Source: Squalus acanthias (taxonomy: Eukaryota). Taken from it: a stretch of DNA of 64,000 nucleotides. Shown here piece after piece: positions 1 through 64,000 of the stretch. The stretch covers positions 27,220,001 through 27,284,000 of the forward strand of contig CM059432.1 of NCBI GenBank assembly GCA_030390025.1. Direction: 5' to 3'. The notes under the pieces are model-generated. The model was not told the origin of the DNA, ran no database searches, and was given only the letters and a program-made list of their open reading frames with translations. Each line of letters opens with the position of its first letter. The first letter of the stretch is position 1. The translations under genes were made by a program, and so were the position numbers.

Positions 1-300
1 TATGATAGTGTCAGCGTTGTACATTCTCTGAACTTGATAGTATCAGCATTGGACATTGTTTTAATCGATAGTGTCAGCGTTTAACTTTCTGTGAACTCGA
101 TAGTGTCAGTGTTTAACATTCTGTGAACTCGATAGTGTCAGCGTTGTACATTTTCTGGACTCGATAGTGTCAGCTTTGTACATTCTCTGAACTCGATAGT
201 GTCAGCATTGTACATTCACTGAACTCGATAGTGTCAGCGTTGTACATTCTCTGATCGATAGTGTCAGCGTTGTACATTCTCTGAACTCGATAGTGTCAGC
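1..300. repeat. ~32-bp minisatellite (TCTCTGAACTCGATAGTGTCAGCGTTGTACAT), ~9 degenerate copies, runs off the window start
   Basis: GATAGTGTCAGC recurs at ~30-33 bp spacing (GTGTCAGC at 261 and 293). Confidence 0.9.
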
Positions 301-410
301 GTCCATTCCACCAGCCTGCCTATGTCCCCTTGAAGTCTATCACTATCCTCCTCACTGTTCACTATATTTCCAAGTTTTGTATCATCTGAAAATTTTGAAA
401 TTGTGCCCTG
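301..410 (-). mobile_element. CR1 LINE ORF2 (RT) fragment
   Basis: Minus-strand translation ISKFSDDTKLGNIVNSEEDSDRLQGDIGRLVEW matches the CR1 FADDTKL region. Confidence 0.75.
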
Positions 411-1516
411 GACCCATTTATGCTGCTTCATTTGTATTAAAGTCGAGGCTGCCTTCACCAGCTGTGCTGCCGTATGAATACGGTAAAAATGAGAAGAAAA
501 TGAAGCTCTGGGGTTATAAAATAAACTTACAATATTTATACAGCTATAAAGTACCTTGCCAAGACCAACTAATAATGCACACACAATGTCAACTTTTTCA
601 ATCCAAAGAAAGACCTAGGGTAATGGAAAATATTATATTTCAGATGTTACTAATAACAACAAATTTATAAGTTTTTTATTTATACTTACTTAAATTTATT
701 CCATGCTGGAATCTTTACTCATGATTACTCAAATCATAAATTTCCTCTGCTGCTTCCAAGGCAAACCGTTTGCTGCATCACCTCCCGCAAGCTTCCAAGG
801 GGCCAAGGCGGCACGAACTCTGACAGGCCTTGAAGTTGGATGAGATCTTCTCCATGACAGTCTTAATGTAATTGAAACACTCTTTGACACCATGCCATTT
901 TATTTTATTTAGCTCAACTGTTCACCAACTTTATCCAATGGATTCTGGGGTGCAGTATAGTTGGGACATTATTATAGGAAAATGGGACCTCATGCTCCGT
1001 AGAACTGTTTTCCTGGTTCCATCAGATACAGATCCTAATTTTCAGTAACATTGAGCCCCCTTTTTCTGCAATATTGTGCCAGCTGTACCACATCCAGTCA
1101 TTGAAAGTATGTTTTCTGTAGCGTAGTCCTGAGCCATAAAGACCAGAAACTCCCTAATTCCTTACCCGAAATGTGCTGCTGTTGTAGCAGTTTTTTTTTT
1201 AAATCGTTCATTAGATCTGGGCATCACTGGCAAGGCCAGCATTTATTGCCCATCCCTAGTTGCCCTTGAGAAAGTGGTGGTGAGCTGCCCTCTTCCACAT
1301 CTATCCTTGATCGTGTGCTTATGCACGCACCTTCCAAAAGGGTGACTGGAAGGAATGGGAATCCTGGCGGATATTTTTTTTTACACACACTCCCTAACCC
1401 AGGGGTACTAATGCCCATTGTAGCTTAACTTCATTGTTGCTGGGTCAAAATCCTGGAACTCCCTACCTAACAGCACTGTGGGAGTTCCTTCACCACATGG
1501 ACTGCAGCGGTTCAAG

Positions 1517-1700
1517 AACATAAAAACATGAGAAGTAAGAGCAGGAGTAGGCCATATGGCCCCTCGAGCCTGCTCCGCCGTTCAATAAGATCATGGCTGA
1601 TCATTGACCTCAACTCCACTTTCCCGCCCAATCTCCATATCCCTTGATTCCCCTAGAGTCTAAAAATCTATCTATCTCAGCCTTGAATATAGTCAAAGAC
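1517..1700 (-). mobile_element. CR1 LINE 3' end fragment
   Basis: Same 3' UTR and tail (GAGCAGGAGTAGGCC...CGAGCCTGCTCC) as the other CR1 copies in the window. Confidence 0.7.
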
Positions 1701-1704
1701 TCAA

Positions 1705-2828
1705 GAGATTAGCGTGCAAAGTTAAAGCACATGGGATTGGGGGTAAGGTACTGATTTGGATAAAGAACTGGTTGGCAGACAGGAAGCAAAGAGTTGGAAT
1801 AAACGGGTCTTTTTCCGAGTGGCAGGCAGTGACTAGTGGGGTACCACAGGGATCGGTGCTAGGACCCCAGCTATTCACAATATATATTAATGATCTAGAC
1901 GAGGGAACTAGATGTAATATCTCCATGGGTGGGCATGTGTGCTGTGAAGAGGATGCAGAGAAACTCCAGTATGATTTGGACAGGTTGGGTGATTGGGCAG
2001 ATGCATGGCAGATGCAGTATAATGTGGATAAATGCGAGGTTATCCACTTTGGTGGCAAAAACAGGAAGACAAATTATTATCTGAACGGCAATAGATTGGG
2101 AAAAGGGGAAGTGCAACGAGATCTGGGAGTCCTTGTGCACCAGTCGCTGAAGGTAAGCATACAGGTGCAGCAGGCAGTTAAGAAGGCAAATGGTATGTTG
2201 GCCTTCATAGCGAGAGGATTCGAGTACAGGAGCAAGGATGTCTTGCTGCAGTTGTACAAGGCCTTGGTGAGACCACACCTTGAGTATTGTGTGCAGTTTT
2301 GGTCGCCTTATCTGAGGAAGGATGTTCTTGCCATGGAGGGAGTGCAGCGAAGATTTACCAGACTGATACCTGGGATGGCAGGAATGACGTATGAAGAGAG
2401 ATTGGGTTGATTAGGCTTATATTCGCTAGATTTTCAAAGAATGAGAGGGGATCTCATTGAAACTTATAAAATTCTAACAGGACTAAACAGACTAGATGCA
2501 GGAAGAATGTTCCCGATGGCGCGGGAGTCCAGAACCAGGGGTCACAGTCTAAGGATAAGGGGTAAGCCATTTAGGACTGAGATGAGGAGGAATTTCTTCA
2601 CCCAGAGAGTGGTGAACCTGTGGAATTCTCTACCACAGAAGGCAGTTGAGGCCAATTCATTAAATATATTCAAGAAGGAGATAGATATATTTCTTAAGGC
2701 TAAAGAGATCAAGGGATATGGGGAGAAAGCAGGGACAGGGTACCGATTTTGGATGATCAGCCATGATCTCATTAAATGGCGAGCAGGCTCGAGGGGCCGA
2801 ATGGCCTACTCCTGCTCCTATCTTCTAT
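1705..2828 (+). mobile_element. 5'-truncated CR1 LINE (RT C-terminal half and 3' UTR), disrupted
   Basis: ORFs 1772-2410 and 2441+ carry GVPQGSVLGP, LVRPHLEYCVQFWSP and RRNFFTQRVVNLWNSLP; internal deletion and stop codon. Confidence 0.9.
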
Positions 2829-4985
2829 GCTTCAGCATTCACAGCCCTCTGGGGCAGAGAATTCCAAAGATTCACAACCCTCCGAGTGAAGAAATTCTTC
2901 CTCATCTTAGTCTTAAATGTCCTGAGACTATGCCCCTTAATTCTAGACACTCCAGCCAGGGGAAACAACCTCTCAGCATTTACCCTGTCAATCCCCGTCG
3001 GAATCTTGTATGTTTCAATGAGATCACCTCCCATTCTTCTAAACTCCAGAGAGTATAGGCCCAATCTACACAATCTCTCATCATAGGACAGCCCTCTCAT
3101 CCCAGGAATCAATCTAGTGAACCTTTGTTGCACTGCCTGCAAGGCAAGTATATCCTTCCTTAGATAAGGAGACCAAAACTGTGCACAGTACTCCAGGTGT
3201 GGTCTCACCAAGGCCCTGTACAATTGTAGCAATACTTCCTTACTCTTATACTCCAACCCCCTTGCAATAAAGGCCAAGATGCCATTTGCCTTCCTTATTG
3301 CTTGCTGTACTTGCATGCTAGCTTTCTGTATTTCTTGCACAAGGACACCCAAATCTCTCTGAACACCAACATTTGAAAGTTTCTCACCATTTAAAAAATA
3401 TTCTGTTTTTCTATTCTTCCTACCAAAGTGAATAACCTCACATTTCTCTACATTATACTCCACCTACCACTTTACTGCTCACTCACTTAATCTATCTATA
3501 TCCCTTTGCAGACTCTTTGGGTAGAATTTTCATTGACCCGTGGAGGTGGGTTTGGAGGCATGTGGGGGGTTAAAATTGCGAAAACGGGCGGGCGGGCACA
3601 AGCCCGCCTCCATCCCGCCTCCACGCAATTTTCATTAAATCGTGTCTGCTGGTCCCGACTCCGTCCCGCCTCCAAGAGGCGGGATAGGCCGTTAAGGCCC
3701 TTAACAAGCACTAAATTGCCTCTATAATGCCATTTTGAAAGGCCTTTGTGATTTTAACCCTTTTTCCATGTGAAGCACACCTGTTCTGAACCACGAATGT
3801 GAAACCTGGCGGTAGCACATTTGGATTGCTGACTATCAGCTGCAGGTCCACTATTACAACGGAGATTGTGGTGGTAGTGGTGGCGGTGGTGGCGGCAGCG
3901 GCGGCCTGGGAGCAGACTTCGGGCTGCTGCTGCTCATTTTGCCTCCAGGTCCTCTCACAGCAAAGGCCAGGCAGTCTTTGCAGACCTTCAATGCAGCAGC
4001 AATGATGACATCATCAGAGGCGACTTTCAGACTGAAAACACTAATTGGGTCATGGGTTCCCACATGCTGGAACTCAATTGCCCAATTAGGTGAAAATTGC
4101 ATCAATCTCCCACATCCAATTGGAGTCAGGGTGGATAACATGAAAAGTGGATGACATGACCCCAGCCCACCCCAGTATCAAAATCCAGCCTTTGTGTTCT
4201 CCTCACAGCTTACTGTCCTACCTAGCTTTGTATCATCAGCAAACTTGGATACATTACACTCAGTCCCTTCAGCTAGGTCATGAATATGGATTGTAAATAG
4301 CTGAGGCCCCAGCACTGATACTTGCGGCACCCCACTAGTTACCGCCTGCCAACCTGAAAAAGATCCGTTTATCCCTACTCTCTGTTTTCTGTCCGTTAAC
4401 CAATCCTCTATCCATGCTACTATATTACCCCCAACCCATGAGCCCTAATCTTGTGTAACCTTTTATGTGGCACCTTATCGAATGCCTTTTAGAAATCCAA
4501 ATATACTACATCCACTGGTTCACCTTTATGCTAGTTACATCCTCAGAAAACTCTAATAAATTTGTCAAACACGATTTCCCTTTCATAAAACCATGTTGAC
4601 TCTGCCTAATCATGTTATGATTTTCTAAGTGACTTGATACCACTTCCTTTACAATGGATCCCAGCATTTTCCCGATGACTGATGTCAGGTTAACTGGCCT
4701 GTAGTTCCCTGTTTTTTCTCTCCCTCCTTTCTTGAATAGCGGTGTTACATTTGCGACCTTCCAATCTGCTGGTACCATTTCAGAATCTAGGGGATTTTAG
4801 AAGATCAAAACCAATGCATCCAATATCTCTTCACCACCTCTTTTAGAACCCTAGGATGTAGGCCATCAGGTCCTGGGGATTTGTCAGCTCTTAGTCCCAT
4901 TAGTTTCTCTGGTACTTTTTCTCTACTTATATTAATTACGTTAAGTTCCTCACCCTCATTAGACACCTGGTTCCCCACCATTTTT
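2829..4985 (-). mobile_element. CR1 LINE ORF2 fragment, interrupted by a MITE at 3519-4190
   Basis: ORFs 2825-3463 and 4506-4778 (KTGNYRPVNLTS, QHGFMKGKSCLTNL); the CR1 sequence resumes across the insert. Confidence 0.85.
3519..4190. mobile_element. Non-autonomous Harbinger-type DNA transposon (MITE)
   Basis: Ends GGGTAGAATTTT...AAAATCCAGCC, 3-bp TTT duplication inside a CR1; ends shared with 19667-20492 and ~45880-46070. Confidence 0.7.
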
Positions 4986-5653
4986 GGATGGTGAGCCGCC
5001 TTTCAAAAAGGCGGCTCACCACCACCTTCTCAAGGGCAATTAGAGATGGGCAATAAATGCCGGCCTTGCCAGCGACGCCCACATCCCATGAACAAATTTT
5101 TAAAAAACATAGCAGCAATGCCCTCCATGGTTGAGCAGGCTGGTGTCTCGGCTGGTGCCTGAAGAATGCCAACTAGGGGAAAGCACACGAGGCTGCCAGT
5201 TCCTCTGTAATTGTACCCAGTAAGAATCAACACCTTCAAGAGAGATGGGAAGAAAATAGGGGGAAGAAGTTGCCTTTATTTGATGGTTTAACTTATTATT
5301 GGTAACAAGTTAAAATCAGACTAAAACCTTTTGTGAAGGCAGCTAACTCTATGGGAAATATGATGGTCAATAGTGTCAAATGTATACAGATAGCAGTTTT
5401 TGATGTAAATTATACCATCACATAGAGTATTTACGTAGTAAGCAGAAAGCTATAAAGGCAACACTGATCCCATTTCTTTTTTCAAAAGCTATTATTTCTA
5501 AAATGAATTTTTTTCATACATATAAACCATAACAAAGCAGCTGGTCTCAAAACAAAATGGAACACATGACCATCTACATATAACAAGCTTGTGAGGATAT
5601 ATAGCGAAGCAAGTAGCATAAGGCAAATTCAAAGGCAGAAGGAACGAAAGGAA

Positions 5654-6695
5654 GAACATAAGAACATAAGAAGTAGGAGCAGGAGTAGGCCATTTGGCCC
5701 ATCGAGCCTGCTCCACCATTCAATAAGATCATGGCTGATCTTCTACCTCAATTCCACTTTCCTGCACAATCCCCATATCCCTTGATTCCCTTAATATCCA
5801 AAAATCTATCGATCTCTGACTTGAATATACTCAACAACTGAGCCTCCATAACCCTCTGGTGTAGAGAATTCCAAAGATTCACCACCCTCTGAGTGAAGAA
5901 ATTTCTCCTCATCTCAGTCCTAAATGGCCGACCCCTTATTATGAGACTGTGACCCCTGGTTCTAGATTCCCCAGCCAGGGGAAACATCCTCCCTGCATCT
6001 ACCCTGTCAAGCCCTGTAGGAATTTTGTATGTTTCAATGATATCACCTCTCATTCTTCTCATCTCTAGAGAATATAGGCCTAGTCTACTCAATCTCTCCT
6101 CATAGGACAATCCCCCCACCCCAAGAATCAGTCTGGTGAACCTTCGTTGCACTCCCTCTATGGCAAGTATATCCTTCCTTAGGTAAGGAGACCAAAACTG
6201 TACATAATACTCCAGGTGTGGTCTCACCAGGGCCCTATATAATTGCCTCTTTGCATCCTCCTCACAACTTACATTCCGACCCAGCTTTGAATCATTAGCA
6301 AACTTGGATATATATCATTTGGTCCCCTCATCCAAATCATTGATATGAATTGTGAATAGCTGAGGCCCAAGCACTGATCCTTGCAGTACCCCATGAGATA
6401 CAGCCTGCCAACCTGAAAATTACCCGTTTATTCCTACTCTCTGTTTTCTGTCCGTTAACCAATCCTCAATCCCTGCTGTTATATTACCCCCAATCCCATC
6501 CTAATTTTGTTCAATAACCTCTTGTGTGGCATCTTATCGAATGCCTTCTGAAAATCCAAATACACCACATCTACTAGTTCCCCCTTATCTATTTTACAAC
6601 CTCAAAAAGCTCTAACAGATTTGTCAAACACGATTTCCCTTTCATAAATCTGTGTTGACTCAGCCCAATCCTATTATTATTTTCTAAGTGCCCTG
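5654..6695 (-). mobile_element. 5'-truncated CR1 LINE with (AAGAACAT)n tail
   Basis: ORF 5748-6227 encodes the CR1 C-terminus; tail repeat at 5654-5671. Confidence 0.9.
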
Positions 6696-8599
6696 TTTTT
6701 TTTTTTATTCGTTCATGGGATGTGGGTGTTGCTGGCAAGGCCAGCATTTATCGCCCATCCCGAGTTGCCCTTGAGAAGGTGGTGGTGAGCCGCCTTCTTG
6801 AACCGCTGCAGTCTGTGTGGTGAAGGAACTCTCTCTCCCAAAAGGCTGTGGATACTGGGTCAATTGTCATTTTCAAAACTGAGATTGCTAGATTTTTGTT
6901 ATGTAAGGGTATCAAGAGATATGGAGAAAAGGCAGGTAAATGGAGTTGAGGTACAGATCAGACATGATCTAATTGAATGGTGGTACAGGCTCGAGGGACT
7001 GAATGGTCTACTCCTGTTCCTATGTTTCCATGTTCCTAAATCACCAAATGGATAAAGAATTGACTGAAAGACAGAAAGGAATCAATACTTGTTAGAGGAA
7101 TTATATTGAGTCGTAGGGGGTGAGTACTGAGCAGGATGCCCTAGGGCTCAGTGTTTGGAACAGTACTGTTTCTAATTTGCAACAGTGATTTGGACACAAA
7201 ACTGCAACACTATTTAGCCACATTTGCAGATAATACCAAACTAAGAGAAGCAGTGGAATTGAAGAACGTAGCTCAGAAATTAAAGAGTGAGTTGTCAAAA
7301 TACATATTTGGGCAGAATAAAGGCAGATTTTTTTTATTCATTCAGAGGATGTAGGCGGCACTGGCAAAGCTAGCATTTATTGCCCATCTCTAATTGCCTT
7401 ATGAGTACTTATTTTCTTAATCACAGCAACTGGGCTTGGTATCCCTATAGACATGGTATTTCTGATGAGGAACCATAAAAGCAGACATTTTGTGGGCAAG
7501 TCCGGATCTGAATTTTCTTTTTAAAATTATTTTTTCATTCACGGGATGTGGGCATTGCTGGAAAGTCCAGCATTTATTGCCCATCCCGAGTTGCCCTTGA
7601 GAAGGTGGTGGTGAGCCGCCTTCTTGAACAGCTGCAGTCCGTGTGGTGAAGGTACTCCCACAGTGACACTCTGATCCAGAAACTGCTAGATCATACCCAG
7701 CGCCCCCGCGCACCCAAAAATGGACACACCCAAATTTCTAGGTTGATGGGTGAGCCACTGGCTTATATATTAAATAGCTCATTGTGCTCTGATTTGGTTT
7801 CCAGGCATTGAAAAATGGCTCATGTGGATCCATTATTTGAGTAAGGGAAGAAATTGAACCCTGGATATTACAGGCCCATGAGTTTCACTTCAATAATGGA
7901 AAAAAAGCTAGCTAGAACTACTGAATACAAAATGAAGAGTTCGATACCTGGGCAATAAAAGGCTCTGGTATATCCAGACTTGAAAGATTGTATCCAATTT
8001 TGGTCCCTGCAGATGATGAAGGACATTGAAACTCTGGAGAAGGTGCAGAGGCAGGCCATTAGGATGACATCAAATCTTAAAGTTCTTCATTATGAGGATA
8101 GACTAAAATTTAGCATTATTTACTTATAGGAACAGGAGTAGGCCATTTAGCACCTCGAGCCCATTCCTCCATTCAATGAGATCATGGTTGATCTGTGACC
8201 TAACTCCATATACCCGCCTTTGCCCCATATCACTTAATACACTTGGTTAACAAAAATCTATCAATCTCAGCTTTAAAATTAACAATTGTCCCAGCATCAA
8301 CTGCCATTTGCGGAAGAGAGTTCCAAACTTCTATCACCCTTTGCGTGTAGAAGTGTATCCGAACTTTAGTCCTGAAAGGCTATGTCCCTTAGTCCTAGAT
8401 TCACCAACCAGCGGAAAAAGTTTTTCTCAATCTACCCTATCTCTTCCCCTTAATATCTTGACAATTTCGATCACATCACCCCTTAATCTTCTAAATACAG
8501 GGAATACAACTCTAATTTGTGTAATCTCTCCTCGTAACTTAACCCTTGAAGTCCGGGTATCATTCTGGTAAACCTATGCTGCACTCCCTCCAAGCCAAT

Positions 8600-9360
8600 G
8601 GCCCGAAAATTAGACCTAATACGCGAGAGTACGCACTGTGTACTCTCGCGTATTAGGTCCCGAATTGCCGGTTTCCTGCATGCACTGCGCATGCACGGGA
8701 AACCGGCACTTCATGTATTGCAAAGGGGGCGGTTCCTAAGTGAACCACGTGCGCACTACAGGTTGTGCGCACGCAGTGCACTTAGTTTTTTTTTCAGGTT
8801 TGAACGCGCAGGTAAGTGGTGAAGATTTTACACATAAAGAAAGCAGGCGTAGGACCCCCTTTTAACAAGGTAAGTCGTTAATTAAGTGTTATTTTAAATT
8901 TTTTTCAACAGGTTTATCTTTTTTAGAGACTTTAAAGAAAGGTAAGTTTATTTTTATAACTTTTAAAAAGATTTTAAATTTTTTCAAATTTAATTTTTTG
9001 TTTAAAGTGGTTAATTTATTTAACTATAGTTATTTTATTAATGTGATGGCTTTTTAAAAATTTAATTGAGGTTTAGCTGTTCTTTTGGGGGCTTGTAGTA
9101 TTCATAGCTTTGACAGCCCTTGCTGTCAAAACTATGAATGAAAGATGGTGTGCTGCCATTGGCTCTAACTGAATCACGTGATCCCAGAGCTCGCACGAAC
9201 TAATTGCGCCTCTGGGACACGCAAGCACTGCACGGTTGCAACAGGGAGAGGCCCTGAAACTGAAGTTCGTGTGGGCCCCAAACAAAAAGGTAGGCGCGGA
9301 GTGCGATATCGCGGGGAATCCTTACCCCCGCGGGAACCATCGATGTTTAATTTCTGGGCC
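8600..9360. mobile_element. Non-autonomous Harbinger-type transposon (MITE)
   Basis: TIRs GGCCCGAAAATT / AATTTCTGGGCC; AAT duplicated at 8597-8599 and 9361-9363; the CR1 reads through when it is removed. Confidence 0.8.
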
Positions 9361-11622
9361 AATATATCCTTCCTAAGGTGTGGTGACCAGAACTGAACAC
9401 AGTACTCCAGGTGTGCTATAACAAGGGCTTTGCATGGCAGTAGCATGACTTCTAACCCATTGTATTCTAGTCCTCTAGATATAAAGACCAGCATTCCATT
9501 AGCCTTTTTGATTATTTTCTGCATGTGTCCAAGACATTTTAATGATCTATGTACATGGTCTCTTTGGACCTCCACTGCTTCTAGCGTTTCACCATTTAGA
9601 AAGTATGATGATCTATCCTTTTTAGGTCCAAAGTGGATGACCTCACACCTGTTTATATTGAAATCCATTTGCCACAGTTTTGTCCATTTATTTAATCTAT
9701 TAATATCTCTGTGTAATTTTATGCTTGCATCTACACTGTTTACAATGCCGCCTATCTTTGTGACATTGGCAAACTTGGATATGTGTATTTCTATTCCATC
9801 ATCTAAGTGGTTAATAAATAAGTTGAATAGTTGATGCCCCAACACAGATCCCTGTGGGATGCTGCTAGTCACATCCTGTCAATGAGAGTACCTGTCCATT
9901 ATCCCTACTCTCTATCTCCTGCCTCTCAGCCAATTTCCTAACCAGGTCAATAATTTGCCCTCAATTCCATGGGCTTCAACTTTAGCTAACAGTCTCTTAT
10001 GAGGGACTTTATCGAATGCTTTCTGGAAGTCCATATAAATAACATCCATAGACAATCCCCTTTCCACTACTTCAGTCATCTCTTCAAAAAATTCAATCAG
10101 GTTTGTCAGGCATGACCTACCTTTCACAAATCCATGCTGACCCTTTCTGATCAGATGAAAATTTTCAAGGTGTTCAGTTACTCTACCCTTAACTATAGAC
10201 TCTAGTAATTTCCCAACAACAGATGTTAGGCTAACTGGTCTATAATTCCCTGGTTTCCCTCTCTCTCCTTTCTTAAATAGCAGAGTGCCATGTGCACTTT
10301 TCCAATCTAAAGGAATGGTTTCTGAATCGAGAGAACTTTGGAAGATCATAGTTAGGGCATCTGTAATGTTCTCACCTACTTCCTTCAAAATTCTGGGATG
10401 AAAACCATCTTGTCCTGGGGATTTGTCACTTTTTAGTGCCATTATTTTCTTCATTACTGTTAATTTGATTACATTAATTTTGGTGAGTCCCCATCCCTGA
10501 TTCAATATTAGTTTCCTTGGGATGTCCGGCATGCTATCCTCTTCCTCTACTGTAAATACTGACGCCAAGTAATTATTTAACATGTCCACCATTTCCTTAT
10601 TTTCATTTCTAATATCACCATTATCAGTTTTTAAGTGGATCTCATTGCTCTTAACCACCCTCTTTTTCCTAATATAATTGTAAACGTTTTTTTTGGTTTC
10701 CCATTTAGTTTCTTTTCATATTCCCTTTTCATAGCTCTTAATATCTGTTTTGTCACCCTTTGCTGTTCTTTGTAGCTCTCCCATTTGCCAGGATCTGTGC
10801 TACTTTTTTGCATTCTTGTTTTATGTTGTCCTTTACCTCTTTAATCGTCCATGGCAGTTATTTTTTGGCAAGTTGAGCTGTTGCCCCTTAAACATAGAAA
10901 AATGGAGCAGGAGTCGGCCATTCGGCCCTTCGAGCCTGCTCCACCATTCAATATGATCATGGCTGATCCTCTATCTCAATACCATATTCCCGCTCTCTCC
11001 CCATACCTCTTGATGCCCTTTGTGTCTAGAAATCTATCTATCTCCTTCTTAAATATATTCAGTAACTTGGTCTCCATAGCCTTCTGTGGTAGAGAATTCC
11101 ACAGGTTCACCACCCTCTGAGTGAAGACATTTCTCATCTCAGTCCTAAATGCCCTACCCCGTATCCTGAGACTGTGACCCCTCGTTCTAGACCCCCCCAG
11201 CCAGGGGAAACATCCTCCATGCGTCCAGTCTGTCTAGCCCTGTCAGAATTTTATACGTTTCAATGAGATCCCCTCTCATTCTTCTAAACTCTAGTGAATA
11301 CAGGCCTAGTCGGCCCAATCTCTCCTCATACGACAGTCCTGCCATCCCAGGAATCAGTCTGGTGAACCATTGCTGCACTCCCTCTATGGCAAGTATATCC
11401 TTTCTTGGGTAAGGAGACCAAAACTGCACACACTACTCCAGATGTGGTCTCACAAAGGCCCTCTGGGTCTAAACTGGTTTAAACTGGTTTTGTATCACGT
11501 TAAATTCTTTTCTGAACACCTTCCACTGATCTTCTGTCATTTTACCCATTAACAGGTTTACTGCGCACAGTCTCTGCCTCATCCCGTTGAAGTCGGCCTT
11601 ACCTAAATCTAAAATCTTAGTA

Positions 11623-11732
11623 CGATAGCAAAATTCTGACAAAAGGTCTTCGACCTGAAACGTTAACTCTGTTTCTCTCCCCACGGATGCTGCCTGGCCT
11701 GCTGAGTTTTTCCAGCGTTTTCCGTTGTTATT
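11623..11732 (+). mobile_element. Short Penelope-like (pLTR) insertion with degenerate hammerhead motif
   Basis: CTGACAA-AAGGTC-TTC-GACCT-GAAACGTT at 11636-11664; 15-bp duplication TCTAAAATCTTAGTA at 11608-11622 and 11733-11747. Confidence 0.65.
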
Positions 11733-13461
11733 TCTAAAATCTTAGTAGCTGTTTTGCGTTTCTCCCTTTCAAACACTCGATGAACTCAATCATATTATGA
11801 TCTCTTTTAGATATATGTTCATGCACCATTAACTAAATCTGGCTCATTACTCATTATTAAATTTAATACGGCCTGCCCCCTTGTTGGTTCTAGGACATAC
11901 TGTTGCAGAAAAGTGTCCTGAACACACACAAGAAATTCATTACCTTTCTGACATGCGCTCGACTGCTTATCTCAATCTATATGGAAGTCAAAAACTCCCA
12001 TTCAAACCACTCTGCCTTTACTACATGCTTGTCTAATCTTTGCATTAATGCATTCTGCCACTTTACAGCTGCTGCCAGGGGGCCTATACACATTTCCCAC
12101 AACAGTCTTAAATCCTTTTCTATTTCTTAATTCTACCTATAAATCTCCACTGCCTGCTTACCTCTCATTATATCATCTCTTATCATAGAAGTAATTTCAT
12201 TCTTAATCACTAAATGCTACTCCTCCCCCCTCTACCAGATTCCCTGTCCTGCCTTTTGACCTTATAACCAGGTATATTCTTGTTCCCAGTCCTGACCGTC
12301 TTGCAGTCATGTCTCAGTAATGGCTACAATGTTGTACCCTCTAAGTTGAATTTGTGCCTGCAATTCATTCAATTTGCTCCTTATACTCCGTGTGTTTGTA
12401 TAAAGAACGTTTATTTGGACCTCACACCCAACCTGTCCTTCTGCTCTAATGGTTTTTTCACATTTCTTATTTCTCTCTCCTGATTTACTTTACATATTTT
12501 AGTTTACCCTTTGCCTGTAGTGTCTAAAGCAGAATTTCTGTTCATTACTCTACTCTCTTCCTTTTCATTTGTTTTAGAATTTTTATTTATACTACCTTTT
12601 CCACCTGAGCCACCACCCACTCGCCCCCCCATTTACTAGTTTAAAGTCCTTGTGACTGCCCTATTTATCCTTTCCTTACTTATGAGAAACTTAGACTTAG
12701 AGGGAATGTGATTTAACTTTTCTGATGATAAAGGGTTTGGATTTGGTCTGATAGGTTATTTAAAATTGATAGGGATAGTCGGACTTAAGGCCATGCCTAT
12801 AAAATCGACAGGGAATCGGTTAACTTAGATGCCATGAAAGATTAATTTGCCTCTGGAACTAATGTCTGAGACATATGGAGCACTTTTGAAAGGGAACTTG
12901 ACAAGTTCCTGAGAGAAGAGGATATTCCTAGTTACGGGGATGTTACTTTTTAGTTGTGATTTGCGGTAAGATATGGGTAACTGCAATGTCCTAGAGACTT
13001 GCTTGATTGCCTTAGGAGTTGGAGGAAATTTTCCAGATTTTTGGGGGAATTGGCTACAGGTTTTTCCTCTTTTTATTAATTCTCCTATGAGATAGTGTGG
13101 CTAAGGGGCGAACAACCGATGTGCAAGGTTGCACCATTGACTCGATAGAGCGGGATTGATAGACCTGATACTCTTTTGTTTCCCTTCTATTCATAAGCTT
13201 GTGGGGGAGATTTTGAACTCATGGCCACCTGTTTCTCGCCTGAAAAATAGGTGCCCAGAAGTTCCAGGTGCTTCAGGCAGGCCTATAAATGGGCGAGTAG
13301 CTCATCTACCTAAAACAACCATATGGTTATTTGAATATGCAAATTGGGATCCTACGTCAGTTGTCGGACCCTGATTGCAGCTTTCAGATACCAGGCAATG
13401 AGTGACATACAAGTGGTCCTTGGGGACCGCTCGAGGCTGCCAATAAAAGGGCCCAGGAAAT

Positions 13462-15975
13462 TCTTACTCTTATACTCCAACCCCCTTGCAATAAAGGCCA
13501 ATATGCCATTTGCCTTCCTTATTGCTTGCTGTACCTGCATGCTAGCTTTAAGTGTTTCTTGCACGAGGACACCCAAATCGCTCTGAACACTAACATATAA
13601 AAGTTTTTCACCAATTAAAAAATATTCTGGTTTTCTATTCTTCCTACCAAAGTGAATACCTCATATTTCCCTACATTATACTCCATCTGCCACCTTACTG
13701 CCCACTCACTTAGTCGATCTATATCCCTTTGCAGACTCTTGTGTTCTCCTCACAGCTTACTGTCCCACCTAGCTTTGTATCATCAGCAAACTTGGATACA
13801 TTACACTCAGTCCCTTCATCTAGGTCATTAATATAAATTATAAATAGCTGAGGCCCCAACACTGATCCTTGCAGCACCCCATTAGTTACAGCCTGCCAAC
13901 CTGAAAATGATCCATTTATCCCTACTCTGTTTTCTGTCCGTTAACCAATCCTCTATTCATGCTACTATATTACCCCCAACCTATGAGCCCTAATCTTGTG
14001 TAATAACTTTTTATGTGGCACCTTATCGAATGCCTTTTGGAAATCCAAATATACTACATCCACTGGTTCCCCTTTATCTACCCTGCTAGTTACATCCTTA
14101 AAAAACTCGAATAAATTTGTCAAACACGATTTCCCTTTCATAAAACCATGTTAGAAACATAGAAACATAGAATCTAGGAGCAGGAGTAGGCCATTCGGCC
14201 CGTCGAGCCTGCTCCACCATTCAATACGATCATGGCTGATCATCCAAATCCAGTACCCTGTCCCTGCTTTAATCCCCACAGTACACATATCCCACCCTAC
14301 CCCCGTAACCCCACGTATTTAATTCCCCCTAACATATCCCATCCTATCCCCATAACCCCACATATTTAATACCCCCCTAACACTGTTGACTCTGCTTAAT
14401 CATGTTATGATTTTATAAGTGACTTGATGCCATTTTCTTAACAATGGATTCCAGCATTCTCCTGATGACTGATGTCAGGCTAACTGGCCTGTAGTTCCTT
14501 GTTTTTTCTCTCCCTCTTTCTTGAATAGTAGTGTTACATTTGCGACCTTCCAATCCGCTGGCACCATTCCAGAATCTCGTGAATTTTGGAAGATCCAAAT
14601 CAATGCATCCACTATCTCTTCAGCCACCTCTTTTAGAACCCTAGGATGTAGGCCGTCAGGTCCTGGGGATTTGTTGGCTTTTAGTTCCAATAGTTTCTCT
14701 AGTACATTTTCTCTACTTATATTAATTACGTTAAGTTCCTCACCCTCATTAGACCCTTGGTTCCCCACCATTTTTGTTATGCTCTTTGTGTCTTCTACTG
14801 TGAAGACAGATACAAAATATTTGTTTAATATTTCTGCCATTTCCTTATTCCCCATAGTAATTTCTCCTGTCTCAGCCTCTAAGGGACCAACGTTTACTTT
14901 TGCTACTCTTTTCCTTTTTACATACTTGTAGAAACTCTTACAATTTGCTTTTATATTTCTTGCTAGTTTTCATTCATATTCTATTTTTTCCCTTTTTATT
15001 AATTTTTTGGTCAACCTTTGCTGGTTTCTGAAACTCTCCCAATCCTCAGGCTTACCATTATTCTTCGCAATATTATAAGCTTCTTCTTTCAGTCTAATGC
15101 TATCCTTAACTTCTTTAGTTAGCCACGATTGGATCACTTTTCCCGTGCAGGTTTTGTTTCTCAATGGAATGTATTTTTGTTGAGAATTATCAAATAATTC
15201 TTTAAATGCTAGCCACTGCTTATCTACCACCATACCTTTTAATCTATTTTTCCAATCTGCCTTAGCCAACTCACCCCTCATACCTATGTAATTGGCTTTA
15301 TTTAAGTTTAAGACACTAGTTTGGGATTTAAGCAAGTCACTCTCAAAATTAACATGTAATTCTATCATATTATGATCACTCTGCCCCAGAGCATCCTTTA
15401 CTATGAGATTGCTAATTAACCCTGTCTCATTACACAATACAAGATCTAAAATAGCCTGTTCCCTGGTTGGTTCCATGACACATTGTTTTAGGAAACTGTC
15501 CCAAATGCATTCCATGAACCCGTCCTCCAGACTACCTTTGCCAATTTGATTTGTCCAGTCCATATGAAGATTAAAGTCCCCCAAGATTATCGCATTACCT
15601 TTGTTGCAAGCTCCTACTATTTCTTGATTAATACTCTGTCCAACAGTATAGCTACTGTTAGGGGCCTATATCCTACTCCTACCAGTGTTTTCTGCCCCTT
15701 GTTATTCCTGATCTCCAAACACACTGATTCTATTTCCTGATCTTCCGAGCCGAGATCCTTTCTCACTACTGTCCTTATGTCATCCTTTCTTATCAGGGCT
15801 ACTCCCCTCCTTTTCCATTCTGCCTGTCTTTTCGAAATTTCAAGTACCCTGGAACATTTAGTTCCCAACCTTGGCCACCTTGCAACTATGTCTCTGTAAT
15901 GGCTATTAGATCAAACCCATTTATCTCTATTTGTGCCACTAGTTCGTCTATCTTGTTACGAATGCTTCATGCATT
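13462..15975 (-). mobile_element. CR1 LINE ORF2 (APE endonuclease, linker, RT), frameshifted
   Basis: ORFs 15617-15868, 14970-15584 (GDFN, LDLVL, SDHN), 14475-14855 and 13352-13576. Confidence 0.9.
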
Positions 15976-15977
15976 CA

Positions 15978-18105
15978 GAGTTCCACTGGACAGTGTCCTA
16001 GGCCCAACCATCTTCAGCTGCTTCATCAATGACTTTCCCACCATCATAAGGTCAGAAGTGGGGGTGTTCGCTGATGACTGCTCTTCTCGATCTTCCTTGC
16101 TGCAATGCTCCATCTCACCCTCAGTAAGCTCCCCGCTGGAGTGGAGCTAATCTACAGAACAAACAGGAAACTGTTCAACCTCCATCACCTCCAGTCCAGA
16201 TCCAAGGTCGTCCCATCCTCTGTCATCGAATTACAGTATGCAGACGACGCTTGCGTCTGCGCACACTCGGAGGTCGAACCATCGTCAACTCCTTCACCAA
16301 AGCATACGACAGCATAGGCCTTACACTAAACATCCGTAAGACAAAGGTCCTCCACCAACCTGCCCCAGCCACACAGTACTGCTCCCCGATTATCAAAATC
16401 CATGACGAGGCCTTGGACAACGTGGACCACTTTCCATACCTCGGGAGCCGATTGTCAACAAGGGCAGACGTCGATGACGAAGTCCAACACCGCCTTCAGT
16501 GTGCCAGTGCAGCCTTCAGTCGCCTGAGGAAAAGTATGTTTGAAGACCAAGACCTCAAACCCAGCACCAAGCTCATGGTCTACAGAGCAGTAGTGATACC
16601 CGCCCTCCTGAATCCTTCAGTGACATGGACCATGTACAGCAGGCACCTCAAAGCACTGGAAAGGTATCACCAATGCTGCCTCCACAAGATCCTGCAAATC
16701 CATTGGCAGGATAGGCGCACCAACGTCAGTGTTCTTGCTCAGGCCAACATCCCCAGCATCGAAGCTTTGACCACGCTCGATCAGCTCCGATGGATGGGCC
16801 ACATCGTCTGCATGCCCGATACGAGGCTCCCAAAGCAAGCGCTCTACTCAGAGCTCCAACACGGCAAAAGAGCCCCAGGTGGGCAGAGGAAACGCTTCAA
16901 GGATACCCTCAAAGCCTCCATGAAAATGTGCAACATCCCCACCGACACCTGGGAATCCCTGGCCCAAGACCGCACAAAGTGGAGGAGAAGCATCCGGGAA
17001 GGCACCGAACACCTCGAGTCTCTTCGCCGGGAGCAAGCGGAAGCCAAGCGCAAACAGTGGAAGGAGCGCATGTCAACCCAAGAACCCCACCCACCCACCC
17101 CTTCAACCACCGTCTGCCCCACCTGTGACAGAGACTGTAGGTCCCGCATTGGACTCATCAGTCACCTGAGAACTCATTTTTAGTGATGAAGTCATCCCTA
17201 GTTCCGAGGGACTGCCGAAGAAGAGAAGAGAAGTATTCCGTGCCATTCGCAATTTCTCAATAATAAAGCAGTCCATGCCCGCATGCAGCAAGACCTGAAT
17301 GACATTCAGGCTTGGGCTGATAAGTGGCAGGTAACATTCACGCCACACTAGTGCCAGGCAATGACTATCTCCAACAAGCGAGCGTCTAACCACCACCCCT
17401 TGACATTCAACGACATTACCATTGCTGATTCCCCCAACATCAATATCCTGGGGGTCACCATTGACCAGAAACTTAACTGGACCAGCCACATAAAGAGCAG
17501 GTCAGAGGCTGGGTATTCTGCAGGGTGTGTCTCTCCTCCTGACTCCCCAGAGCCTTTCCACCATCTACAAGGCACAAGTCAGGAGTGTGATGGAATACTC
17601 TCCACTTGCCTGGATGAGTGTAGCTCCAACAACACTCAAGAAACTCGACACCATCCAAGACCAAGCAGCCCGCTTGATTGGCACCCCATCCACCACCTTA
17701 AACATTCACTCCCTCCACCAACGGCGTACCGTGGCTGCAGTGTGTACCCTCTACAAAATGCACTGCAGCAACTTGATGAGGCTTCATCGGCAGCACCTCC
17801 CAAACCCGCGACCTCTACCACCTAGAAGGACAAGGGCAGCAGGTGCAAGGGAACACCACCACCTCCACGTTCCCCTCCAAGTCACACACCATCCTGACAT
17901 GGAACTATATCGCTGTTCCTTCATAGCCACTGGGTCAAAATCCTGGAACTACCTCCCTAGCAGCACTGTGGGAGTACTTTTACCACATGGACTGCAGCTG
18001 TTCAAGAAGGTGGCTCACCACCTCCTTCTCAAGGGCAATTAGTGATGGACAGTAAATGTTGGCCTTGCCAGCAATGCCCACATCCCATGAACAAATTTAA
18101 AAAAA
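15978..18105 (+). mobile_element. CR1/Jockey-group LINE (second family), 3' portion, split by the RTE insertion
   Basis: SVLGPTIFSCFIND...FADDC before the RTE; ILGVTIDQKLNW and TIYKAQVRSVMEYSPLAW after it. Same family as 61664-62970; its 3' tail recurs at ~1200, 5000, 6700, 7330 and 7530. Confidence 0.8.
16080..17233 (+). mobile_element. 5'-truncated RTE-clade LINE
   Basis: LQYADD motif; ORF 16251-17183 with VDHFPYLGS and RLPKQALYSEL; C-terminal C2H2 finger CPTCDRDC...LISHLRTH; AAG-rich tail. Confidence 0.9.
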
Positions 18106-19666
18106 TGTAGTAAGCAACAGCTTCTGAGCTTGGAAATTGAACAGCTGTGAGATGGAAGCTTTTCTAGCACATTAGCAGTTGTCAAGTAAAAAGATGATTT
18201 CATGGTAACACAACTCCTGATCCCTGAGCAGCGGGGCCTCCGTGAGCGACCTCATAAAATTTAAAGGTGAGCTCAAAATACTTTTTAAGTGGCTCTTAAC
18301 AAGGTCATGATGACCTAAATTGCTTCCCCTGCTGCTGCGTGTCGATCTGTTCCGCATTAACAGACCCGACATCTGGGAAAGTCACATGGTGGCAGGTTGA
18401 CAGCGAATTCCCGACCCACTGTGGGGGGAAAAAAAAATGATCCCGCCAGCAAACGCACCCGCTGACCCCCGAAAAATTCCCCCCAACGTTTCAGGTCGAT
18501 GACCTTTCCTCAGAACTCAGTTATCACGTAACTGAGCATGTCAGAGACCCGTTCTTTAGTGCATTGTCACCATGCATCTCCTCATGTTAGTTGCCTCATG
18601 CACAACATATCACATTTTCACACACACTATCATACCACATTTGATATCAGATACAAGCCATTCCTGGGCTTTTAAGTTATCTTATCAAAAGCATGGAGGT
18701 CTTTTCTCCTCTCTCACTGCATGGTTCCAATGTCTATGGTAGTGGCCAGGCTATCAAATACATTTTTCTCATTGTTCAATATAGGCAAAGACACAAACAT
18801 CTCCAAGAGAAACCTAGCAATCATTGATTTTCACCTACACTTTCCTGACCTTCAGTCGAATGTACATTGATACTGAATTTAAATCTTTTCAGGTATCATG
18901 CCCAGGTGATATATGCTACTCAGAGATGCACTCACATATCTTTTCCTAACCTCTGTTCGAGTTCCTGAAATTCACCAATAATCACCTTGAAAAATTATTT
19001 TTGAAAAATTACCATTTGGTGGTTTAATTTCCCCTTGTTCCTACCTTATATCCTCAATCCTCTGATCCAATTTTACACATCCCTTTATATTACCATTCCA
19101 TCTCATTCATAGGCCTGGAGAAACTTTACTATCCAATAAAATAAGATCATTAGCATTTAACAAATTTCCCAAATCAATCCAATTTATCAACACATTTTGT
19201 TCATTCCACTTAAATTCTTATTGAACCTTTTATTTCTCAAAATATTGTGCCTGAGTTCATTCTATCATTTCAAAATTATCCCAATTCCAGAGAGCAATTC
19301 AGTCTGCAAGATGAGGGCTGTTGGTTACCTTTAACACAACAGTCTCCCCCCAAAAACATTTTTCTTAATACACAGTTTGGACGGAACCACTTCGACGGGA
19401 ACTTTTCAAAAATAAAATTTGATTATCCCCTTAAACTTCAGATAAATTTCCCTTCCCAAGTGTTTGAACAGCAACTCATAGCAATTTATCTAACCAATTT
19501 TAATTTCACAAACAAATTATGCCCAGGCTTGGTAGTTTTACAAAGGAGGCAAAAGTACTTGCAATTACATTTGGATGTAAGTCTTCTCTCTTCCCCCTCA
19601 AGCAATGTGTCTTGGAAGATAACAAATGACTCTGAATAGGTTAAATCCAAGCATTGGAAAGGCAAA

Positions 19667-20492
19667 GGGCTGGATTTTCACTGACCCGTGGAGTCGGGTT
19701 TGGAGGCGTGTGGGGGGTTAAAGTTGCAGATTCCCGCCCCCAACCCGCCTCCATGCCAGTTTCGCTGGCGGCGGGTACCCGACCTGTGCTGGGACCCGAC
19801 TTCCCGAGGCGGGAAGGGATTAGTGACAATTAACTGCCTGTTAACAGGTAGTTAACAGGCAGTTTTTTGCCTAATCCCTATTTTAATCGCTGAAATGTGG
19901 GCTTCCCGACAGGTGCCAACCACGCCAAGTTATCGGGGCGGACCGTGGGTCTGCAGGGGTTGGAGGGGTCGATATGTCCGGTGGGCAGGTGAGTGATGGG
20001 TGCATGTGTGCAGAGGTAAGTGTGTAAGGTAAGTGCAAAGTGTGGGAAAAAGTTTTACTTACCTTAACTTCCTCCTGCAGGTGTCAGCCCTTCAGTTCTC
20101 GGGAGTCTGAAATCTCACCGGCACAGAAAGCAGAAAAGCCGTGTTGCTGTCAAAAACTGCAGCCTTCTGTTTTCTGTGCTGGAATGATTTCTAACTCAGC
20201 CTGAGAGGAAGGACTCAAGTTGGAAATCATATTGTCAGTGTTTGACAGCTTCACAGAGCTGTCAAACGCTGATATTTCATCTGTCAAAAGCTCTTGACAG
20301 ATGAAATGTCAATCTGTGACATCACCTGTTGCCGGGTGGCCCTTAATTGGCCTGCTGAGCCCACTGGGCGGGCTCAACAAGGTCAATCAAGGGAAAATAC
20401 AGTGGGTTGGCCACAAGTCGATGGAGGCGGGACTACAACCCAAAAAGTGGGATTCAAGACACCAACCCGACCCCAGTATCAAAATCCAGCCC
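19667..20492. mobile_element. Non-autonomous Harbinger-type transposon (MITE)
   Basis: Perfect TIR GGGCTGGATTTT / AAAATCCAGCCC with AAA TSD. Confidence 0.85.
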
Positions 20493-20894
20493 AAAGTCTT
20501 AAATCACCACGCTGCAACATTCAAGATCCATCGATGTCTGCAGATAAGAACTTATATTCTGAACATTACTGGAGCTCCCGATGCACTTTTCCAGCAAAGG
20601 CTGCTCTGTGACCTTGAAGTCATTTTTATGTTAAAGAAGCACTCTTGGTAATCTTGCACCATCAACACTCATATGGCCCTCTGCTTAAAAAGAAAAAAAC
20701 AGAAAATTTATTGTGGCTTTTCTTGCGAGCCAAATTGGTTAATTAGTCAATTCCTGACTCCCTTCTGTCGGTGTGAGGAAACATCCATTCAAATTAAGAG
20801 ACTTAAAATTTAACAATGCCCAAAATGTTTACCTTCAGCAATGCAAAAGTTGTTGCTTAGTGAATTAAAAACAGAGTTCACCTGATCGTAGATA

Positions 20895-22025
20895 CTGGGA
20901 TTGGGGGTAATATACTAGCATGGATTGAGGATTGGTTAACGGACAGAAAACAGAGAGTAGGAATAAACGGGTCATTTTCAGGTTGGCAGGCTGTAACTAG
21001 TGGGGTACTGCAAGGATCAGTGCTTGGGCCTCAGCTTTTCACAATCTACATCAAGGATTTGAATGAGGGGACCAAATGTAATATATCCAAGTTTGCTGAT
21101 GATACAAAGCTGGGTGGGAATGTAAGTTGTGAGGAGGATGCAAGGAGGCTTCAAGGGGATATAGACAGGCTAAGTGAGTGGGCAAGAACATGGCACATGG
21201 AATATAATGTAGAGAAATGTGAAGTTATCCACTTTGGTAGGAAAAATAGAAAAGCAGAGTATTTTTTAAATGGTGAGGGATTGGGAAATGTTGGTGTTTA
21301 GCGGGACCTGGGTGTCCTTGTACAAGAATCACTGAACGTTAACATGCAGGTACAGCAAGGAATTAGGAAAGCAAATGGTATGTTGGCCTTTATTATGAGA
21401 GGATTTGAGTGTAAGAGTAAAGACGTCTTACTGCAATTATATAGGGCCCTGGTGAGACCACACCTGGAGTATTGTGTACAGTTTTGGTCTCCTTACCTAA
21501 GGAAGGATATACTTGCCATAGAGGGAGTGCAACAAAGGTTCACCAGACTGGTTCCTGGGATGGGGGCATTGTCCTATGAGGAGAGATTGAGTAGACTAGG
21601 CCAATATTCTGTAGATTTCAGAAGAATGAGAGGTGATCTCATTGAAACATACAAAATTCTTACAGGGCTTGACAGGGTAGATGCAGGGAGGATGTTTCCC
21701 CTGACTGGGGAGTCTAGAACCAGGGGTCACAGTCTCAGAATAAGGGGTCGACCATTTAGGACTGAGATGAGGTGAAATTTCTTCACTCAGAGGGTGGTGA
21801 ATCTTTGGAATTCTCTACCCCAGAGGGCTGTGGAGGCTCAGTCATTGAGTATATTCAAGATTGAGATCGATAGATTTTTGAATATTAAGGGAATCAAGGG
21901 ATATGGGGATAGTGCAGGAAAGTGGAGATTAGGTAGGAGATCAGCCGTGATCTTATTGAATGGCGGAGCAGGCTCGAAGGTCCAAATGGCCTACTCCTGC
22001 TCCTTTTCTTATGTTCTTATGTAAA
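20895..22025 (+). mobile_element. 5'-truncated CR1 LINE
   Basis: ORFs 21020-21301 (FADDTKL), 21344-21775 and 21794-22024; TTCTTATG tail. Confidence 0.9.
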
Positions 22026-22189
22026 AAGAAACCACACAGCTGCTTGTTACCTTTCCTTTTGCATTTCAAAAGAAGATAAACCCAGACATCATCAATCAAT
22101 GTCAGCCTGTGTCACACAGCTTCTTGCAACTTTCAGGTAAACTTAAAAAACTTTCACTAAATAAAAAAATCTTACTTTTGCAAGTCTTT

Positions 22190-22962
22190 GGGGTAAAAAT
22201 TGAGTCGCGCCCCATTTGGGGCGCTAACCTCGCCGGGGCGCGACTTTTAGCGCCCCGAAAAAATTAGCGGCCCCGCGCCGGAACTTCAGTGGTTGCGCCC
22301 CAAGAGGGAAGCGGGGCGCAACTGGAAGCACCCCGCATCCCTCTTGGGGCGCTGCGAGTGAATATCCTGGCGCTACGTGCCGCAGCGCCACGCGCTGCGG
22401 CACGTCGCGCCGCGGTATTGCAGGCCTTCCTCCCCTTCTTAAAGGGGAGGGGCCTTGCGCAGCGCGAACCGGGGCCCAGCTGGGCTCCCAGGGATCGGGA
22501 GTGCCGGCAAAAGAGCCCGGCACTCAAGAGAAGTGCCGGGCTCTTGGAGCGCAGCCGGCACTTCACGGTGGGGGGGCTTCACGGGGGCCGGGGACAGCAA
22601 CGGGGGCAGGTGCTGGCAGGCGGCCAGCAACAAAAATGGCCGCCTGCCACCTCCCCTTTAAATATCGCCGCCCCGGCCGCACGTACGCCCCCCTGAACCC
22701 GTCGGACATAGCGTCTGGCGGTAAATCAGGGGGCGCGACTGAAGATCACGGCCGGGGCGCGAGCGGGGCGCTGCGCACGGCGATGACATCATCGCCGGCG
22801 GCGCAGCGCCACAGGGCGCTACCGGCTGCCGCCGCCGCTAACCTCCCACTAAATTTTTCGGGAGGCGTGGGCGGCGCTGCGCCCGGGCGTTAGCTGCTTT
22901 ACGCCCCATTAGCGCCCATTTAAGGCGCTAACGGGAGGCGCAAGCAACTGAATTTTTCCCCC
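22190..22962. mobile_element. CpG-rich non-autonomous Harbinger (MITE)
   Basis: TIR GGGGTAAAAATTGAGT / ACTGAATTTTTCCCCC, TTT TSD; ends homologous to 24175-28853. Confidence 0.9.
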
Positions 22963-22989
22963 TTTGTGCCTTAAAATGTACAAAGATCC

Positions 22990-23860
22990 TAATCATAACG
23001 GCACAGAAGGAGGCCATTCAGCCCATCGAGTCCATGCTGGCTCTCTGTAGAGCAATCCAGTCAGTCCCATTCCTCTGCTCTATCCCTGTAGCCCTGCAAA
23101 TTTATTTCCCTCAAGTACCTATCCAGTCTCCCCTTGAAAACATTGAGTGTGTCCACTTCCACCACTTCCATTGACAGCGAGTTCCAGGTCCTCACCATTC
23201 GCTGTGTAAAAAAGTTTATCCTCACAACCCCCTGTATCTCTTGCCCAAAACTTTAAAGCTGTGTCCCCTAGTCCTTGTACCATCAACTAATGGGAACAGC
23301 CTTTCCCCATCTAGCTTATCCAAACCCATCATAATCTTGTACACCTCTATCAAATCACCCTTCAACCTCCTTTGCTCTAATGAAAACAAATCCAGCTTCT
23401 CCAACCTGTCCTTGTAGCTAAGATCCCCCATCCCCGGAACCATTCTGGTAAATCTCCTCTGCACCCTCTCAAGGGCCTTCACATCCTTCCTAAAGTGTGG
23501 TGACCAGAATTGGACGCAATACTCTAGTTGTGGTCTAACCAGCGCTTTATAAAGGTTCAGCATAACTTCGCTACTTTTGTACTCAATACCTCTATTTATG
23601 AAGCCCAAGATCACATATGCTACTCTATGTCCTGCCACCTTCAGGGACCTATGCACATTAACTCCCAGGTCCCTCTATCCCTGCACACTCTTTAAAACTG
23701 TGCCATTAAGTGTATAATGCCTCCCTGTTCCTTCTGCCAAAATTCATCACCTCACAATTCTCTATTAAATTCCATCTGCCCATTCTGCTAGCCTTTCTAT
23801 GTCCTGTTGCAGTTGACTGGTATCATCCTCACTGTTTGCCACACCCCCAAGTTTGATCAA
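22990..23860 (-). mobile_element. 5'-truncated CR1 LINE
   Basis: ORF 23222-23656 with LVRPQLEYCVQFWSP. Confidence 0.85.
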
Positions 23861-24878
23861 TTCAATTCAGAAATAATTTTCAGCTTCTCTTTTACTTCCA
23901 ATGTTCAAAACATGAGCCATGAAGGTGCAAAAATTTTACCAAATCTTTTATCCATCCCCAGCAATGAAAAATCAGTTAAAACAGCAGGGATCATTAGCCA
24001 CACCACTATCAATTTTAAACATTCTGTGAAACAATTCTGTAGTACGATCCAACTACAAGATGTCTTCAGATCGTTATCATACACACAGCAGTAGCGTTCC
24101 CCGCATTTTTTTCCCAGGTCATACATTCCAGTACCACCAAGATGATTAAACAATCAGAATCACTTGAAATCATGGGGGGAAAAATTCAGTCGCGCCCCAT
24201 TTGGGGCGCAAATATCGTCCGGGCGCAAAAATTAGCGCCTGGCGCTAATTATCGCCACTGACTGGAAACTTCACTTTTAACGCCCCGGGAGGTGATTGGA
24301 GCGCTAAATCAGGAGCTGCACACCTGTCTTAAGGCGCAAAGGCCGAGGAGTGAGGCGCTAACTCAGAGCGCGAGCGCAGCGCAGGTGCTGCCAGTTAGCG
24401 AGGGAACACAGACACACTGGCGCCGGCCAGTTCTTAAAGGGGGGGGGGCGATCTTGCTCCCCAGCCACACCCTGCTTATTGCAGCCTTGAATCTCGGCCT
24501 GGAGAGACCTGTGAATCCATTTTCCAGCCAAGGATGGAGAGGGTGAGAGAACGAGCTGAGCGCTTCACTGAGTGGGCCTTGGATGCTCTGGTTGGCGCGG
24601 TGGAGCGCCGAAGACCAATACTGTACCCAGAGAGTGGCAGGAGGCCTTTGCCGTGCGACTACAGAAGAGTGTGGAGGGAGGTGGCTCAGCGCGTCTCCTC
24701 CAGGAGCATGGTGCCCAGGACCCATGTCCAATGCCGGAAAAAGTTCAACGACCTCACTCGGGTCGTCAGGGTGAGTGGCTTTTTTGCAATACCTCTCCAT
24801 CCCTCCATCTCAACCTCACTCTATGGCCAGAGGGTCTTAAAACCACAATTAACAACACTCATCCAACACCTATGGCCC

Positions 24879-25365
24879 TTTCAGCAGTCAAGGGCATTCA
24901 GCCTCGGATCTGCGGGTTAGCGTTCTCCAAGGCGGCCTTCGTGATACACGACAACGCAAAATCATCGAGCAGAAACTGATAGCCAAGTTCCGCACTCATG
25001 AGGACGGCCTCAATCGGGATATCGGGTTCATGTCACGCTATAGAACGTGACTTGACATCGTTGCCGGTCTTTCCAGTTTTAAAAAAAAAACACAAGAAAC
25101 AAACACAAAAAATGGAGAGGATATGCAGCCAGCAGGTGTCCTGACGCGTTGGACCCCCTGGGACACATCTCATTGTCTTGGCTGTGCTCTTAGTGTGTCT
25201 TTGATGTAGGGAAAGATTTAATCTATGCATTTTCTCTGTTTTTATATTCTGTGAATTCTGATAGATTCTCTCACAGTAACTTTGCCTGACGAAGGGGCGA
25301 CAGCTCCGAAAGCTTGTAATTTTAAATAAATCTTTTGGACTATAACCTGGTGTTGTGCGACTTCT
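24879..25365 (+). mobile_element. Penelope-like element 3' fragment inside Myb intron 1
   Basis: My translation FSSQGHSASDLRVSVLQGGLRDTRQRKIIEQKLIAKFRTHEDGLNRDIGF resembles a GIY-YIG endonuclease C-terminus; followed by a pLTR with a hammerhead motif. Confidence 0.8.
25286..25316 (+). ncRNA. Minimal hammerhead ribozyme core (Penelope type)
   Basis: CTGACGA-A-GGGGC(GACA)GCTCC-GAAA-GCTT: conserved core boxes, stem II and palindromic AGCT stem III. Confidence 0.7.
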
Positions 25366-25402
25366 CCTTTCATGAAGCACACACACACATTCCACACTTT
25401 GC

Positions 25403-25564
25403 ATACAGTAAGGGCTATTCACCTATGGGAGGCACATCAGGCAAGACCATGGCTGTATACAGTAAGGGCTATTCACCTATGGGAGGCACATCAGGCAAGA
25501 CCATGGCTGTATACAGTAAGGGCTATTCACCTATGGGAGGCACATCAGGCAAGACCATGGCTGT
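25403..25564. repeat. 54-bp unit x3 tandem duplication in Myb intron 1
   Basis: ATACAGTAAGGGCTATTCACCTATGGGAGGCACATCAGGCAAGACCATGGCTGT repeated three times. Confidence 0.95.
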
Positions 25565-27177
25565 ATATTTACTCAGACGCCGTCCTTTTTCTTGCAGGCC
25601 AAGCTGGTGCATAATAGGAGACAGCAGCAACGGACGGGTGGAGGGCGGCCTCAGCTGCAACCCCTCAGCGATCTTGAGGAGCGCGTCCACAGGATTGTGG
25701 CAAGCCGGGTGATCGGTCCCGTCGCCACTGGAGACGCCGACCCCGTTCTGGACAGCAATGGTAAGGTCATCACCTCTTTGTCCTCTGTCCTTCCACTTGT
25801 CCCTCACAACACCAGCCTTTGACACTTTCAATCCAACTTACTAACTCGCTGCACTTATTCCTCCCTTACTGCCACCCTGTCCTCACGCTAAAGCCACTCT
25901 TGTACCTCCCTGCTTTCAGATGGTGATTCACCAGCTGAGGAGACGGGCCCTGAAGCTGCCAGTGGGAGTGAAGCTGCAGCCGAGGAGGAATAGGAAGCCG
26001 GAGCATCAGTGCCACCCTCTCCCGAGGAAGCCCATGCCGACACTGGGAACACGCCTTCCCTGGAGGGGAGCAGGGGGGAAGGGTCTGATGAGGGTGAAGC
26101 TCCAGGACCCAGCGGGCTGCAGCAACGCGATGGGGTTAGGGAAGCTCGGGGGCCTTCTCCCCGGAGGGAGAGTATGCCAGCGAGTCCTGCTGCACTGGAC
26201 GCAGAGGAGGAGAGGATGATCGCGGAAATGAACACCCAGGCGGTGGGCATGCACACTGAGCTCATGGCTGCAGTGGGTAGGGTGCCCGAATGCATTGAAG
26301 CACTGGCAAGGAGTGTGGAGCACTTCGCTGCAGCGCAGGCGGATGCGACACTGAAGCTCAGTGCTGCAATTCAATCTCAGACTGCTCTCATGCAGACTCA
26401 GATTGAGGTCACGCGAGCACTGTCTGCTGCCATCCTCGCTGGTTCGTTCACATTTCCCCGGGGCTCTCACCGCGCCGCAGCAGGCCAGCAATCTGTGCTC
26501 CAGCAGATTGCTCCGGATGCTGAGGTGCTGCCCCGTGGGAGTGCCAGTGTGCCGGTCGAGCAGGGAGTTGCTGTCCTCGCTCAAGATGACAGCATTCCTG
26601 CTGCCACCACTGTCACTTCTCCACTGCAGTTGCCACCGCCTGTAGGACAGACTGCTGCCGCCCATGCAGAGTTGGTGCAGTCTGCAGCCGGGCCCTCCAG
26701 GCCCAGAACTGGTCGAGGCCGTCCCTCAAGGGCATCTGCATTGTCAGGGCCTGACAGTCAGCAGCCTTCCACCAGCCTTACTGCAGCCACTGAGGTCCCA
26801 TTGCGGAGGAGCAGTAGGGTAAGAAGGGGGGAAGGGCGCACGGGAAGGAGTTCACCCTCGATGTAGGAGGTGTGACAAAATGCTGGTCATTTTTTTATTA
26901 AAGGCCGAGGTTCGTGGTCAAACTTTTGTCTAGTGTTTTGCACATGATCTCCAGGTTGTGAGAACCAGTTATGGTAATGACTGTTTTTTTGTGTTTATTT
27001 GTATGAGTTTGTCATGAAGAAATGACACACACAGAGTTTGTAAAATAAATAAATTTTGGTACTCAAAATATACATGTTTGGTGTTTGGAATCATTGGTGC
27101 CTTGGCCGGCTTAGGGGTTGCGTGTTGGGTTCATTCATGCTGTTCTCAATGGCAGAAGCCATTTCCACAGCAGGGGC

Positions 27178-27276
27178 CTAGAAGCGGCTTGCTATCAGCT
27201 GCTGACGGACGGCCCTTGCAGTTTCACCATTGTGGGCCGCCCTCACGCCTTGGTGCTGCTGCTGATCATCCTCCTC

Positions 27277-27307
<31 letters not shown>

Positions 27308-28336
27308 GGTGGTGCTCCAAGGCCTGGTGGCATTGGCTGGGTCCTGAGGATTGCCATGTTATGCAGCATGCAGCACACAACTACGATGTTGGAAACTCGC
27401 TCAGGCGAGTACTGCAGGGCTCCTCCAGAATGGTCGAGACAGCGGAACCGTTGCTTGAGCACGCCGATTGTGTGCTCCACGATGTTCCTGGTAGCTTGAT
27501 GGCTCTCGTTGTACCGCAGCTCAGCAGGGGTGTTGGGCGTACGGAGCGGTGTCATCAGCCAGGTGCTCAGTGGATACCCCTTGTCCCCGAGAAGCCAACC
27601 AACTGGCTGATGCGGTGCCTCAAAGTTCTGCCACAGTAGTCTGGCGCAGGATGAAAGCATCGTGGCAGCTGCCAGGATAGTGGGCATTGACAGCGAGTAT
27701 CAGCTGTCTGTGGTCACAGACCAACTGAACATTCAAGGAATGGAACCCCTTTCTGTTCCGGAAATCCTCGGCATTCTCATGCGGAGCACGCAAAGCCACA
27801 TGCGTGCAGTCAATGGCGCCCTGCACCATGGGGAAGCCCGCTATCCTCGCAAAGCCCAGAGCGCGTTCTTGCTGCTTGTCTGGGGTCATGGGGAAAGAGA
27901 TGAACTCTCGTCTCCTTTTAAAGAGGGCATTTGTGACCTTCCTGATGCAGCAATGCACCGCGAACTGGGAGATATTGGCGATGTCCCCAACAGCAGATTG
28001 AAATGAGCCAGTAGCATAAAAGTTCAGAGCCACTGTGACCTTCACTGCCACCGACCGAGACGTCCTGGACCTCAGTTGAGGCTGCAGATCTGGCTGCAGC
28101 AGGTGGCAGAGCTCAGTGACCACCTCCTTGCTGAAGCGCAGCCTTCGCAGACACTGCTCATCAGACATATGAATGTAGGAGAGCTGTTCACGATATACCC
28201 TGAGAGGGTAAGCTCTCCTGTACAGACGCCTGTTGGCCCTCCTCCGTCTGGCCATCATTGCCACTCTCTCTCTGCGTCTCTGTCTCCTCCGATTCAGCTG
28301 GCGCAGGACGACGCCCCCCATCAGTGCAGCCCCCAT
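27178..28336 (-). pseudogene. Harbinger (HARBI1-like) DDE transposase, one frameshift near 27630
   Basis: [40 protein letters not shown] and [15 protein letters not shown] across ORFs 27620-28348 and 27178-27687. Confidence 0.92.
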
Positions 28337-29007
28337 ATCTCTTAGCAAGCAAAGTTATGAAGGCCAGAAACCAAAGTACCAGCGAAGTTAGGATGAGTAG
28401 CCAAAACTACCTCACACAGCGTTGACTCAATGCAGAAGTCTCTCTTTCTCTCTCTCCGAATCTCTCTCTCTCTCTCTCTCAGAACGAGTGGTGCAAAAAT
28501 GTCAACCACAGAGAAAGACAGGAAGAGGCCCCCTTTAAATAGCGCCCCCCCCCCCCAGCCCCACAGCGATTGTTCGCGTTCCACTCTTCCGGTCGTTGGA
28601 TGCGCCAGGCGGTAAGGATGGGGGCGCCACTGAAATTCTGCTCCGGGGCGCCACAAGGGCGTTGCACTCTCGTATGACGTCACAATCTGCGCGCGCAGGA
28701 GATCGCGGCGATAAAGTTTAGCGCCGCCGCAAAATGTCTAGTTAAGTTCGCGAGCGGCGCAAACATCGCTGTGCCGGGCGCTAGCTGCTTTGCGCCCCAT
28801 TAGCGCCCTCTTAAGGTGCTAACGGGAGGCACAACCAACTGAATTTTTCCCCCATGGAGTTCTTGAAATTGTCAGAAATTCAAAAATACCAATTATTGAT
28901 GCGATTGTCTCATGACCAGAACTAGAGACTTTCACACAATTTACAACAACCAAAATTTCACTGTGGTCACAATAAAAGTCTGCTTTTCACACTTTAATAG
29001 GTTAGTT

Positions 29008-29965
29008 AACTCCATGTTTGAATCTCTCCAATCAGGTTTCCACCCCTGCCACAGTACCGAAACGGCTCTCATCAAAGTCACAAATGACATCCTTTGTGAC
29101 TGTGAAAAAGGTAAACTATCCCTCCTCGTCCTTCTTGACATGTCTGCAGCCTTTGACACGGTTCACTCCTCCATCCTTCTCCAACACCTCTCCACCGTCG
29201 TCCAGCTGGGTGGGACTGCACTCGCCTGGTTCCATTCTTATCTATCTAACCATATCCAGAGAATCACCTGCAACATGTTCTCTTCCAACCACATATCCGT
29301 GGCATAACTGAGACCGCCTATTTCCACCTCTGTAACATTGCCTGTCTCCGCCCTTGCCTCAGCTCATCCGCTGCTGAAACCCTCATTCATGTCTTTGTTA
29401 CCTCTGGACTTGACTGTTCCAACGCACTCCTGGTTGGCCTCCCACATTCTACCCTACATAACCTTGAGGTGATCCAAAACTCGACTGCCCGTGTCCTAAC
29501 TCGCATCAAGTCCTGTTCGCCCATCACCCCTGTGCTCGCTGACCTACACTGGCTCCCGGTTAAGCAAGCCCAATTTCAAAATTCTCATCCTTGTTTTCAA
29601 ATCCCTCCATAGCCTCGCCCCTCCCTATCGCTGTAATCGCCTTCAGCCCCACAACCCCTCGAGATATCTGCACTCCTCTAATTCTGCCCTCTTGAACATC
29701 CCTGATTATAATCGCTCAACCATTGGTGGCTGTGCCTTCAGTGGCCTAGGCCCTTAGCTCTGGAATTCCCTGCCTAAACCTCTCCGCCTCGCTACCTCTC
29801 TTTCCTCCTTTAAGACGCTCCTTAAAACCTACCTCTTTGACCAAGCTTTTGGTCACCTGCCCTAATTTCTCCTTATGTGGCTCGGTGTCAAATTTTTTGT
29901 CTTATAATACTCCTGTGCAGTGCCTTGGGATGTTTTACTACGTTAAAGGTGCTATATAAATACAA
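29008..29965 (+). mobile_element. L2 LINE 3' fragment with internal deletion
   Basis: QSGFHPCHSTETALIKVTNDIL and LLDMSAAFDTV; L2-type 3' end GGTGCTATATAAATACAA. Confidence 0.85.
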
Positions 29966-30069
29966 AATAAAAACAGGAAATGCTGGAAATACTCAGCAGG
30001 TCAGGCAGCATCTGTGGAGAGAGAAACAGAGTTAATGTTTCAGGTCGATGACCCTTCGTCAGAACTGGG
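29964..30069 (-). mobile_element. Short Penelope-like pLTR fragment with hammerhead motif
   Basis: Minus strand CTGACGAAGGGTCATCGACCTGAAACATT; homologous to 11623-11732. Confidence 0.65.
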
Positions 30070-30217
30070 ATGCCTAAATTTTACCACAATACATCTTGAA
30101 AAAGAGGGAGGAGCCACAGCCAGTGACACAGAAACGTTCACACATGTTTTGTAAAGAAACATTAACATTTACACTGAAAACAAAAAATTTTTTTTAGAAC
30201 AGTAGAAAAGAGACATG

Positions 30218-31110
30218 GGGGGAAAAATTCAGTTGGTTGCGCCTCCCGTTAGCGCCTTAAGAGGGCGCTAATGGGGCGCAAAGCATCCAGCGCCCAGGCG
30301 CGGTGAAGTTTGCGCCGCTTGCGAAATTAACTAGACATTTTGCGGCGGCGCTAAACACTACCGCCACGATCTCCTGCGCCGGCAGATCATGACGTCACTC
30401 GAGTGCGCAACACCCCGGTATTGCCCCGGAGCGGATATTGAGTGGCGCCCCCTGCCTTACCGCCTGACGCTAGCAACGACAGGTTGAGGGGAGCGTTCTG
30501 CAGTCATGAAGGGAAAGGGGGAGCGCTATTTAAAGGTGACCGCTTCCTGCCTTTTATTGTTGGTGCCATTTTTGAACTACGCATTCTGAGAGAGCGAGGG
30601 AGAGACTTCTGGAGAGATTCAACGTTGTGTGAAGGAGTTTTGGGTACTGAGCAGCACTTTGCAGGTTCATTTTGATTTGCCATTCCTTGTATCGATTTAG
30701 CAGAGACTGTGGGAGCTGCACTCTGAGCTCTTTGCCTGGTACTCTCCATTGTTCTTTCCAGCACATTTGATGTGCAAGTCTCTCCAGGCCGAGATTCAAG
30801 GCTGCAATGAGCAGGATGTGGATGGAAAGCAAGATTAACCATCCCCTTTAAGAACTGGCCCGTGCCATTGTGTGTGTGTACCATTGCTGACTGACATTAC
30901 ATGAGCTTCGCCAGCGCTCTGAGGTAGCGCCTCGCTCCTCGGCCTTTGCGCCTTAAGACAGGTGTGAAGCGCCTGATATAGCGCTGCAATCACCTCCAGG
31001 GGTGATAAAAGTCAAGTTTGCAGTCGGTGGCGATAATTAGCGCAAGGCGCTAATATTTGCGCCCGGCCGATAATTGCGCCCCAAATGGGGCGATACTGAA
31101 TTTCTCCCCC
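30218..31110. mobile_element. Harbinger internal-deletion derivative (MITE)
   Basis: TIRs GGGGGAAAAATTCAGT / ACTGAATTTCTCCCCC, ATG TSD; inverted homologue of 41595-42471. Confidence 0.92.
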
Positions 31111-31591
31111 ATGATCTCTTTTCTCCTTTATTCCATCATAGACTAATTTATCCTTTCTCATTTAAACCAATTTTCAATTTCTGATGTTTTCTACTGAATC
31201 CTATTCTGTACTGAGTCAAAATCTCAAGCTCACAGTCGGGGTCCACACCCAAGCCTGTTACCTCCTGCACAACACTTTTCTCTGGTATATGGGAGGGGTG
31301 TAATGACATAAAGGAAAGGGAGAACGGAATGTTGAAAATCCAGTCAAGAGTTCCAATCATTTTCTCAGTTCACGCTTTGAAACTGCTATGACTGCCTCTC
31401 TCAACATTCCAACTCCCATTCCACAGCCCTTTAGCTTTCTTAGCTTTTAGCTTTTCACTGAACATCTTATCAGTTCTGAGACAGCCCATTCCTACAAAAT
31501 CTTCAAGTGTTTCTGAGCAAGCTTCTCCAATTGCTTTCATCTCTAACTGTTTCTGCATCAGTTTCTCATCCACGGCTTCCTTCACTGAATT

Positions 31592-34510
31592 AACAACATC
31601 AACAACAACAATTAGTATTTATATAGTGCCTTTAACGTAGTAAAATGTCCCAAGGTGCTGCACAGGAGTATTATAAGACAAAAAATTTGACACCGTGCCA
31701 CATAAGGAGAAATTAAGGCAGGTGACCAAAAGCTTGGTCAAAGAGGTAGGTTTTAAGGAGTGTCTTAAAGGAGGAAAGTGAGGTAGCAAGGTGGAGAGGT
31801 TTAGGCAGGGAATTCCAGAGCTTAGGGCCAAGGCAACAGAAGGCACAGCCACCAATGGTTGAACGATTATAATCAGGGATGCTCAAGAGGGCAGAATTAG
31901 AGGAGCGCAGATATCTCGGGGGGGTTGTGGGGCTGAAGGAGATTACAGAGTTAGGAAGGGGCGAGGCTATGGAGGGATTTGAAAACAAGGATGAGAATTT
32001 TGAAATCAAGGCGCTGCTTAACTGGGAGCCAATGTAGGTCAGTGAGCACAGGGGTGATAGGCCAATGGGACTTGGTGCGAGTTAGGACTTGGGCAACCGA
32101 GTTTTGGATGACCTCAAGTATACGTAGGGTAGAATGTGGGAGGCCAGCCAGGAATGCATTGGAATAGTCAAGTCTAGAGGGAACAAAGGCATGGATGAGG
32201 GTTTCAGCAGCGGATGAGCTGAGGCAAGGGCGGAGACGGGCGATGTTATGGAGGTGGAAGTAGGCGGTCTTTGTTTTGCTGCAGATATGTGGTCAGAAGC
32301 TCATTTCAGGGTCAAATATGACACCAAGGTTACGAACAGTGTGGTTCAGCCTCAGACAGATGTTAGGGAGATGGATGGAGTCAGTGGCTAGGGAACAGAG
32401 TTTGTGGCGGGGACCAAAAACAATGGCTTCGGTCTTCCCAATATTTAATTGGAGAAAATTTCTGCTCATCCAGAACTGGATGTCGGACAAGCAGTCTGAC
32501 AATTTAGAGACCATGGAGGGGTCGAGAAAAGAGGTAGTGAGGTAGAGCTGGGTGTCATCAGTGTACATGTGGAAACTGATGCTGTGTTTTTGGATGATGT
32601 CACCAAGGGGCAGCATGTAGATGAGAAATAGGAGGGGGCCAAGGATAGATCTTTGGGGTACACCAGAGGTAATGATGCGGGAGCGGGGAGAGAAGCCGTT
32701 GCAGGTGATTTTCCGGCTACAATTAGATAGATAAGAATGGAACCAGGCGAGTGCAGTCCCACCCAGCTGGACGACGGTGGAGAGGCGTTGGAGAAGGATG
32801 GAATGGTCAACCATGTCAAAGGCTGCAGACAAGTCAAGAAGGACAAGGAGGGATAGCTTATCTTTGTCACAGTCACAAAGAATGTCATTTGTGACTTTGA
32901 TGAGAGCCGTTTTGGTACTGTAGCAAGAGTGGAAACCTGACTGGAGGGATTCAAACATGGAATTGCGGGAAAGATGGGCCCGGTTTTGGGAGGCGACAAC
33001 ACATTCAAGGACTTTGAAGAGGAAAGGGAGGTTGGAGATGGGGCGGTAGTTTGCAAGGACGGAGGCGTCAAGGGTTGGTTTTTTGAGGAGAGTGGTGATG
33101 ACGGCAGATTTGAGGGAGAGGGGGACAGTACCTGAGGAGAGAGAACCGTTAACAATGTCAGTTAACATGGGAGCCAGAAAAGGAAGTTGGGTGGTTAGCA
33201 GTTTGGTGGAAACAGGGTCGACGGAGCAGGAGGTGAGTCTCATGTACATGGTGTGCATGGAGAGGTCATGAGGGGAGATCGGAGAGAAACTGGAGAAAGA
33301 TGTGAGCTCAGGGCTAGGGCAGGGGGGAACCTTAGAGGAAGTTTGGCCCAGTGGGCTAGGGGAAGGAAGGGAAGTGGCAGAGGGAGCAGAATGGATGGTC
33401 TCAATCTTAGAGACAAAGAAGTCCATGAGCTCCTCGCACTTGTTATCGGAGGTCAGGGTGGAGGAGACGGGAGAGGGGTTTTAAGAAGATGGTTAGCAGT
33501 GGAGAATAGAAGCTGGGGTTTATCTTTGCATTCCAGAATGATTCTGGAATAGTGAGCAATTTTGGCAGACGAGAGCAGGACCCGATAATGCTTTATGTGG
33601 TCCAGCCAGATCTGGCGGTGAATAGCTAAACCAGTTGTCCGCCATATCCGTTCGAGTCTGCGTCCTTTGGACTTAAGGGATCGAAGATGAGAGTGGTACC
33701 AGGGGTAACGGCCAGGGTGAGAGAGGGTAATTGATTTAATAGGGACTAGGGCATCAAAGGTGGTGGTGAGGGTGTGGCTGAGCAGAGCTGCAGAAATGTT
33801 ATGGTGAATGGAGGGCCAAATGTTGGACAGTTGGGATTTCATAAGTGCAGTTGTAAGAGAGCTGGGAGAGAGTTTTTTCCAGGGGTGGACACAGAAGGAA
33901 GTAGGGTTGTGGGGGGACGGGTGGAAGGGGGATGTGGGTGAAGAGCGATACGAGGAAGTGGTCAGAGATGGCCTTATCTGCGATCGACACGATATGAGTA
34001 GCGAGGCCACGAGAGATGGCAATGTTGAGGGAGTGGCCGTGAATATGGGTTGGGGAGTTTACATGGAGGGAGAGATTAAGGGAGGATAGGAGGCCACTGA
34101 ACACAGAGGAGAGAGAGCATGATGAATTGAGATGGAGGTTGAAATCACCAAGGATGAGAAGTCATTCGGTGCTGAGGGAGGAGAGCAGTGAAGATATCTC
34201 AGCAATAATATTTTTGTGGTACTTGGGTGGGCGGTAGAGAACAAGAATTTTAAATGAGAGGTGAGAGGGGTGGAATAAGGTGAGATGATCAAAGGAGGAG
34301 AAAGTGGCGGAGGAGTAGGGGGGCAGACCAAGGTGTGATTTGGTGATGAGTGCCACACCACCACCATGGCAGTCTGAGTGGGGCAAGTGGTGGAAGGTAT
34401 AGCCAGGCGGGGAGGCTTCATTTAAGGGTAAGGTGTCATCACCCCTCAACCAAGTTTCCGTCAGGGCCATGATGTCGATGCAATCATCCACGATAAGCTC
34501 ATGGATGGCG
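31592..34510 (-). mobile_element. L2 LINE ORF2 (APE endonuclease and RT), frameshifted, (TTG)n tail
   Basis: ORFs 34162-34491 (ALTETWL, GGGVA), 33799-34104 (SDHF) and 32293-33426 (NYRPISNLPFL, LDLSAAFD, YTDD). Confidence 0.92.
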
Positions 34511-34511
34511 T

Positions 34512-36525
34512 TAGACTCAAAAAGTGCTAAGCAATTTCAAGTGCTGTCTAATCGCTGGTCATCATTGCCAAAGGCTCTTTCCAGTTCTTAAAGGGGAGGT
34601 TCAATGATGCTGCAGAACCTCATTCTCAGCATTGCTGGTTCTGCAGCTGTCTCAGCGAGCAGCAGAAGGCCAAGGAGAAGGAACCGGACCACTGAAGGAG
34701 GTGTCATTATGGCAGATCAACGGCCCAGGGAGAGAGCTCGCAATTTCTGCAAGCAAGCATTGGAGGCATTGGGCTTCGCTGTGGAGAGACGGAAAGCGGT
34801 GCTCTACCCGGCAAGTGGCAGGAGCCCTTGCCACAAGTCTTCTGCGCCATGTGGAGGGAGGTTGCCCAGCAGGTCTCAGGCAGCACTGTAGTCCTCAGGA
34901 CCCACACAGAGTGCAGGAAGAAATTTAACAACCTCACTCGGGTGGTCAGGGTGAGTCAATGCTTCAACAAATGCTACATACCACCATCTGAACCTTAGTC
35001 TGCACCCACTGCCCAAAGCACCACACCCCAGCACTCACCCACCAACAATCTCCACCTACCAACACTCACACCTTGCACACAATGACAGCTATTCAACTAT
35101 GGCAGGCAAATCTCCCAAACATTTTGCTCCACACTCACTCACACACTTTCCTCTCTCTTGCAGGCCAAGGTCGTTCACAACAGGAGGGAGCAGGAGCTCA
35201 CAGGCGGGGGACAACCTGCCACCCAACCACTTTCTGAAGTGGAGGAAAGAGTGCTGCAAATCACTGCGCGCCAGATGGTGGACGCCATGGCCACCGGTGA
35301 CATTGACCCCCTTGGGGACAACAATGGTATATTCATCCCTACTCCTTCTCACTTCCCCCTCACCCCACAAACCTTTCCCACTCTCCAGTTAATCATGCAG
35401 TATGCATACATTTCTCCCTTCCTGCCCCCCTCCCCTCACCTTAACCCGACTCTTGTGCCTTTATGCTTTCAGATAATGAGCAAGCAGCTGAGCAGCCTGT
35501 CCCTGAGAGTACCATAGAGAGCGAGGCGGAAGAAGAGGAGGAGGAAGAACACACTGCGTCACTGCATGTCTCACCCGCAGGCACCAGCTCAGATACTGGC
35601 ACTACGCATTCTTTAGAGGCTAGTATAGTAGCGGGATCTGAACAGAGTGATGCACCGGGGACGAGCAGGCTGCAGCAAGGCCAGGGGGAAAGGATAGCTC
35701 GGGGGCCAGCTCTCCGGAGGGGGAGTTCGCGTGCGAGTTCTGCCGCACAGGACTCAGATGAGGGCTTCAATGGGGAGGCCTTTAGAAGAAGGGTGATGGG
35801 CATGCACTCCGAGGTGATAGAGGCAATGGCAAGGGTGCCTGTCGGCAATGGTAAGGAGCGTGAAGGAGTCCGCCTCCAACATTGCACAGAGATCTGCGCA
35901 CACCATGGAGCCCATCATTTGCAGTCTGCAAAGGATGTTAGACTCCCAGAGAGACCGTGGCGACCCAGACCTCATGCCGCGTGTGATGGACGATGTTGCA
36001 GCTTCCATTGCAGCACAGGCGGAAGCGACGCAATGCCTTAGTGCTGTAATGCATTCTATGCTTGGCGGCTTCCAATCTCAGACTGCTCTCATGCAGTCTC
36101 AGCTTGATTTCACGTAAGCTCTGACTGCTGCCATCGTGGCTGGGTCGACCACCGGGGCTTTCACGGTGTCGCAGCAGGCCAGCAATCTGTGCTCCAGCAG
36201 ATTGCTAGGGATGCTGAGGTGCTGCCCCGGGGTGAGTGGCAGTGGGTCAGGGGAGCAGGAACCTGCTGTCCTCTCTCAGGATAAAAATGAGAAGTCGCAC
36301 AACACCAGGTTATAGTCCAACAGATTTATTTAAAATTACAAGCTTTCGGAGCTGTCGCCCCTTCGTCAGGTCAGTCCAACACCGGCATCTCCGCATCACT
36401 CTCTCAGGATGACAGCATTCCTTCTCCCACCACTGCCATTCCGCTATTGCCCTTGTTGCTGCCTGTCATCCAGCCAGCCCAGACTGCTGCTACCCATGCT
36501 GAGGTGGTGCAGTCTACAGCCGGGC
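34512..36525 (+). pseudogene. Decayed Harbinger Myb/SANT gene (related subfamily)
   Basis: MADQRPRERARNFCKQALE...CRKKFNNLTRVVR|GTGAG; same exon layout as 24534-26866; frameshifted and truncated by CR1. Confidence 0.8.
36283..36398 (-). mobile_element. Short Penelope pLTR insertion with hammerhead core (36339-36369)
   Basis: Reverse complement of 25285-25365; CTCTCTCAGGAT duplicated on both sides. Confidence 0.75.
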
Positions 36526-38460
36526 CCAGCCAAGGGAAACATTCTCCCAGCATCCATCCTATCAAATCCTGTAATAATTTTGTATGCTTCAATGAGATCC
36601 CCTCTCATTCTTCTGAATTCAAGAGAATACAGGCCTAGTTTACTCAATCTCTTCTCATACGACAGTCCCGCCATCCCAGGAATCAATTTTGTGAACCTTC
36701 GTTGCACTCCCTCTATGGCAAGTATATCCTTCCTTAGGTAAGGAGACCAAAATTGTATACAGTCCTCCAGGTGTGGTATCACCAAAGCCCTATATAATTG
36801 GAGTAAGACTTCTTTACTCCTGTACTCAAATCCTCTTGTAATGAAGGCCAGCATACCATTTGCCTTCCTAATGGCTTGCTTCACCTGCACATTCACTTTC
36901 AGTGACTCATGTACAAGGACACCCAGGTCCCTTTGAGCATCTGCATTCCCCAATCTTCCACCATTTAGGAAATACTCTGCCTTTTTGTTTTTTCTACCAA
37001 AGTGGATAACTTCACATTTATCCACATTATATTCCATCTGCCATGTTCTCGCCCACTCACTGAGCCTGTCGAGATCCCCTTGAAGCCTCTTCACATCCTC
37101 TTCACAACTGACACTGCCACCTAGCTTTGTATCATCAGCAAATTTGGAAATGTTACATTTAGTCCCTTCATCCAAATCATTGATATAGACTGTAAATAGC
37201 TGGGGCCCAAGCACCGATCCTTGCGGTACCCCACTAGTCACAGCCTGCCATCCTGAAAAAGTTTATTCCTACTCTTTGTTTTCTGTCTGTTAACCAATTC
37301 TCAATCCATACTAGTATATTACCCCCAATTCCATGTGCCCTAATTTTGTTCACCAACCTCTTGTGTGGGATCTTATCGTAGGCCTTCTGAAAATCCAGAT
37401 ACACCACATCTACCGGTTCCCCTTTATCTACTCCACTGGTTACATCCTCAAAGAACTCTAATAGGTTTGTCAAACAGGGTTTCCCTTTCATAAATCCATG
37501 TTCAGTCTGCCCAATCTTACTATTAGTTTCTAAGTGCCCAGTTATTGCATCCTTTATAATAGATTCCAGCATTTTCCCAACTACTGATGTGAGGGTAACA
37601 GGTCTGTAGTTCCCCGTTTTCTCTCTCCCTCCTTTCTTAAATAGCGGGGTTACATTTGCTATCCTCCAATCTGCAGGAACCGTTTCAGAATCTATAGAAT
37701 TTTGGAAGATGACAACCAATGCATCCACTATTCCAATGGCCACCTCTTTCAAAACCCTAGGATGTAGGTCATCCGGTCCTTGGAATTTGTCAACTTTTAG
37801 TCCCATTAATTTTGCTGGTACTTTTTTTTTACTAATAATAATTTCTTTAAGTTCCTCATTCTCGTCACATCCTTGGTTTTCTCTTCTTTCTGGGAGGTTT
37901 TTTGTGTCTTCCTCCGTGAAGACAGAAACAAAGTATTTATTTAATTTCTCCGCCATTTCCTCAGTCCCCATTATAAATTCTCCCGTCTCTGACTGTAAAG
38001 GACCTACATTTACCTTCACCAGTCTTTTCCTTTTCACATACCTATAGAAGCTTTTACAATCCATTTTTATATTTTTCGCTAGTTTGTGCTCATATTCCAT
38101 TTTCCCTTTCTTTATCAATTTCTTGGTCCCCTTTGCTGATTTCTAAAAAGATCCCAATCCTCAGGCTGACCACTTTTTCTGGCAACTTTATAAGCTTCCT
38201 GCTCTGACTTAATACTAGCTTTAATTTCTTTTGTTAGCCATGGTTGGATCACTTTTCCTTTTGGGTTTTTATGCCCTAGAGGAATATATGTTTGTTGCAA
38301 ATTATGCATTATTTCCTTGAATGTTAGCCATTGTATGTCCACCTTCATACCTTTTAGTGTAGTCTCCCAATCTACCATGGCCAACTTGTCCCTCATAACC
38401 TTGTAGTTTCCTCTGTTTAGATTGAAGACCTTAGTTTCAGATTGGACTACATCACTCTCG
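36526..38460 (-). mobile_element. CR1 LINE ORF2 fragment
   Basis: ORFs 38115-38396, 37234-38118 (YLDFQKAYDK) and 36444-37241 (FADDTKL). Confidence 0.92.
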
Positions 38461-38715
38461 TGGGGTTGTGGGGCTGAAGGAGATTACAGAGATAGGGAGG
38501 GGCGAGGCCATGGAGGGATTTGAAAACAAGGATAAGAATTTTGAAATTGAGGTGCTGCTTAACCGGGAGCCAATGTAGGTCAGCGAGCCCAGGGGTGATG
38601 GGTGAACGGGACTTGGTGCGAGTTAGGACATGGGCAGCTGCGTTTTGGATGACCTCAAGTTTATGTAGGGTGGAATGTGGGAGGCCAGCCAGGAGTGCAC
38701 TGGAATAGTCAATTC
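38460..38715 (-). mobile_element. L2 fragment
   Basis: Highly similar to 31920-32175. Confidence 0.8.
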
Positions 38716-38734
38716 TACCACCAATTAAGCAAGG

Positions 38735-41040
38735 AGCATTGTATTAGAAGGCTCTGCTTCACCAAGGAGGTGGTCACACAACTCTGCCACCCCCTGCAAC
38801 CAGACCTCTAGCCTCAGATCAGGGTGACCACGGCTCTCTCAGTGGCAGTCAAGGTCACCGTTGCCCTCAATTTCTTCGCCAGCAGATCTTTCCAGTCTAC
38901 CACAGGAGACATAGCTAACATCTCACAGTTCGCCGTTCATCGATGCATCCAAGAGGTCACAGAGGCGCTCTACAGTTGGAGAAGGGACTATATTTCCTTC
39001 CCCATCACCAGAGAGAAGCAGGACAAGCGTACATGTGGCTTTGCTAGGATAGCGAGAATCCCCATGGTGCAGGGCACTATTGACTACACCAATGTTGCTT
39101 TGCGGGCACCTCATAACGATCCTGAGATTTTCCGTAAAGGCTACCGCTCACTTAATGTACAGTTGGTGTGCGACCACAGACAGAGAATCCTCAATGTGAA
39201 TGCCTGCTATCCTGGCAGCAGCCACGATGCCTTCATCCCGCGCCAGCCAGTGGCTGTAGCAAGGCTGGTGGAAGGCTGCTGAGTGTCCATGCGGGAGACT
39301 TCAGAGAGCCTTGCAGGATGCCCTCAATAGCTCTGGGTTTGGAAGGCCCAGCAGTAGACTACACCACCTCAGCATGGGCAGCAGAAGTCTGGGCTGGCTG
39401 GCTGGCTGGAAGACAGGCAGCAACAAGGGTAATGGCTGAGTGGCTGAGAGAGGACAGCAGTTCCTTCTCCACTGACCCACTGGCACTCCCCTGGGGAAGC
39501 ACCTCAGCATCCCTAGCAATCTGTTGGAGCACAGATTGCTGGCCTGATGCGACACCGTGAAAGCCCCGGTCATCTGTGGTCGACCCAGCCATGATGGCTG
39601 CAGTTTGCGTGGCATCAAGCTGAGACTTCAGTCTGAGATTGGATGCCACCAAGCATAGACTGCATTACAGCACTAAGACGTTTCGTCGCTTCCATCTGTG
39701 CTGCAATGGAAGCTGCCAGATCGCCCATCACACACAGCATCAGGTCTGGGTCACCACGGTCTCTCTGGGAGTCTACCATCCTTTGCAGACTGGAAATGAT
39801 GGTCTTCATGGTGTGCGCAGAGCCTGGTGCAATGTTGGAGGCGGACTCCTCCACGCTCCTTACCATTGCCGAGAGGCTCTCGGGCACCCTTGCCATTGCA
39901 CCTATCATCTCCGTGTGCATGCCCATCACCCTTCTTCTAAAGGTCTCCCCATCGAGGTCCTCATCTGAGTCCTGTGCTGCAGAACTCGCGTGCGAACTCG
40001 CCCTTCAGGGAGCTGGCCCCCGAGCTACCCTTTCCCCCTGGCCTTGCTGCAGCCCGCTCGTCCCCGGTGCTCACCCTGTGCAGATCCCACTACTATACTA
40101 GCCTCTAAAGAACGCGTAGTGCCAGTATCTGAGCTGGTGCCTGCGGGTGAGACGTGCAGTGACGCAGTGTGTTCTTCTTCCTCCTCTTCTCCCACCTCGC
40201 TCTCTATGGTGCCCTCAGGGACAGGCTGCTCAGCTGCTTGACAGCATAAAGGCACAAGAGTCAGGTTAAGGTGAGGGGAGGGGAGCATACAGCACTCTAT
40301 TTTCCAGCGCAGACAGTGGTTGAATGTCGACTTGCCCCCCGCCTGTGCATTCCTGCTCCCTCCTGTTGTGAGCCGCCTTGGCCTGCAAGAGAAAGAAAAG
40401 TGTGAGTGAGTGTGGAGCAATATGTTTGAGTGATGTGCCTGCCATAGTTGAATAGCTGTCATTGTGTGCAAGGTGTGAGTGTTGGTAGGTAGAGATTGTT
40501 GGTGGGTGAGTGCTGGGGATGTGGTGCTTTGGGCAGTGTGTGAATACTGTGGCATGTAGCATTTGTTGAAGCATTGACTCACCTTGACCACCCGAGTGAG
40601 GTCGTTAAATTTCTTCCTGCATTGTGTGTGGGTCCTGGGGACCAGAGTGCTGCCCAAGGCGTGCTGCGCTACCTCCCTCCACATGGTGCGAAAGACTTGC
40701 GGCGAGGGCCTCCTGCCACTTGTCGGGTAGAGCAACGCTCTCCGTCTCTCCAAAGTGAACATCAACATCTCCAATGCTTGATCGAAGAATTTGCGGGCTC
40801 TCTCCCTGGGGCGTGGATCTTTCATGAATACAGCTGTTTCAGTTCTCTGGCTCCTTCTCCTTGACCTGCTGCTGCTTGCTGAGGCAGCTGCACAGCCAAC
40901 AATGCTGAGAATGAGGTTCTGCAGCATCAATGAATCTCCCCTTAAGAACTGGAAAAAGCCTGTGGCAATCATGACTTGCGATTAGGCTGCACCTGATATT
41001 GGTCCACCCTTTGAGTGTACTCTTTTGATTGGTGCACACT
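38735..41040. mobile_element. Decayed Harbinger: transposase fragment (+, ~38735-39245) abutting a convergent Myb/SANT gene (-, ~39245-40830)
   Basis: ORF 38824-39282 (GTIDYTN, YPGSSHDAF); ORF 40025-40972 (RTHTQCRKKFNDLTRVVK). Confidence 0.8.
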
Positions 41041-41594
41041 AAAACAAATAAACTGTAACTAATAAATCATTAAATGAAACTTAACAAATTAAATTAAAAT
41101 TGTGTTGGTCGGGGTGATGATGCACTCCAGTCCCCACGGCACCCACTGGTCGCCGAAGGCCTCGAGCGTGTTGGCGGACACTGCGTGCTCCATCTCCAGG
41201 GCCACCCGGGCATGAACATGGCCATGGAAGAGAGACAGGCAGTCGGGCCGAATGACCCCCTCGACCGCCCGCTGCCTGGACCAATTAATGGCCACTTCGG
41301 CCTGCTCCCCTCCGCACCGGATGACCAAAGATCAGGAGCGTGGGACTGAAGTGCAGTCAAAAATCAACCTTTGAGTGTAATGCCAATGAGCTTGGGCTGA
41401 AAGACTATGGGCCAGAAATTCGGGTCTCCACGGGTGAGTACCTTATCGAATGCCTTTTGGAAATCCAAATATACTACATCCACCAGTTCCCCTTTATCTA
41501 TCCTGTTAGTTACATCCTCAAAAAACTCTAATAAATTTGTCAAATAGATTTACCTTTCATAAAACCGTGTTGTATCTCTTGCCCAAAACCTTAA

Positions 41595-42471
41595 GGGGGA
41601 GAAATTCAGTATCGCCCCATTTGGGGCGCAATTATCGGCTGGGCACAAAGATTAGCGCCTGGCGCTAATTATCGCCTCCGACTGCAAACTTGGCTTTTAT
41701 CGCCCCTGGAGGTGATTGGAGCGCTAAATCAGGCGCTTCACAACTGTCTTAAGGCGCAAAGGCCGAGGAGCGAGGCGCTACCTCAGAGCGCTGGCAAAGC
41801 TCATGTGATGTCAGTCAGCAATGGAACACAGACACAATGGTGCCGGCCAGTTCTCCATCCACATCATGCTCATTGCAGCCTTGAATCTCGGCCAGGAGAG
41901 ACCTGTACATCAAATCTGCTGGAAAGAACAATGGAGAGCACCAGGGAACGAGCTCAGAGTGCAGCCCCGACAGTCTCTTCTAAATCGATACAAGGAAGGG
42001 CAAATCAAAATGAACCTGCAAAGTGCTGCTCAGTACCCAAAACTCCTTCACACAGCGTTGAATCTCTCCAGAAGTCTCTCTCTCTCTCTCTCTCTCTCTC
42101 AGAATGCGTGGTGCAAAAATGTCACCAACAAAAAAAGGCAGGAAGCGGTCGCCTTTAAATAGCGTTCCCCCAGTCCCTTCCTGACTGCAAAACGCTCCCC
42201 TCAACCTGTTGTTGCTAGCGGCAGGCGGTAAGGCAGGGGGTGCCACTCAATATCCGGTCCGGGGCGCTACCGGGGCGTTGCGCACTCGACTGACGTCACG
42301 ATCTGCCGGCGCAGGAGATCGTGGCGGTAGTGTTTAGCGCTGCCACAAAATGTCTCGTTAATTTCGTGAGCGGCGCTAACATCGCCATGCCCGGGCGCTA
42401 GTTGCTTTGCGCCCCATTAGCGCCCTCTTAAGGCTCTAACAGGAGGCGCAAACCAACTGAATTTTTCCCCC
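41595..42471. mobile_element. Harbinger internal-deletion derivative (MITE) inserted in CR1
   Basis: TIRs GGGGGAGAAATTCAGT / ACTGAATTTTTCCCCC, TAA TSD. Confidence 0.92.
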
Positions 42472-43277
42472 TAAATCTGTGTCCCCTAGTCCTTGTACCA
42501 TCAACTAGTGGGAACAGCCTTTCCCCATCTAGCCTAACCAAACCCGTCATAATCTTGTACACCTCTATCAAATCACCCCTCAACCTCCTTTGCTCAAATG
42601 AAAACAAATCCAGCTTCTCCAACCTGTCCTTGTAGCTAAGATCCCCCATCCCCGGAACCATTCTGGTAAATCTCCTCTGCACCCTCTCAAGGATCTTTAC
42701 ATCCTTCCTAAAGTGTGGTGACCAGAACTGGACGCAATACTCCAGTTAAGGCCTAACCAGCGCTTTATAAAGTTTCAGCATAACTTCTCTACTTTTGTAC
42801 TCAATACCTCTATTTATGAAGCCCAAGATCTCATAAGCTTTGTTTACTACTCTCTCAATATGTCCTGCCACCTTCAGGGACCTATGCACATTAACTCCCA
42901 GGTCCCTCTGTCACTGCACACTCTTTAAAACTGTGCCATTAAGTGTATATTGCTTCTCCCTGTTCCTTCTGCCAAAATGCATCACCTCATACTTCTATGT
43001 ATTAAATTCCATCTGCCACTTGTCTGCCCATTCTGCTAGCCTTTCTATGTCCTGTTGCAGTCGATTGATATCATCATCACTGTTTGCCACACCACCAAGT
43101 TTGGTGTCATCAGCAAATTTAGAAATTCTACTCTGTATTCCAATATCCAGGTCATTTTTATATTTCAAAAAAAGGAGTGGCCCCAGCACAGACCCTTGGG
43201 GAACACCACTGTCTACCTCCAGTCTGAAAAGCAGCCATTTACCACAACTCGTTGTTTTCTGTCCTTAAGCCAATTCC
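42472..43277 (-). mobile_element. CR1 LINE RT fragment
   Basis: ORFs 42428-42682 and 42995-43189 (FADDTKL). Confidence 0.85.
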
Positions 43278-45698
43278 TTAAGACAGAGTAAAAGAACTAG
43301 GAAGGTAGTGCAGGAGTCCCCTGGATCCATCTCCCTCTCCGACAGATTTTCCGTTTTGGATACTGCTGGGGGAGATGGTTTCTCGGGAATGCAGCAAGAG
43401 CCAAGTCCGTGGACCTACAAGTTGCCCCGCTGCACAGGAGGGGAGGAAAAAGAGTGCGAGAGCAATAGTGATAGGGGATTCTATCGTAAGGGGAACAGAT
43501 AGATGTTTCTGTGGCCGCAGACGTGACTCCAGGATGGTATGTTGCCTCCCTGGTGCCAGGGTCAAGGATGTCACTGAACGGCTGCAGGGCATTCTGAAGG
43601 GGGAGGGCGAACAGTCAGAGGTCGTGGTTCACATTGGTAGCAACGACATGGGTAGAAAGAGGAATGAGGTCCTGCAACAAGAATTTAGAGAGCTAGGTAG
43701 CAGATTAAAAAGCAGGACCTCAAAGTTTGTAATCTCTGGATTACTCCCTGTGCCACGTGCTAGTGAGTATAGGAATAGGAGGATAGAGCAGATGAATGCA
43801 TGGCTAAAGAGTTGGTGCAGGAGGGAGGGCTTTAGTTTCCTGGATCACTGGGTCTGCTTCTGGGGAAGGTGGGACCTGTACAAGTCAGACGGGTTGCACC
43901 TGAACCGGAACGGGACCAACATCCTTGCGGGGAGGTTTGCTAGTACTGTTGGGGGGGGTTTAAACTAACTTGGCAGGGGGATGGGATACTGAGTGGAGCT
44001 ATAGTAGGGGGTGATGCACAGCCAAATAGAGAGGAAAAAACAAGTCAGCCTGGAAGGCAGAGCAAATATGTAACGGCACAAGGGAGTATGGCAAGGCTGG
44101 ATGGCATTTATTTTAATGCAAGGAGTCTTACGAGTAAGGCAGATGAATTGAAGGTGTTGATGAACACATGGGAGTATGATATTGTTGCTATCACAGAGAC
44201 ATGGTTGAGGGAGGGGCAGGACTGGCAGCTCAATATTCCAGGGTATAGAATCTTCAGACGAGACAGAGGGGGGTGTAAAAGAGGAGGGGGTGTCGCAATA
44301 TTAATCAAGGAGTCAATTACTGCGGTAAGGAGGGATGATATCTTAGCAGGTTCCTCCAATGAGGCCATATGGGTGGAAATTAAAAACAAAAAGGGGGCAA
44401 GCACATTGCTGGGAGTGTACTATAGGCCCCCAAACAGTCAGGGGGAGATAGAGGAACAGATATGTAGGCAAATCTCAGAGAAGTGTAGAAATAATAGGGT
44501 AATAATAGTAGGAGATTTCAACTTCCCCAATATTAACTGGGATAGTCAGAGTGTGAAAGGCCTAGAGGGTGCGGAATTCTTAAAGTGCATCCAGGAGAGC
44601 TTTTTGAGCCAGCATGTAGAAAGTCCTACAAGAGAGGGGGCGGTACTGGACCTAATTCTAGGGAATGTAAGCGGGCAAGTGGTAGAAGTGTCAGTAGGAG
44701 AGTATTTTGGTGACAGTGACCATAATTCGGTGAGATTTAAGGTAGTCATGGAAAAGGACAAAGATGGACCGGAAATAAAGGTTCTAAATTGGGGGAAGGC
44801 TGATTTTAATATGATAAGGCAGGATCTGGCCAAAGTGGACTGGGATCAGCTACTTGTAGGAAAATCCACATCAGAGCAGTGGGAGTCTTTCAGAAAGGAA
44901 ATAGAGAGAGTACAACGCCAACATGTTCCCGTAAAGATCAAGGGTGGGATCAACAAACCCAGGGAACCCTGGATGTCAAGGGATATACAAGAATGGATTA
45001 GGAAAAAAAGGGAGGCTTTTGGCAGATACAAAGAACTAAAAACAGTGGAAGCCCTAGAGGAGTATAGAATGTGCAGGGGGGTACTTAAAAAAGAAATTAG
45101 GAGAGCGAAGAGGGGGCATGAAATAACACTGGTGGGCAAAATAAAGGAAAATCCCAAGGTGTTTTATATTAAGGGCAAGAGGATAACCAGGGAAAGAGTA
45201 GGGCCCATTAGGGACCAAAGTGGCAATCTGTGTGTAGAGCCGGAAGATGTAGGTGAGGTTTTAAATGAATATTTTGCATCTGTGTTCACTATGGAGAAGG
45301 ACGATGTAGGAATAGAAATCAGGCAGGGAGATTGTGATATACTTGAACAAATTAGTATTGAGAGGGAGGAGGTACTAGCGGTTTTAGCGGGTTTAAAAGT
45401 GGATAAATCCCCAGGCCCAGATGAGATGTATCCCAGGCTGCTGTGTGAGGCAAGGGAGGAGATTGCAGGGGCTCTGACACAAATTTTCAGAACCTCTCTG
45501 TCCACAGGGGAGGTGCCAGAGGACTGGAGGACAGCTAACGTAGTACCATTATTCAAGAAGGGTAGTAGGGATAAACCAGGGAATTACAGGCCAGTGAGCC
45601 TAACATCAGTGGTAGGGAAATTATTGGAAAAAATTCTGAGGGACAGAATTAGTCTCCACTTGGAGAGGCAAGGATTAATCAAGGATAGTCAGCATAGC

Positions 45699-45701
<3 letters not shown>
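43278..45701 (+). mobile_element. CR1 LINE 5' portion: ORF1 SGNH/GDSL esterase (43375-43968) and ORF2 endonuclease to start of RT (44088-~45701)
   Basis: IGDSIVRG, HIGSND, DGLHL; then FNARSL, ITETWL, GDFN, SDHN, NYRPVSLTS; CR1 homology ends at QHSF. Confidence 0.93.

Positions 45702-45731
<30 letters not shown>
45702..45731. repeat. (GA)n microsatellite
   Basis: Direct reading. Confidence 0.95.
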
Positions 45732-45733
<2 letters not shown>

Positions 45734-46549
45734 ACCTTCATCACATCTCCATTGTAATAGTGGACTTGCAGCTGATAGTCAGCTATCCACTTGTGCTCCC
45801 GCCAGGTTTCACTGGAGTGTTTCACACCAGGCGTACTTCACGTCAGAAAAGGGTTAAACTAGCTAAAACGTTTCAAAATGGCATTACAGAGCCAATTTAG
45901 GGCTTGTTAAGGGCTTTAATGGCCTTTCCTGCCTCTTGGAGGCGGGACGGAGTCGGGAACACCGCGACTGATTTTGTCAAAATTGCATGGGGTCGGGAAC
46001 CCCGACCCCGCAAATTTAACCCTCCACACGCCTCCAAACCCGACTCCATGGGTCATTCAAAATCCAGCCCTACATTTTTATACATTAAAATAAGCATGTC
46101 CGGCTAATGCTAAATTAATTCCTGCAACCTGATTGGATCTTGTCCCGCATGCACCTTCACGGATTGGTTACAAATCTTAATATAAACATGTGTAAGCTGC
46201 CTCCTCAATCAATCACTCAAACTGCTGAATGCTAATTAAAAGATACCTTGGAATGCGACCTAGGTAATAAAGCTGTTAAAAGCAGTTGAAATGCTGAACA
46301 TCCTGTCTCCATTTAATTGTTTTGTTTCTCTTCAAAGGTCAGCCATCTTGACTGCATCTTTATGGATGTGGTCTTTCATGTTAGCACCTGTCTTTCTTAC
46401 ACTATTCAGTGAAACTTCCAGCAATGTCATCTTAACTCTTTCCCCACTGCACCCATAATTTGAATAGTCTACAGGGAGTGGTCTGGCTGGTGATGAAGTA
46501 CTTTTTTGTTCATTTAAAAGATTGTGCTGAAACAAGTTGCTTCCAGACA

Positions 46550-48728
46550 TGGATGGCACGGTAGTCCTTCCTATTGGAATTGAGCATGACTGGGAGAATG
46601 AAGAGAGGCTACACAGAACTGGAGAAGCTGCTCGAAGAGGGAGGAGCAGGGAGAAGGGTTCTCAGCATGAGGCCATATCTGCTGAGGGTCTTTAGGGAGC
46701 AATTCTCTTAACTCGACTTCAGCAAAGACCAATGTTTGAGACATTTTCACTTCACTAAAGTGGTCGTGACTGAAATCTACCAACTGCTGCAGCCATAACT
46801 GCAACCTTAAAGCAGGGCAAGAACCACATTGATAGTGGCTGTCAAGGTGACCATGGCTCTTAACGTTCATGCATCTGGCTCCTTCCAGGCTGCTGCTGGA
46901 GATATAAGCAAGATCTCACAGTTTGCAGTACACTGCCCCATAAGGAAGGCCACTAAGGCTCTCTATACACAGAGAGAAGGCTTCATGTCACTCCCTCTTG
47001 CCAGAGACAAGCAGGCGGAGTGAGCAATAAGGTTTGCATGGATTGCAGGCTTCCCCATCATGCAGGGTGTCATTGACTGCATGGATATTGCCTTGTGTGT
47101 GCCTTATCTGAACTCGGCCATTTTCATGAACCGAAAGGGATTCCACTCCCTCAATGTGCGGCTAGTGTGCCACCACAGGCAGCTGGAAATCCTGGCAGTA
47201 GTCACGATTCCTTCATTCTGCAGTCGCCTGTGCCACGTGTACTTGACCCACCACAACAAGTCAAAGGCTGGCTACTGTGCGACAAGGGTTATCCACTCAT
47301 GACATGGCTCATGACTCCGGTCCGGAATCCACGCACACGTGCACATCACGCCTACAATGAGAGCCATGCTGCCACAAGGAACATTATAGAGCACACTATT
47401 GACGTCTTCAAGCAACGTTTCCACAGGCTGGACCGCTCTGGAAGAGCGCAGCAGTAATCAGCTGAGCGAGTATTAAGATTTGTGGTAGTATGCTGCATGC
47501 TGCACAACCTGGTCATTATGAGGGAACAGCCCTTGCCATCACCTATCAGACGAGAAACTGAGGAGCAGAAGCATGAGATAGAGGAAGAGGAGAAGGAGGA
47601 GGAAGTGCAACAGGAAGTGGAGGAAAAGGAGCAGGAAGGGAGAATACAACGTAAACAGCCCCTTTCTGCCCGGGCACGACGTGATCAAATAATTTATGAG
47701 CGATACCAGTAACCTCAACCGCAACTCCCCATTCACCAACAGTCCCACACTCCTTACCTCTATCACTGACCTGAACATCGTCCTCTTTCCGATTAACACA
47801 AAAATAAAAACCAGAAAATGCACATTCCAATCCAAATTTATAAATTCAATCATTACATAATGCATACAAAAATAAACTAATCACCCTTATGCATTCCCTT
47901 AGTGCCGGTCTTCCGTGTGCCTTTGCCTCTCCTAGTGCTCCTATGAGGTGCTTTCCTAGTGACTGCAGCATGGATGGTGGAGGGCTGCTGACCTCCAATT
48001 GAGGAGACTGCAGATGGTCTTGGAGGGCGACCACTGGGCCTAGAAGTCCCGGCTTCAGACTGCACCATCTCAGTGTGCGCTGCAGCAGTCTGGGCTGGCT
48101 GGCTGACAGGCAACAGCAAGGGTACTGGCGGAGCGGCATGGGTGGGAGCAGGTATGCTGCCATCCTGAGAGAGGAGGCTAGTGGTGCACTTAGTAGGTTT
48201 TGGCCATTTGCAGATGAACTCACTGACCTTGACAACTCGTGTGAGATTGTTAAACTTCTTCCTGCACTGCATCCATGTTCTTGGAGCAACATACCTGGCA
48301 TTGACCTCCGCCTGGCATTGGTCCCACTGTGCCCTGAGCATCTGTCTGGAGGATCTCCTGTCCCCCTACATCCGGATGTCTCTCCTTCTCTCCACTTCTT
48401 CCGCCAAGACCTCCAGTGCATTGTCTGAAAACCTTAGTGCTCGCTCTCTTGCTTGTTCAGCCATTGCTCAAACTATCACAGCCCAGATTGCCTTTTGAAA
48501 AAACTGCCACCACTTTTTGCAGCCACAATGCACCTCACCTTTAAGGCTGCCTTTACATAGCGCTAGCCACTCGTGATATCAGGTCCCCTGCTGATGCTTG
48601 CAGCCAATGAACAGCACGGGGAGCGCTGACTGCACACAGAAATCATGTAAAGAGCAGGCAACAGCAACTTAACGGGTTAATCGGGTATCGCAATCTTCAC
48701 AATGCGGAGGTTAGCCAATTTCTCCCCC
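46550..48728. mobile_element. Older decayed Harbinger: transposase (+, ~46550-47712) and internally deleted Myb gene (-, 47877-48464)
   Basis: GVIDCMD, NRKGFHSLNV, CDKGYPL, IEHTIDVFKQRF; PRTWMQCRKKFNNLTRVVK; TIR-like AATTTCTCCCCC at the right end. Confidence 0.8.
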
Positions 48729-48889
48729 ATATTGTTTAAGCTAAGTAAGAGGACCTACTGATGTAGGTATGCATAGCATACTCATTAAAAAAAATATTGA
48801 TCTACCTGCACTCACACTTACAGGAGATTAAGTATTTGCATTCCTTGGCCTATCTTTTCATACTCACCCTTCAATCTTCAGCGCAGCAA

Positions 48890-49280
48890 TAGGCCATTCG
48901 TCCCAACTGATCTCTGCTGCCGTTTATGCTCCACCCGAGCCTCCTCCCACCCCTCTTCATCTCACCCTTTCAGCATACCCTTCTATTCCTTTCTCCCTCA
49001 TGTGCTTATCTAGCTTCCTCTTAAATTGCCTCAACTACTCCTTGTGGTAGTGCTTACCACGCTCTTTGGGTAAAGAAGTTTCTCCTGAATTGCCTGTTGG
49101 ATTTATCAATGACTATCTTACATTTATGACCTCTAGTTTTGGTCTCCCCACACAAGTGGAAACTTTTTCCTCCACGTCTTACCTATCAAGCCCTTTCATT
49201 ATCTTAAAGACCTCTATCAGGTCACCCCTCAGCCTTCTCTTTTCTAGAGAAAAGAGCCCCAGCCTGTTCAATCTTTCAAG
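48890..49280 (-). mobile_element. Decayed CR1 3' fragment
   Basis: CR1 C-terminus-like sequence (AGGTCACCCCTCAGCCTTCTCTTTTCTAGAGAAAAGAG). Confidence 0.6.
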
Positions 49281-50131
49281 AATTGTACTCTACATCCCTG
49301 CAGTTTATGTACCACACAAACAATCCCCAGTGATGTAACTGCACCGGTGCCTATTATCATTCAGTTTCTCTGCACAACAGCCTCTTAGCTTAGGATATCC
49401 AGCTGCCAGGCTTCATTCAACAGTACCGACTTAACAGTATCAACACAACAGTTCAAGTACTTTTAAGAAAGAGGGCTTTTCGAACTCTACAATTACATAA
49501 AATTAATTTTATTCTAACTTGTTTTAAAAACAAATAATTAGCAACTCATTAAAGACAATTTATTCAAAAAACATGTCAGTTTAACTTACACAGTGAACTT
49601 CCAACAGCATATAATGAGAAAGCCTCCCATTTTAAAAGGTGCAATCAAAACTAGTTTCTGTTAGCAGATGAAATTGGTCACCACAGAGATGCTATCAAAA
49701 CATGTTAAAAAAGAATGCTCGTGCACTGGACCTGTCATTCCAGATTAGAGCCATCTGAGACACATGCAGCAATTGTGCAATACTGCACTAGTTTCCCTCA
49801 CTCTTGTATCTGTTAGAGTAAAGAGGTAACATACCCAAGTTAAAAATTAGGGAGTTGGAACTAAAAAGTGAAGTCAATAGTTCTTTTTCACCCTAAGAGC
49901 AATAAAGGAGGTCTCTTAAAGGAGGCAAATGGGTTGAGGAAGAGTTTCTGGAGAGAAACAGTTGAAGGATGTAATTAGAAGTTGTGTAGATTTATTAAAA
50001 AGGAGACACGTTTGTTGAATGGAAAAGGAAAAGTTTTGTGGCTGACCCGAGTTTCACATCCTGTACAGGTAGGACATCTGGAAGTACTGAGGCAAAACAT
50101 GGGTAAATTTACACGGGTAAATCGTCGACAG

Positions 50132-51881
50132 TGTAAGGGATTCCCTGACCCTGCGTGTCTCGTAGCCTGTGAGATTCACGCGGCTCTGTGCAGCCTGTAT
50201 GTCAGTGCGGGTCTAGGCCTGGTTGCCTGTTCTGGTCTCCAGCCAGTCTGGGAACACTAGACACACCTGTGAGTGGTTCGAATCACTCTCCCTTACGGTT
50301 CTAGACACTGGACTTAGATGCGAGAGCAGTAATGGAGATAAAACTCATGTAGACTTGGTTTGAATGGTACGAAATGGAAAATCTTTATTGCATGATACTT
50401 AAAATTATGAAATACATGTCATAAGCACAGATTAATGACAGTACAATCTTACAAACAGTTATATAGTCGATCTTAGGGAAACGAGGAACGAACGGCACAA
50501 CGTAAATAGGGGCACACATTACAAATATCCTTAATCTTTAAACCCTCCCCTATCAATATCTATCCTAAACTAGCTTCGTAGGATCTCGAGACTCATGCTC
50601 ACCACTCGTGATAACTCGGAGAAATTCCGAATAGCTGATCGGATGTCTTTCACCGCAGCACCCACGTGTCGGTCAGGAGATCTCCTGGTCCCACTTGTTT
50701 ACTTGCTTCTGCTGCTTCGGCTAGTAGGCTGGACCGTCTGCTGTGATGAAGACCTGTGTTGGCTGGTTTAACAGGTACTCTTGGAGCACCGTTGTCAATA
50801 TCATTGATACGATGTGTTTTCACGTTCCAACCTCCTTAGACACAGTCCCGTTATCGTCGATGCAATATGTTTTGTTAGAAGTTTTAAAGAAGAAAACTTC
50901 CTGGCGAGGAAAACTTGGCTGATCGACCTACAGGCGCGGTCGGGATTTACTGACCGTGGCGATGGATATGGTCTTCTTCTCTTCTCCTCTCATCTCATCT
51001 CATCTCATCTCATCTCGGGCCTTTGGTTCCGCTGCCAGTTACCAACATAGGTCTTCGTTACGCGACACGAGGTAGATCCGTACGGATCAGAAAGTTCAAC
51101 AGTCTTTTCAGAAGAGGCAACAGGCACGCAGAAGCCCAACTACGAGTACACAGGAGCAGCCACGAGGTTACGAATCGACCGGATAAAACACAGGAGCAAG
51201 CGAGCGAACGCAGGAGCAAGAACAAGAGCACGAGGCAAGAGGCAAGAGAGCGAATGGACGGTTTGGAGCCTGCAATTATAGTGCAAAAATCTTCCGTTTC
51301 CCGCCCAACTATAATGTCCATTCTTTTGTTTAGGGTTTGGCGCCCAAATGTCTTGTATGGGTGATCTCCGTTCTTAATGGGTTTCGGGGCTACTCATGAA
51401 TGTTTGAGTACCTGTTAATATTTCTCCCATTGTTAAATCGGTCGGTGTTCTCCCTGGAGGGGTTTGGGGCTTCCAAGTGTCATGTATAACTACCTGCTAA
51501 CGGCTCTCTCATCGTAGAGTCGTTGGGAGTTTACATATTAATGTCCTTTGGATGGGCCCTTGATTACTCGGTACAATGGCTTTCCTTTGTACCTGGGAGA
51601 CCGATTCCAGTATCTATGTTTATACTGCAAACCCATAATGTCTCGTGTATTATCTTCACTGTGCTGAATCGTTATCGATCTTGCACAAATGTTTAATGGA
51701 ACGCCATCTTGTCTGCCTGTTGAAAAGTCCAGAATGTTCTGTCACGAGGTGCGGCGGCCATTTTACAGGCTGCTTGTGTCCAATTTAAACCTGCCAGCAT
51801 TCTGCTGAAATAAAAGCTGTTTGAACGAAACTTTGTGTTTTCTCCTTATTAATCAAATCGCGATATATTGCGAATTCTACA
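50132..51881 (-). repeat. 3' LTR (1750 bp)
   Basis: Direct repeat of 59910-61659; ends TGTA...TACA; minus-strand AATAAA at 50384-50389. Confidence 0.97.
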
Positions 51882-51893
51882 GTCCCTCCTGTT
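51882..51893 (-). promoter_or_regulatory. Polypurine tract (AACAGGAGGGAC)
   Basis: Purine-rich stretch immediately 5' of the 3' LTR on the coding strand. Confidence 0.7.
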
Positions 51894-52304
51894 GATGCGA
51901 ATAACTCCGCTTATCGTATCAAAAATCACAGTGGTGAGCAATCTTATCTCGATTTCACTCCGAATCCAGTAAATTAATCCCATAAATTTTAACTTAACGA
52001 GGGTCTCTGTGTCGTCCTTATTTCCCAAGAAAATCACATTTTATATCACCGTAGGCATCATTTGCCCTTAAACTTACACCACTTGTTTTCCTTCCCGGCG
52101 TAACCAGGCCGATACCTCACGCATCACCTGTATATTTGTCTTTTATTCAGGGAAAGGAAAAAACAAAACCCAAAACCAAACAATCAACACCATCACCAAA
52201 ATAAACAAATCCCAACTCTTAAACATGTCGAGTTTCCAACGTATTTACAATGAGTACAAACTTCCGCGGCGCACGCGGCGAGCGGGAGTGGCGCCATTTT
52301 CCGA

Positions 52305-54176
52305 TTACACGGTGCTCTCATCGTGCACGCGCACGTAACGTTCTCGCCACTCTCCCGTGTTTTCATGCTTGGTGAGGCGCTTGTCTCTTTTACAATGTAT
52401 GACCAATAGGTACACTACAATAAACACTTGACAGACGACTAAAATGTGGGAGGCTATTCTGATCCATGAAGGCACTTCAATATTCGTGAACAGATTCCAC
52501 CACGGTGGAACCACTATGTCCAGAATGTCTGTTCCTATTTCGACAGTTTTCTGCTCTAATGTATAAAAATGTTTCTGTGATACCGCGACGGCTTTCAGAA
52601 GTTTGGTTAAATGCTCAGGGAGAGGGGGAATGAGGTATCCAAAATGCGCGACAAATCGCTGCAAGTCGGTGAAATTCTCTTTTACTGTGAGATGAACAGT
52701 GGATGGTTCAGGGATTGGGATAATTCGCTGTTGTGCTACTTGAACTTCAGCCCTGGGTTTAAAACAGAAACTGCTGTCACTCACCGGACACCGGCTACGG
52801 TTTCCATGCTGGTAGTGTTGCGCTGCAGTGGTAACACAATATGTTCCACCCCCGATGTATGCTACCTGCGGAGGCACATGATCTTGTGCCATTGCCTCCA
52901 TGGTGCAATTCATGGACTTGGCGCCAGCCGTTCTGAACCCGCACTGTGGTGTTAAAAAGGCACTCAAGTGCTGGGGGCACAGTATTATGTGTGCTCCCCT
53001 GCCACGACAACCAGAGAGATCTGTACCTGTCATCGTTTGCTCCCAGCGGATGACGTAAGGTGGAACTGCTGCATAACGAATGTGGGCTCCCCCCTGAATG
53101 ACACCAATGTTCTCTACCCGATACACCGGGGCGGGCTTTGCTGTGTTGCCCAAAACCGGCATGCGTAATACTATTCCCATAATAGTATGGTTTGAACGTC
53201 CGCAGTCCACGGGGACTGGGTAAGCTTCTGAAGCTAGCCTGAGCTGGCACGGACTTAATGCGTTCTGAAAAGGGTGGAGCGCCCGCAGGTGTTTGTTACT
53301 TATCCAGGACGGAACCAAACCTTGTTTTAAATCCTCCAAATTACTGCGGCCCTCGCCCAGTAACCACGCCCCGTAAAGCACGCACACCTCGTTCTGCGCA
53401 GCTTGATCGGATGCATTCCGATCTTCCCTGATCAGGGCATTTACCGTACGCGCATGTTTCTCCAGCTCTGCTATAATTTCCTTTAAATGGAGAGTCATGG
53501 CTTGGTCCTCGTGTAGACCTGACCCTACCACTTTATTCTCATCTGTTAGAATGTCTTTTAACTGTGTTTTTAAACCATTAATCTGGGTCTGCAGCTCCAC
53601 ACTGTCTAGAGCGTTGACCACAGATGTCCCTGTGTTAAAAGCAGTGAACGCATCGTTCACCAAACCCCTTCTTTGCCTCCCTACTTGATCCAAAACTTCC
53701 TGCGGTGCGGTGTACAAACTTGTCTTATCAATTTCTGCAAAATCAAACTCGTAAAATTGTCTGAACATCTTGGTCAACAGGACCTGATACAACTGTTCCG
53801 TCTTTTTGGGGCACCACTCTGGTAACCGTACCTCAGTGAGATTTAAAATCACCGAGGCCACCGCGTAATGTACCCCCTGAAATAGTATCTGGTCTGTGGG
53901 GACCAGTACCAAACCGTTCCCGGGTCCCTTACTAGCTTTAGGGCACCCTTCTTCCTCAGCTAGAACCACCGGAATCGTGGGCGGGGCTTTGCGTGGGCGC
54001 GTAATGAGTTCAGTGGCATTTACTGGGATCGGGGAGAATGGGGCTCCGCACCCCCTGGTGCTCGCATCCCACCTCATCCCCTGTCCGTTATCCTGCCATT
54101 GATTAATAAAAAAATATGGAGATGCCTTTGGGGCAAACGTACTTTGACCCCCACATACATACATAAATCCCCTCAT
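52305..54176 (-). CDS. env: Envelope / class I fusion glycoprotein, C-terminal part (furin site, fusion peptide, heptads, Cys-rich domain, TM)
   Basis: RQRR|GLVNDAFTAFNTGTSVVNAL; heptad LQTQINGLKTQLKDIL; Cys-rich central block; Trp-rich juxtamembrane region; TM ILVVCQVFIVVYLLVI; no signal peptide in this frame. Confidence 0.88.
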   Translation of the reverse strand: MRGFMYVCGGQSTFAPKASPYFFINQWQDNGQGMRWDASTRGCGAPFSPIPVNATELITRPRKAPPTIPVVLAEEEGCPKASKGPGNGLVLVPTDQILFQGVHYAVASVILNLTEVRLPEWCPKKTEQLYQVLLTKMFRQFYEFDFAEIDKTSLYTAPQEVLDQVGRQRRGLVNDAFTAFNTGTSVVNALDSVELQTQINGLKTQLKDILTDENKVVGSGLHEDQAMTLHLKEIIAELEKHARTVNALIREDRNASDQAAQNEVCVLYGAWLLGEGRSNLEDLKQGLVPSWISNKHLRALHPFQNALSPCQLRLASEAYPVPVDCGRSNHTIMGIVLRMPVLGNTAKPAPVYRVENIGVIQGGAHIRYAAVPPYVIRWEQTMTGTDLSGCRGRGAHIILCPQHLSAFLTPQCGFRTAGAKSMNCTMEAMAQDHVPPQVAYIGGGTYCVTTAAQHYQHGNRSRCPVSDSSFCFKPRAEVQVAQQRIIPIPEPSTVHLTVKENFTDLQRFVAHFGYLIPPLPEHLTKLLKAVAVSQKHFYTLEQKTVEIGTDILDIVVPPWWNLFTNIEVPSWIRIASHILVVCQVFIVVYLLVIHCKRDKRLTKHENTGEWRERYVRVHDESTV

Positions 54177-54657
54177 CCGGTTCCCACCATTTGTCCCAAC
54201 AGACTTTCACTTGTCCGTCTGTCCCCGTAATTGTCCGATGGGTATTATTACCCAGTCGTTCCCACTCGACCGAAGAGTTTCTCATAGTTTTGCTCAGCTT
54301 TCGCAGCCACCACCATCGGCTCAATGGGACATTCCCACTACAGGTCAAACAAATCCGTTTGCCGACGGTGACGCTGATCCTGGGTGCGATGATCCTTACT
54401 TTGGGGCACATTAAAGAAGTCTCTTTGTAGGCGAACCCCGATGTGCTGGAATACTCCGTTGAGTTCGTTCCCAGCCATCCTGGCCACCTTCCCTTGTGGA
54501 AATAGGTGCTGGTCCCCTCTGCCTTTCGTCTTCCGGTCCCATCCACCGCGATGGGGGCCGTGTCCCCAGAACATCCAAACACCACGACATCCTTGGTGTG
54601 GCCTCGATAGGCCAATCCACATCCGATTGCCACGAGCAATACTAGAATTCGTTCCAT
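54103..54657 (-). CDS. Signal peptide and Ig-like domain protein (probable Env N-terminus; ORF open from 54816)
   Basis: MERILVLLVAIGCGLA; ICLTC...RWWWLRK...DEGIYVC; N-glycosylation sequons NST, NSS and NNT; AGGATGG Kozak context just after a CACAG splice acceptor. Confidence 0.75.
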   Translation of the reverse strand: MERILVLLVAIGCGLAYRGHTKDVVVFGCSGDTAPIAVDGTGRRKAEGTSTYFHKGRWPGWLGTNSTEYSSTSGFAYKETSLMCPKVRIIAPRISVTVGKRICLTCSGNVPLSRWWWLRKLSKTMRNSSVEWERLGNNTHRTITGTDGQVKVCWDKWWEPDEGIYVCMWGSKYVCPKGISIFFY

Positions 54658-54837
54658 CCTTCCTTGGTTCCTGTGATCAGATAGAATGAGGTAGCCAGCC
54701 TCGCAAAAGTCTCTGGCTTTTGTGAAGGGTGAGCGGGTCCCCTGACCTCGCCTCACGTAAACTTCAACGTTTGCTGAATAGACTTCCTCTAAACCTAGCC
54801 TTAAAACTCCCATCATTTTATCGTTTTCTGTTAAAAC

Positions 54838-54940
54838 ACTACAAACTTAGCCTTATTAAAACTTAAAACTTAACCTTGACCCTACAAACTTAAACTTAAC
54901 CTTGAACTATAAACTTAAAACTTAAAACTAAAACTTTACA
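54838..54940. repeat. Degenerate AAACTT/AACCTT low-complexity repeat between pol and env
   Basis: Direct reading. Confidence 0.75.
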
Positions 54941-54967
54941 GTGCCGCCCGTTCTCAGGGCGGCCCCT

Positions 54968-57900
54968 TTAAATTCTGAGAAGGCTGCTGCGAGCTCTTCC
55001 CGACGGTGGGAGGGCACTGACCCTTCCCTCTGATCTGCCGCAGCCTGTTACTGCTGCGATGTGGCCTGTCTGTACCCGGGTTATCTTAACCTGAAGTCTA
55101 CGCCTTGGGGCAGTCTGGGGACATGACCACATCCTCCTGGGCTGGGGTTCTCTACTTGACCTACGGGGAGTTGCTATGGGCGGGGGTTCCGTGACGGACG
55201 GACCGGGTTCCGAGACCTCCAACGGGATGACCTGGGGTTCCATCACAGTCGCCGGCTCCGCCTCCGCTGACTCCGCCTCCCTAACCTCGGGGCTGGCAGT
55301 TCGTGGCTCCGCCCTGCTCGGCCCAGCAGGCGGCCCTTCACTCGTGATCTCTGCCTCCCCTGAGGACTGGACGTTCAAGGCGGGCGGCCACATCTCTGGG
55401 AGCCACATTGGTACTCTCTGTGCTCCTATAGCGGCTGGCCCTGCCTCCTCTAGCTCCTCCCTCCTGTCCTCGGGACCTGCAGCTTGTGTGTCCACCCTGT
55501 GTGGATCTCTACCTATCGGCCCCATTCCCCCCAGACCGTTCCTCAGGAACCACCCGTCATCATCACTATGCTCATCTGCACTATCCTCATCTGACCAGGG
55601 TACCCTGGGTTCTTCGTCATCTAACCCCCAACTCCAGAAAAACGCTGCATGATCGTCCGGGATGTCCCTTCCTCTGATGCAAGCTGCTATGCCTGCCTGT
55701 GTGCCTTGTGGTCCTACCTGGGGCTGTGCTTTCCCATTGGCGGGATTTACCCCTGTAGTTTTCCCCTGCGCACCCGGCTGGTACAGTTTGCATTGGTTTA
55801 TGTGGAACCACTTAGTGCGCCGAGGCACTTTTACGGCGTAAACCATGGGACTCGCCTTGTCTACAATGTTGTAGGGTCCCATATACAGTGGTTCCAGACT
55901 CCCTACTCTGGCGTAGTTTCTGACCATGACCTGGTCTCCTACTTCCCACTCCCGCGTTTTGCGGGGTTCCAGCAACAAGCGATTGCCCTGATGCTGCCTT
56001 CCCATGTTCCCAGCCGCCTGCTCATAAACTTGCTTCAGGCGCTCCAAGAGAGTCTGGGCGAACTTGTCCCTGCTTATCTCTTGAAGCTGACCCTCAGTGA
56101 GCACCGGGGCTAGCACATGGGTGGGGGTTCGCATGAGCCTGCCGGTCATTACCTCGTGCGGGGAGTACCCCGTACTTTTTGACTGACTGGCCCGGACCCC
56201 CATGAGGACTAAAGGCAGAACTTCCGCCCATTTTTGGGGCGAGTTCCTAGTTTCTTTCCTCAATTTCTCCTTCAGGGTCCGGTTCATACGTTCAACAATC
56301 CCGGATGACTGGGGATTGTGTGCTACGTGCCACTTCCCTTCAATGCCCAAAAGCATGAGGGTGTTCTGCATCACCTGGCCGGTGAAATGACTCCCTTGGT
56401 CTGACTCCACGAAACGGGGGAGTCCCCACCGCGAGAACACTTCCCGGACCAAGATTTTTGCTGTACCCAGTGCCGTAGCTGTTCGACACGGGAAGGCTTC
56501 CACCCACTTGGAAAACACATCCACCAGGACGAGGCAGTACTTATAACCTCCCTGGGTGGTGGGCAGGGGTCCTATATAGTCGATCTGTATCGACTGCCAT
56601 GGTCCCTCTACCCTTCTTACGTGTCCCATGGGCACCTTCCTTTTCTGGGGGTCTGGGTTGTTTGCAGCGCACACAAGACAGTTTGCACAGAACTCGCGGA
56701 CTTGTTCCCTGAGCCCTGGCCACCATCCCGCTTGCTCTACCCGTTGCCAGGTAACCTCGGGCCCGGGGTGCCCTGCCCCTGGTCCCTCGTGAGCCAACTG
56801 GAGGAATTCCCTCCTGTGCTGCTGCGGCACAACCCACTGCTCCCCGCGGAACAGCATGCCTTCCTTAACTGAGAGGGTTGCCGTACTGTACGGACCTTCT
56901 ACCTGCCTCCCCTCAGCAATCGTTTTTAGGACTGCTTTTAGGGCGGGATCCTGGGCTTGGACGGTCTTAAGGTCTAGGGGCAATGCTACCCTGGTGTTCC
57001 CGGTATTCCCGTCCCCGCCTCGGACCGCTGCTATGGGTCCGGTCCTATAGGGGTTCCAGAAAGTGCCGTCGCGGGCACCCTCCCTGGCTAGCGCATCCGC
57101 CTGCCGGTTGCCCTCCCCACGGGGCTCTGTGGAGGAGTGAGCTTTCACCTTATGGATGAAAATCTCCCCTTCCTCCCCTACTGCTGCTGCTAAGATCTTT
57201 TCCAGCAAGGGCTTCACCGTTAAAGGTCGCCCGTCCGCGGAGGTGTATCCGCGGCGGGACCAAATGGCCAGGTATTCCGTACACGAATTGCAGGTGAACA
57301 TACTGTCCGAGCAAATCGTGTATGGGGTTGGGAAAATGTCTGGGTGGGTCACCACGTACACCACGGCAGACAGCTCAGCCTGCTGCGCGCTCATGGTGCT
57401 AGGGAGCTTGATCGCCAGGGCAAGGTCTGCCGCAGGGTCATAAACTCCACACCCTGTGAGTCGCTCGCCAGCAGACACTGTGCTAGATCCATCAACATAA
57501 ATCTCGCGCCCAGTGGGATGTATCCCGGCCCGTAAACCTATGTTGACGTCCCACACCCCTTCCACCGAACACCGGTGGGCTGTACCGGGGTATACCAAAT
57601 TGGCCGCAAGCCTGGGCTCGCAAAGACCTTTTACTCTAAGATCCAACTGGGAGAGAAGAAGGGTCCAACGCGCAATGCGTGCGCTGCTTACGGTCCCGTC
57701 TTTAATCCTCCCATCCAGAAGCATCTTAGTTGGTGTGTGATGTGTGAGGAGAGTGATGGGAGAGAGCCCTGTGAAGATCGCTGATCTTTTCACAGCCCAA
57801 TGCGTGGCTAAAAGGTGCCTTTCGCAATTGGAAAAACTTCTCTCCACATCCGTTAATACCCTGGATGAATAGACAACCGGCCTCAGCTTGCCGTGACGCT

Positions 57901-59905
57901 CTTGGAGCAGCACGGCGCTTAAGCTGTCTCCGCTGGCAGCTACCTCCAGGAAAAACTCCTTCCCCCCATCTATGGCCCCTAAGGCTGGCGCGGTCTGCAG
58001 ATCCCTTTTTAACTTCTCGAAGGCTGCTTGGCAGCCCTCGTCCCAAAGCCACTCCACCCCCTTATGGAGGAGTCGGAGGAGCGGCGCCGCTGTGGCCGCA
58101 TAATCTTCGATAAAATCCCTGCAGTAACCGGTCAGTCCCAAGAAGGACCTCACACCCCTTACGTTGTTGGGAATCGGTAATTCTTGCACCGACTCCCTCC
58201 TTGCTTTGTCTATGGCTCTTTCCCCAGCGCGTAGGGTCAGTCCCAGGAATTTTACTTCCTGCTGACCGATACGTGCTTTCTTTGGGTTTACTTTAAAACC
58301 CTTTCTCGCTAACAGCTCCAATAACTCGTCCAGTAGTGGTCCGTGCTCCTCCCTTGAGTCCGTAAATAGGAGCAAATCATCCACATACTGTACTATCTGA
58401 TTGGGCTGACTAAACTCCTTTAAACTTCCTGCCATACACTGATGAAAAATACTGGGGCTATTGTGGAAACCCTGTGGCAAACAGTTCCACGTGTACTGTT
58501 GCCCTCTGAACGTAAAGGCAAACTTGTACTGGTCCTCTCGCCGCAGCGGGATGGACCAAAAACCGTTCGAGATATCCAGCACCGTGAACGTGGTCGCGGA
58601 CGCTGGGATGCTCCCTATTAGGTCAGCAACTGCTGCTACTGTGGGCGCGCAGGCGGGAATGTTACTGTTAAGGACTCTGTAGTCCACCGTGGCTCTCCAC
58701 GAATTATCCGGCTTCCTAACCGGCCATAATGGGGAGTTCACGTGTGTGGCTATCGGCCTCAACACGCCCTGCTGCACCAAGGAAGACATTGCTGTCTCCA
58801 TATCGGGTTCTGCTTCTTTGGGGAAGTTATACTGCTTTTGGGGTCGGGTCATGGGGTCCCCATCTACGCTGACCTCAAACCCGACCACTCTCCCACAATC
58901 GTGCTTGTGGGTTGCAAACGCGTGCATATTATCTGACACGTACGTTTGCATGTCCGTTGGGACATCTGCGACCATAAGCCTGAGGTCGTAGCCTCCGGAT
59001 GGCTGTACGGTACACAGGACCCCCGGTTCTTCCCCACCGTTTCTGCTTGGGCCCCTTTTAATACCCGTTACTGGATACAACGATCCCTTTTCTTCTTCCT
59101 TTTCAATGGGCTTTTTCGTTCCTTCCATTGCTTCCTCCCTAACCCAGGTTTCTGAGTAGCTGGGTGGCGCGGAGGGCGCAGTGGCTACTACTTCTTCTGC
59201 TTTACTTGGTGGGGATTTTCTAAATCTCTCATTTACTAGCGGCTGGTGCGCCGACGGATTGATAAGGCACACCATGCCGTTCGCATTATTCACGGCCTTT
59301 TTGAGGCTCTCTATCTCCCTTTGGCAGGCGCTATGGTCGGCTCCCTGAAACTTATCCTCAAGGGCCAACTTATACGCCGACCTAACCCCCATTAAGCTCT
59401 CTTCTTGAGTTCTTATCTGGGCAGCTTGGCGGTTGCATCTTTCCTTTAACCTACTCTCATTCAATTTTGCTTCAGTGACCTGGCACTCGAGATACTCTAT
59501 CCTTGTTTTAAGGTGACTGGAGACTTCCTGGCTTTCCTGGTGTAACTCATTTAAATTCTTAATGAGCACCTCCCCTCCAGAAACCTTCTCCTCCATTTCT
59601 CCCTCTAAATGGCTGATTCGAGCTGTTAGCGCTGTAATGGTCTGGTTTGAAATCTGAACCTGCCTTTTGTAGCACATAAGCCAGACTGCTTTCTCAACTG
59701 TCTTTTTATGTTCCTTACTATCTGTCCACCTTTCAGCTGCCTCTAGTGGGCTCTTATCCGCTAACAATTCACTTATCCACTTCTTAGTTAGATTAACCTT
59801 TCCAAACACATAATCCGCTATCTTTTCCTGCATAACATTTCGTACAGTCATTCCAAAATCTAACACACTACCCTCTCGCTGCCAGTGTCCTGCCGCGGTC
59901 GCCAT
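54968..59905 (-). CDS. pol: Single Gag-Pol ORF: coiled-coil Gag N-terminus, RT, tether, RNase H, integrase, acidic/Pro-rich tail
   Basis: NSPLWPVRKPD, LDISNGFW, LPQGF, YVDD (58376-58387); tether VAAS...CERHLLA; RNase H YVDGS/QAEL/CSDS/HKVKAH/GNRQAD; integrase HHCC, IDY/SDQG/VERMN and GPY. Confidence 0.95.
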   Translation of the reverse strand: MATAAGHWQREGSVLDFGMTVRNVMQEKIADYVFGKVNLTKKWISELLADKSPLEAAERWTDSKEHKKTVEKAVWLMCYKRQVQISNQTITALTARISHLEGEMEEKVSGGEVLIKNLNELHQESQEVSSHLKTRIEYLECQVTEAKLNESRLKERCNRQAAQIRTQEESLMGVRSAYKLALEDKFQGADHSACQREIESLKKAVNNANGMVCLINPSAHQPLVNERFRKSPPSKAEEVVATAPSAPPSYSETWVREEAMEGTKKPIEKEEEKGSLYPVTGIKRGPSRNGGEEPGVLCTVQPSGGYDLRLMVADVPTDMQTYVSDNMHAFATHKHDCGRVVGFEVSVDGDPMTRPQKQYNFPKEAEPDMETAMSSLVQQGVLRPIATHVNSPLWPVRKPDNSWRATVDYRVLNSNIPACAPTVAAVADLIGSIPASATTFTVLDISNGFWSIPLRREDQYKFAFTFRGQQYTWNCLPQGFHNSPSIFHQCMAGSLKEFSQPNQIVQYVDDLLLFTDSREEHGPLLDELLELLARKGFKVNPKKARIGQQEVKFLGLTLRAGERAIDKARRESVQELPIPNNVRGVRSFLGLTGYCRDFIEDYAATAAPLLRLLHKGVEWLWDEGCQAAFEKLKRDLQTAPALGAIDGGKEFFLEVAASGDSLSAVLLQERHGKLRPVVYSSRVLTDVERSFSNCERHLLATHWAVKRSAIFTGLSPITLLTHHTPTKMLLDGRIKDGTVSSARIARWTLLLSQLDLRVKGLCEPRLAANLVYPGTAHRCSVEGVWDVNIGLRAGIHPTGREIYVDGSSTVSAGERLTGCGVYDPAADLALAIKLPSTMSAQQAELSAVVYVVTHPDIFPTPYTICSDSMFTCNSCTEYLAIWSRRGYTSADGRPLTVKPLLEKILAAAVGEEGEIFIHKVKAHSSTEPRGEGNRQADALAREGARDGTFWNPYRTGPIAAVRGGDGNTGNTRVALPLDLKTVQAQDPALKAVLKTIAEGRQVEGPYSTATLSVKEGMLFRGEQWVVPQQHRREFLQLAHEGPGAGHPGPEVTWQRVEQAGWWPGLREQVREFCANCLVCAANNPDPQKRKVPMGHVRRVEGPWQSIQIDYIGPLPTTQGGYKYCLVLVDVFSKWVEAFPCRTATALGTAKILVREVFSRWGLPRFVESDQGSHFTGQVMQNTLMLLGIEGKWHVAHNPQSSGIVERMNRTLKEKLRKETRNSPQKWAEVLPLVLMGVRASQSKSTGYSPHEVMTGRLMRTPTHVLAPVLTEGQLQEISRDKFAQTLLERLKQVYEQAAGNMGRQHQGNRLLLEPRKTREWEVGDQVMVRNYARVGSLEPLYMGPYNIVDKASPMVYAVKVPRRTKWFHINQCKLYQPGAQGKTTGVNPANGKAQPQVGPQGTQAGIAACIRGRDIPDDHAAFFWSWGLDDEEPRVPWSDEDSADEHSDDDGWFLRNGLGGMGPIGRDPHRVDTQAAGPEDRREELEEAGPAAIGAQRVPMWLPEMWPPALNVQSSGEAEITSEGPPAGPSRAEPRTASPEVREAESAEAEPATVMEPQVIPLEVSEPGPSVTEPPPIATPRRSSREPQPRRMWSCPQTAPRRRLQVKITRVQTGHIAAVTGCGRSEGRVSALPPSGRARSSLLRI
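59887..59904 (-). promoter_or_regulatory. Primer-binding site complementary to tRNA-Arg (UCG-type)
   Basis: TGGCGACCGCGGCAGGAC, 5 nt after the 5' LTR; its complement GTCCTGCCGCGGTCG-CCA matches my recollection of the vertebrate tRNA-Arg(TCG) 3' end. Confidence 0.85.
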
Positions 59906-59909
59906 TTTC

Positions 59910-61659
59910 TGTAAGGGATTCCCTGACCCTGCGTGTCTCGTAGCCTGTGAGATTCACGCGGCTCTGTGCAGCCTGTATGTCAGTGCGGGTCTAGGCCTGG
60001 TTGCCTGTTCTGGTCTCCAGCCAGTCTGGGAACACTAGACACACCTGTGAGTGGTTCGAATCACTCTCCCTTACGGTTCTAGACACTGGACTTAGATGCG
60101 AGAGCAGTAATGGAGATAAAACTCATGTAGACTTGGTTTGAATGGTACGAAATGGAAAATCTTTATTGCATGATACTTAAAATTATGAAATACATGTCAT
60201 AAGCACAGATTAATGACAGTACAATCTTACAAACAGTTATATAGTCGATCTTAGGGAAACGAGGAACGAACGGCACAACGTAAATAGGGGCACACATTAC
60301 AAATATCCTTAATCTTTAAACCCTCCCCTATCAATATCTATCCTAAACTAGCTTCGTAGGATCTCGAGACTCATGCTCACCACTCGTGATAACTCGGAGA
60401 AATTCCGAATAGCTGATCGGATGTCTTTCACCGCAGCACCCACGTGTCGGTCAGGAGATCTCCTGGTCCCACTTGTTTACTTGCTTCTGCTGCTTCGGCT
60501 AGTAGGCTGGACCGTCTGCTGTGATGAAGACCTGTGTTGGCTGGTTTAACAGGTACTCTTGGAGCACCGTTGTCAATATCATTGATACGATGTGTTTTCA
60601 CGTTCCAACCTCCTTAGACACAGTCCCGTTATCGTCGATGCAATATGTTTTGTTAGAAGTTTTAAAGAAGAAAACTTCCTGGCGAGGAAAACTTGGCTGA
60701 TCGACCTACAGGCGCGGTCGGGATTTACTGACCGTGGCGATGGATATGGTCTTCTTCTCTTCTCCTCTCATCTCATCTCATCTCATCTCATCTCGGGCCT
60801 TTGGTTCCGCTGCCAGTTACCAACATAGGTCTTCGTTACGCGACACGAGGTAGATCCGTACGGATCAGAAAGTTCAACAGTCTTTTCAGAAGAGGCAACA
60901 GGCACGCAGAAGCCCAACTACGAGTACACAGGAGCAGCCACGAGGTTACGAATCGACCGGATAAAACACAGGAGCAAGCGAGCGAACGCAGGAGCAAGAA
61001 CAAGAGCACGAGGCAAGAGGCAAGAGAGCGAATGGACGGTTTGGAGCCTGCAATTATAGTGCAAAAATCTTCCGTTTCCCGCCCAACTATAATGTCCATT
61101 CTTTTGTTTAGGGTTTGGCGCCCAAATGTCTTGTATGGGTGATCTCCGTTCTTAATGGGTTTCGGGGCTACTCATGAATGTTTGAGTACCTGTTAATATT
61201 TCTCCCATTGTTAAATCGGTCGGTGTTCTCCCTGGAGGGGTTTGGGGCTTCCAAGTGTCATGTATAACTACCTGCTAACGGCTCTCTCATCGTAGAGTCG
61301 TTGGGAGTTTACATATTAATGTCCTTTGGATGGGCCCTTGATTACTCGGTACAATGGCTTTCCTTTGTACCTGGGAGACCGATTCCAGTATCTATGTTTA
61401 TACTGCAAACCCATAATGTCTCGTGTATTATCTTCACTGTGCTGAATCGTTATCGATCTTGCACAAATGTTTAATGGAACGCCATCTTGTCTGCCTGTTG
61501 AAAAGTCTAGAATGTTCTGTCACGAGGTGCGGCGGCCATTTTACAGGCTGCTTGTGTCCAATTTAAACCTGCCAGCATTCTGCTGAAATAAAAGCTGTTT
61601 GAACGAAACTTTGTGTTTTCTCCTTATTAATCAAATCGCGATATATTGCGAATTCTACA
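59910..61659 (-). repeat. 5' LTR (1750 bp)
   Basis: Direct repeat of 50132-51881; the only difference seen is C51730 versus T61508. Confidence 0.97.
61029..61125 (-). promoter_or_regulatory. Putative LTR core promoter
   Basis: TATAAT (61053-61058) 29 nt before a pyrimidine-rich GCTCTCTT start; CGGAAG (ETS-like) and TTTCCCGC / TTTGGCGC (E2F consensus) just upstream. Confidence 0.55.
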
Positions 61660-61663
61660 ACAG

Positions 61664-62970
61664 TGCTATCAAGCAGCACATACTCACCAATAACCTGCTC
61701 ACCGATGCTCAGTTTGGGTTCCGCCAGGACAACCTGGCTCCAGACCGGTCCAAACATGGACAAAGGAGCTGAATTCCAGAGGTGAGGTGAGAGTGACTGC
61801 CCTTGACATCAAGGGAGCATTTGACTGAGTGTGGCATCAAGGAGCCCTAGTAAAACTGAAGTCAATGAGAATCAAGGGGGAAAACTCTCCATTGGCTAGA
61901 GTCATACCTCGCACAAAGGAAGATGGTTGTGGTGATTGGAGGTCAATCATCTCAGCCCCAGGACATCACTGCAGGCGTTCCTCAGGGCAGTGTCCTAGGC
62001 CCAACCATCTTCAGCTGCTTCATCAATGACCTTCCCTCCATCATAAGGTCAGAAGTGGGGATGTTCACTGATGATTGCACAGTGTTCAGTGCCATTCACA
62101 ACTTCTCAGATAATGAAGCAGTCCATGCCCGCATGCAACAAGACCTGGATGACATTCAGGTTTGGGCTGATAAGTGGAAAGTAACATTCACACCACACAA
62201 GTGCCAGGCAATGATTATATCCAACAAGCAAGAGTCTAACCACCTCCCCTTGACATTCAACGGCATTACCATCGCCGAATCCCCCACCATCAACATCCTG
62301 GGGGTCACCATTAACCAGAAACTTAACTGGACCAGCCACATAAATACTGTGGCAACAAGAGCAGATCAGAGGCTAGGTATTCTGCGGTGACTGTCTCACC
62401 TCCTGACTCCCCAAAACCTTTCCACCATTTACAAGGCATAAGTCAGGAGTGTGATGGAATACTCTCCACTTGCCTGGATGAGTGCAGCTCCATCAACACT
62501 GAAGAAGCTTGACACCATCTATGACAAAGCAGCCCACTTGATTTGGCACCCCATCCACCACCTTAAACATTCACTCCTTCCACCACCAGCGTACAGTGGC
62601 TGCAGTGTGTACCATCGACAAGAGGCACTGCAGCAACTCACCAAGGCTTCTTCAGAAGCACCTCCCAAACCTGCAACCTCTAACACCTAGAAGGACAAGG
62701 GCAGCAGGCACATGGGAACACCATCACCTGCAAGTTCCCCTCCAAGTTACACACCATCCTGACTTGGAAGTATATCGCTGTTCCTTCATTGTCGCTGAGT
62801 CAAAATCATGGAACTCCCTGCCAAGCAGCACTGTGGGAGTACCATCACCACACGGACTGCAGCGGTTCAAGAAGGCGGCTCACTACCACCTTCTCAAGGG
62901 CAATTAGGGATGAGCATTAAATGCTGGTCTTGCCAGCGACGCCCACATCCCATGAACAAATTTTTAAAAA
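61664..62970 (+). mobile_element. CR1/Jockey-group LINE (second family), 5'-truncated, target of the ERV insertion
   Basis: ORF 61923-62390 GVPQGSVLGPTIFSCFINDL and FTDDC; same 3' end as 17233-18105. Confidence 0.88.
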
Positions 62971-63101
62971 TTCAATCACAAAACCAATCAAACATATTCA
63001 ACCCTTATATTTAGGTAAGACACAAAAGTCCCTCTATATACTTCAATAACTAATTAAGGGATGGAACCATCCAGTCCACAGGTAGCCTTTGTGTGCCTTT
63101 G

Positions 63102-64000
63102 GGGGTAAAAATTCAGTTGGTTGCGCCTCCCGTTAGCGCCTTAAGAGGGCGCTAATGGGGCGCAAAGCCGCTAACGCCCGGGCCCAGCGATGTTTGCACC
63201 GCTCGGGAACTTAACTAGAGATTGTGCGGCGGCGCTAAACCTTACCGCTGCGACCACCTGCGCGCGCAGATTGTGACGTCATTCCATGGTGCAACGCCCT
63301 TGTGGCGCCCCGGAGCGGAAATTGAGTGGCGCCCCCTGCCTTACCGCCTGGCGCATCCAACGACCGGAAGACTGGAACGCTATCAATCGCTGTGGGGCTG
63401 GGGGGGGCGCTATTTAAAGGGGGCCTCTTCCTGTCTTTTTCTGTGGTCGACATTTTTGCACCACTCGTTCTGAGAGAGAGAGAGAGATTCGGAGAGAGAG
63501 AAAGAGAGACTTCTGCATTGACTCAACGCTTTGTGAGGTAGTTTTGCCTACTGATCCTAACTTCGCTAGTACTTTAGTTGCTGTCCTTCATTACTTTGCT
63601 TGCAAAGAGAATATGGGGGCTGCACTGATTGGGGGCGTCGTCCTGCTCCAGCTGAATCGGAGGAGACAGAGACGCAGAGAGAGAGTGGCAATGATGGCCA
63701 GACGGAGGAGGGCCAACAGGCATATGTACAGGAGAGCTTACCCTCCCAGGGTATATCGTGAACAGCTCTCCTACATTCATATGTCTGAGGAGCTGTGTTT
63801 GCGAAGGCTGCGATTCAGCAAGGAGGTGGTCACTGAGCTCTGCCACCTGCTGCAGCCAGATCTGCAGCCTCAACTGAGGTCCAGGACGTCTCTGTCGGTG
63901 GCAGTGAAGGTCACAATGGCTCTCAACTTCTACGCTACTGGCTCATTTCAAGCTGCTGGTGGGGACCTCGCCAATATCTCCCAGTTCGTGGTGCATTGCT
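63102..64000 (+). mobile_element. Second Harbinger copy (opposite orientation), transposase from ATG 63613 running off the window
   Basis: TIR GGGGTAAAAATTCAGT; reverse-complement homologue of ~27950-28853. Confidence 0.92.

What the first reader, a model, noticed from the sequence alone, without database searches (positions are those of the whole stretch)
50132..61659. Very young, lokiretrovirus-like endogenous element with atypical gene content
Seen: equal-length LTRs with one mismatch by eye, clean TSD, 18-nt PBS, uninterrupted pol, and Pol with a degenerate RNase H (tether) followed by a second RNase H containing the His loop. Established: tether plus RNase H is characteristic of vertebrate retroviruses, and lokiretroviruses combine it with Env resembling Mononegavirales F proteins. 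Inference: this is a recently integrated member of that lineage or a neighbouring one, and may be polymorphic or still active in this host.
Basis: partly seen in the sequence, partly recalled or inferred. Interest (0 to 1): 0.85.

Follow-up and report, generated by a model that had tools for sequence, protein, structure and literature searches.

The report
Young shark retrovirus, not a lokiretrovirus
This is a broken copy of a recently spreading, thousand-copy retrovirus in a likely shark-type genome; it is a true retrovirus rather than a lokiretrovirus, likely of the snakehead-fish-virus grade, and its family's envelope is predicted to fold like a measles-type fusion protein.

Summary
The provirus is real and young: 1,750-nt LTRs with one mismatch, ACAG target duplication, an 18-nt tRNA-Arg(UCG) primer site, and tether plus intact RNase H. 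It is not intact. A private in-frame deletion of about 1.36 kb removed capsid, zinc knuckle, gag stop and protease, and env is frameshifted. The 'atypical gene content' is mostly this damage.

It is not a lokiretrovirus: RT has the LPQG motif, falls inside canonical retroviruses (100/99), and grouping with Loki is rejected (AU p=0.0008). It belongs to a deep lineage with frog, coelacanth and bird relatives and a snakehead-retrovirus (SnRV)-like layout; sisterhood with SnRV is unresolved.

The family has at least 1,354 primer-site junctions, about 1,800 env copies and 948 pol-less copies. Ten of ten sampled LTR pairs are at least 99.4% identical. Env is under purifying selection (pN/pS 0.08), which points to reinfection. 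Env is predicted F-like with a probable Ig head. The integrase groups with Loki and NYNRIN (96/93; alternatives not rejected). Polymorphism and present activity are untested. The scan noted this family before, on other pieces of this genome.

The parts
50128..50131 (+). Target-site duplication ACAG, left copy
50132..51881 (-). 3' LTR, 1,750 nt
51882..51893 (-). Polypurine tract
   Evidence: same sequence next to 7 of 30 sampled LTR starts
52305..54206 (-). env, downstream frame (633 codons): F-like fusogen with furin site RQRR (about 53667-53678), heptad repeats, Cys-rich region, TM
   Evidence: model of the family Env matches paramyxo/pneumovirus F, Foldseek E 1e-11
54103..54657 (-). env, upstream frame: signal peptide and probable Ig V-like domain (about 54157-54396). 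Out of frame with the fusogen part in this copy; the break lies in the overlap 54103-54206
   Evidence: (Ig_3 E 0.14)
54968..55780 (-). Acidic, Pro-rich tail of about 270 aa behind integrase; no Pfam match
   Evidence: kept in frame in the pol-less sub-lineage
55781..56830 (-). Integrase (HHCC, core, SH3-like end); groups with Loki and NYNRIN integrases
57080..57505 (-). RNase H with catalytic residues and His loop
57629..57955 (-). Tether (degenerate RNase H)
58043..58834 (-). Reverse transcriptase (LPQG, YVDD)
59020..59033 (-). Junction of an in-frame internal deletion of about 1.36 kb (capsid, CCHC knuckle, gag stop, protease missing), at a short imperfect repeat; unique in the assembly
59034..59905 (-). 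5' part of gag with N-terminal coiled coil; likely start codon overlaps the PBS
59887..59904 (-). Primer-binding site for tRNA-Arg(UCG), 18 nt
59910..61659 (-). 5' LTR, 1,750 nt; TATA-like box near 60238-60243 and the only AATAAA near 60162-60167, implying long U3 and short R (inferred)
61660..61663 (+). Target-site duplication ACAG, right copy; followed by a LINE fragment (RVT_1 at 61869-62387)

Best explanation
This is a recently inserted, defective provirus of a large young endogenous retrovirus family in a likely cartilaginous-fish genome; its RT places it among canonical retroviruses, not lokiretroviruses, likely near the snakehead-retrovirus grade. In the family (shown from other copies), gag opens at an AUG overlapping a tRNA-Arg primer site and encodes coiled coil, capsid region and one CCHC knuckle. 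It ends in UGA-CUAG in frame with pro-pol, so Pol is likely made by stop-codon readthrough (inferred). Env is a single frame with a probable Ig-like head and a predicted F-type fusogen. The family likely spread by forming particles and reinfecting germ-line cells (inferred from purifying selection on env), and it carries a pol-less satellite lineage. The window copy lost capsid to protease in one deletion, likely a template jump during reverse transcription, was likely packaged and integrated with proteins from helper copies, and has not multiplied.
For: LTR, TSD, PBS, PPT. Deletion: 23 of 23 measurable other copies (of 29) carry 1,357-1,360 extra nt with knuckle and protease; junction found once in 3.7 Gb. 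Env continuous in 27 of 29 closest copies and 23 of 30 position-ordered copies. TGA-CTAG in 29 of 29. RT motif LPQG as in SnRV; 21 of the 22 Loki RTs read show PFG, the other is gapped nearby but also reads PFG. RT tree: canonical clade 100/99, Loki outside; AU rejects window+Loki, p 0.0008. Nearest Pol relatives 40-43% identical in frogs, coelacanth, Xenopus. SnRV shares coiled-coil Gag, one knuckle, in-frame gag stop and an alignable Env (hhalign prob 91, E 1e-6). Env pN/pS 0.077 (20 copies), gag 0.24 (28 copies); 10 of 10 LTR pairs 1-10 mismatches with 4-bp TSD. Foldseek to hPIV3 F E 1e-11. Env relatives at 53-75% only in skate and sawshark.
Against: SnRV sisterhood is not shown: support 83 in the quick RT tree, under 80 in the careful one, and the RT-tether-RNase H tree puts SnRV on the class I side, 97/95. 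AU does not reject grouping with foamy (p 0.135) or class I (p 0.084). Integrase groups with Loki/NYNRIN, 96/93. ERV-L, ERV4, class II, Odin and fish foamy-like RTs were not in the trees. Capsid has no Pfam match and little similarity to SnRV capsid. The Ig model is weak (pLDDT 45, best E 0.009). No strong hairpin behind the gag stop (z -0.17). Purifying selection on env shows replication with Env in the past, not today. The two lesions were not checked against reads. Host class is inferred, not identified.
Confidence: 0.8

Rival explanations
1. A lokiretrovirus, or a mosaic with a Loki body (Gag coil, integrase, F-type Env) whose RT came from a canonical retrovirus.
For: Integrase clade with Loki and NYNRIN 96/93; integrase scores 195-209 bits to Loki against 125 to SnRV; F-type Env; coiled-coil Gag as in Loki and Bik-1.
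Against: RT grouping with Loki rejected; RT-tether-RNase H also separates it from Loki 100/100. The same RT/integrase pairing occurs in frogs, coelacanth and birds, so it is an old lineage, not a recent chimera. An integrase tree that follows the RT tree is not rejected (p 0.12). SnRV has the Gag coil and a related Env.
Confidence: 0.1
2. The family amplified inside cells by retrotransposition and in-trans complementation, with Env only carried along.
For: 948 pol-less copies show that trans-complementation works here; no RNA run or particle evidence was obtained.
Against: Env pN/pS 0.077 with 170 silent against 46 replacement codons, and 23 of 30 frames open at 10% synonymous divergence; even pol-less copies keep env.
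Confidence: 0.06
3. The deletion and env break are assembly errors and the locus holds an intact provirus.
For: Both lesions are private to this copy; single-base errors occur in assemblies; read check did not complete.
Against: The deletion sits at a short repeat and keeps frame, typical of reverse-transcription jumps; the copy has its own LTR variant on both sides; 7 of 30 sampled env and 10 of 30 pol stretches are also broken, so damaged copies are common.
Confidence: 0.04
4. A foamy-related (clade Tu) element.
For: AU does not reject it (p 0.135); long U3, coiled-coil Gag.
Against: Foamy RTs form their own clade 100/100; CCHC knuckle, in-frame gag-pol stop and Arg primer site differ from foamy viruses (foamy traits recalled).
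Confidence: 0.02

Closest known systems
Snakehead retrovirus (SnRV) and clade Huo ERVs (Xu et al. 2018, PMC6001957, passages read; L124/P0015 identified by exact match of its RT start to the published SnRV row)
   Same: LPQG/YVDD RT (43% identical), coiled-coil Gag N-terminus, one CCHC knuckle, in-frame gag stop after CCA, Env alignable over the fusogen; Arg primer site in SnRV is recalled.
   Different: UGA-CUAG instead of UAG; PBS 5 nt from the LTR and overlapping the gag AUG; Env 783 aa against about 1,100; integrase of Loki/NYNRIN type; 270-aa tail after integrase; sisterhood unsupported in trees.
Lokiretroviruses (Wang and Han 2020, PMC7947760; main text parts 1-3 of 4 and supplement parts 8, 67, 68 read)
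   Same: Dual RNase H, F-like Env with RXRR site, coiled-coil region before capsid, integrase near CGIN1/NYNRIN.
   Different: RT motif and placement; probable Ig head on Env; Loki was found in 0 of 6 chondrichthyan genomes.
CmiERV lineage I of elephant shark (Han 2015, PMC4422223, part 1 of 2 read)
   Same: SnRV-clustering ERV in a cartilaginous fish.
   Different: LTR divergence 3.3% and few copies there, against 0.06-0.6% and over a thousand here; sequence not compared directly.
Unclassified frog, coelacanth and bird ERVs annotated 'protein NYNRIN-like' (P0002-P0007, P0194-P0196); mammalian NYNRIN/CGIN1
   Same: Nearest Pol relatives; NYNRIN integrase nests with frog and coelacanth members 100/98.
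   Different: 40-43% Pol identity only; NYNRIN+Loki is not rejected (p 0.175). Marco and Marin 2009 seen only as a reference.
Paramyxovirus and pneumovirus F proteins
   Same: Predicted fold of the Env fusogen.
   Different: 9-15% identity, no Pfam PF00523 match, extra N-terminal domain.

Membership tests
Lokiretrovirus | RT groups with Loki, sister to canonical retroviruses | tested here: not met
   (AU p 0.0008); anchors P0200, P0203, P0212, P0209 labelled by match to published Loki RT starts (P0209 by resemblance only)
Lokiretrovirus | PFG motif in RT, as in the published Loki alignment | tested here: not met
   window LPQG; Loki rows
Lokiretrovirus | Tether plus RNase H | tested here: met
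   shared with all retroviruses
Lokiretrovirus | F-like Env with RXKR site | tested here: met
   also alignable to SnRV Env
Lokiretrovirus | Integrase related to CGIN1/NYNRIN | tested here: inconclusive
   96/93 support; alternatives not rejected
Canonical Retroviridae | RT inside the retrovirus clade | tested here: met
   100/99
Canonical Retroviridae | LTR-PBS-gag-pro-pol-env-PPT-LTR order | tested here: met
   family copies; this copy lacks capsid and protease
SnRV-like / clade Huo | RT clade with SnRV | tested here: inconclusive
   83, under 80, AU p 0.50, separated
SnRV-like / clade Huo | Coiled-coil Gag, one knuckle, gag-pol by in-frame stop, related Env | tested here: met
   capsid similarity not detected
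Ty3/Gypsy | RT in Metaviridae, single RNase H | tested here: not met
Spumaretrovirinae / clade Tu | RT with foamy viruses | tested here: inconclusive
   separate clade, AU p 0.135; fish foamy-like ERVs not sampled
ERV4 / ERV3 (Chong et al. 2014, PMC4299795 passages) | 5-bp TSD, no zinc knuckle, no GPY/F | tested here: not met
   4-bp TSD in 11 of 11, CCHC present, GPY present
Invading ERV (ERVi, PMC10435555 section 6) | Identical LTRs and intact genes | tested here: not met
   this copy: one mismatch, deletion, frameshift; none of 10 sampled pairs was identical
Invading ERV (ERVi, PMC10435555 section 6) | Insertional polymorphism | tested here: inconclusive
   contigs of two samples stop at 50110, before the junction

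The most novel reading that the evidence does not exclude
An undescribed deep branch of true retroviruses, spread over sharks, skates, frogs, coelacanth and birds, that keeps the ancestral kit shared with lokiretroviruses (coiled-coil Gag, F-type Env, CGIN1-type integrase), adds an Ig head to Env, gave mammals the NYNRIN integrase, and is still invading this shark's germ line by reinfection.
Probability: 0.3. Interest if true: 0.8.

Novelty: new variant of a known kind. Interest (0 to 1): 0.55.

Why it matters
Wang and Han left open whether F-type Env and the Loki integrase are ancestral or were acquired by Loki alone. A canonical-RT lineage carrying both, plus an alignable Env in SnRV, favours 'ancestral' and can be tested with trees. 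Published shark ERVs that I read about are old and few, and a survey of invading ERVs that included 13 cartilaginous fishes lists no chondrichthyan order among its 37 host orders. A family with over a thousand young, mostly open-frame copies is therefore unusual. The single copy in this window is ordinary debris of that burst.

Tried and rejected
Programmed frameshift or two-gene env: rejected, 27 of 29 other copies have one frame. A natural capsid-less, protease-less architecture: rejected, junction unique. Sequence searches of Env against PDB and Pfam found no F family; only the fold did. Ig head of SnRV Env: seen by eye only, hhalign prob 7. RNA structure after the gag stop: none beyond shuffles. 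Polymorphism from Logan contigs: uninformative; the read check of the deletion junction did not complete. No RNA holder listed. An uninterrupted copy of the target site was not found among fetched loci. The 'env last545' line is invalid (one copy of other length) and was dropped; crashed. A host-gene search gave 74-81% on best exons to a Mustelus protein, compatible with but not proof of a shark. LTR ORFs of 44-87 codons were not tested. Paper searches with no relevant hit.

Full report
Observation. The element lies on the minus strand at 50132-61659. Its LTRs are 1,750 nt, start TG, end CA and differ at one site; the flanks repeat ACAG; a purine tract precedes the 3' LTR. The PBS begins 5 nt after the 5' LTR and matches host tRNA-Arg(TCG). 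One long frame holds a coiled coil, RT, tether, RNase H, integrase and a 270-aa tail. The tether lacks its acidic residues and the second RNase H has them with the His loop (by eye). So the structural observations hold.

The copy is defective. No protease, capsid or knuckle is present. A search of the own genome returned 39 near-identical copies whose best match began only at RT. Of 29 fetched, 23 could be measured and all 23 carry 1,357-1,360 extra nt at window 59020-59033, encoding the rest of Gag with a CCHC knuckle, a stop and an aspartyl protease. The junction lies at a short imperfect repeat and occurs once in the assembly. Env is split into two frames here, but is one frame in 27 of the 29 closest other copies. 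The 'atypical gene content' is thus mostly private damage.

The family. Exact patterns give lower bounds: 1,354 PBS-LTR junctions, 4,479 LTR starts, 1,823 env motifs, 2,043 RT motifs including older sub-lineages, 948 pol-less junctions. In samples taken in chromosome order, gag is open in 28 of 30, env in 23 of 30 and a 650-codon pol stretch in 20 of 30. Ten of ten LTR pairs differ at 1-10 sites, each with a 4-bp TSD, while they differ from the window LTR by about 2-12%, which excludes assembly collapse. With the shark rate assumed by Han 2015 (2.2e-10 per site per year) one mismatch is about 1.3 My, with a wide Poisson range (0.03-7 My); at the mammalian rate a tenth of that. 'Very young' is therefore relative. 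Env pN/pS is 0.077 over 20 equal-length copies and gag 0.24 over 28: Env function was selected during spread, which points to reinfection (inference). All 29 copies read have TGA-CTAG at the gag end, a readthrough context known from alphaviruses and some cellular genes (recalled); no stimulatory hairpin stood out.

Placement. In the RT alignment of Wang and Han's supplement, Loki rows show PFG where SnRV and other retroviruses show LPQG; the window has LPQG. Database hits supplied anchors: SnRV (P0015, L124), Loki (P0200, P0203, P0212, P0209), gamma, epsilon, foamy and Gypsy. From 187 RT rows plus viral contigs I used 65 for a quick tree and 45 for a careful one (rows left out were mostly redundant Gypsy, gamma and near-copies). 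The window falls in canonical retroviruses (100/99), Loki outside; window plus Loki is rejected (p 0.0008). Its group holds frog, Xenopus, coelacanth and bird ERVs (89/78; 90/97 without birds). SnRV joins at 83 in the quick tree only, and goes to the class I side when tether and RNase H are added; AU rejects neither SnRV, foamy nor class I as partner. Layout favours the SnRV grade: coiled-coil Gag, one knuckle, in-frame stop, alignable Env. The integrase groups with Loki and NYNRIN (96/93), but trees following RT are not rejected; this is a lead.

Env. An AlphaFold model of a natural family Env (37-row alignment, mean pLDDT 61, core 80-94) matches hPIV3, RSV and henipavirus F (E 1e-11). The N-terminal part has a C..W..D-x-G-x-Y-x-C pattern; its weak model (pLDDT 45) returns mostly antibody chains at the top of the list (best E 0.009), and a Chiloscyllium relative is annotated Ig-like. 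An attachment role is a guess. Relatives occur in skate, sawshark, Mustelus, Chiloscyllium and, distantly, frogs. This, the 3.7-Gb size and the LINE-rich flanks suggest a cartilaginous fish (inference; one search is compatible).

Mechanism. Shown: integration hallmarks, family gene order, lesions, copy numbers, selection. Inferred: readthrough, particle formation and reinfection, origin of the deletion by template jump, helper-dependent integration of this copy. Not shown: expression, polymorphism, present activity.

Literature. PMC7947760: main text parts 1-3 of 4, supplement parts 8, 67, 68 and passages (file cut, integrase alignment mostly unseen). PMC4422223: part 1 of 2. PMC10435555: passages and section 6; its supplements were not read and could list related elements. 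Passages only: PMC6001957, PMC4299795, PMC12440569, PMC9040795, PMC9447858, PMC3670739, bioRxiv 2024.03.25.586437 and 2023.10.26.564294. SnRV-like ERVs in a chimaera and clade Huo in all vertebrate groups are published. Searches for this family or an Ig-headed F-type retroviral Env found nothing relevant; Repbase and most subscription journals were not searchable. Earlier scan notes on other pieces of this genome describe the same family; my reading was set before I saw them.

Verdict. A real, young but crippled provirus; not Loki; a new variant of the deep SnRV-grade retroviruses whose interest lies in the family. Interest 0.55.

Noticed in passing
L183-L186; G000-wide: Pol-less sub-lineage: gag and env kept, protease to integrase replaced by a short coiled-coil insert in frame with the post-integrase tail (373-397 codons open) in 4 of 5 short proviruses read; 948 exact junction matches.
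   Followed up: partly
P0224, P0225: Mammalian NYNRIN integrase nests with frog and coelacanth ERVs of this lineage (100/98) rather than with Loki; AU does not exclude Loki.
   Followed up: partly
window 59887-59905: The likely gag AUG overlaps the primer-binding site in strong Kozak context; frame open for 505 codons in 28 of 30 copies.
   Followed up: partly
window 50268-50292: A tRNA T-arm-like hairpin with a B-box-like GTTCGAATC inside U5, on the strand opposite to the element.
   Followed up: no
G000 C26, 39-42 Mb: Long tandem arrays (1.6-kb unit) of tRNA-Arg(TCG) with tRNA-Ser(GCT) genes; the primer tRNA is highly amplified.
   Followed up: no
L094-L123: 23 of 30 LTR starts border host DNA and 7 border the PPT, so solo LTRs are common; U3 varies strongly between sub-lineages (77-97% to the window LTR).
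   Followed up: partly
P0119, P0122, P0123: Shark gene models that fuse pieces of related ERV pol or env to host genes; may be mis-annotation or exonisation.
   Followed up: no
window 1-50000 and 61660-64000: Flanks are dense in CR1-type LINE fragments and Harbinger-like transposon remnants (read by eye).
   Followed up: no

Follow-up and report, generated by a model that had tools for sequence, protein, structure and literature searches.

A probable immunoglobulin-like head on the F-type envelope protein of a young dogfish retrovirus

The envelope protein (Env) of a young, high-copy retrovirus in the genome of Squalus acanthias probably carries an immunoglobulin (Ig) V/I-set-like head in front of an F-type fusion core, with the head acting as a built-in receptor binder. 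The copy described here lies in a window of 64,000 nucleotides (the whole stretch of DNA that was analysed; contig CM059432.1, positions 27,220,001 to 27,284,000). Each part of this arrangement is known; it is only the combination of the two, already considered uncharacterised in the initial annotation, that is undescribed in the literature searched, in which no report of an Ig-like N-terminal domain on an F-type retroviral Env was found.

The window contains an LTR provirus of 11,528 bp on the minus strand (50132..61659), flanked on both sides by a 4-bp target-site duplication, CTGT. Self-BLAST of the window delimits the 5′ LTR (59910..61659) and the 3′ LTR (50132..51881, preceded by a purine-rich tract), both on the minus strand, as direct repeats of 1750 bp with TG...CA termini and a single mismatch between them. 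Internally, a 1645-aa ORF (54968..59905, minus strand) has an N-terminal portion of gag running into RT, tether, RNase H and integrase, as assigned with Pfam; the window copy has an internal deletion, with a break near 59020, by which the end of gag and the protease are lost, and of the 1351 bases from 59950 to 58600, all 39 of the other copies scored match the first 931 alone. A longer copy, L020, encodes a gag of 619 aa, an in-frame stop and then a pol of 1507 aa that includes the protease (domains RVP, E 8e-4, RVT_1, RT_RNaseH_2, RNase_H and rve), the gene order of the family being gag, in-frame stop, PR-RT-tether-RH-IN, env. The family is young and highly abundant, with thousands of 99%-identical copies in the genome. 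Among 12 copies, counted from the signal peptide onward, Env has 32 synonymous versus 13 non-synonymous variant sites, which indicates purifying selection on env while the copies spread. No env splice joint common to the runs is present in contigs of four runs, which are RNA only by guess, and differences in depth between env and pol are no readout of expression.

In having gag, PR-RT-tether-RH-IN and an F-like env, the dogfish element family is like the lokiretroviruses, i.e. vertebrate LTR retroviruses with the same PR-RT-tether-RH-IN arrangement and an Env related to paramyxovirus/pneumovirus F (Wang and Han, Mol Biol Evol 2020, PMC7947760). The element may thus be termed lokiretrovirus-like by gene layout and F-like env fold. 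Pol is of nearly equal closeness to Ty3 (1.7e-71), MLV and XMRV RT (5.6e-70) and foamy virus PR-RT (2e-63) in the PDB, which, being a set of PDB matches and not a tree, would fit a deep branch. The lokiretrovirus Env has a signal peptide, an RXKR-type site, a fusion peptide, a coiled coil and a membrane anchor, and reached Pfam PF00523 at 2.2e-7 according to the main text of PMC7947760, whereas the dogfish Env and eight relatives give no PF00523 match at E up to 1. The hosts given in that text belong to five classes, Chondrichthyes not among them, and the main text mentions neither immunoglobulin, shark nor cartilaginous; the supplementary consensus sequences may carry an N-terminal domain unremarked. 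An endogenous foamy virus was also considered and rejected, since gag and pol of the dogfish element, unlike those of foamy viruses, lie in one frame with a stop between them, there are no ORFs downstream of env, and the match of the Env model to feline foamy virus Env in BFVD is weak (E 2.3e-4, rank 48). Walleye epsilonretroviruses likewise have a predicted Env to which the model showed a match.

Env starts, in the window copy, in a 237-aa ORF on the minus strand (54816..54103), the strand that carries all the Env motifs; the plus strand of 54103-54816 is riddled with stops, and plus-strand ORFs, e.g. one of 82 aa at 54441..54689, were dropped as a shadow of the minus-strand gene. In each of 11 other genomic copies this ORF is continuous with the 623-aa ORF downstream, and an intact Env ORF of 836 aa occurs in one natural copy. 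The 237-aa ORF is part of Env and no gene of its own. Its end at 54103 is private to the window copy (1/12 copies), the two ORFs overlapping by 74 nt on the minus strand (54103..54176) in a homopolymer run, and is either a true frameshift or an assembly error in that run. The window copy is unable to make the full Env, its frame being broken in the last Ig strand and the end of gag and the protease being deleted. It is very improbable that the frameshifted copy instead yields a stand-alone secreted protein of 184 aa, kept as a soluble receptor blocker. Truncated Env restriction factors are known in mammals, the ORF is open with a putative signal peptide, and the LTRs are nearly identical, so that the promoter may work; however, the break is found in one copy only of the 12 and in a run of a type prone to assembly errors, it disrupts the last Ig strand, RNA support was not found in the contigs of the four runs (again, RNA only by guess), and the insertion is so young (1 LTR mismatch in 1750) that there has been no time for selection.

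Within the family Env, all on the minus strand, a putative signal peptide (aa 54-72; 54601..54657) likely marks the true start; it begins at aa 54 (position 54657) with MERILVLLVAIGCGLAYRG, and its Met and hydrophobic stretch are kept in the relatives P0003, P0009 and P0033. It is followed by a conserved N-terminal region (aa 73-136; 54409..54600) with the motifs YGCSG and GRWPGWLGSNS, which has 44-72% identity to relatives and is modelled with pLDDT under 50, and then by the Ig-like domain (aa 137-245; 54081..54408), as assigned from motifs and profile matches. In the window copy the 237-aa ORF encodes aa 137-234 of this domain, and the last strand (IFFINQWQ...) runs on in the reading frame of the 623-aa ORF. 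Beyond a poorly conserved linker with one N-glycosylation sequon (aa 246-297; 53925..54080) come an F2-like part (aa 298-383; 53667..53924), ending in a furin-type RQRR (53667-53678), and an F1-like part (52305..53666) comprising the fusion peptide, heptad-repeat helices, beta-rich head domains, a membrane anchor (about 52392-52466), the tail and the stop.

From residue 298 onward the modelled Env has the paramyxovirus/pneumovirus F fold, including its three-domain head. AF2 models this core with pLDDT 82-95, and in a Foldseek search with the Env model all 37 of the 37 matches listed were F proteins (E 3e-12 to 5e-8); alignment with VIA to paramyxovirus and pneumovirus F gave Z 10.3-12.8 over 282-374 residues, covering model residues 245..651 (model residue 245 being aa 298) and F residues about 26-433. 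The fold matches F of hPIV3 (1ztm), Langya (8u1r), Nipah, RSV and hMPV from the first mature F2 residues to the end of the head. Further features in common with F are the two heptad repeats, the C-terminal anchor and a furin-type site that precedes a hydrophobic fusion peptide. The predicted cleavage site, RQRR (aa 380-383), stands immediately before GLVNDAFTAF; in the model, long helices span 391-444 and 681-712, and an anchor helix spans 730-766. The F-type fusogen named in the initial annotation is thus confirmed by the structural comparisons. By contrast, identity to F in sequence is only 6-14%, and PDB sequence searches, made with the Env ORF and with a 34-sequence profile, retrieved no F chain, the best match being the HR2 region of a coronavirus spike (E 0.029). 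A further difference is an N-terminal extension of ~225 residues, absent from F proteins; as the F-like fold begins at residue 298, it is within this extension that the Ig-like domain sits. The dogfish head is distinct from the Ig-fold domain II of F, which lies within F1 (PMC11468914).

The motifs on which the Ig assignment was originally based, i.e. a (putative) signal peptide, ISVTVGKRICLTC, WWWLRK and DEGIYVC in Ig order and spacing, are borne out on the minus strand. The latter three lie at aa 147-159, 168-173 and 214-220, such that Cys159 and Trp170 are 11 residues apart, and Cys159 and Cys220 61 residues apart, spacings that are canonical for V/I-set domains. The Cys, Trp, Tyr and Cys, which do not vary among shark and skate relatives, are among the residues invariant in five of five aligned lineages with a mutual identity of only 54-72%, and because the same residues are invariant in lineages so diverged, the pattern is beyond chance. 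A profile of the five lineages, searched against PDB sequences, matched the CRTAM IgV domain with modest E-values of 0.002 and 0.0039 over positions 8-98 of 108, pairing the B-strand Cys, the C-strand Trp and DEGxYxC, and 7 of its 10 matches were to the Ig superfamily (IgSF); the assignment of an Ig-like domain to the Env N terminus is supported by the CRTAM match. The window ORF alone gave JAM at E 0.11, with Ig proteins in 22 of 32 rows, and other solved look-alikes of the head include neurotrimin and the DIPs, the overall range of E being 0.002-0.2. The alignments with the CRTAM/JAM IgV/I-set domains (PDB 4h5s, 3rbg, 1f97) span the whole domain, including Cys, Trp and DEGxYxC, but the likeness is at the superfamily level only (E 0.002 to 0.11) and is no evidence of a donor or of a common ligand.

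Among the curated profiles, Pfam Ig_3 recurs below its threshold. It is the top match in P0050 (E 0.0027, 18.6 bits, below the cut-off of 30) and the sole match in P0009 (E 0.0085), the window ORF (0.11; 13.4 bits) and P0005 (0.58), all of these being sub-threshold, and no Ig-clan model in Pfam matches P0001, P0012, P0016, P0018, P0025 or P0046. The ESM features of the head score 0.87-0.89, mostly towards Ig clans. An ESM Atlas search with the entire Env returned a single chordate cluster (0.84), no more than a lead.

Structure models of the head are of low confidence, with a mean pLDDT of 35 when aa 54-300 were modelled by AF2 from an 11-sequence alignment, and of 25-60 for the head within the whole-Env model; in the low-pLDDT AF2 model, strands are placed at the expected B, C, E, F and G positions. 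With the low-confidence N-terminal model, Foldseek listed 48 matches, all 48 of which bear the titles of V-type chains from antibodies, TCRs or IgSF proteins (E 0.018 or worse), and a geometry-only VIA search gave generic beta-sandwiches with a best Z of 6.4, no classical IgV being among the 50 matches listed. Such models and generic sandwiches, together with the sub-threshold scores of every curated Ig profile, leave some room for the head being a Cys- and Trp-rich viral beta domain that mimics Ig motifs from outside the Ig superfamily, a possibility also favoured by additional conserved cysteines (156, 206 and 228) and a WDKWW motif, which are unusual in Ig domains. That explanation is, however, unlikely, given that the CRTAM IgV match aligns Cys, Trp and DEGxYxC across the full domain and that Ig is the recurring top weak match in Pfam, PDB sequences, ESM features and Foldseek.

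When the whole Env was searched by phmmer against 1.84 billion representatives, there was no host IgSF protein among the 49 matches, and the seven that peak in the N-terminal part are all Env fragments (P0003, P0005, P0009, P0015, P0016, P0025 and P0033); word-index searches retrieved 3, 4 and 11 proteins, the Env family being scarce in protein databases. The domain is common to skate, sawshark and further lineages at 53-72% identity, on par with the F2-like part, and is no more variable than the fusion core. Because it is as conserved between lineages as the F2-like part, any capture must be old and is untraceable. Thus, the initial description of the module as captured is not supported, and no closest host IgSF donor is detectable. 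A recent acquisition by the retrovirus of an Ig exon from its host would have a precedent in the reported capture of a SIRP domain (Hotzel, bioRxiv 10.1101/2024.03.17.585361), and would fit the presence of the canonical Ig signature, which is missing from the gammaretroviral receptor-binding domain (RBD); nevertheless, with host proteins absent from the phmmer matches, and with the domain diverging alongside the F2-like part across these lineages, it has very little probability.

Distant relatives from shark and frog appear, from their sequences, to have Ig-V-like heads at the corresponding position; other relatives are headless. The head of P0018 (frog) gave antibody heavy chains in all 50 of the 50 matches listed (best E 0.0049), and P0012 (bamboo shark) bears the UniRef name 'Ig-like domain-containing protein'. 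P0034 matches Pfam V-set at E 0.045, and its head gives no Ig match in the PDB. P0037 and P0047 pass straight from the signal peptide to the F2-like part. Comparison by hhalign of the close family's domain with the distant heads gives weak matches for P0012, P0018, P0034 and P0011, among them E 0.0076, 0.016 and 0.1 with probability under 6%, and a MAFFT alignment of the four distant heads is poor. Headless relatives fit an exchangeable targeting module, which counts against the further proposal that the main role of the head is immune or adhesion mimicry (as a decoy or shield), engaging CRTAM/JAM/nectin-type IgSF partners, with attachment residing elsewhere in Env. Such a role is improbable: the best solved look-alikes are indeed adhesion or immune IgSF proteins (CRTAM, JAM, neurotrimin and the DIPs), and conservation of the head is even, not hypervariable, but the likenesses are weak (E 0.002-0.2) and show no shared partner.

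A receptor-binding role for the Ig-like head is argued by analogy, in that an IgV-like RBD does likewise in gammaretroviral SU. In gamma-type retroviral Env, an IgV-like N-terminal RBD (RBD-C) is standard, and a SIRP-derived IgV RBD is reported in an alpharetrovirus-like endogenous Env (10.1101/2024.03.17.585361). The earlier statement that the V/I-set signature is not standard in retroviral SU is thus inaccurate at the level of fold for gamma-type Env. RBD-C and the SIRP RBD are separately folding Ig-type domains at the N terminus of the surface subunit, taken as receptor binders, and are modules swapped between Env lineages; the dogfish head would be a domain of this sort. The differences are that RBD-C and SIRP heads are carried by gamma-type Env (CXXC SU, short TM), whereas the dogfish head is on an F-type protein of ~540 residues; that the MLV-type RBD-C is described in that preprint as a modified IgV unlike vertebrate IgV in structure and sequence, whereas the Cys, Trp and DxGxYxC signature is retained in the dogfish head; and that the SIRP-derived RBD has a known donor, whereas the dogfish head is without a detectable one. 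By analogy, therefore, the dogfish head would work like RBD-C, yet its Env is no gamma-type member. Foamy virus Env offers another parallel, since it combines an F-resembling fusion core with an RBD of its own in the N-terminal surface part (Sci Adv 2024, PMC11468914); that RBD is not described there as an Ig domain.

In the preferred reading, with the Ig-like head as the receptor-binding module of Env, the precursor would be cleaved at RQRR, the head would remain part of the small surface subunit, which is F2-like and would be held to F1, and receptor engagement would set off F-like refolding. Paramyxoviruses use a separate attachment protein, and F-type fusogens usually depend on one; here, a single env gene would do the work that is split between proteins in paramyxoviruses. 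The head does not exceed the fusion core in variability, as receptor binders in an arms race often do, an observation that counts against receptor binding.

As a retrovirus has one env gene, it has been an open question ever since the description of the lokiretroviruses by what means a retroviral Env of F type locates its cell. An Ig-like head before F2 is a concrete and testable answer to the question of attachment. The findings further extend F-type retroviral elements to cartilaginous fish, a class missing from the lokiretrovirus survey as published in its main text, and provide a third case of a retroviral envelope with an Ig-type domain at its head, after the gamma-type RBD-C and the SIRP capture. 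More tentatively, it is conceivable that the F-type Envs of sharks, skates and frogs are modular, with a conserved F-like core and exchangeable heads, of which the IgV-like head would be old, widespread and derived from adhesion-type IgSF, and that the virus was recently infectious in cartilaginous fish, entering via an IgSF-type interaction. If this modular reading is true, the F machine would, with its Ig V-like head, need no partner for attachment.

The immunoglobulin-like motifs lie on the minus strand, in an ORF of 237 residues (54816..54103); the plus strand of 54103-54816 has many stops. In this ORF (the numbering of which is used for all Env residues) MERILVLLVAIGCGLAYRG begins at residue 54, the likely start of the signal peptide, and is followed by ISVTVGKRICLTC (residues 147-159), WWWLRK (168-173) and DEGIYVC (214-220). 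The canonical B-strand cysteine, C159, precedes the C-strand tryptophan, W170, by 11 residues and the F-strand cysteine, C220, by 61, so the Ig B-, C- and F-strand motifs of the initial annotation are present, in order and spacing, on that strand. An ORF of 623 residues (54176..52305, minus strand) lies in another frame, its start overlapping the first ORF by 74 nt. In all 11 other genomic copies of the provirus that were fetched, the 237-residue frame continues into the Env frame (one open frame, 713 to over 823 residues), showing that the two ORFs are one env gene; a natural copy, followed through to the stop, encodes an Env of 836 residues, with one residue differing from the window, frame break aside. 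In the window copy a homopolymer run within the overlap differs in length by one base, owing either to a private mutation or to an error in the assembly. At 54115-54176 the 237-residue ORF has the true frame, and MRGFMYVCGG..., the start of the 623-residue ORF, is DEGIYVCMWG read out of frame. A rival reading, that the broken window copy yields a stand-alone secreted product, would rest on this break and has to be set against the open frame of the 11 other copies.

The remainder of Env is F-type as judged by its predicted fold. An AF2 model of residues 54-836, made with an alignment of 42 sequences, has a mean pLDDT of 61 overall and values of 82-95 in the core. Comparison of this model with the PDB by Foldseek gave paramyxovirus or pneumovirus F in 37 of the 37 listed rows (E 3e-12 to 5e-8), and a second structural comparison with F gave Z 10.3-12.8 over 282-374 aligned residues, model residues 245..651 superposing on F residues about 26-433. 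PF00523 of Pfam has no match in Env of the window family or in eight relatives, and PDB sequence searches with Env retrieved no F chain; the F-type fusogen first proposed is borne out, and the modelled Env confirmed as F-type, by fold without a sequence match. RQRR (residues 380-383) is followed by the hydrophobic GLVNDAFTAF, then by long helices and a C-terminal anchor. Matches of the model in BFVD also include F-like glycoproteins of arthropod viruses and baculovirus F. Rows 2 and 16 of that search are the predicted Envs of walleye epidermal hyperplasia virus 1 and walleye dermal sarcoma virus (E 2e-14 and 8.5e-11); walleye epsilonretrovirus Envs may, on these predictions, be F-like too, a topic on which a full-text literature search found no paper, going by titles and the starts of abstracts.

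Because the alignment with F begins at model residue 245, F likeness starts at residue 298, the start of mature F2, and all earlier residues therefore form an extension of about 225 after the signal peptide. On the minus strand this comprises a conserved region with no known fold (residues 73-136; window 54409-54600), the Ig-like domain (137-245) and a linker (246-297). In one PDB alignment AEGTSTYFHKGRWPGWLGTNSTEYSS of the first region aligns with the VH end AEDTAVYYC...WGQGTLVTVSS of an scFv (9nfu_C, E 0.081); judged by sequence, the region may be what is left of a second V-type domain, or the likeness may be chance.

The Ig-like domain is 53-72% identical in relatives from skate (P0001, P0005), sawshark (P0003) and the lineages of P0009 and P0050, and C156, C159, W170, C206, Y218, C220 and C228 are invariant in a five-sequence alignment. 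A profile of these five sequences matched the IgV domain of CRTAM in the PDB across the whole domain (E 0.002 and 0.0039), IgSF proteins making up seven of ten rows. The window ORF alone found JAM (E 0.11) and Ig chains in 22 of 32 rows, none significant singly. Pfam Ig_3 is the top weak match in P0050 (E 0.0027) and the sole match in P0009 (0.0085), the window ORF (0.11) and P0005 (0.58), with no match in P0001, P0016 or P0025 and all scores under the 30-bit cut-off. Language-model features place the domain nearest to clusters that are mostly Ig clans (0.87-0.89, graded by the tool as a lead only). AF2 gave the head a mean pLDDT of 35 for residues 54-300, and of 25-60 within the whole-Env model; the low-pLDDT model has strands at the expected B, C, E, F and G positions. 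Foldseek with this weak model listed V-type Ig chains by title in 48 of 48 rows (E 0.018-0.057); a geometry-only search returned generic beta-sandwiches (best Z 6.4) and no classical IgV, as might be expected under the rival reading of a non-Ig look-alike. The proposed Ig domain stands on its sequence, but not on a confident structure; the domain is probably Ig-like, and we regard its membership of the Ig superfamily as likely.

Within the close family the head, by sequence, is conserved to the same degree as the F2-like part (72 versus 76% identity to P0001; 60 versus 58% to P0050). Distant full-length relatives are, by source name, from bamboo shark (P0012), frogs (P0018, P0046) and houndshark (P0011), together with P0034. 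P0012, entitled 'Ig-like domain-containing protein' in UniRef, gave antibody VH in six of nine PDB rows (E 0.054-0.85), and P0018 gave antibody heavy chains in 50 of 50 (best E 0.0049); P0034 has a weak Pfam V-set match (E 0.045) and no Ig row in the PDB. Thus several related elements have Ig-V-like heads, as the suggested survey had sought, but others do not: the heads of P0011 and P0022 are Cys-rich and keep only ICFTC...SLYVC of the pattern, and in P0037 and P0047 the signal peptide leads directly into the F2-like part. Alignments of the distant heads with the close family's domain by hhalign are weak and do not establish a shared origin. These proteins have a conserved F core but vary in their N-terminal heads, several of which are Ig-V-like. 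The head had been described as a captured module. A phmmer search of 1.84 billion representatives with the whole Env gave 49 matches, seven of which, confined to the N-terminal part, are Env fragments; no host IgSF protein is among the 49, no donor could be detected, and host capture, including a recent one, is not supported. The public sawshark gene models P0002 and P0003 join Env pieces to host genes (for a Niban-like protein and a C2H2 zinc-finger protein) and are most likely annotation chimeras over ERV insertions.

The Ig-like stretch lies in an LTR provirus of 11,528 bp (50132-61659, minus strand) with LTRs of 1750 bp each, one differing position between them, TG...CA ends and a 4-bp CTGT duplication. 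Just past the 5' LTR, GAAAATGGCGACCGCGG (59895-59909) combines a primer-binding-site-like TGG start with the gag ORF's first ATG; GAAAATGGCGCC, which resembles it, follows the env stop codon (52290-52305). The ORF upstream of env (1645 residues) has RT, tether, RNase H and integrase matches, and no protease or capsid match in the domain search. Among the PDB matches of pol, Ty3, MLV and foamy virus enzymes are about equally near; as a comparison of matches rather than a phylogeny, this fits a deep-branching, lokiretrovirus-like element. With the segment 59950->58600, 39 of 39 other scored copies align over the first 931 of 1351 bases only, placing the break of an internal deletion in the window copy near 59020. 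The longer copy L020 has a gag of 619 residues, an in-frame stop and a 1507-residue pol including protease. Subtraction of coordinates for 19 copies recovered in both segment searches (5' gag part to env start) gave spacings of about 2.15-2.23 kb in 12, with pol mostly missing and env kept, 5.5-5.65 kb in six and 10.7 kb in one; the window copy's 4.17 kb has no equal among them. Length variants exist in the family, and the env-retaining, pol-deleted form seems commonest in the sample. Close to the pol end (55017-55054) a short tandem unit differs in copy number among genomic copies, and contigs of four of four sequencing runs contain its 'goes back 38' joint. Other window repeats (62081-64000 versus 17232-18106, 27949-28854, 30216-30617 and 42075-42475; 80-93% identity) are unrelated to the provirus.

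A first search of the 3.7-Gb host genome gave 2109 candidate copies of the Ig/env segment, with all 40 scored among them at 99-100% identity. Counted from the signal peptide onward in 12 copies (window 52400-54657 and L002-L012), env has 32 synonymous versus 13 non-synonymous variant sites, indicating purifying selection on env during copy spread; this points to spread via a functional env, by reinfection, besides intracellular copying.

Attachment in paramyxoviruses is left to a second protein. The Ig-like head, putatively carried on the F2-like subunit, would bind a receptor and so supply the F machine with an attachment function. Parallels are found in the IgV-like N-terminal RBDs of gamma-type Env, established in a preprint that also reports a SIRP-derived capture (Hotzel, 10.1101/2024.03.17.585361), and in foamy virus Env, which is F-like and has an RBD of its own (PMC11468914). 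An immune or adhesion mimic is a less likely rival to receptor binding. The published lokiretroviruses come from five vertebrate classes that do not include Chondrichthyes; their F-like Env is described as having a signal peptide, a cleavage site, a fusion peptide, a coiled coil and an anchor, and the main text mentions no Ig domain (PMC7947760). A literature search pairing 'lokiretroviruses' with 'immunoglobulin' found nothing, and later literature naming lokiretroviruses, where checked, lacks 'immunoglobulin' and 'Ig-like'. In agreement with the initial annotation, the literature searched describes no F-type retroviral Env with an Ig-like head. Both kinds of component are already known; what appears to be new is the combination of a probable Ig-like head with an F-type retroviral Env.

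Follow-up and report, generated by a model that had tools for sequence, protein, structure and literature searches.

The window, a stretch of 64,000 nucleotides of the Squalus acanthias genome, carries on its minus strand a provirus (50132-61659) whose envelope gene, env, is broken at a run of seven Ts (T7; 54108..54114). The extra base was probably gained when a polymerase slipped by chance on the homopolymer in one proviral copy, and is unlikely to be part of a programmed switch. The frame break is a feature of single copies and not of the loki-like family to which the provirus belongs, and a one-base slip to T7 is no more than chance, given that ~1-3% of copies have slipped at the 6-nt runs of env. 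The normal product of the family is a continuous Env of 783 aa, in which a probable Ig-like head is joined to an F-like fusogen. The slip in the T run would have occurred during one of the last rounds of replication, or after insertion, and either reverse transcriptase or a host polymerase may have been the slipping enzyme. The copy in the window would give at most an anchorless fragment of 184 aa, with no sign of selection for the fragment.

The provirus is bounded on the minus strand by a 5' LTR (59910..61659; TG...CA) and a 3' LTR (50132..51881), each of 1,750 nt. The pair differ by one substitution, at 51730, and by no indel, although the longest homopolymer in them is a single run of 5. 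Because the LTRs differ at only this base and the element is flanked by a 4-bp target-site duplication, the insertion must be very recent. The env frame opening at the ATG at 54657 runs for 184 codons (54103..54657, minus strand) and ends TAT TAA just past the T7 run, which falls in env codons 182-184, exceeds by one base the run length shared by 98.6% of sister copies and, read from 54114 to 54108, is the only run of six or more Ts in the gene. This ORF corresponds to a truncated N-terminal Env, with a hydrophobic N-terminus, a probable Ig-like domain and no transmembrane (TM) segment; the run and the anchorless 184-aa ORF described in the original prediction are both present in the assembly. 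The remainder of env lies out of frame on the same strand (52305..54107; 600 codons) and would encode an ectodomain resembling paramyxo- and pneumovirus F, a furin-type RQRR site (53667..53678; Env residues 327-330) and a predicted TM segment (52398..52454), the most hydrophobic 19-mer, at Env residues 735-753. A downstream ORF of 623 aa had been claimed; a frame-shifted ORF does exist, but it measures 633 aa from stop to stop, with 600 codons of Env. The claim of a fused 783-aa protein with signal peptide, furin site and TM agrees with what is found in unbroken natural sisters, whose Env is 783 aa long, begins with a hydrophobic stretch, has RQRR at 327-330 and enters a TM segment around residue 735.

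The original prediction had proposed comparison with other genomic copies and had named a continuous frame in most of them as the outcome that would count against it. When the whole genome was searched with a pattern that allows a gap of any length at the run, and that leaves uncounted any copy with substitutions in its anchors, 1,653 copies were matched at the site and 1,630 of these (98.6%) were of frame-keeping length and continuous there, with 11 longer and 12 shorter. Longer and shorter runs were symmetric (11 vs 12, p=1.0), and the longer ones had gained one base in ten copies (T7) and two bases in one. In the best 40 of 1,851 DNA matches the window measured 501 nt and the other 39 copies 500 nt, and in 29/29 sisters that were fetched the one-base difference from the window was located at the run. 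The largest contig was sampled for the first 45 frame-keeping copies listed on it; env was unbroken, at 783 codons, in 27 of them and broken elsewhere in 18. Four truncated copies inflate the indel list behind this tally, which was used only for single events and for the ORF tally. In one frame-keeping copy translation would end at the identical 184-codon stop because one base has been gained in a G4 run, 54 nt further upstream, from which it follows that this is merely the first stop in that frame, and several copies yield the same 184-codon ORF through independent accidents. Loss of the env frame in a single copy out of more than 1,600 is ordinary decay and of little significance. A caution to be drawn is that, where a homopolymer splits a frame close to the end of a domain, the result may mimic filovirus editing until the sister copies are counted.

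The run itself is poorly conserved. Only A or T was present across it in 644 of the 1,630 frame-keeping copies, and in the other 986 (60%) it was interrupted by C or G, nearly all of the listed changes being silent changes of a Phe codon. The commonest, in 896 copies, was a different letter at the last position of the run, which was C in every listed row and again silent for Phe. In older subfamilies 30/30 loci had at most three Ts at the site and never two adjacent Phe codons, these loci being the 30 that scored best among 150 matches to a distant relative. Four database relatives (including two from skate and one from sawshark) are continuous in one frame across the site, some of them being partial or chimeric gene models. 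For 27 intact copies dN/dS, calculated pairwise over non-independent pairs, came to 0.28 upstream of the site and to 0.088 and 0.057 downstream. Selection has therefore kept the env frame continuous, as dN/dS points to purifying selection in one frame on both sides and the relatives read through.

Copies with longer runs were scattered over a tree of the env segment from which the run had been masked. The 11 copies required 10 parsimony steps on a tree of 91 rows, compared with 8-11 for shuffled labels, and their constraint to a single clade cost 389 log-likelihood units, both tests being run after the removal of six rows that were truncated or interrupted and whose tails were misaligned. The longer runs have thus arisen about ten times independently. 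The nearest copies to that in the window, at 7 differences in ~2,250 columns, are without the longer run, and 23 differences separate it from the closest copy that has one. Two longer-run copies are mutual nearest neighbours. Length change was found in 21/665 copies with an uninterrupted run versus 2/988 with an interrupted one (p=4e-7), a contrast that may be somewhat overstated as shortened runs were classed as uninterrupted by outcome. A run of six Gs elsewhere in env (53089..53094, minus strand) served as a control homopolymer and gave 22 gains, 22 losses and 3,057 unchanged copies (1.4% slipped), one of 23 'longer' matches having been discarded as it was not element sequence; the count suggests that the family has more than 3,000 env copies. 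The T run slipped in 3.2% of copies, ~2.2-fold more (p=0.004; p=0.035 for gains alone), and is somewhat more slippery than G6 with the same two-way behaviour. The original prediction had allowed for a simple mutation or a homopolymer error, and it is this alternative that the sister counts and the symmetric, run-dependent slips support. Frameshifts in homopolymer runs are a typical error of HIV-1 reverse transcriptase according to the available part of a review (PMC3185545), and the slips here are like those of retroviral reverse transcriptases in that one-base changes recur in both directions and depend on an uninterrupted run. As far as that part goes, the review differs in treating fidelity in vitro and in cell culture, mainly of HIV-1 reverse transcriptase, whereas here either reverse transcriptase or a host polymerase may have slipped, or the change may be an assembly error.

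An error of sequencing or consensus in the homopolymer, with an unbroken env at the true locus, is possible but less likely. It would account for the one-base changes in both directions at both of the 6-nt runs tested. In addition 7/12 shorter-run copies were on high-numbered, mostly small contigs, as opposed to 6 of the best 40 matches, and this enrichment suggests that some of the run indels are assembly errors. None of the 24 contig pieces listed (of 97) from independent runs with 100% likeness spans T7. Contigs assembled from four runs over 53700-54700 had the one-base-shorter form at 54108-54109, and in two runs presumed to be RNA this form made up all of the contig depth at the site; such contigs are not assignable to a locus and those from the four runs drop rare variants, so that this form is given no weight as evidence. 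Against an error are the position of 10/11 longer-run copies, that of the window included, on large contigs, the lack of any indel in the LTR pair (though with the run content given above) and the two longer-run copies that are mutual nearest neighbours, which fits inheritance of a real slip. A chance slip in the provirus thus remains the preferred reading of T7, and the notion of a functional genomic state has to be judged beside it. The original prediction drew an analogy between programmed +1/-2 slippage to two products and the sGP/GP editing of filoviruses. In such a state a secreted product would be the default and editing or +1/-2 slippage would give the fusogen. In the available text of PMC5009743 the unedited form of the Ebola GP gene, giving the soluble product, is the genomic default and accounts for 70% of transcripts. 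Common to both is a glycoprotein gene in which a homopolymer separates a soluble N-terminal product from a fusogen anchored in the membrane (PMC5009743, in part), and here too there is a run of seven bases, present in ten copies, with an immediate stop and an anchorless product with a signal-like N-terminus. The difference is that Ebola genomes normally carry the split state (same source and extent) whereas here 98.6% of copies are in frame, 60% of those have an interrupted run and the older subfamilies are without it. The genomic default of this family is the full-length Env; T7 occurs in only 10/1,653 copies, these are polyphyletic and deletions are equally frequent. Such a functional state is accordingly very improbable. 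At the level of the family a programmed split was tried as an explanation and is refuted by 1,630/1,653 copies in frame, by the unconserved run and by the polyphyly. The features looked for in a programmed slippage were absent, in that a split frame was not the norm among the 1,653 copies (11 longer), the homopolymer was not conserved either among the 1,630 frame-keeping copies (986 interrupted) or in the older loci (30/30 with three Ts or fewer), and a propagated split lineage was not found in the tree (10 steps for 11 copies; 389 log-likelihood units for a clade). The claim of programmed, filovirus-like slippage is therefore contradicted by the continuous frame of 1,630/1,653 sisters and by a run that is conserved neither in the family nor in its older subfamilies.

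Two further proposals would give some role to the short product. One is that unbroken young copies undergo a low level of hairpin-aided -1 ribosomal frameshifting at Phe-Phe, giving a minor secreted Ig-only product of which T7 would be a version fixed in DNA by chance; a -1 slip in unbroken copies would lead to the same 184-aa product. If true, this would be recoding in a retroviral env to give a soluble decoy, a counterpart of filovirus sGP, but it is unlikely. A canonical -1 slippery heptamer has the form X-XXY-YYZ, with a stimulatory structure 5-9 nt downstream. A predicted RNA hairpin (54010..54102, minus strand) lies directly 3' of the run at a suitable spacing, starting a few bases past it, and the 98 nt after the run have a folding z of -3.48, a level of -3 being reached by only 2/113 other env windows and -2 by 12. 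Its mean z was -2.1 over 14 loci of three subfamilies. Both Phe residues were present in 27/27 intact young copies, with a -1 frame stop one codon past the site, and the commonest silent change (896 copies) would leave re-pairing of tRNA-Phe possible. However, the first base of the heptamer breaks the X-XXY-YYZ rule, and a conserved heptamer of this form was found neither in the young subfamily nor in any of 30/30 older loci. Around 90 copies (986 minus 896) have a change that would block re-pairing. Adjacent Phe codons were found in 0/30 older loci, yet the hairpin is predicted there, in subfamilies without the T run; the -1 frame stops at once in 23 of these 30 loci (one subfamily and non-independent). 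Compensatory change was seen at 2/16 predicted pairs, and the pairs lie mostly on conserved Trp, Gly and Pro codons. An env window 240 nt upstream folds equally well (mean z -2.0), and the product would stop within a predicted strand of a low-confidence model. A literature search for recoding in loki-type env found none reported, although the supplements of PMC7947760 or the bioRxiv preprint (10.1101/2023.10.26.564294) may describe such Envs, and one for recoding of retroviral env to give a soluble decoy returned general reviews with no such case. In the other proposal, which is very improbable, the host would have retained the truncated env because its soluble, Refrex-1-like product blocks a receptor. 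Truncated secreted Envs of endogenous retroviruses act in restriction in cats and primates, and as in Refrex-1 and its kin a truncated env here could give a secreted N-terminal fragment (PMC9245640, in the part available), the 184-aa ORF retaining the hydrophobic N-terminus and Ig-like core. Those are expressed and tested restriction factors from gamma-type Envs (PMC9245640, to the same extent), whereas this is a very young copy known from its sequence, with 1 mismatch per 1,750 nt of LTR. The same ORF has been produced in several copies by independent accidents; fixation, expression and selection of the locus would be hypothetical and receptor binding by the Ig-like head is putative.

The head of the Env probably contains an Ig-like domain, as judged from sequence matches and models. 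Its probable core (54157..54396, minus strand; residues 88-167) gave a weak match to Pfam Ig_3 (E 0.073), and Ig_3 was matched at E <=0.1 in 15/24 aligned relatives, the best at 6e-4. Atlas neighbours of the 184-aa ORF were V-set and Ig clusters, with V-set at 0.91-0.93. The fold model of the N-terminal part had a mean pLDDT of 36, and its structure matches were nearly all Ig domains with none reaching E 0.001; the model is too poor for fixing the border of the domain. The original prediction placed the break exactly at the end of the Ig domain, a placement that finds no support, as in this low-confidence model (mean pLDDT 36) T7 falls within a predicted strand (residues 180-189), and conserved residues lie beyond the break. 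W187 and C203 are conserved in the skate and sawshark relatives, which are the closest named relatives of the family, and W196 in 3/4, all of them C-terminal to the break. The Env of an unbroken sister, modelled with a mean pLDDT of 61, gave Foldseek matches to the F proteins of paramyxo- and pneumoviruses, the best being hPIV3 F (E 1.5e-11), while a sequence-only search of the PDB with Env had no match below E 1. More distant F-like Env relatives from a bamboo shark, two frogs and one more assembly are single ORFs of 677-749 aa, each with an N-terminal extension ahead of the F-like part. One of the frog relatives belongs to a cluster of 16 members. One distant relative is labelled Ig-like at its source and another matches V-set weakly, so that an Ig-like head may be widespread.

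The provirus is loki-like, judged by its gene layout, its dual RNase H and the predicted F-like fold of its Env. It has gag, pol and env between LTRs, and a modelled F-like Env with a cleavage site and TM. The gag-pol ORF (54968..59953, minus strand) covers reverse transcriptase (RT), tether, RNase H and integrase, the Pol domain matches being RT_RNaseH_2 at residues 637-724 (the tether) and RNase_H at 817-960. In the accessible text of PMC7947760 lokiretroviruses likewise have LTR-gag-pol-env, tether plus RNase H, an Env with signal peptide, RXXR and TM, and a paramyxo/pneumovirus F fold. Set against them, as described in the same text, the family here is distinguished by the probable Ig-like head of its Env and by having its closest named relatives in skate and sawshark. 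A term search of the main text of PMC7947760 found no shark, cartilaginous, Chondrichthyes, immunoglobulin or frameshift. Parts of PMC9040795, PMC11089739 and bioRxiv 10.1101/2023.10.26.564294 provide general context for loki-type and F-type Envs.

The copy in the window is doubly defective, with a dead gag and protease in addition to the break in env. Its gag-pol has a private in-frame deletion of 1,359 nt (59020-59039) at a short imperfect repeat, the junction of which is matched exactly once in the genome. The deletion joins N-terminal Gag to RT, so that Gag lacks its C-terminal part and the protease is missing; in a sister copy the region deleted here has weak matches to a zinc knuckle and an aspartic protease. 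In the Gag part of the ORF (54968-59953) PSAP and PPSY motifs are adjacent, downstream of a long coiled-coil-like N-terminus, and these resemble retroviral late domains. The bases directly after the 5' LTR (59886-59909), where the primer-binding site is expected, overlap the first gag ATG, and past the stop codon of env there is a similar AAAATGGCG word (52278-52299). In a sister copy gag and pol share a frame with a single stop codon between them, and the sequence suggests that in the loki-like family Gag-Pol would be made by stop-codon readthrough and not by frameshifting. Many copies are without RT-RNase H-integrase (18 loci listed) and have kept env, several with an unbroken env ORF. The loss extends over the window equivalent of ~59020 down to 55736 or 55800, with two recurring breakpoints, and such copies are likely to be non-autonomous subfamilies copied in trans. 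Some copies of the family are in tandem or clustered, for example near 115.47-115.53 Mb of contig C1, and three loci contain a second piece of the element.

What the first reader, a model, noticed from the sequence alone, without database searches (positions are those of the whole stretch)
52305..53678. Fusion subunit has F-protein rather than orthoretroviral TM architecture
Seen: after RQRR (53667-53678) a 453-aa subunit with fusion peptide, heptad, a long Cys-rich insert (SGC…ILCP…QC…NC…YC…RC…FC), second heptad and TM; no gamma-type CX6CC or immunosuppressive motif. Established: a large Cys-rich domain between the two heptads typifies paramyxo/pneumovirus F and baculovirus F/errantivirus Env. 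Inference: an intact fusogen of that class.
Basis: partly seen in the sequence, partly recalled or inferred. Interest (0 to 1): 0.7.

Follow-up and report, generated by a model that had tools for sequence, protein, structure and literature searches.

The report
F-type envelope of young shark retrovirus
A very young endogenous retrovirus, probably of a shark or ray, has an envelope protein predicted to fold like the fusion (F) protein of measles- and RSV-type viruses rather than like a usual retroviral envelope, and it belongs to a different retrovirus branch from the ones already known to have such envelopes; this particular copy is broken.

Summary
52308-53666 (minus strand) encodes a 453-aa subunit after RQRR, with ten clustered, conserved cysteines and no CX6CC or immunosuppressive motif. 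Its predicted fold matches paramyxo/pneumovirus F and foamy Env (Foldseek E 8e-12; the first 16 VIA rows are all F or foamy Env). It is the env of an 11.5-kb provirus (50132-61659; LTRs differ at 1 of 1,750 bases). The closest named relatives are from sharks and skates, more distant ones from frogs. 'Intact' is wrong for this copy: env is frameshifted near 54,110 and capsid/protease are missing. F-type retroviral Envs are published (lokiretroviruses, foamy viruses), but this is not a lokiretrovirus. Its RT falls among canonical retroviruses (AU p 0.013 against one Loki-like proxy) and by eye resembles snakehead retrovirus. The Env also has a probable N-terminal Ig-like module (weak support). 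I found this pairing in none of 10 literature searches. This scan already noted the F fold and Ig module on other copies in this genome; the snakehead-like placement is what this report adds. Verdict: new variant of a known kind. Fusion activity is inferred, not shown.

The parts
59910..61659 (-). 5' LTR, 1,750 bp, TG...CA
   Evidence: 1 mismatch to the other LTR
50132..51881 (-). 3' LTR, 1,750 bp
50128..50131 (+). target-site duplication ACAG (partner at 61660-61663)
59887..59904 (-). primer-binding site starting TGG, 5 nt inside the 5' LTR end; looks like tRNA-Arg (identity recalled, not tested)
   Evidence: sequence; tRNA assignment from memory
59020..59905 (-). 5' part of gag (long predicted coiled-coil-like stretch), joined in frame to pol; no capsid or protease
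   Evidence: contigs of 3 of 4 runs leave the window at 59020
54968..59019 (-). pol: RT (YVDD), tether RNase H, second RNase H, integrase with H2C2, rve and SH3-like end, then a Pro/acidic tail of about 260 aa
   Evidence: Pfam; PDB; homologues
54600..54657 (-). probable Env start and signal peptide
   Evidence: Met at 54657 and hydropathy peak; relatives align from 54642
54106..54396 (-). probable Ig V-like module at the front of Env
   Evidence: weak: Pfam Ig_3 E 0.14, atlas 0.91-0.93, model pLDDT 44, VIA Z 6.4, Foldseek no hit at E<=0.001
54103..54164 (-). region of the frame break in env (near 54,110)
   Evidence: three natural relatives run through in one frame while the window switches frame
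53712..53936 (-). F2-like part: beta strands and helix before the cleavage site
   Evidence: model residues 56-130, pLDDT 82-91, inside the range aligned to F; coordinates
53667..53678 (-). furin-type site RQRR
   Evidence: an R-x-K/R-R site is present in 5 of 7 long relatives checked, in one of them (P0042) only near the N-terminus
53325..53666 (-). fusion peptide and HRA-type helices
   Evidence: model helices 145-189 and 197-259
52722..53228 (-). cysteine-rich beta region (F domains I/II equivalent)
   Evidence: model strands 292-460, pLDDT mostly 71-96; conserved Cys
52524..52616 (-). HRB-type helix
   Evidence: model helix 496-526
52392..52469 (-). transmembrane helix
52305..52391 (-). 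short cytoplasmic tail and stop

Best explanation
The finding is the membrane-anchored subunit of the Env of a recently inserted endogenous retrovirus, most likely in a cartilaginous fish. The Env family is an F-type ('class Ib') fusogen. Inferred working in unbroken members: the precursor enters the secretory route by its signal peptide, trimerises and is cut by furin at RQRR. The small F2-like piece stays woven into the head. After a trigger, probably receptor contact through the N-terminal Ig-like module and/or low pH, HRA extends and plants the peptide GLVNDAF... in the target membrane. HRB then folds back on HRA and fuses the membranes. Shown here: the sequence features, the predicted fold and the proviral context. 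Inferred: trimer, cleavage, trigger, fusion. The element's pol belongs to canonical retroviruses on the snakehead-retrovirus (SnRV-like) side, not to lokiretroviruses. This copy is defective (env frameshift, no capsid or protease) and would depend on other copies.
For: Foldseek PDB: 39 of 39 rows shown are paramyxo/pneumovirus F, best hPIV3 F E 7.8e-12. VIA against 48,161 chains: rows 1-16 are all F or foamy Env (Z 9.9, rmsd 16.3, 385 aligned; foamy Z 8.5, rmsd 8.4, 290 aligned), and the first unrelated row has Z 5.2. BFVD: 56 matches at E<=0.001, among them baculovirus F, lispivirus glycoproteins and paramyxovirus F0. Atlas neighbours carry Gypsy, Baculo_F and Fusion_gly families at 0.91-0.93. 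Conserved cysteines. LTR, TSD, gag-pol-env order. RT trees put the window inside the retroviral clade, apart from the Loki-like protein P0055 (98/98; 100/99 and AU p 0.013). The window RT has LPQG..IFHQ, QYVDD and PTVA like the SnRV row, whereas 24 of 24 Loki rows have xPFG (read by eye). The RNase H resembles the SnRV row. A Gag coiled coil is described for SnRV (passage). Named relatives at 59-76% identity are all shark or skate.
Against: There is no sequence-level F signal: Pfam 0 of 33 aligned members match Fusion_gly, Baculo_F or Gypsy among the 25 of 42 families shown. One other hit, P0034, matches Baculo_F at E 0.001. PDB sequence searches are blank. The model is middling (pLDDT 66.8, pTM 0.50), TM-scores are 0.35/0.46 and rmsd is large. 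The fusion peptide is weakly hydrophobic and modelled with low confidence. SnRV itself is not in my trees, and Loki is represented by one proxy identified by eye. Atlas recognition for the F part (1731) is below the 2300 mark.
Confidence: 0.8

Rival explanations
1. It is a lokiretrovirus, the first in a cartilaginous fish; the F-type Env is then simply the published family trait.
For: Dual RNase H and F-like Env define lokiretroviruses (PMC7947760). The best Pol hits are named 'NYNRIN-like' and come from frogs and coelacanth, which are Loki hosts. Env landmarks resemble the Loki Envs by eye.
Against: RT motifs differ from 24 of 24 Loki rows. RT identity is 34% to the Loki-like P0055 against 41-52% to the frog, coelacanth and unnamed group. 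The AU test rejects grouping with P0055 (p 0.013). The Loki Envs shown (7 of 23 with their N-terminus visible) lack the N-terminal extension and have a strongly hydrophobic fusion peptide.
Confidence: 0.08
2. It is a fish foamy-like ERV whose Env has the foamy (F-like) fold.
For: Foamy Env matches at Z 8.4-8.5; 4-bp TSD as in foamy-like fish ERVs; foamy RT-RNase H ranks high among PDB hits.
Against: There is no room for the roughly 330-residue RBD that foamy Env carries between the F2 part and the furin site. RT motifs differ from the foamy rows. Env is about 780 aa with a plain signal peptide.
Confidence: 0.05
3. It is a Ty3/gypsy errantivirus-like element with F-type Env rather than a retrovirus.
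For: The top atlas clusters are Gypsy/Baculo_F Envs; Ty3 is the top PDB Pol hit; F-type errantivirus Envs are widespread (passages).
Against: Tether plus second RNase H; the RT tree separates it from 19 gypsy-type rows at 100/99.
Confidence: 0.02
4. The fold match is an artefact of long helices plus a beta sandwich, and the protein is a different kind of Env.
For: TM-scores under 0.5, large rmsd, no sequence-level match.
Against: Two aligners and two libraries give the same family at the top, covering the beta region and the pre-furin strands.
Confidence: 0.05

Closest known systems
Paramyxovirus/pneumovirus fusion protein F (hPIV3 1ztm, NDV 3maw, RSV 3rki)
   Same: Predicted fold and order: F2-like piece, furin site, N-terminal fusion peptide, HRA, Cys-rich beta domains, HRB, TM.
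   Different: 7-16% identity; encoded by a provirus; has an extra N-terminal module of about 200 aa where these viruses use a separate attachment protein (recalled).
Lokiretrovirus Env (Wang and Han, PMC7947760; main text parts 1-3 of 4 and parts of the supplement read)
   Same: F-like Env after a dual-RNase-H pol in a vertebrate provirus; similar landmarks by eye.
   Different: RT is outside the Loki clade; this Env has an N-terminal extension and a less hydrophobic fusion peptide; Loki was found in 0 of 6 chondrichthyan genomes.
Foamy virus Env, class Ib (PMC11468914; passages and section 10 read)
   Same: F-like core (8rm0, 8rm1).
   Different: The foamy RBD is inserted between the subunits; here the extra module is N-terminal, the other position that paper names for class Ib scaffolds.
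Snakehead retrovirus and SnRV-like ERVs, including elephant-shark CmiERV lineage I (PMC4422223 part 1 of 2; PMC4977317, PMC12193657, PMC2717909 passages)
   Same: RT and RNase H motifs (by eye), Gag coiled coil, SnRV-like ERVs already known in a cartilaginous fish.
   Different: None of the passages gives them an F-type Env, and one SnRV-related/class III ERV is reported with a gamma-type Env. SnRV has a 136-residue Env tail and accessory ORFs; here the tail is about 29 aa and the stop lies about 420 nt from the LTR.
Errantivirus and baculovirus F-type Env (bioRxiv 10.1101/2023.10.26.564294; passages)
   Same: Same fold class.
   Different: Invertebrate Ty3/gypsy backbone; this element has a retroviral dual RNase H.

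Membership tests
F-type (class Ib) fusogens | Beta-rich domains I/II between HRA and HRB | tested here: met
F-type (class Ib) fusogens | N-terminal subunit contributes to the core | tested here: met
   model residues 56-130 before the furin site are confident and inside the ranges aligned to F (60-529)
F-type (class Ib) fusogens | Polybasic cleavage site followed by a fusion peptide | tested here: inconclusive
   RQRR present; the peptide is Gly-rich and conserved but weakly hydrophobic
F-type (class Ib) fusogens | Trimer that refolds and fuses membranes | not testable with these tools
   monomer model only
Gamma-type orthoretroviral Env | CX6CC motif in TM | tested here: not met
Gamma-type orthoretroviral Env | Immunosuppressive domain | tested here: not met
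   simple pattern search negative; no retroviral TM family in Pfam
Gamma-type orthoretroviral Env | CXXC isomerase motif in SU | tested here: inconclusive
   one CLTC in the upstream frame, inside the Ig-like module
Lokiretroviruses | F-like Env | tested here: met
Lokiretroviruses | Tether plus second RNase H | tested here: met
   (shared with all retroviruses)
Lokiretroviruses | RT in the clade sister to canonical retroviruses | tested here: not met
   trees and AU p 0.013 with one Loki-like proxy; motifs differ from 24 of 24 published rows
Lokiretroviruses | Integrase close to CGIN1/NYNRIN | tested here: inconclusive
   hits are auto-named NYNRIN-like; no integrase tree built
SnRV-like retroviruses | RT groups with SnRV | tested here: inconclusive
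   motif match by eye; SnRV was not available as a stored sequence for the tree
SnRV-like retroviruses | Gag coiled coil | tested here: inconclusive
   long helical, heptad-like stretch seen in the gag remnant; no predictor run; SnRV trait
SnRV-like retroviruses | tRNA-Arg primer site | not tested
   both the tRNA match and the SnRV trait are recalled
Foamy viruses / FLERVs | Large RBD inserted before the SU/TM furin site | tested here: not met
   F2-like helix ends about 12 residues before RQRR; foamy layout
Ty3/gypsy errantiviruses | Single RNase H and gypsy-clade RT | tested here: not met

The most novel reading that the evidence does not exclude
An undescribed retroviral group on the SnRV side of the tree, spread through sharks, skates and frogs and inserting within roughly the last million years, uses an F-type Env with its own N-terminal Ig-like receptor-binding head. 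With foamy, Loki and (by the BFVD match) epsilon Envs, F-type Envs would then sit on most deep branches of Retroviridae. That would favour F as the ancestral retroviral envelope, with gamma/beta-type Envs as later replacements.
Probability: 0.35. Interest if true: 0.75.

Novelty: new variant of a known kind. Interest (0 to 1): 0.5.

Why it matters
Wang and Han left four scenarios open for the origin of retroviral Env, because F-like Env was then known only in lokiretroviruses; foamy Env has since joined. An F-type Env on a third, canonical-retrovirus backbone gives a further point on the tree with which those scenarios can be weighed. It also suggests why surveys built on gamma/beta-type Env queries miss such elements. 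The N-terminal module shows a third way of adding attachment to the F scaffold. Near-identical LTRs make the family a record of recent retroviral activity in cartilaginous fishes.

Tried and rejected
Sequence-only routes to F failed: Pfam and PDB phmmer/hmmsearch. Lokiretrovirus was my first reading and was rejected after reading the published RT rows and building trees. No orthoretroviral TM and no SnRV Env appeared among the rows shown by the fold searches; this absence is not evidence, and I do not know whether SnRV Env is in BFVD. The heptad statistic was not above shuffles. The Ig module gave no Foldseek hit at E<=0.001, and its VIA Z of 6.4 is within the range of common arrangements. No host donor gene was identified. 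No whole genome is held, so copy number and env-pol pairing in other copies were not counted. No RNA holder is listed, and the 'RNA?' runs are guesses, so nothing is claimed on expression. Read depth was not used as copy number. The viral-contig scan found no relative. A look-up of earlier notes by sequence was blank. Two of the first tree's 37 chosen rows (P0065, P0071) were dropped because their RT match was too short. bioRxiv supplements were closed, so the data sets of 10.1101/2021.11.23.469661 and 10.1101/2023.10.26.564294 could hold related elements that I did not see. The PMC7947760 supplement is cut at 774,898 characters. Repbase and subscription papers (for example Hart 1996 and Calcraft 2024, recalled or seen only as citations) were not searchable.

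Full report
OBSERVATION. The minus strand has an open frame at 52305-54206. It contains RQRR at 53667-53678, followed by a 453-residue subunit that ends at the stop at 52305-52307. All ten ectodomain cysteines lie in residues 95-301, none in the other 190 residues tested. Nine of them are conserved in at least 18 of 20 to 21 of 24 covering rows of a 33-sequence alignment. There is no CX6CC and no ISD-like pattern. The fusion peptide is only mildly hydrophobic (0.73), and a crude heptad score did not exceed the 95th percentile of 200 shuffles.

CONTEXT. The gene is the env of a provirus on the minus strand, 50132-61659. The two LTRs are 1,750 bp long with TG...CA ends, differ at one base and are flanked by ACAG on both sides. 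With the two rates used in PMC4422223 this gives 0.13-1.3 million years, upper bound 0.6-6; gene conversion between LTRs could make it look younger. A 1,661-codon frame carries RT, a tether RNase H, a second RNase H and integrase. It has no D[TS]G protease motif in its first 400 residues. A relative at 85% identity has one just upstream of where homology begins, near 59020, and contigs in 3 of 4 laid runs leave the window at 59020. Env is split into two frames near 54,110: three natural relatives (P0002, P0004, P0186) run through in one frame where the window switches. Contigs in 3 of the 3 runs that cover this place differ from the window there; the fourth run has no cover. So the break is not shared by all copies, and it may be real or an assembly slip. 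This copy is therefore not an intact fusogen gene as it stands.

HOST AND SPREAD. Named relatives at 59-76% identity are from sawshark, skate and catshark. Relatives at 26-38% are from other sharks (Mustelus, Chiloscyllium, Heterodontus, Heptranchias) and those at about 19-21% from frogs (Xenopus, Pelodytes, Mantella); phmmer found 44 representatives at E<=0.001. Twenty of 24 listed runs, from six coded organisms and nine studies, hold at least half of the sampled words. In one run 10,257 contig records were laid, 2,550 of them at 90-95% identity, which fits a multicopy family. I infer a cartilaginous-fish host and did not try to identify it further.

FOLD. Sequence searches are blind to the family. 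An AlphaFold2 model of the 598 residues after the break (33-row alignment; pLDDT 66.8, pTM 0.50) shows strands and a helix before the furin site, long helices after it, a beta region (292-460), a second helix (496-526) and the TM helix. Foldseek against the PDB returned paramyxo/pneumovirus F in 39 of 39 rows shown (best hPIV3 F, E 7.8e-12, TM 0.35/0.46). VIA-align against 48,161 chains put F proteins and foamy Env in rows 1-16 (Z 9.9, rmsd 16.3, 385 aligned, down to Z 5.4), with the first unrelated row at 5.2. BFVD gave 56 matches at E<=0.001, including baculovirus F, lispivirus glycoproteins, paramyxovirus F0 and the Envs of WEHV1 and WDSV. The atlas gave Gypsy, Baculo_F and Fusion_gly clusters at 0.91-0.93, with a recognition value under the tool's mark. 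The scores are modest, as expected for a monomer of a refolding protein, but the family is the same in every search.

N-TERMINAL MODULE. The upstream frame begins with a probable signal peptide (Met at 54657) and ends in a beta-rich stretch with an Ig V-type pattern. Support is weak but consistent: Pfam Ig_3 E 0.14; atlas Ig clusters at 0.91-0.93; a low-confidence model (pLDDT 43.6) whose VIA list is almost all Ig-superfamily domains, best Z 6.4, rmsd 2.8, 93 aligned; no Foldseek hit at E<=0.001. I put it at about 70% that this is an Ig fold. A receptor-binding role is inference from position. [quoted passage not shown]

WHICH RETROVIRUS. Lokiretroviruses were the obvious lead. They have F-like Env and a dual RNase H (PMC7947760) and were found in 0 of 6 chondrichthyan genomes. 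The RT argues against membership. Read by eye against the paper's RT alignment, 24 of 24 Loki rows have xPFG and most have SRWPM or SGWPV, while the window has LPQGFH.SP.IFHQ, QYVDD, PTVA, LDISNGFWSI and KVNPKK, as in the SnRV row. The RNase H also resembles the SnRV row. One stored protein, P0055, carries the Loki motifs and served as proxy. It is 34% identical to the window RT, against 50-52% for five frog, coelacanth and unnamed proteins. In a 35-row tree the window lies in a 15-row retroviral clade (98/98) that includes bird ERV Pols (gamma-like by my reading) and excludes P0055; 19 gypsy-type rows are separate (100/99). An 18-row tree agrees (100/99), and the AU test rejects joining the window to P0055 (p 0.013). 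Limits: SnRV, foamy and ERV-L were not in the trees, and the position inside the retroviral clade is unresolved. The primer site looks like tRNA-Arg, the primer I recall for SnRV; both points are from memory. A Gag coiled coil is described for SnRV (PMC2717909 passage) and the gag remnant looks helical. Against close kinship, SnRV has a 136-residue Env tail and accessory ORFs (PMC12193657 passages).

MECHANISM. Shown: signal, furin site, fold, TM, proviral position. Inferred from F and foamy Env: trimer; furin cleavage; an F2-like piece held in the head, probably by a disulfide between two conserved cysteines; trigger by receptor binding and/or acid; HRA extension, peptide insertion, HRB fold-back and fusion. 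The N-terminal module is the likeliest attachment part. This copy could have been carried by proteins made from other copies.

NOVELTY. F-type Env on a vertebrate retrovirus is known (Loki, foamy), and SnRV-like ERVs are known in a cartilaginous fish (PMC4422223). An F-type Env with an N-terminal Ig-like module on an SnRV-side backbone was not found in ten searches or in the passages read from PMC9040795, PMC12440569, PMC4977317, PMC13709493, PMC4299795, PMC5210030, PMC12583693 and bioRxiv 2021.11.23.469661 (parts 1-2 of 6 and passages), 2023.10.26.564294 and 2024.07.05.601823. The library lacks most subscription papers, Repbase and bioRxiv supplements. This scan has already noted the F fold and the Ig module on other pieces of this genome (8 of 12 notes shown); these are unchecked AI notes and not independent support. 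The word 'snakehead' occurs in none of the genome's notes.

VERDICT. Observation confirmed; interpretation right on the fold and wrong on 'intact'. New variant of a known kind, interest 0.5; 0.75 if the lineage proves to show that F-type Env is the ancestral retroviral envelope (probability about 0.35).

Noticed in passing
window 59020: The 5' part of gag is joined in frame to pol; no protease motif and no capsid hit. A relative at 85% identity has a protease just before this point, and contigs in 3 of 4 runs leave the window here, so fuller copies probably exist.
   Followed up: partly
window 54968-55750 (minus): The pol frame runs on about 260 codons past the integrase as a Pro/acidic/Arg-rich tail with no Pfam match.
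   Followed up: no
window 54106-54396 (minus): Probable Ig V-like module with a D-x-G-x-Y-x-C pattern. Frog and bamboo-shark relatives also have an N-terminal extension, one named 'Ig-like domain-containing' by its source and one with a weak V-set hit.
   Followed up: partly
BFVD rows 20 and 35: Predicted Envs of the epsilonretroviruses WEHV1 (E 3e-9) and WDSV (E 4e-6) match the model, suggesting an F-like core there too.
   Followed up: no
P0003, P0009, P0043, P0034: Pieces of this env appear fused to host gene models (Niban-like, cadherin, zinc finger, F-box); probably annotation chimeras or exonised insertions.
   Followed up: no
P0042 cluster: Sixteen near-identical copies of a distant relative, most of them 677 aa, are annotated in the frog Mantella aurantiaca, pointing to a recent burst there as well.
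   Followed up: no
window 50132-51881 and 59910-61659: The LTRs are unusually long (1,750 bp) and contain several short ORFs of 80-136 codons.
   Followed up: no
window 1-310: Tandem array of a 32-bp unit.
   Followed up: no
window 1500-48000: Dense old LINE fragments (CR1-, L2- and RTE-like by eye) and Harbinger-like transposase/Myb pieces at 27620-28354 and 40025-40981 (labels recalled).
   Followed up: no
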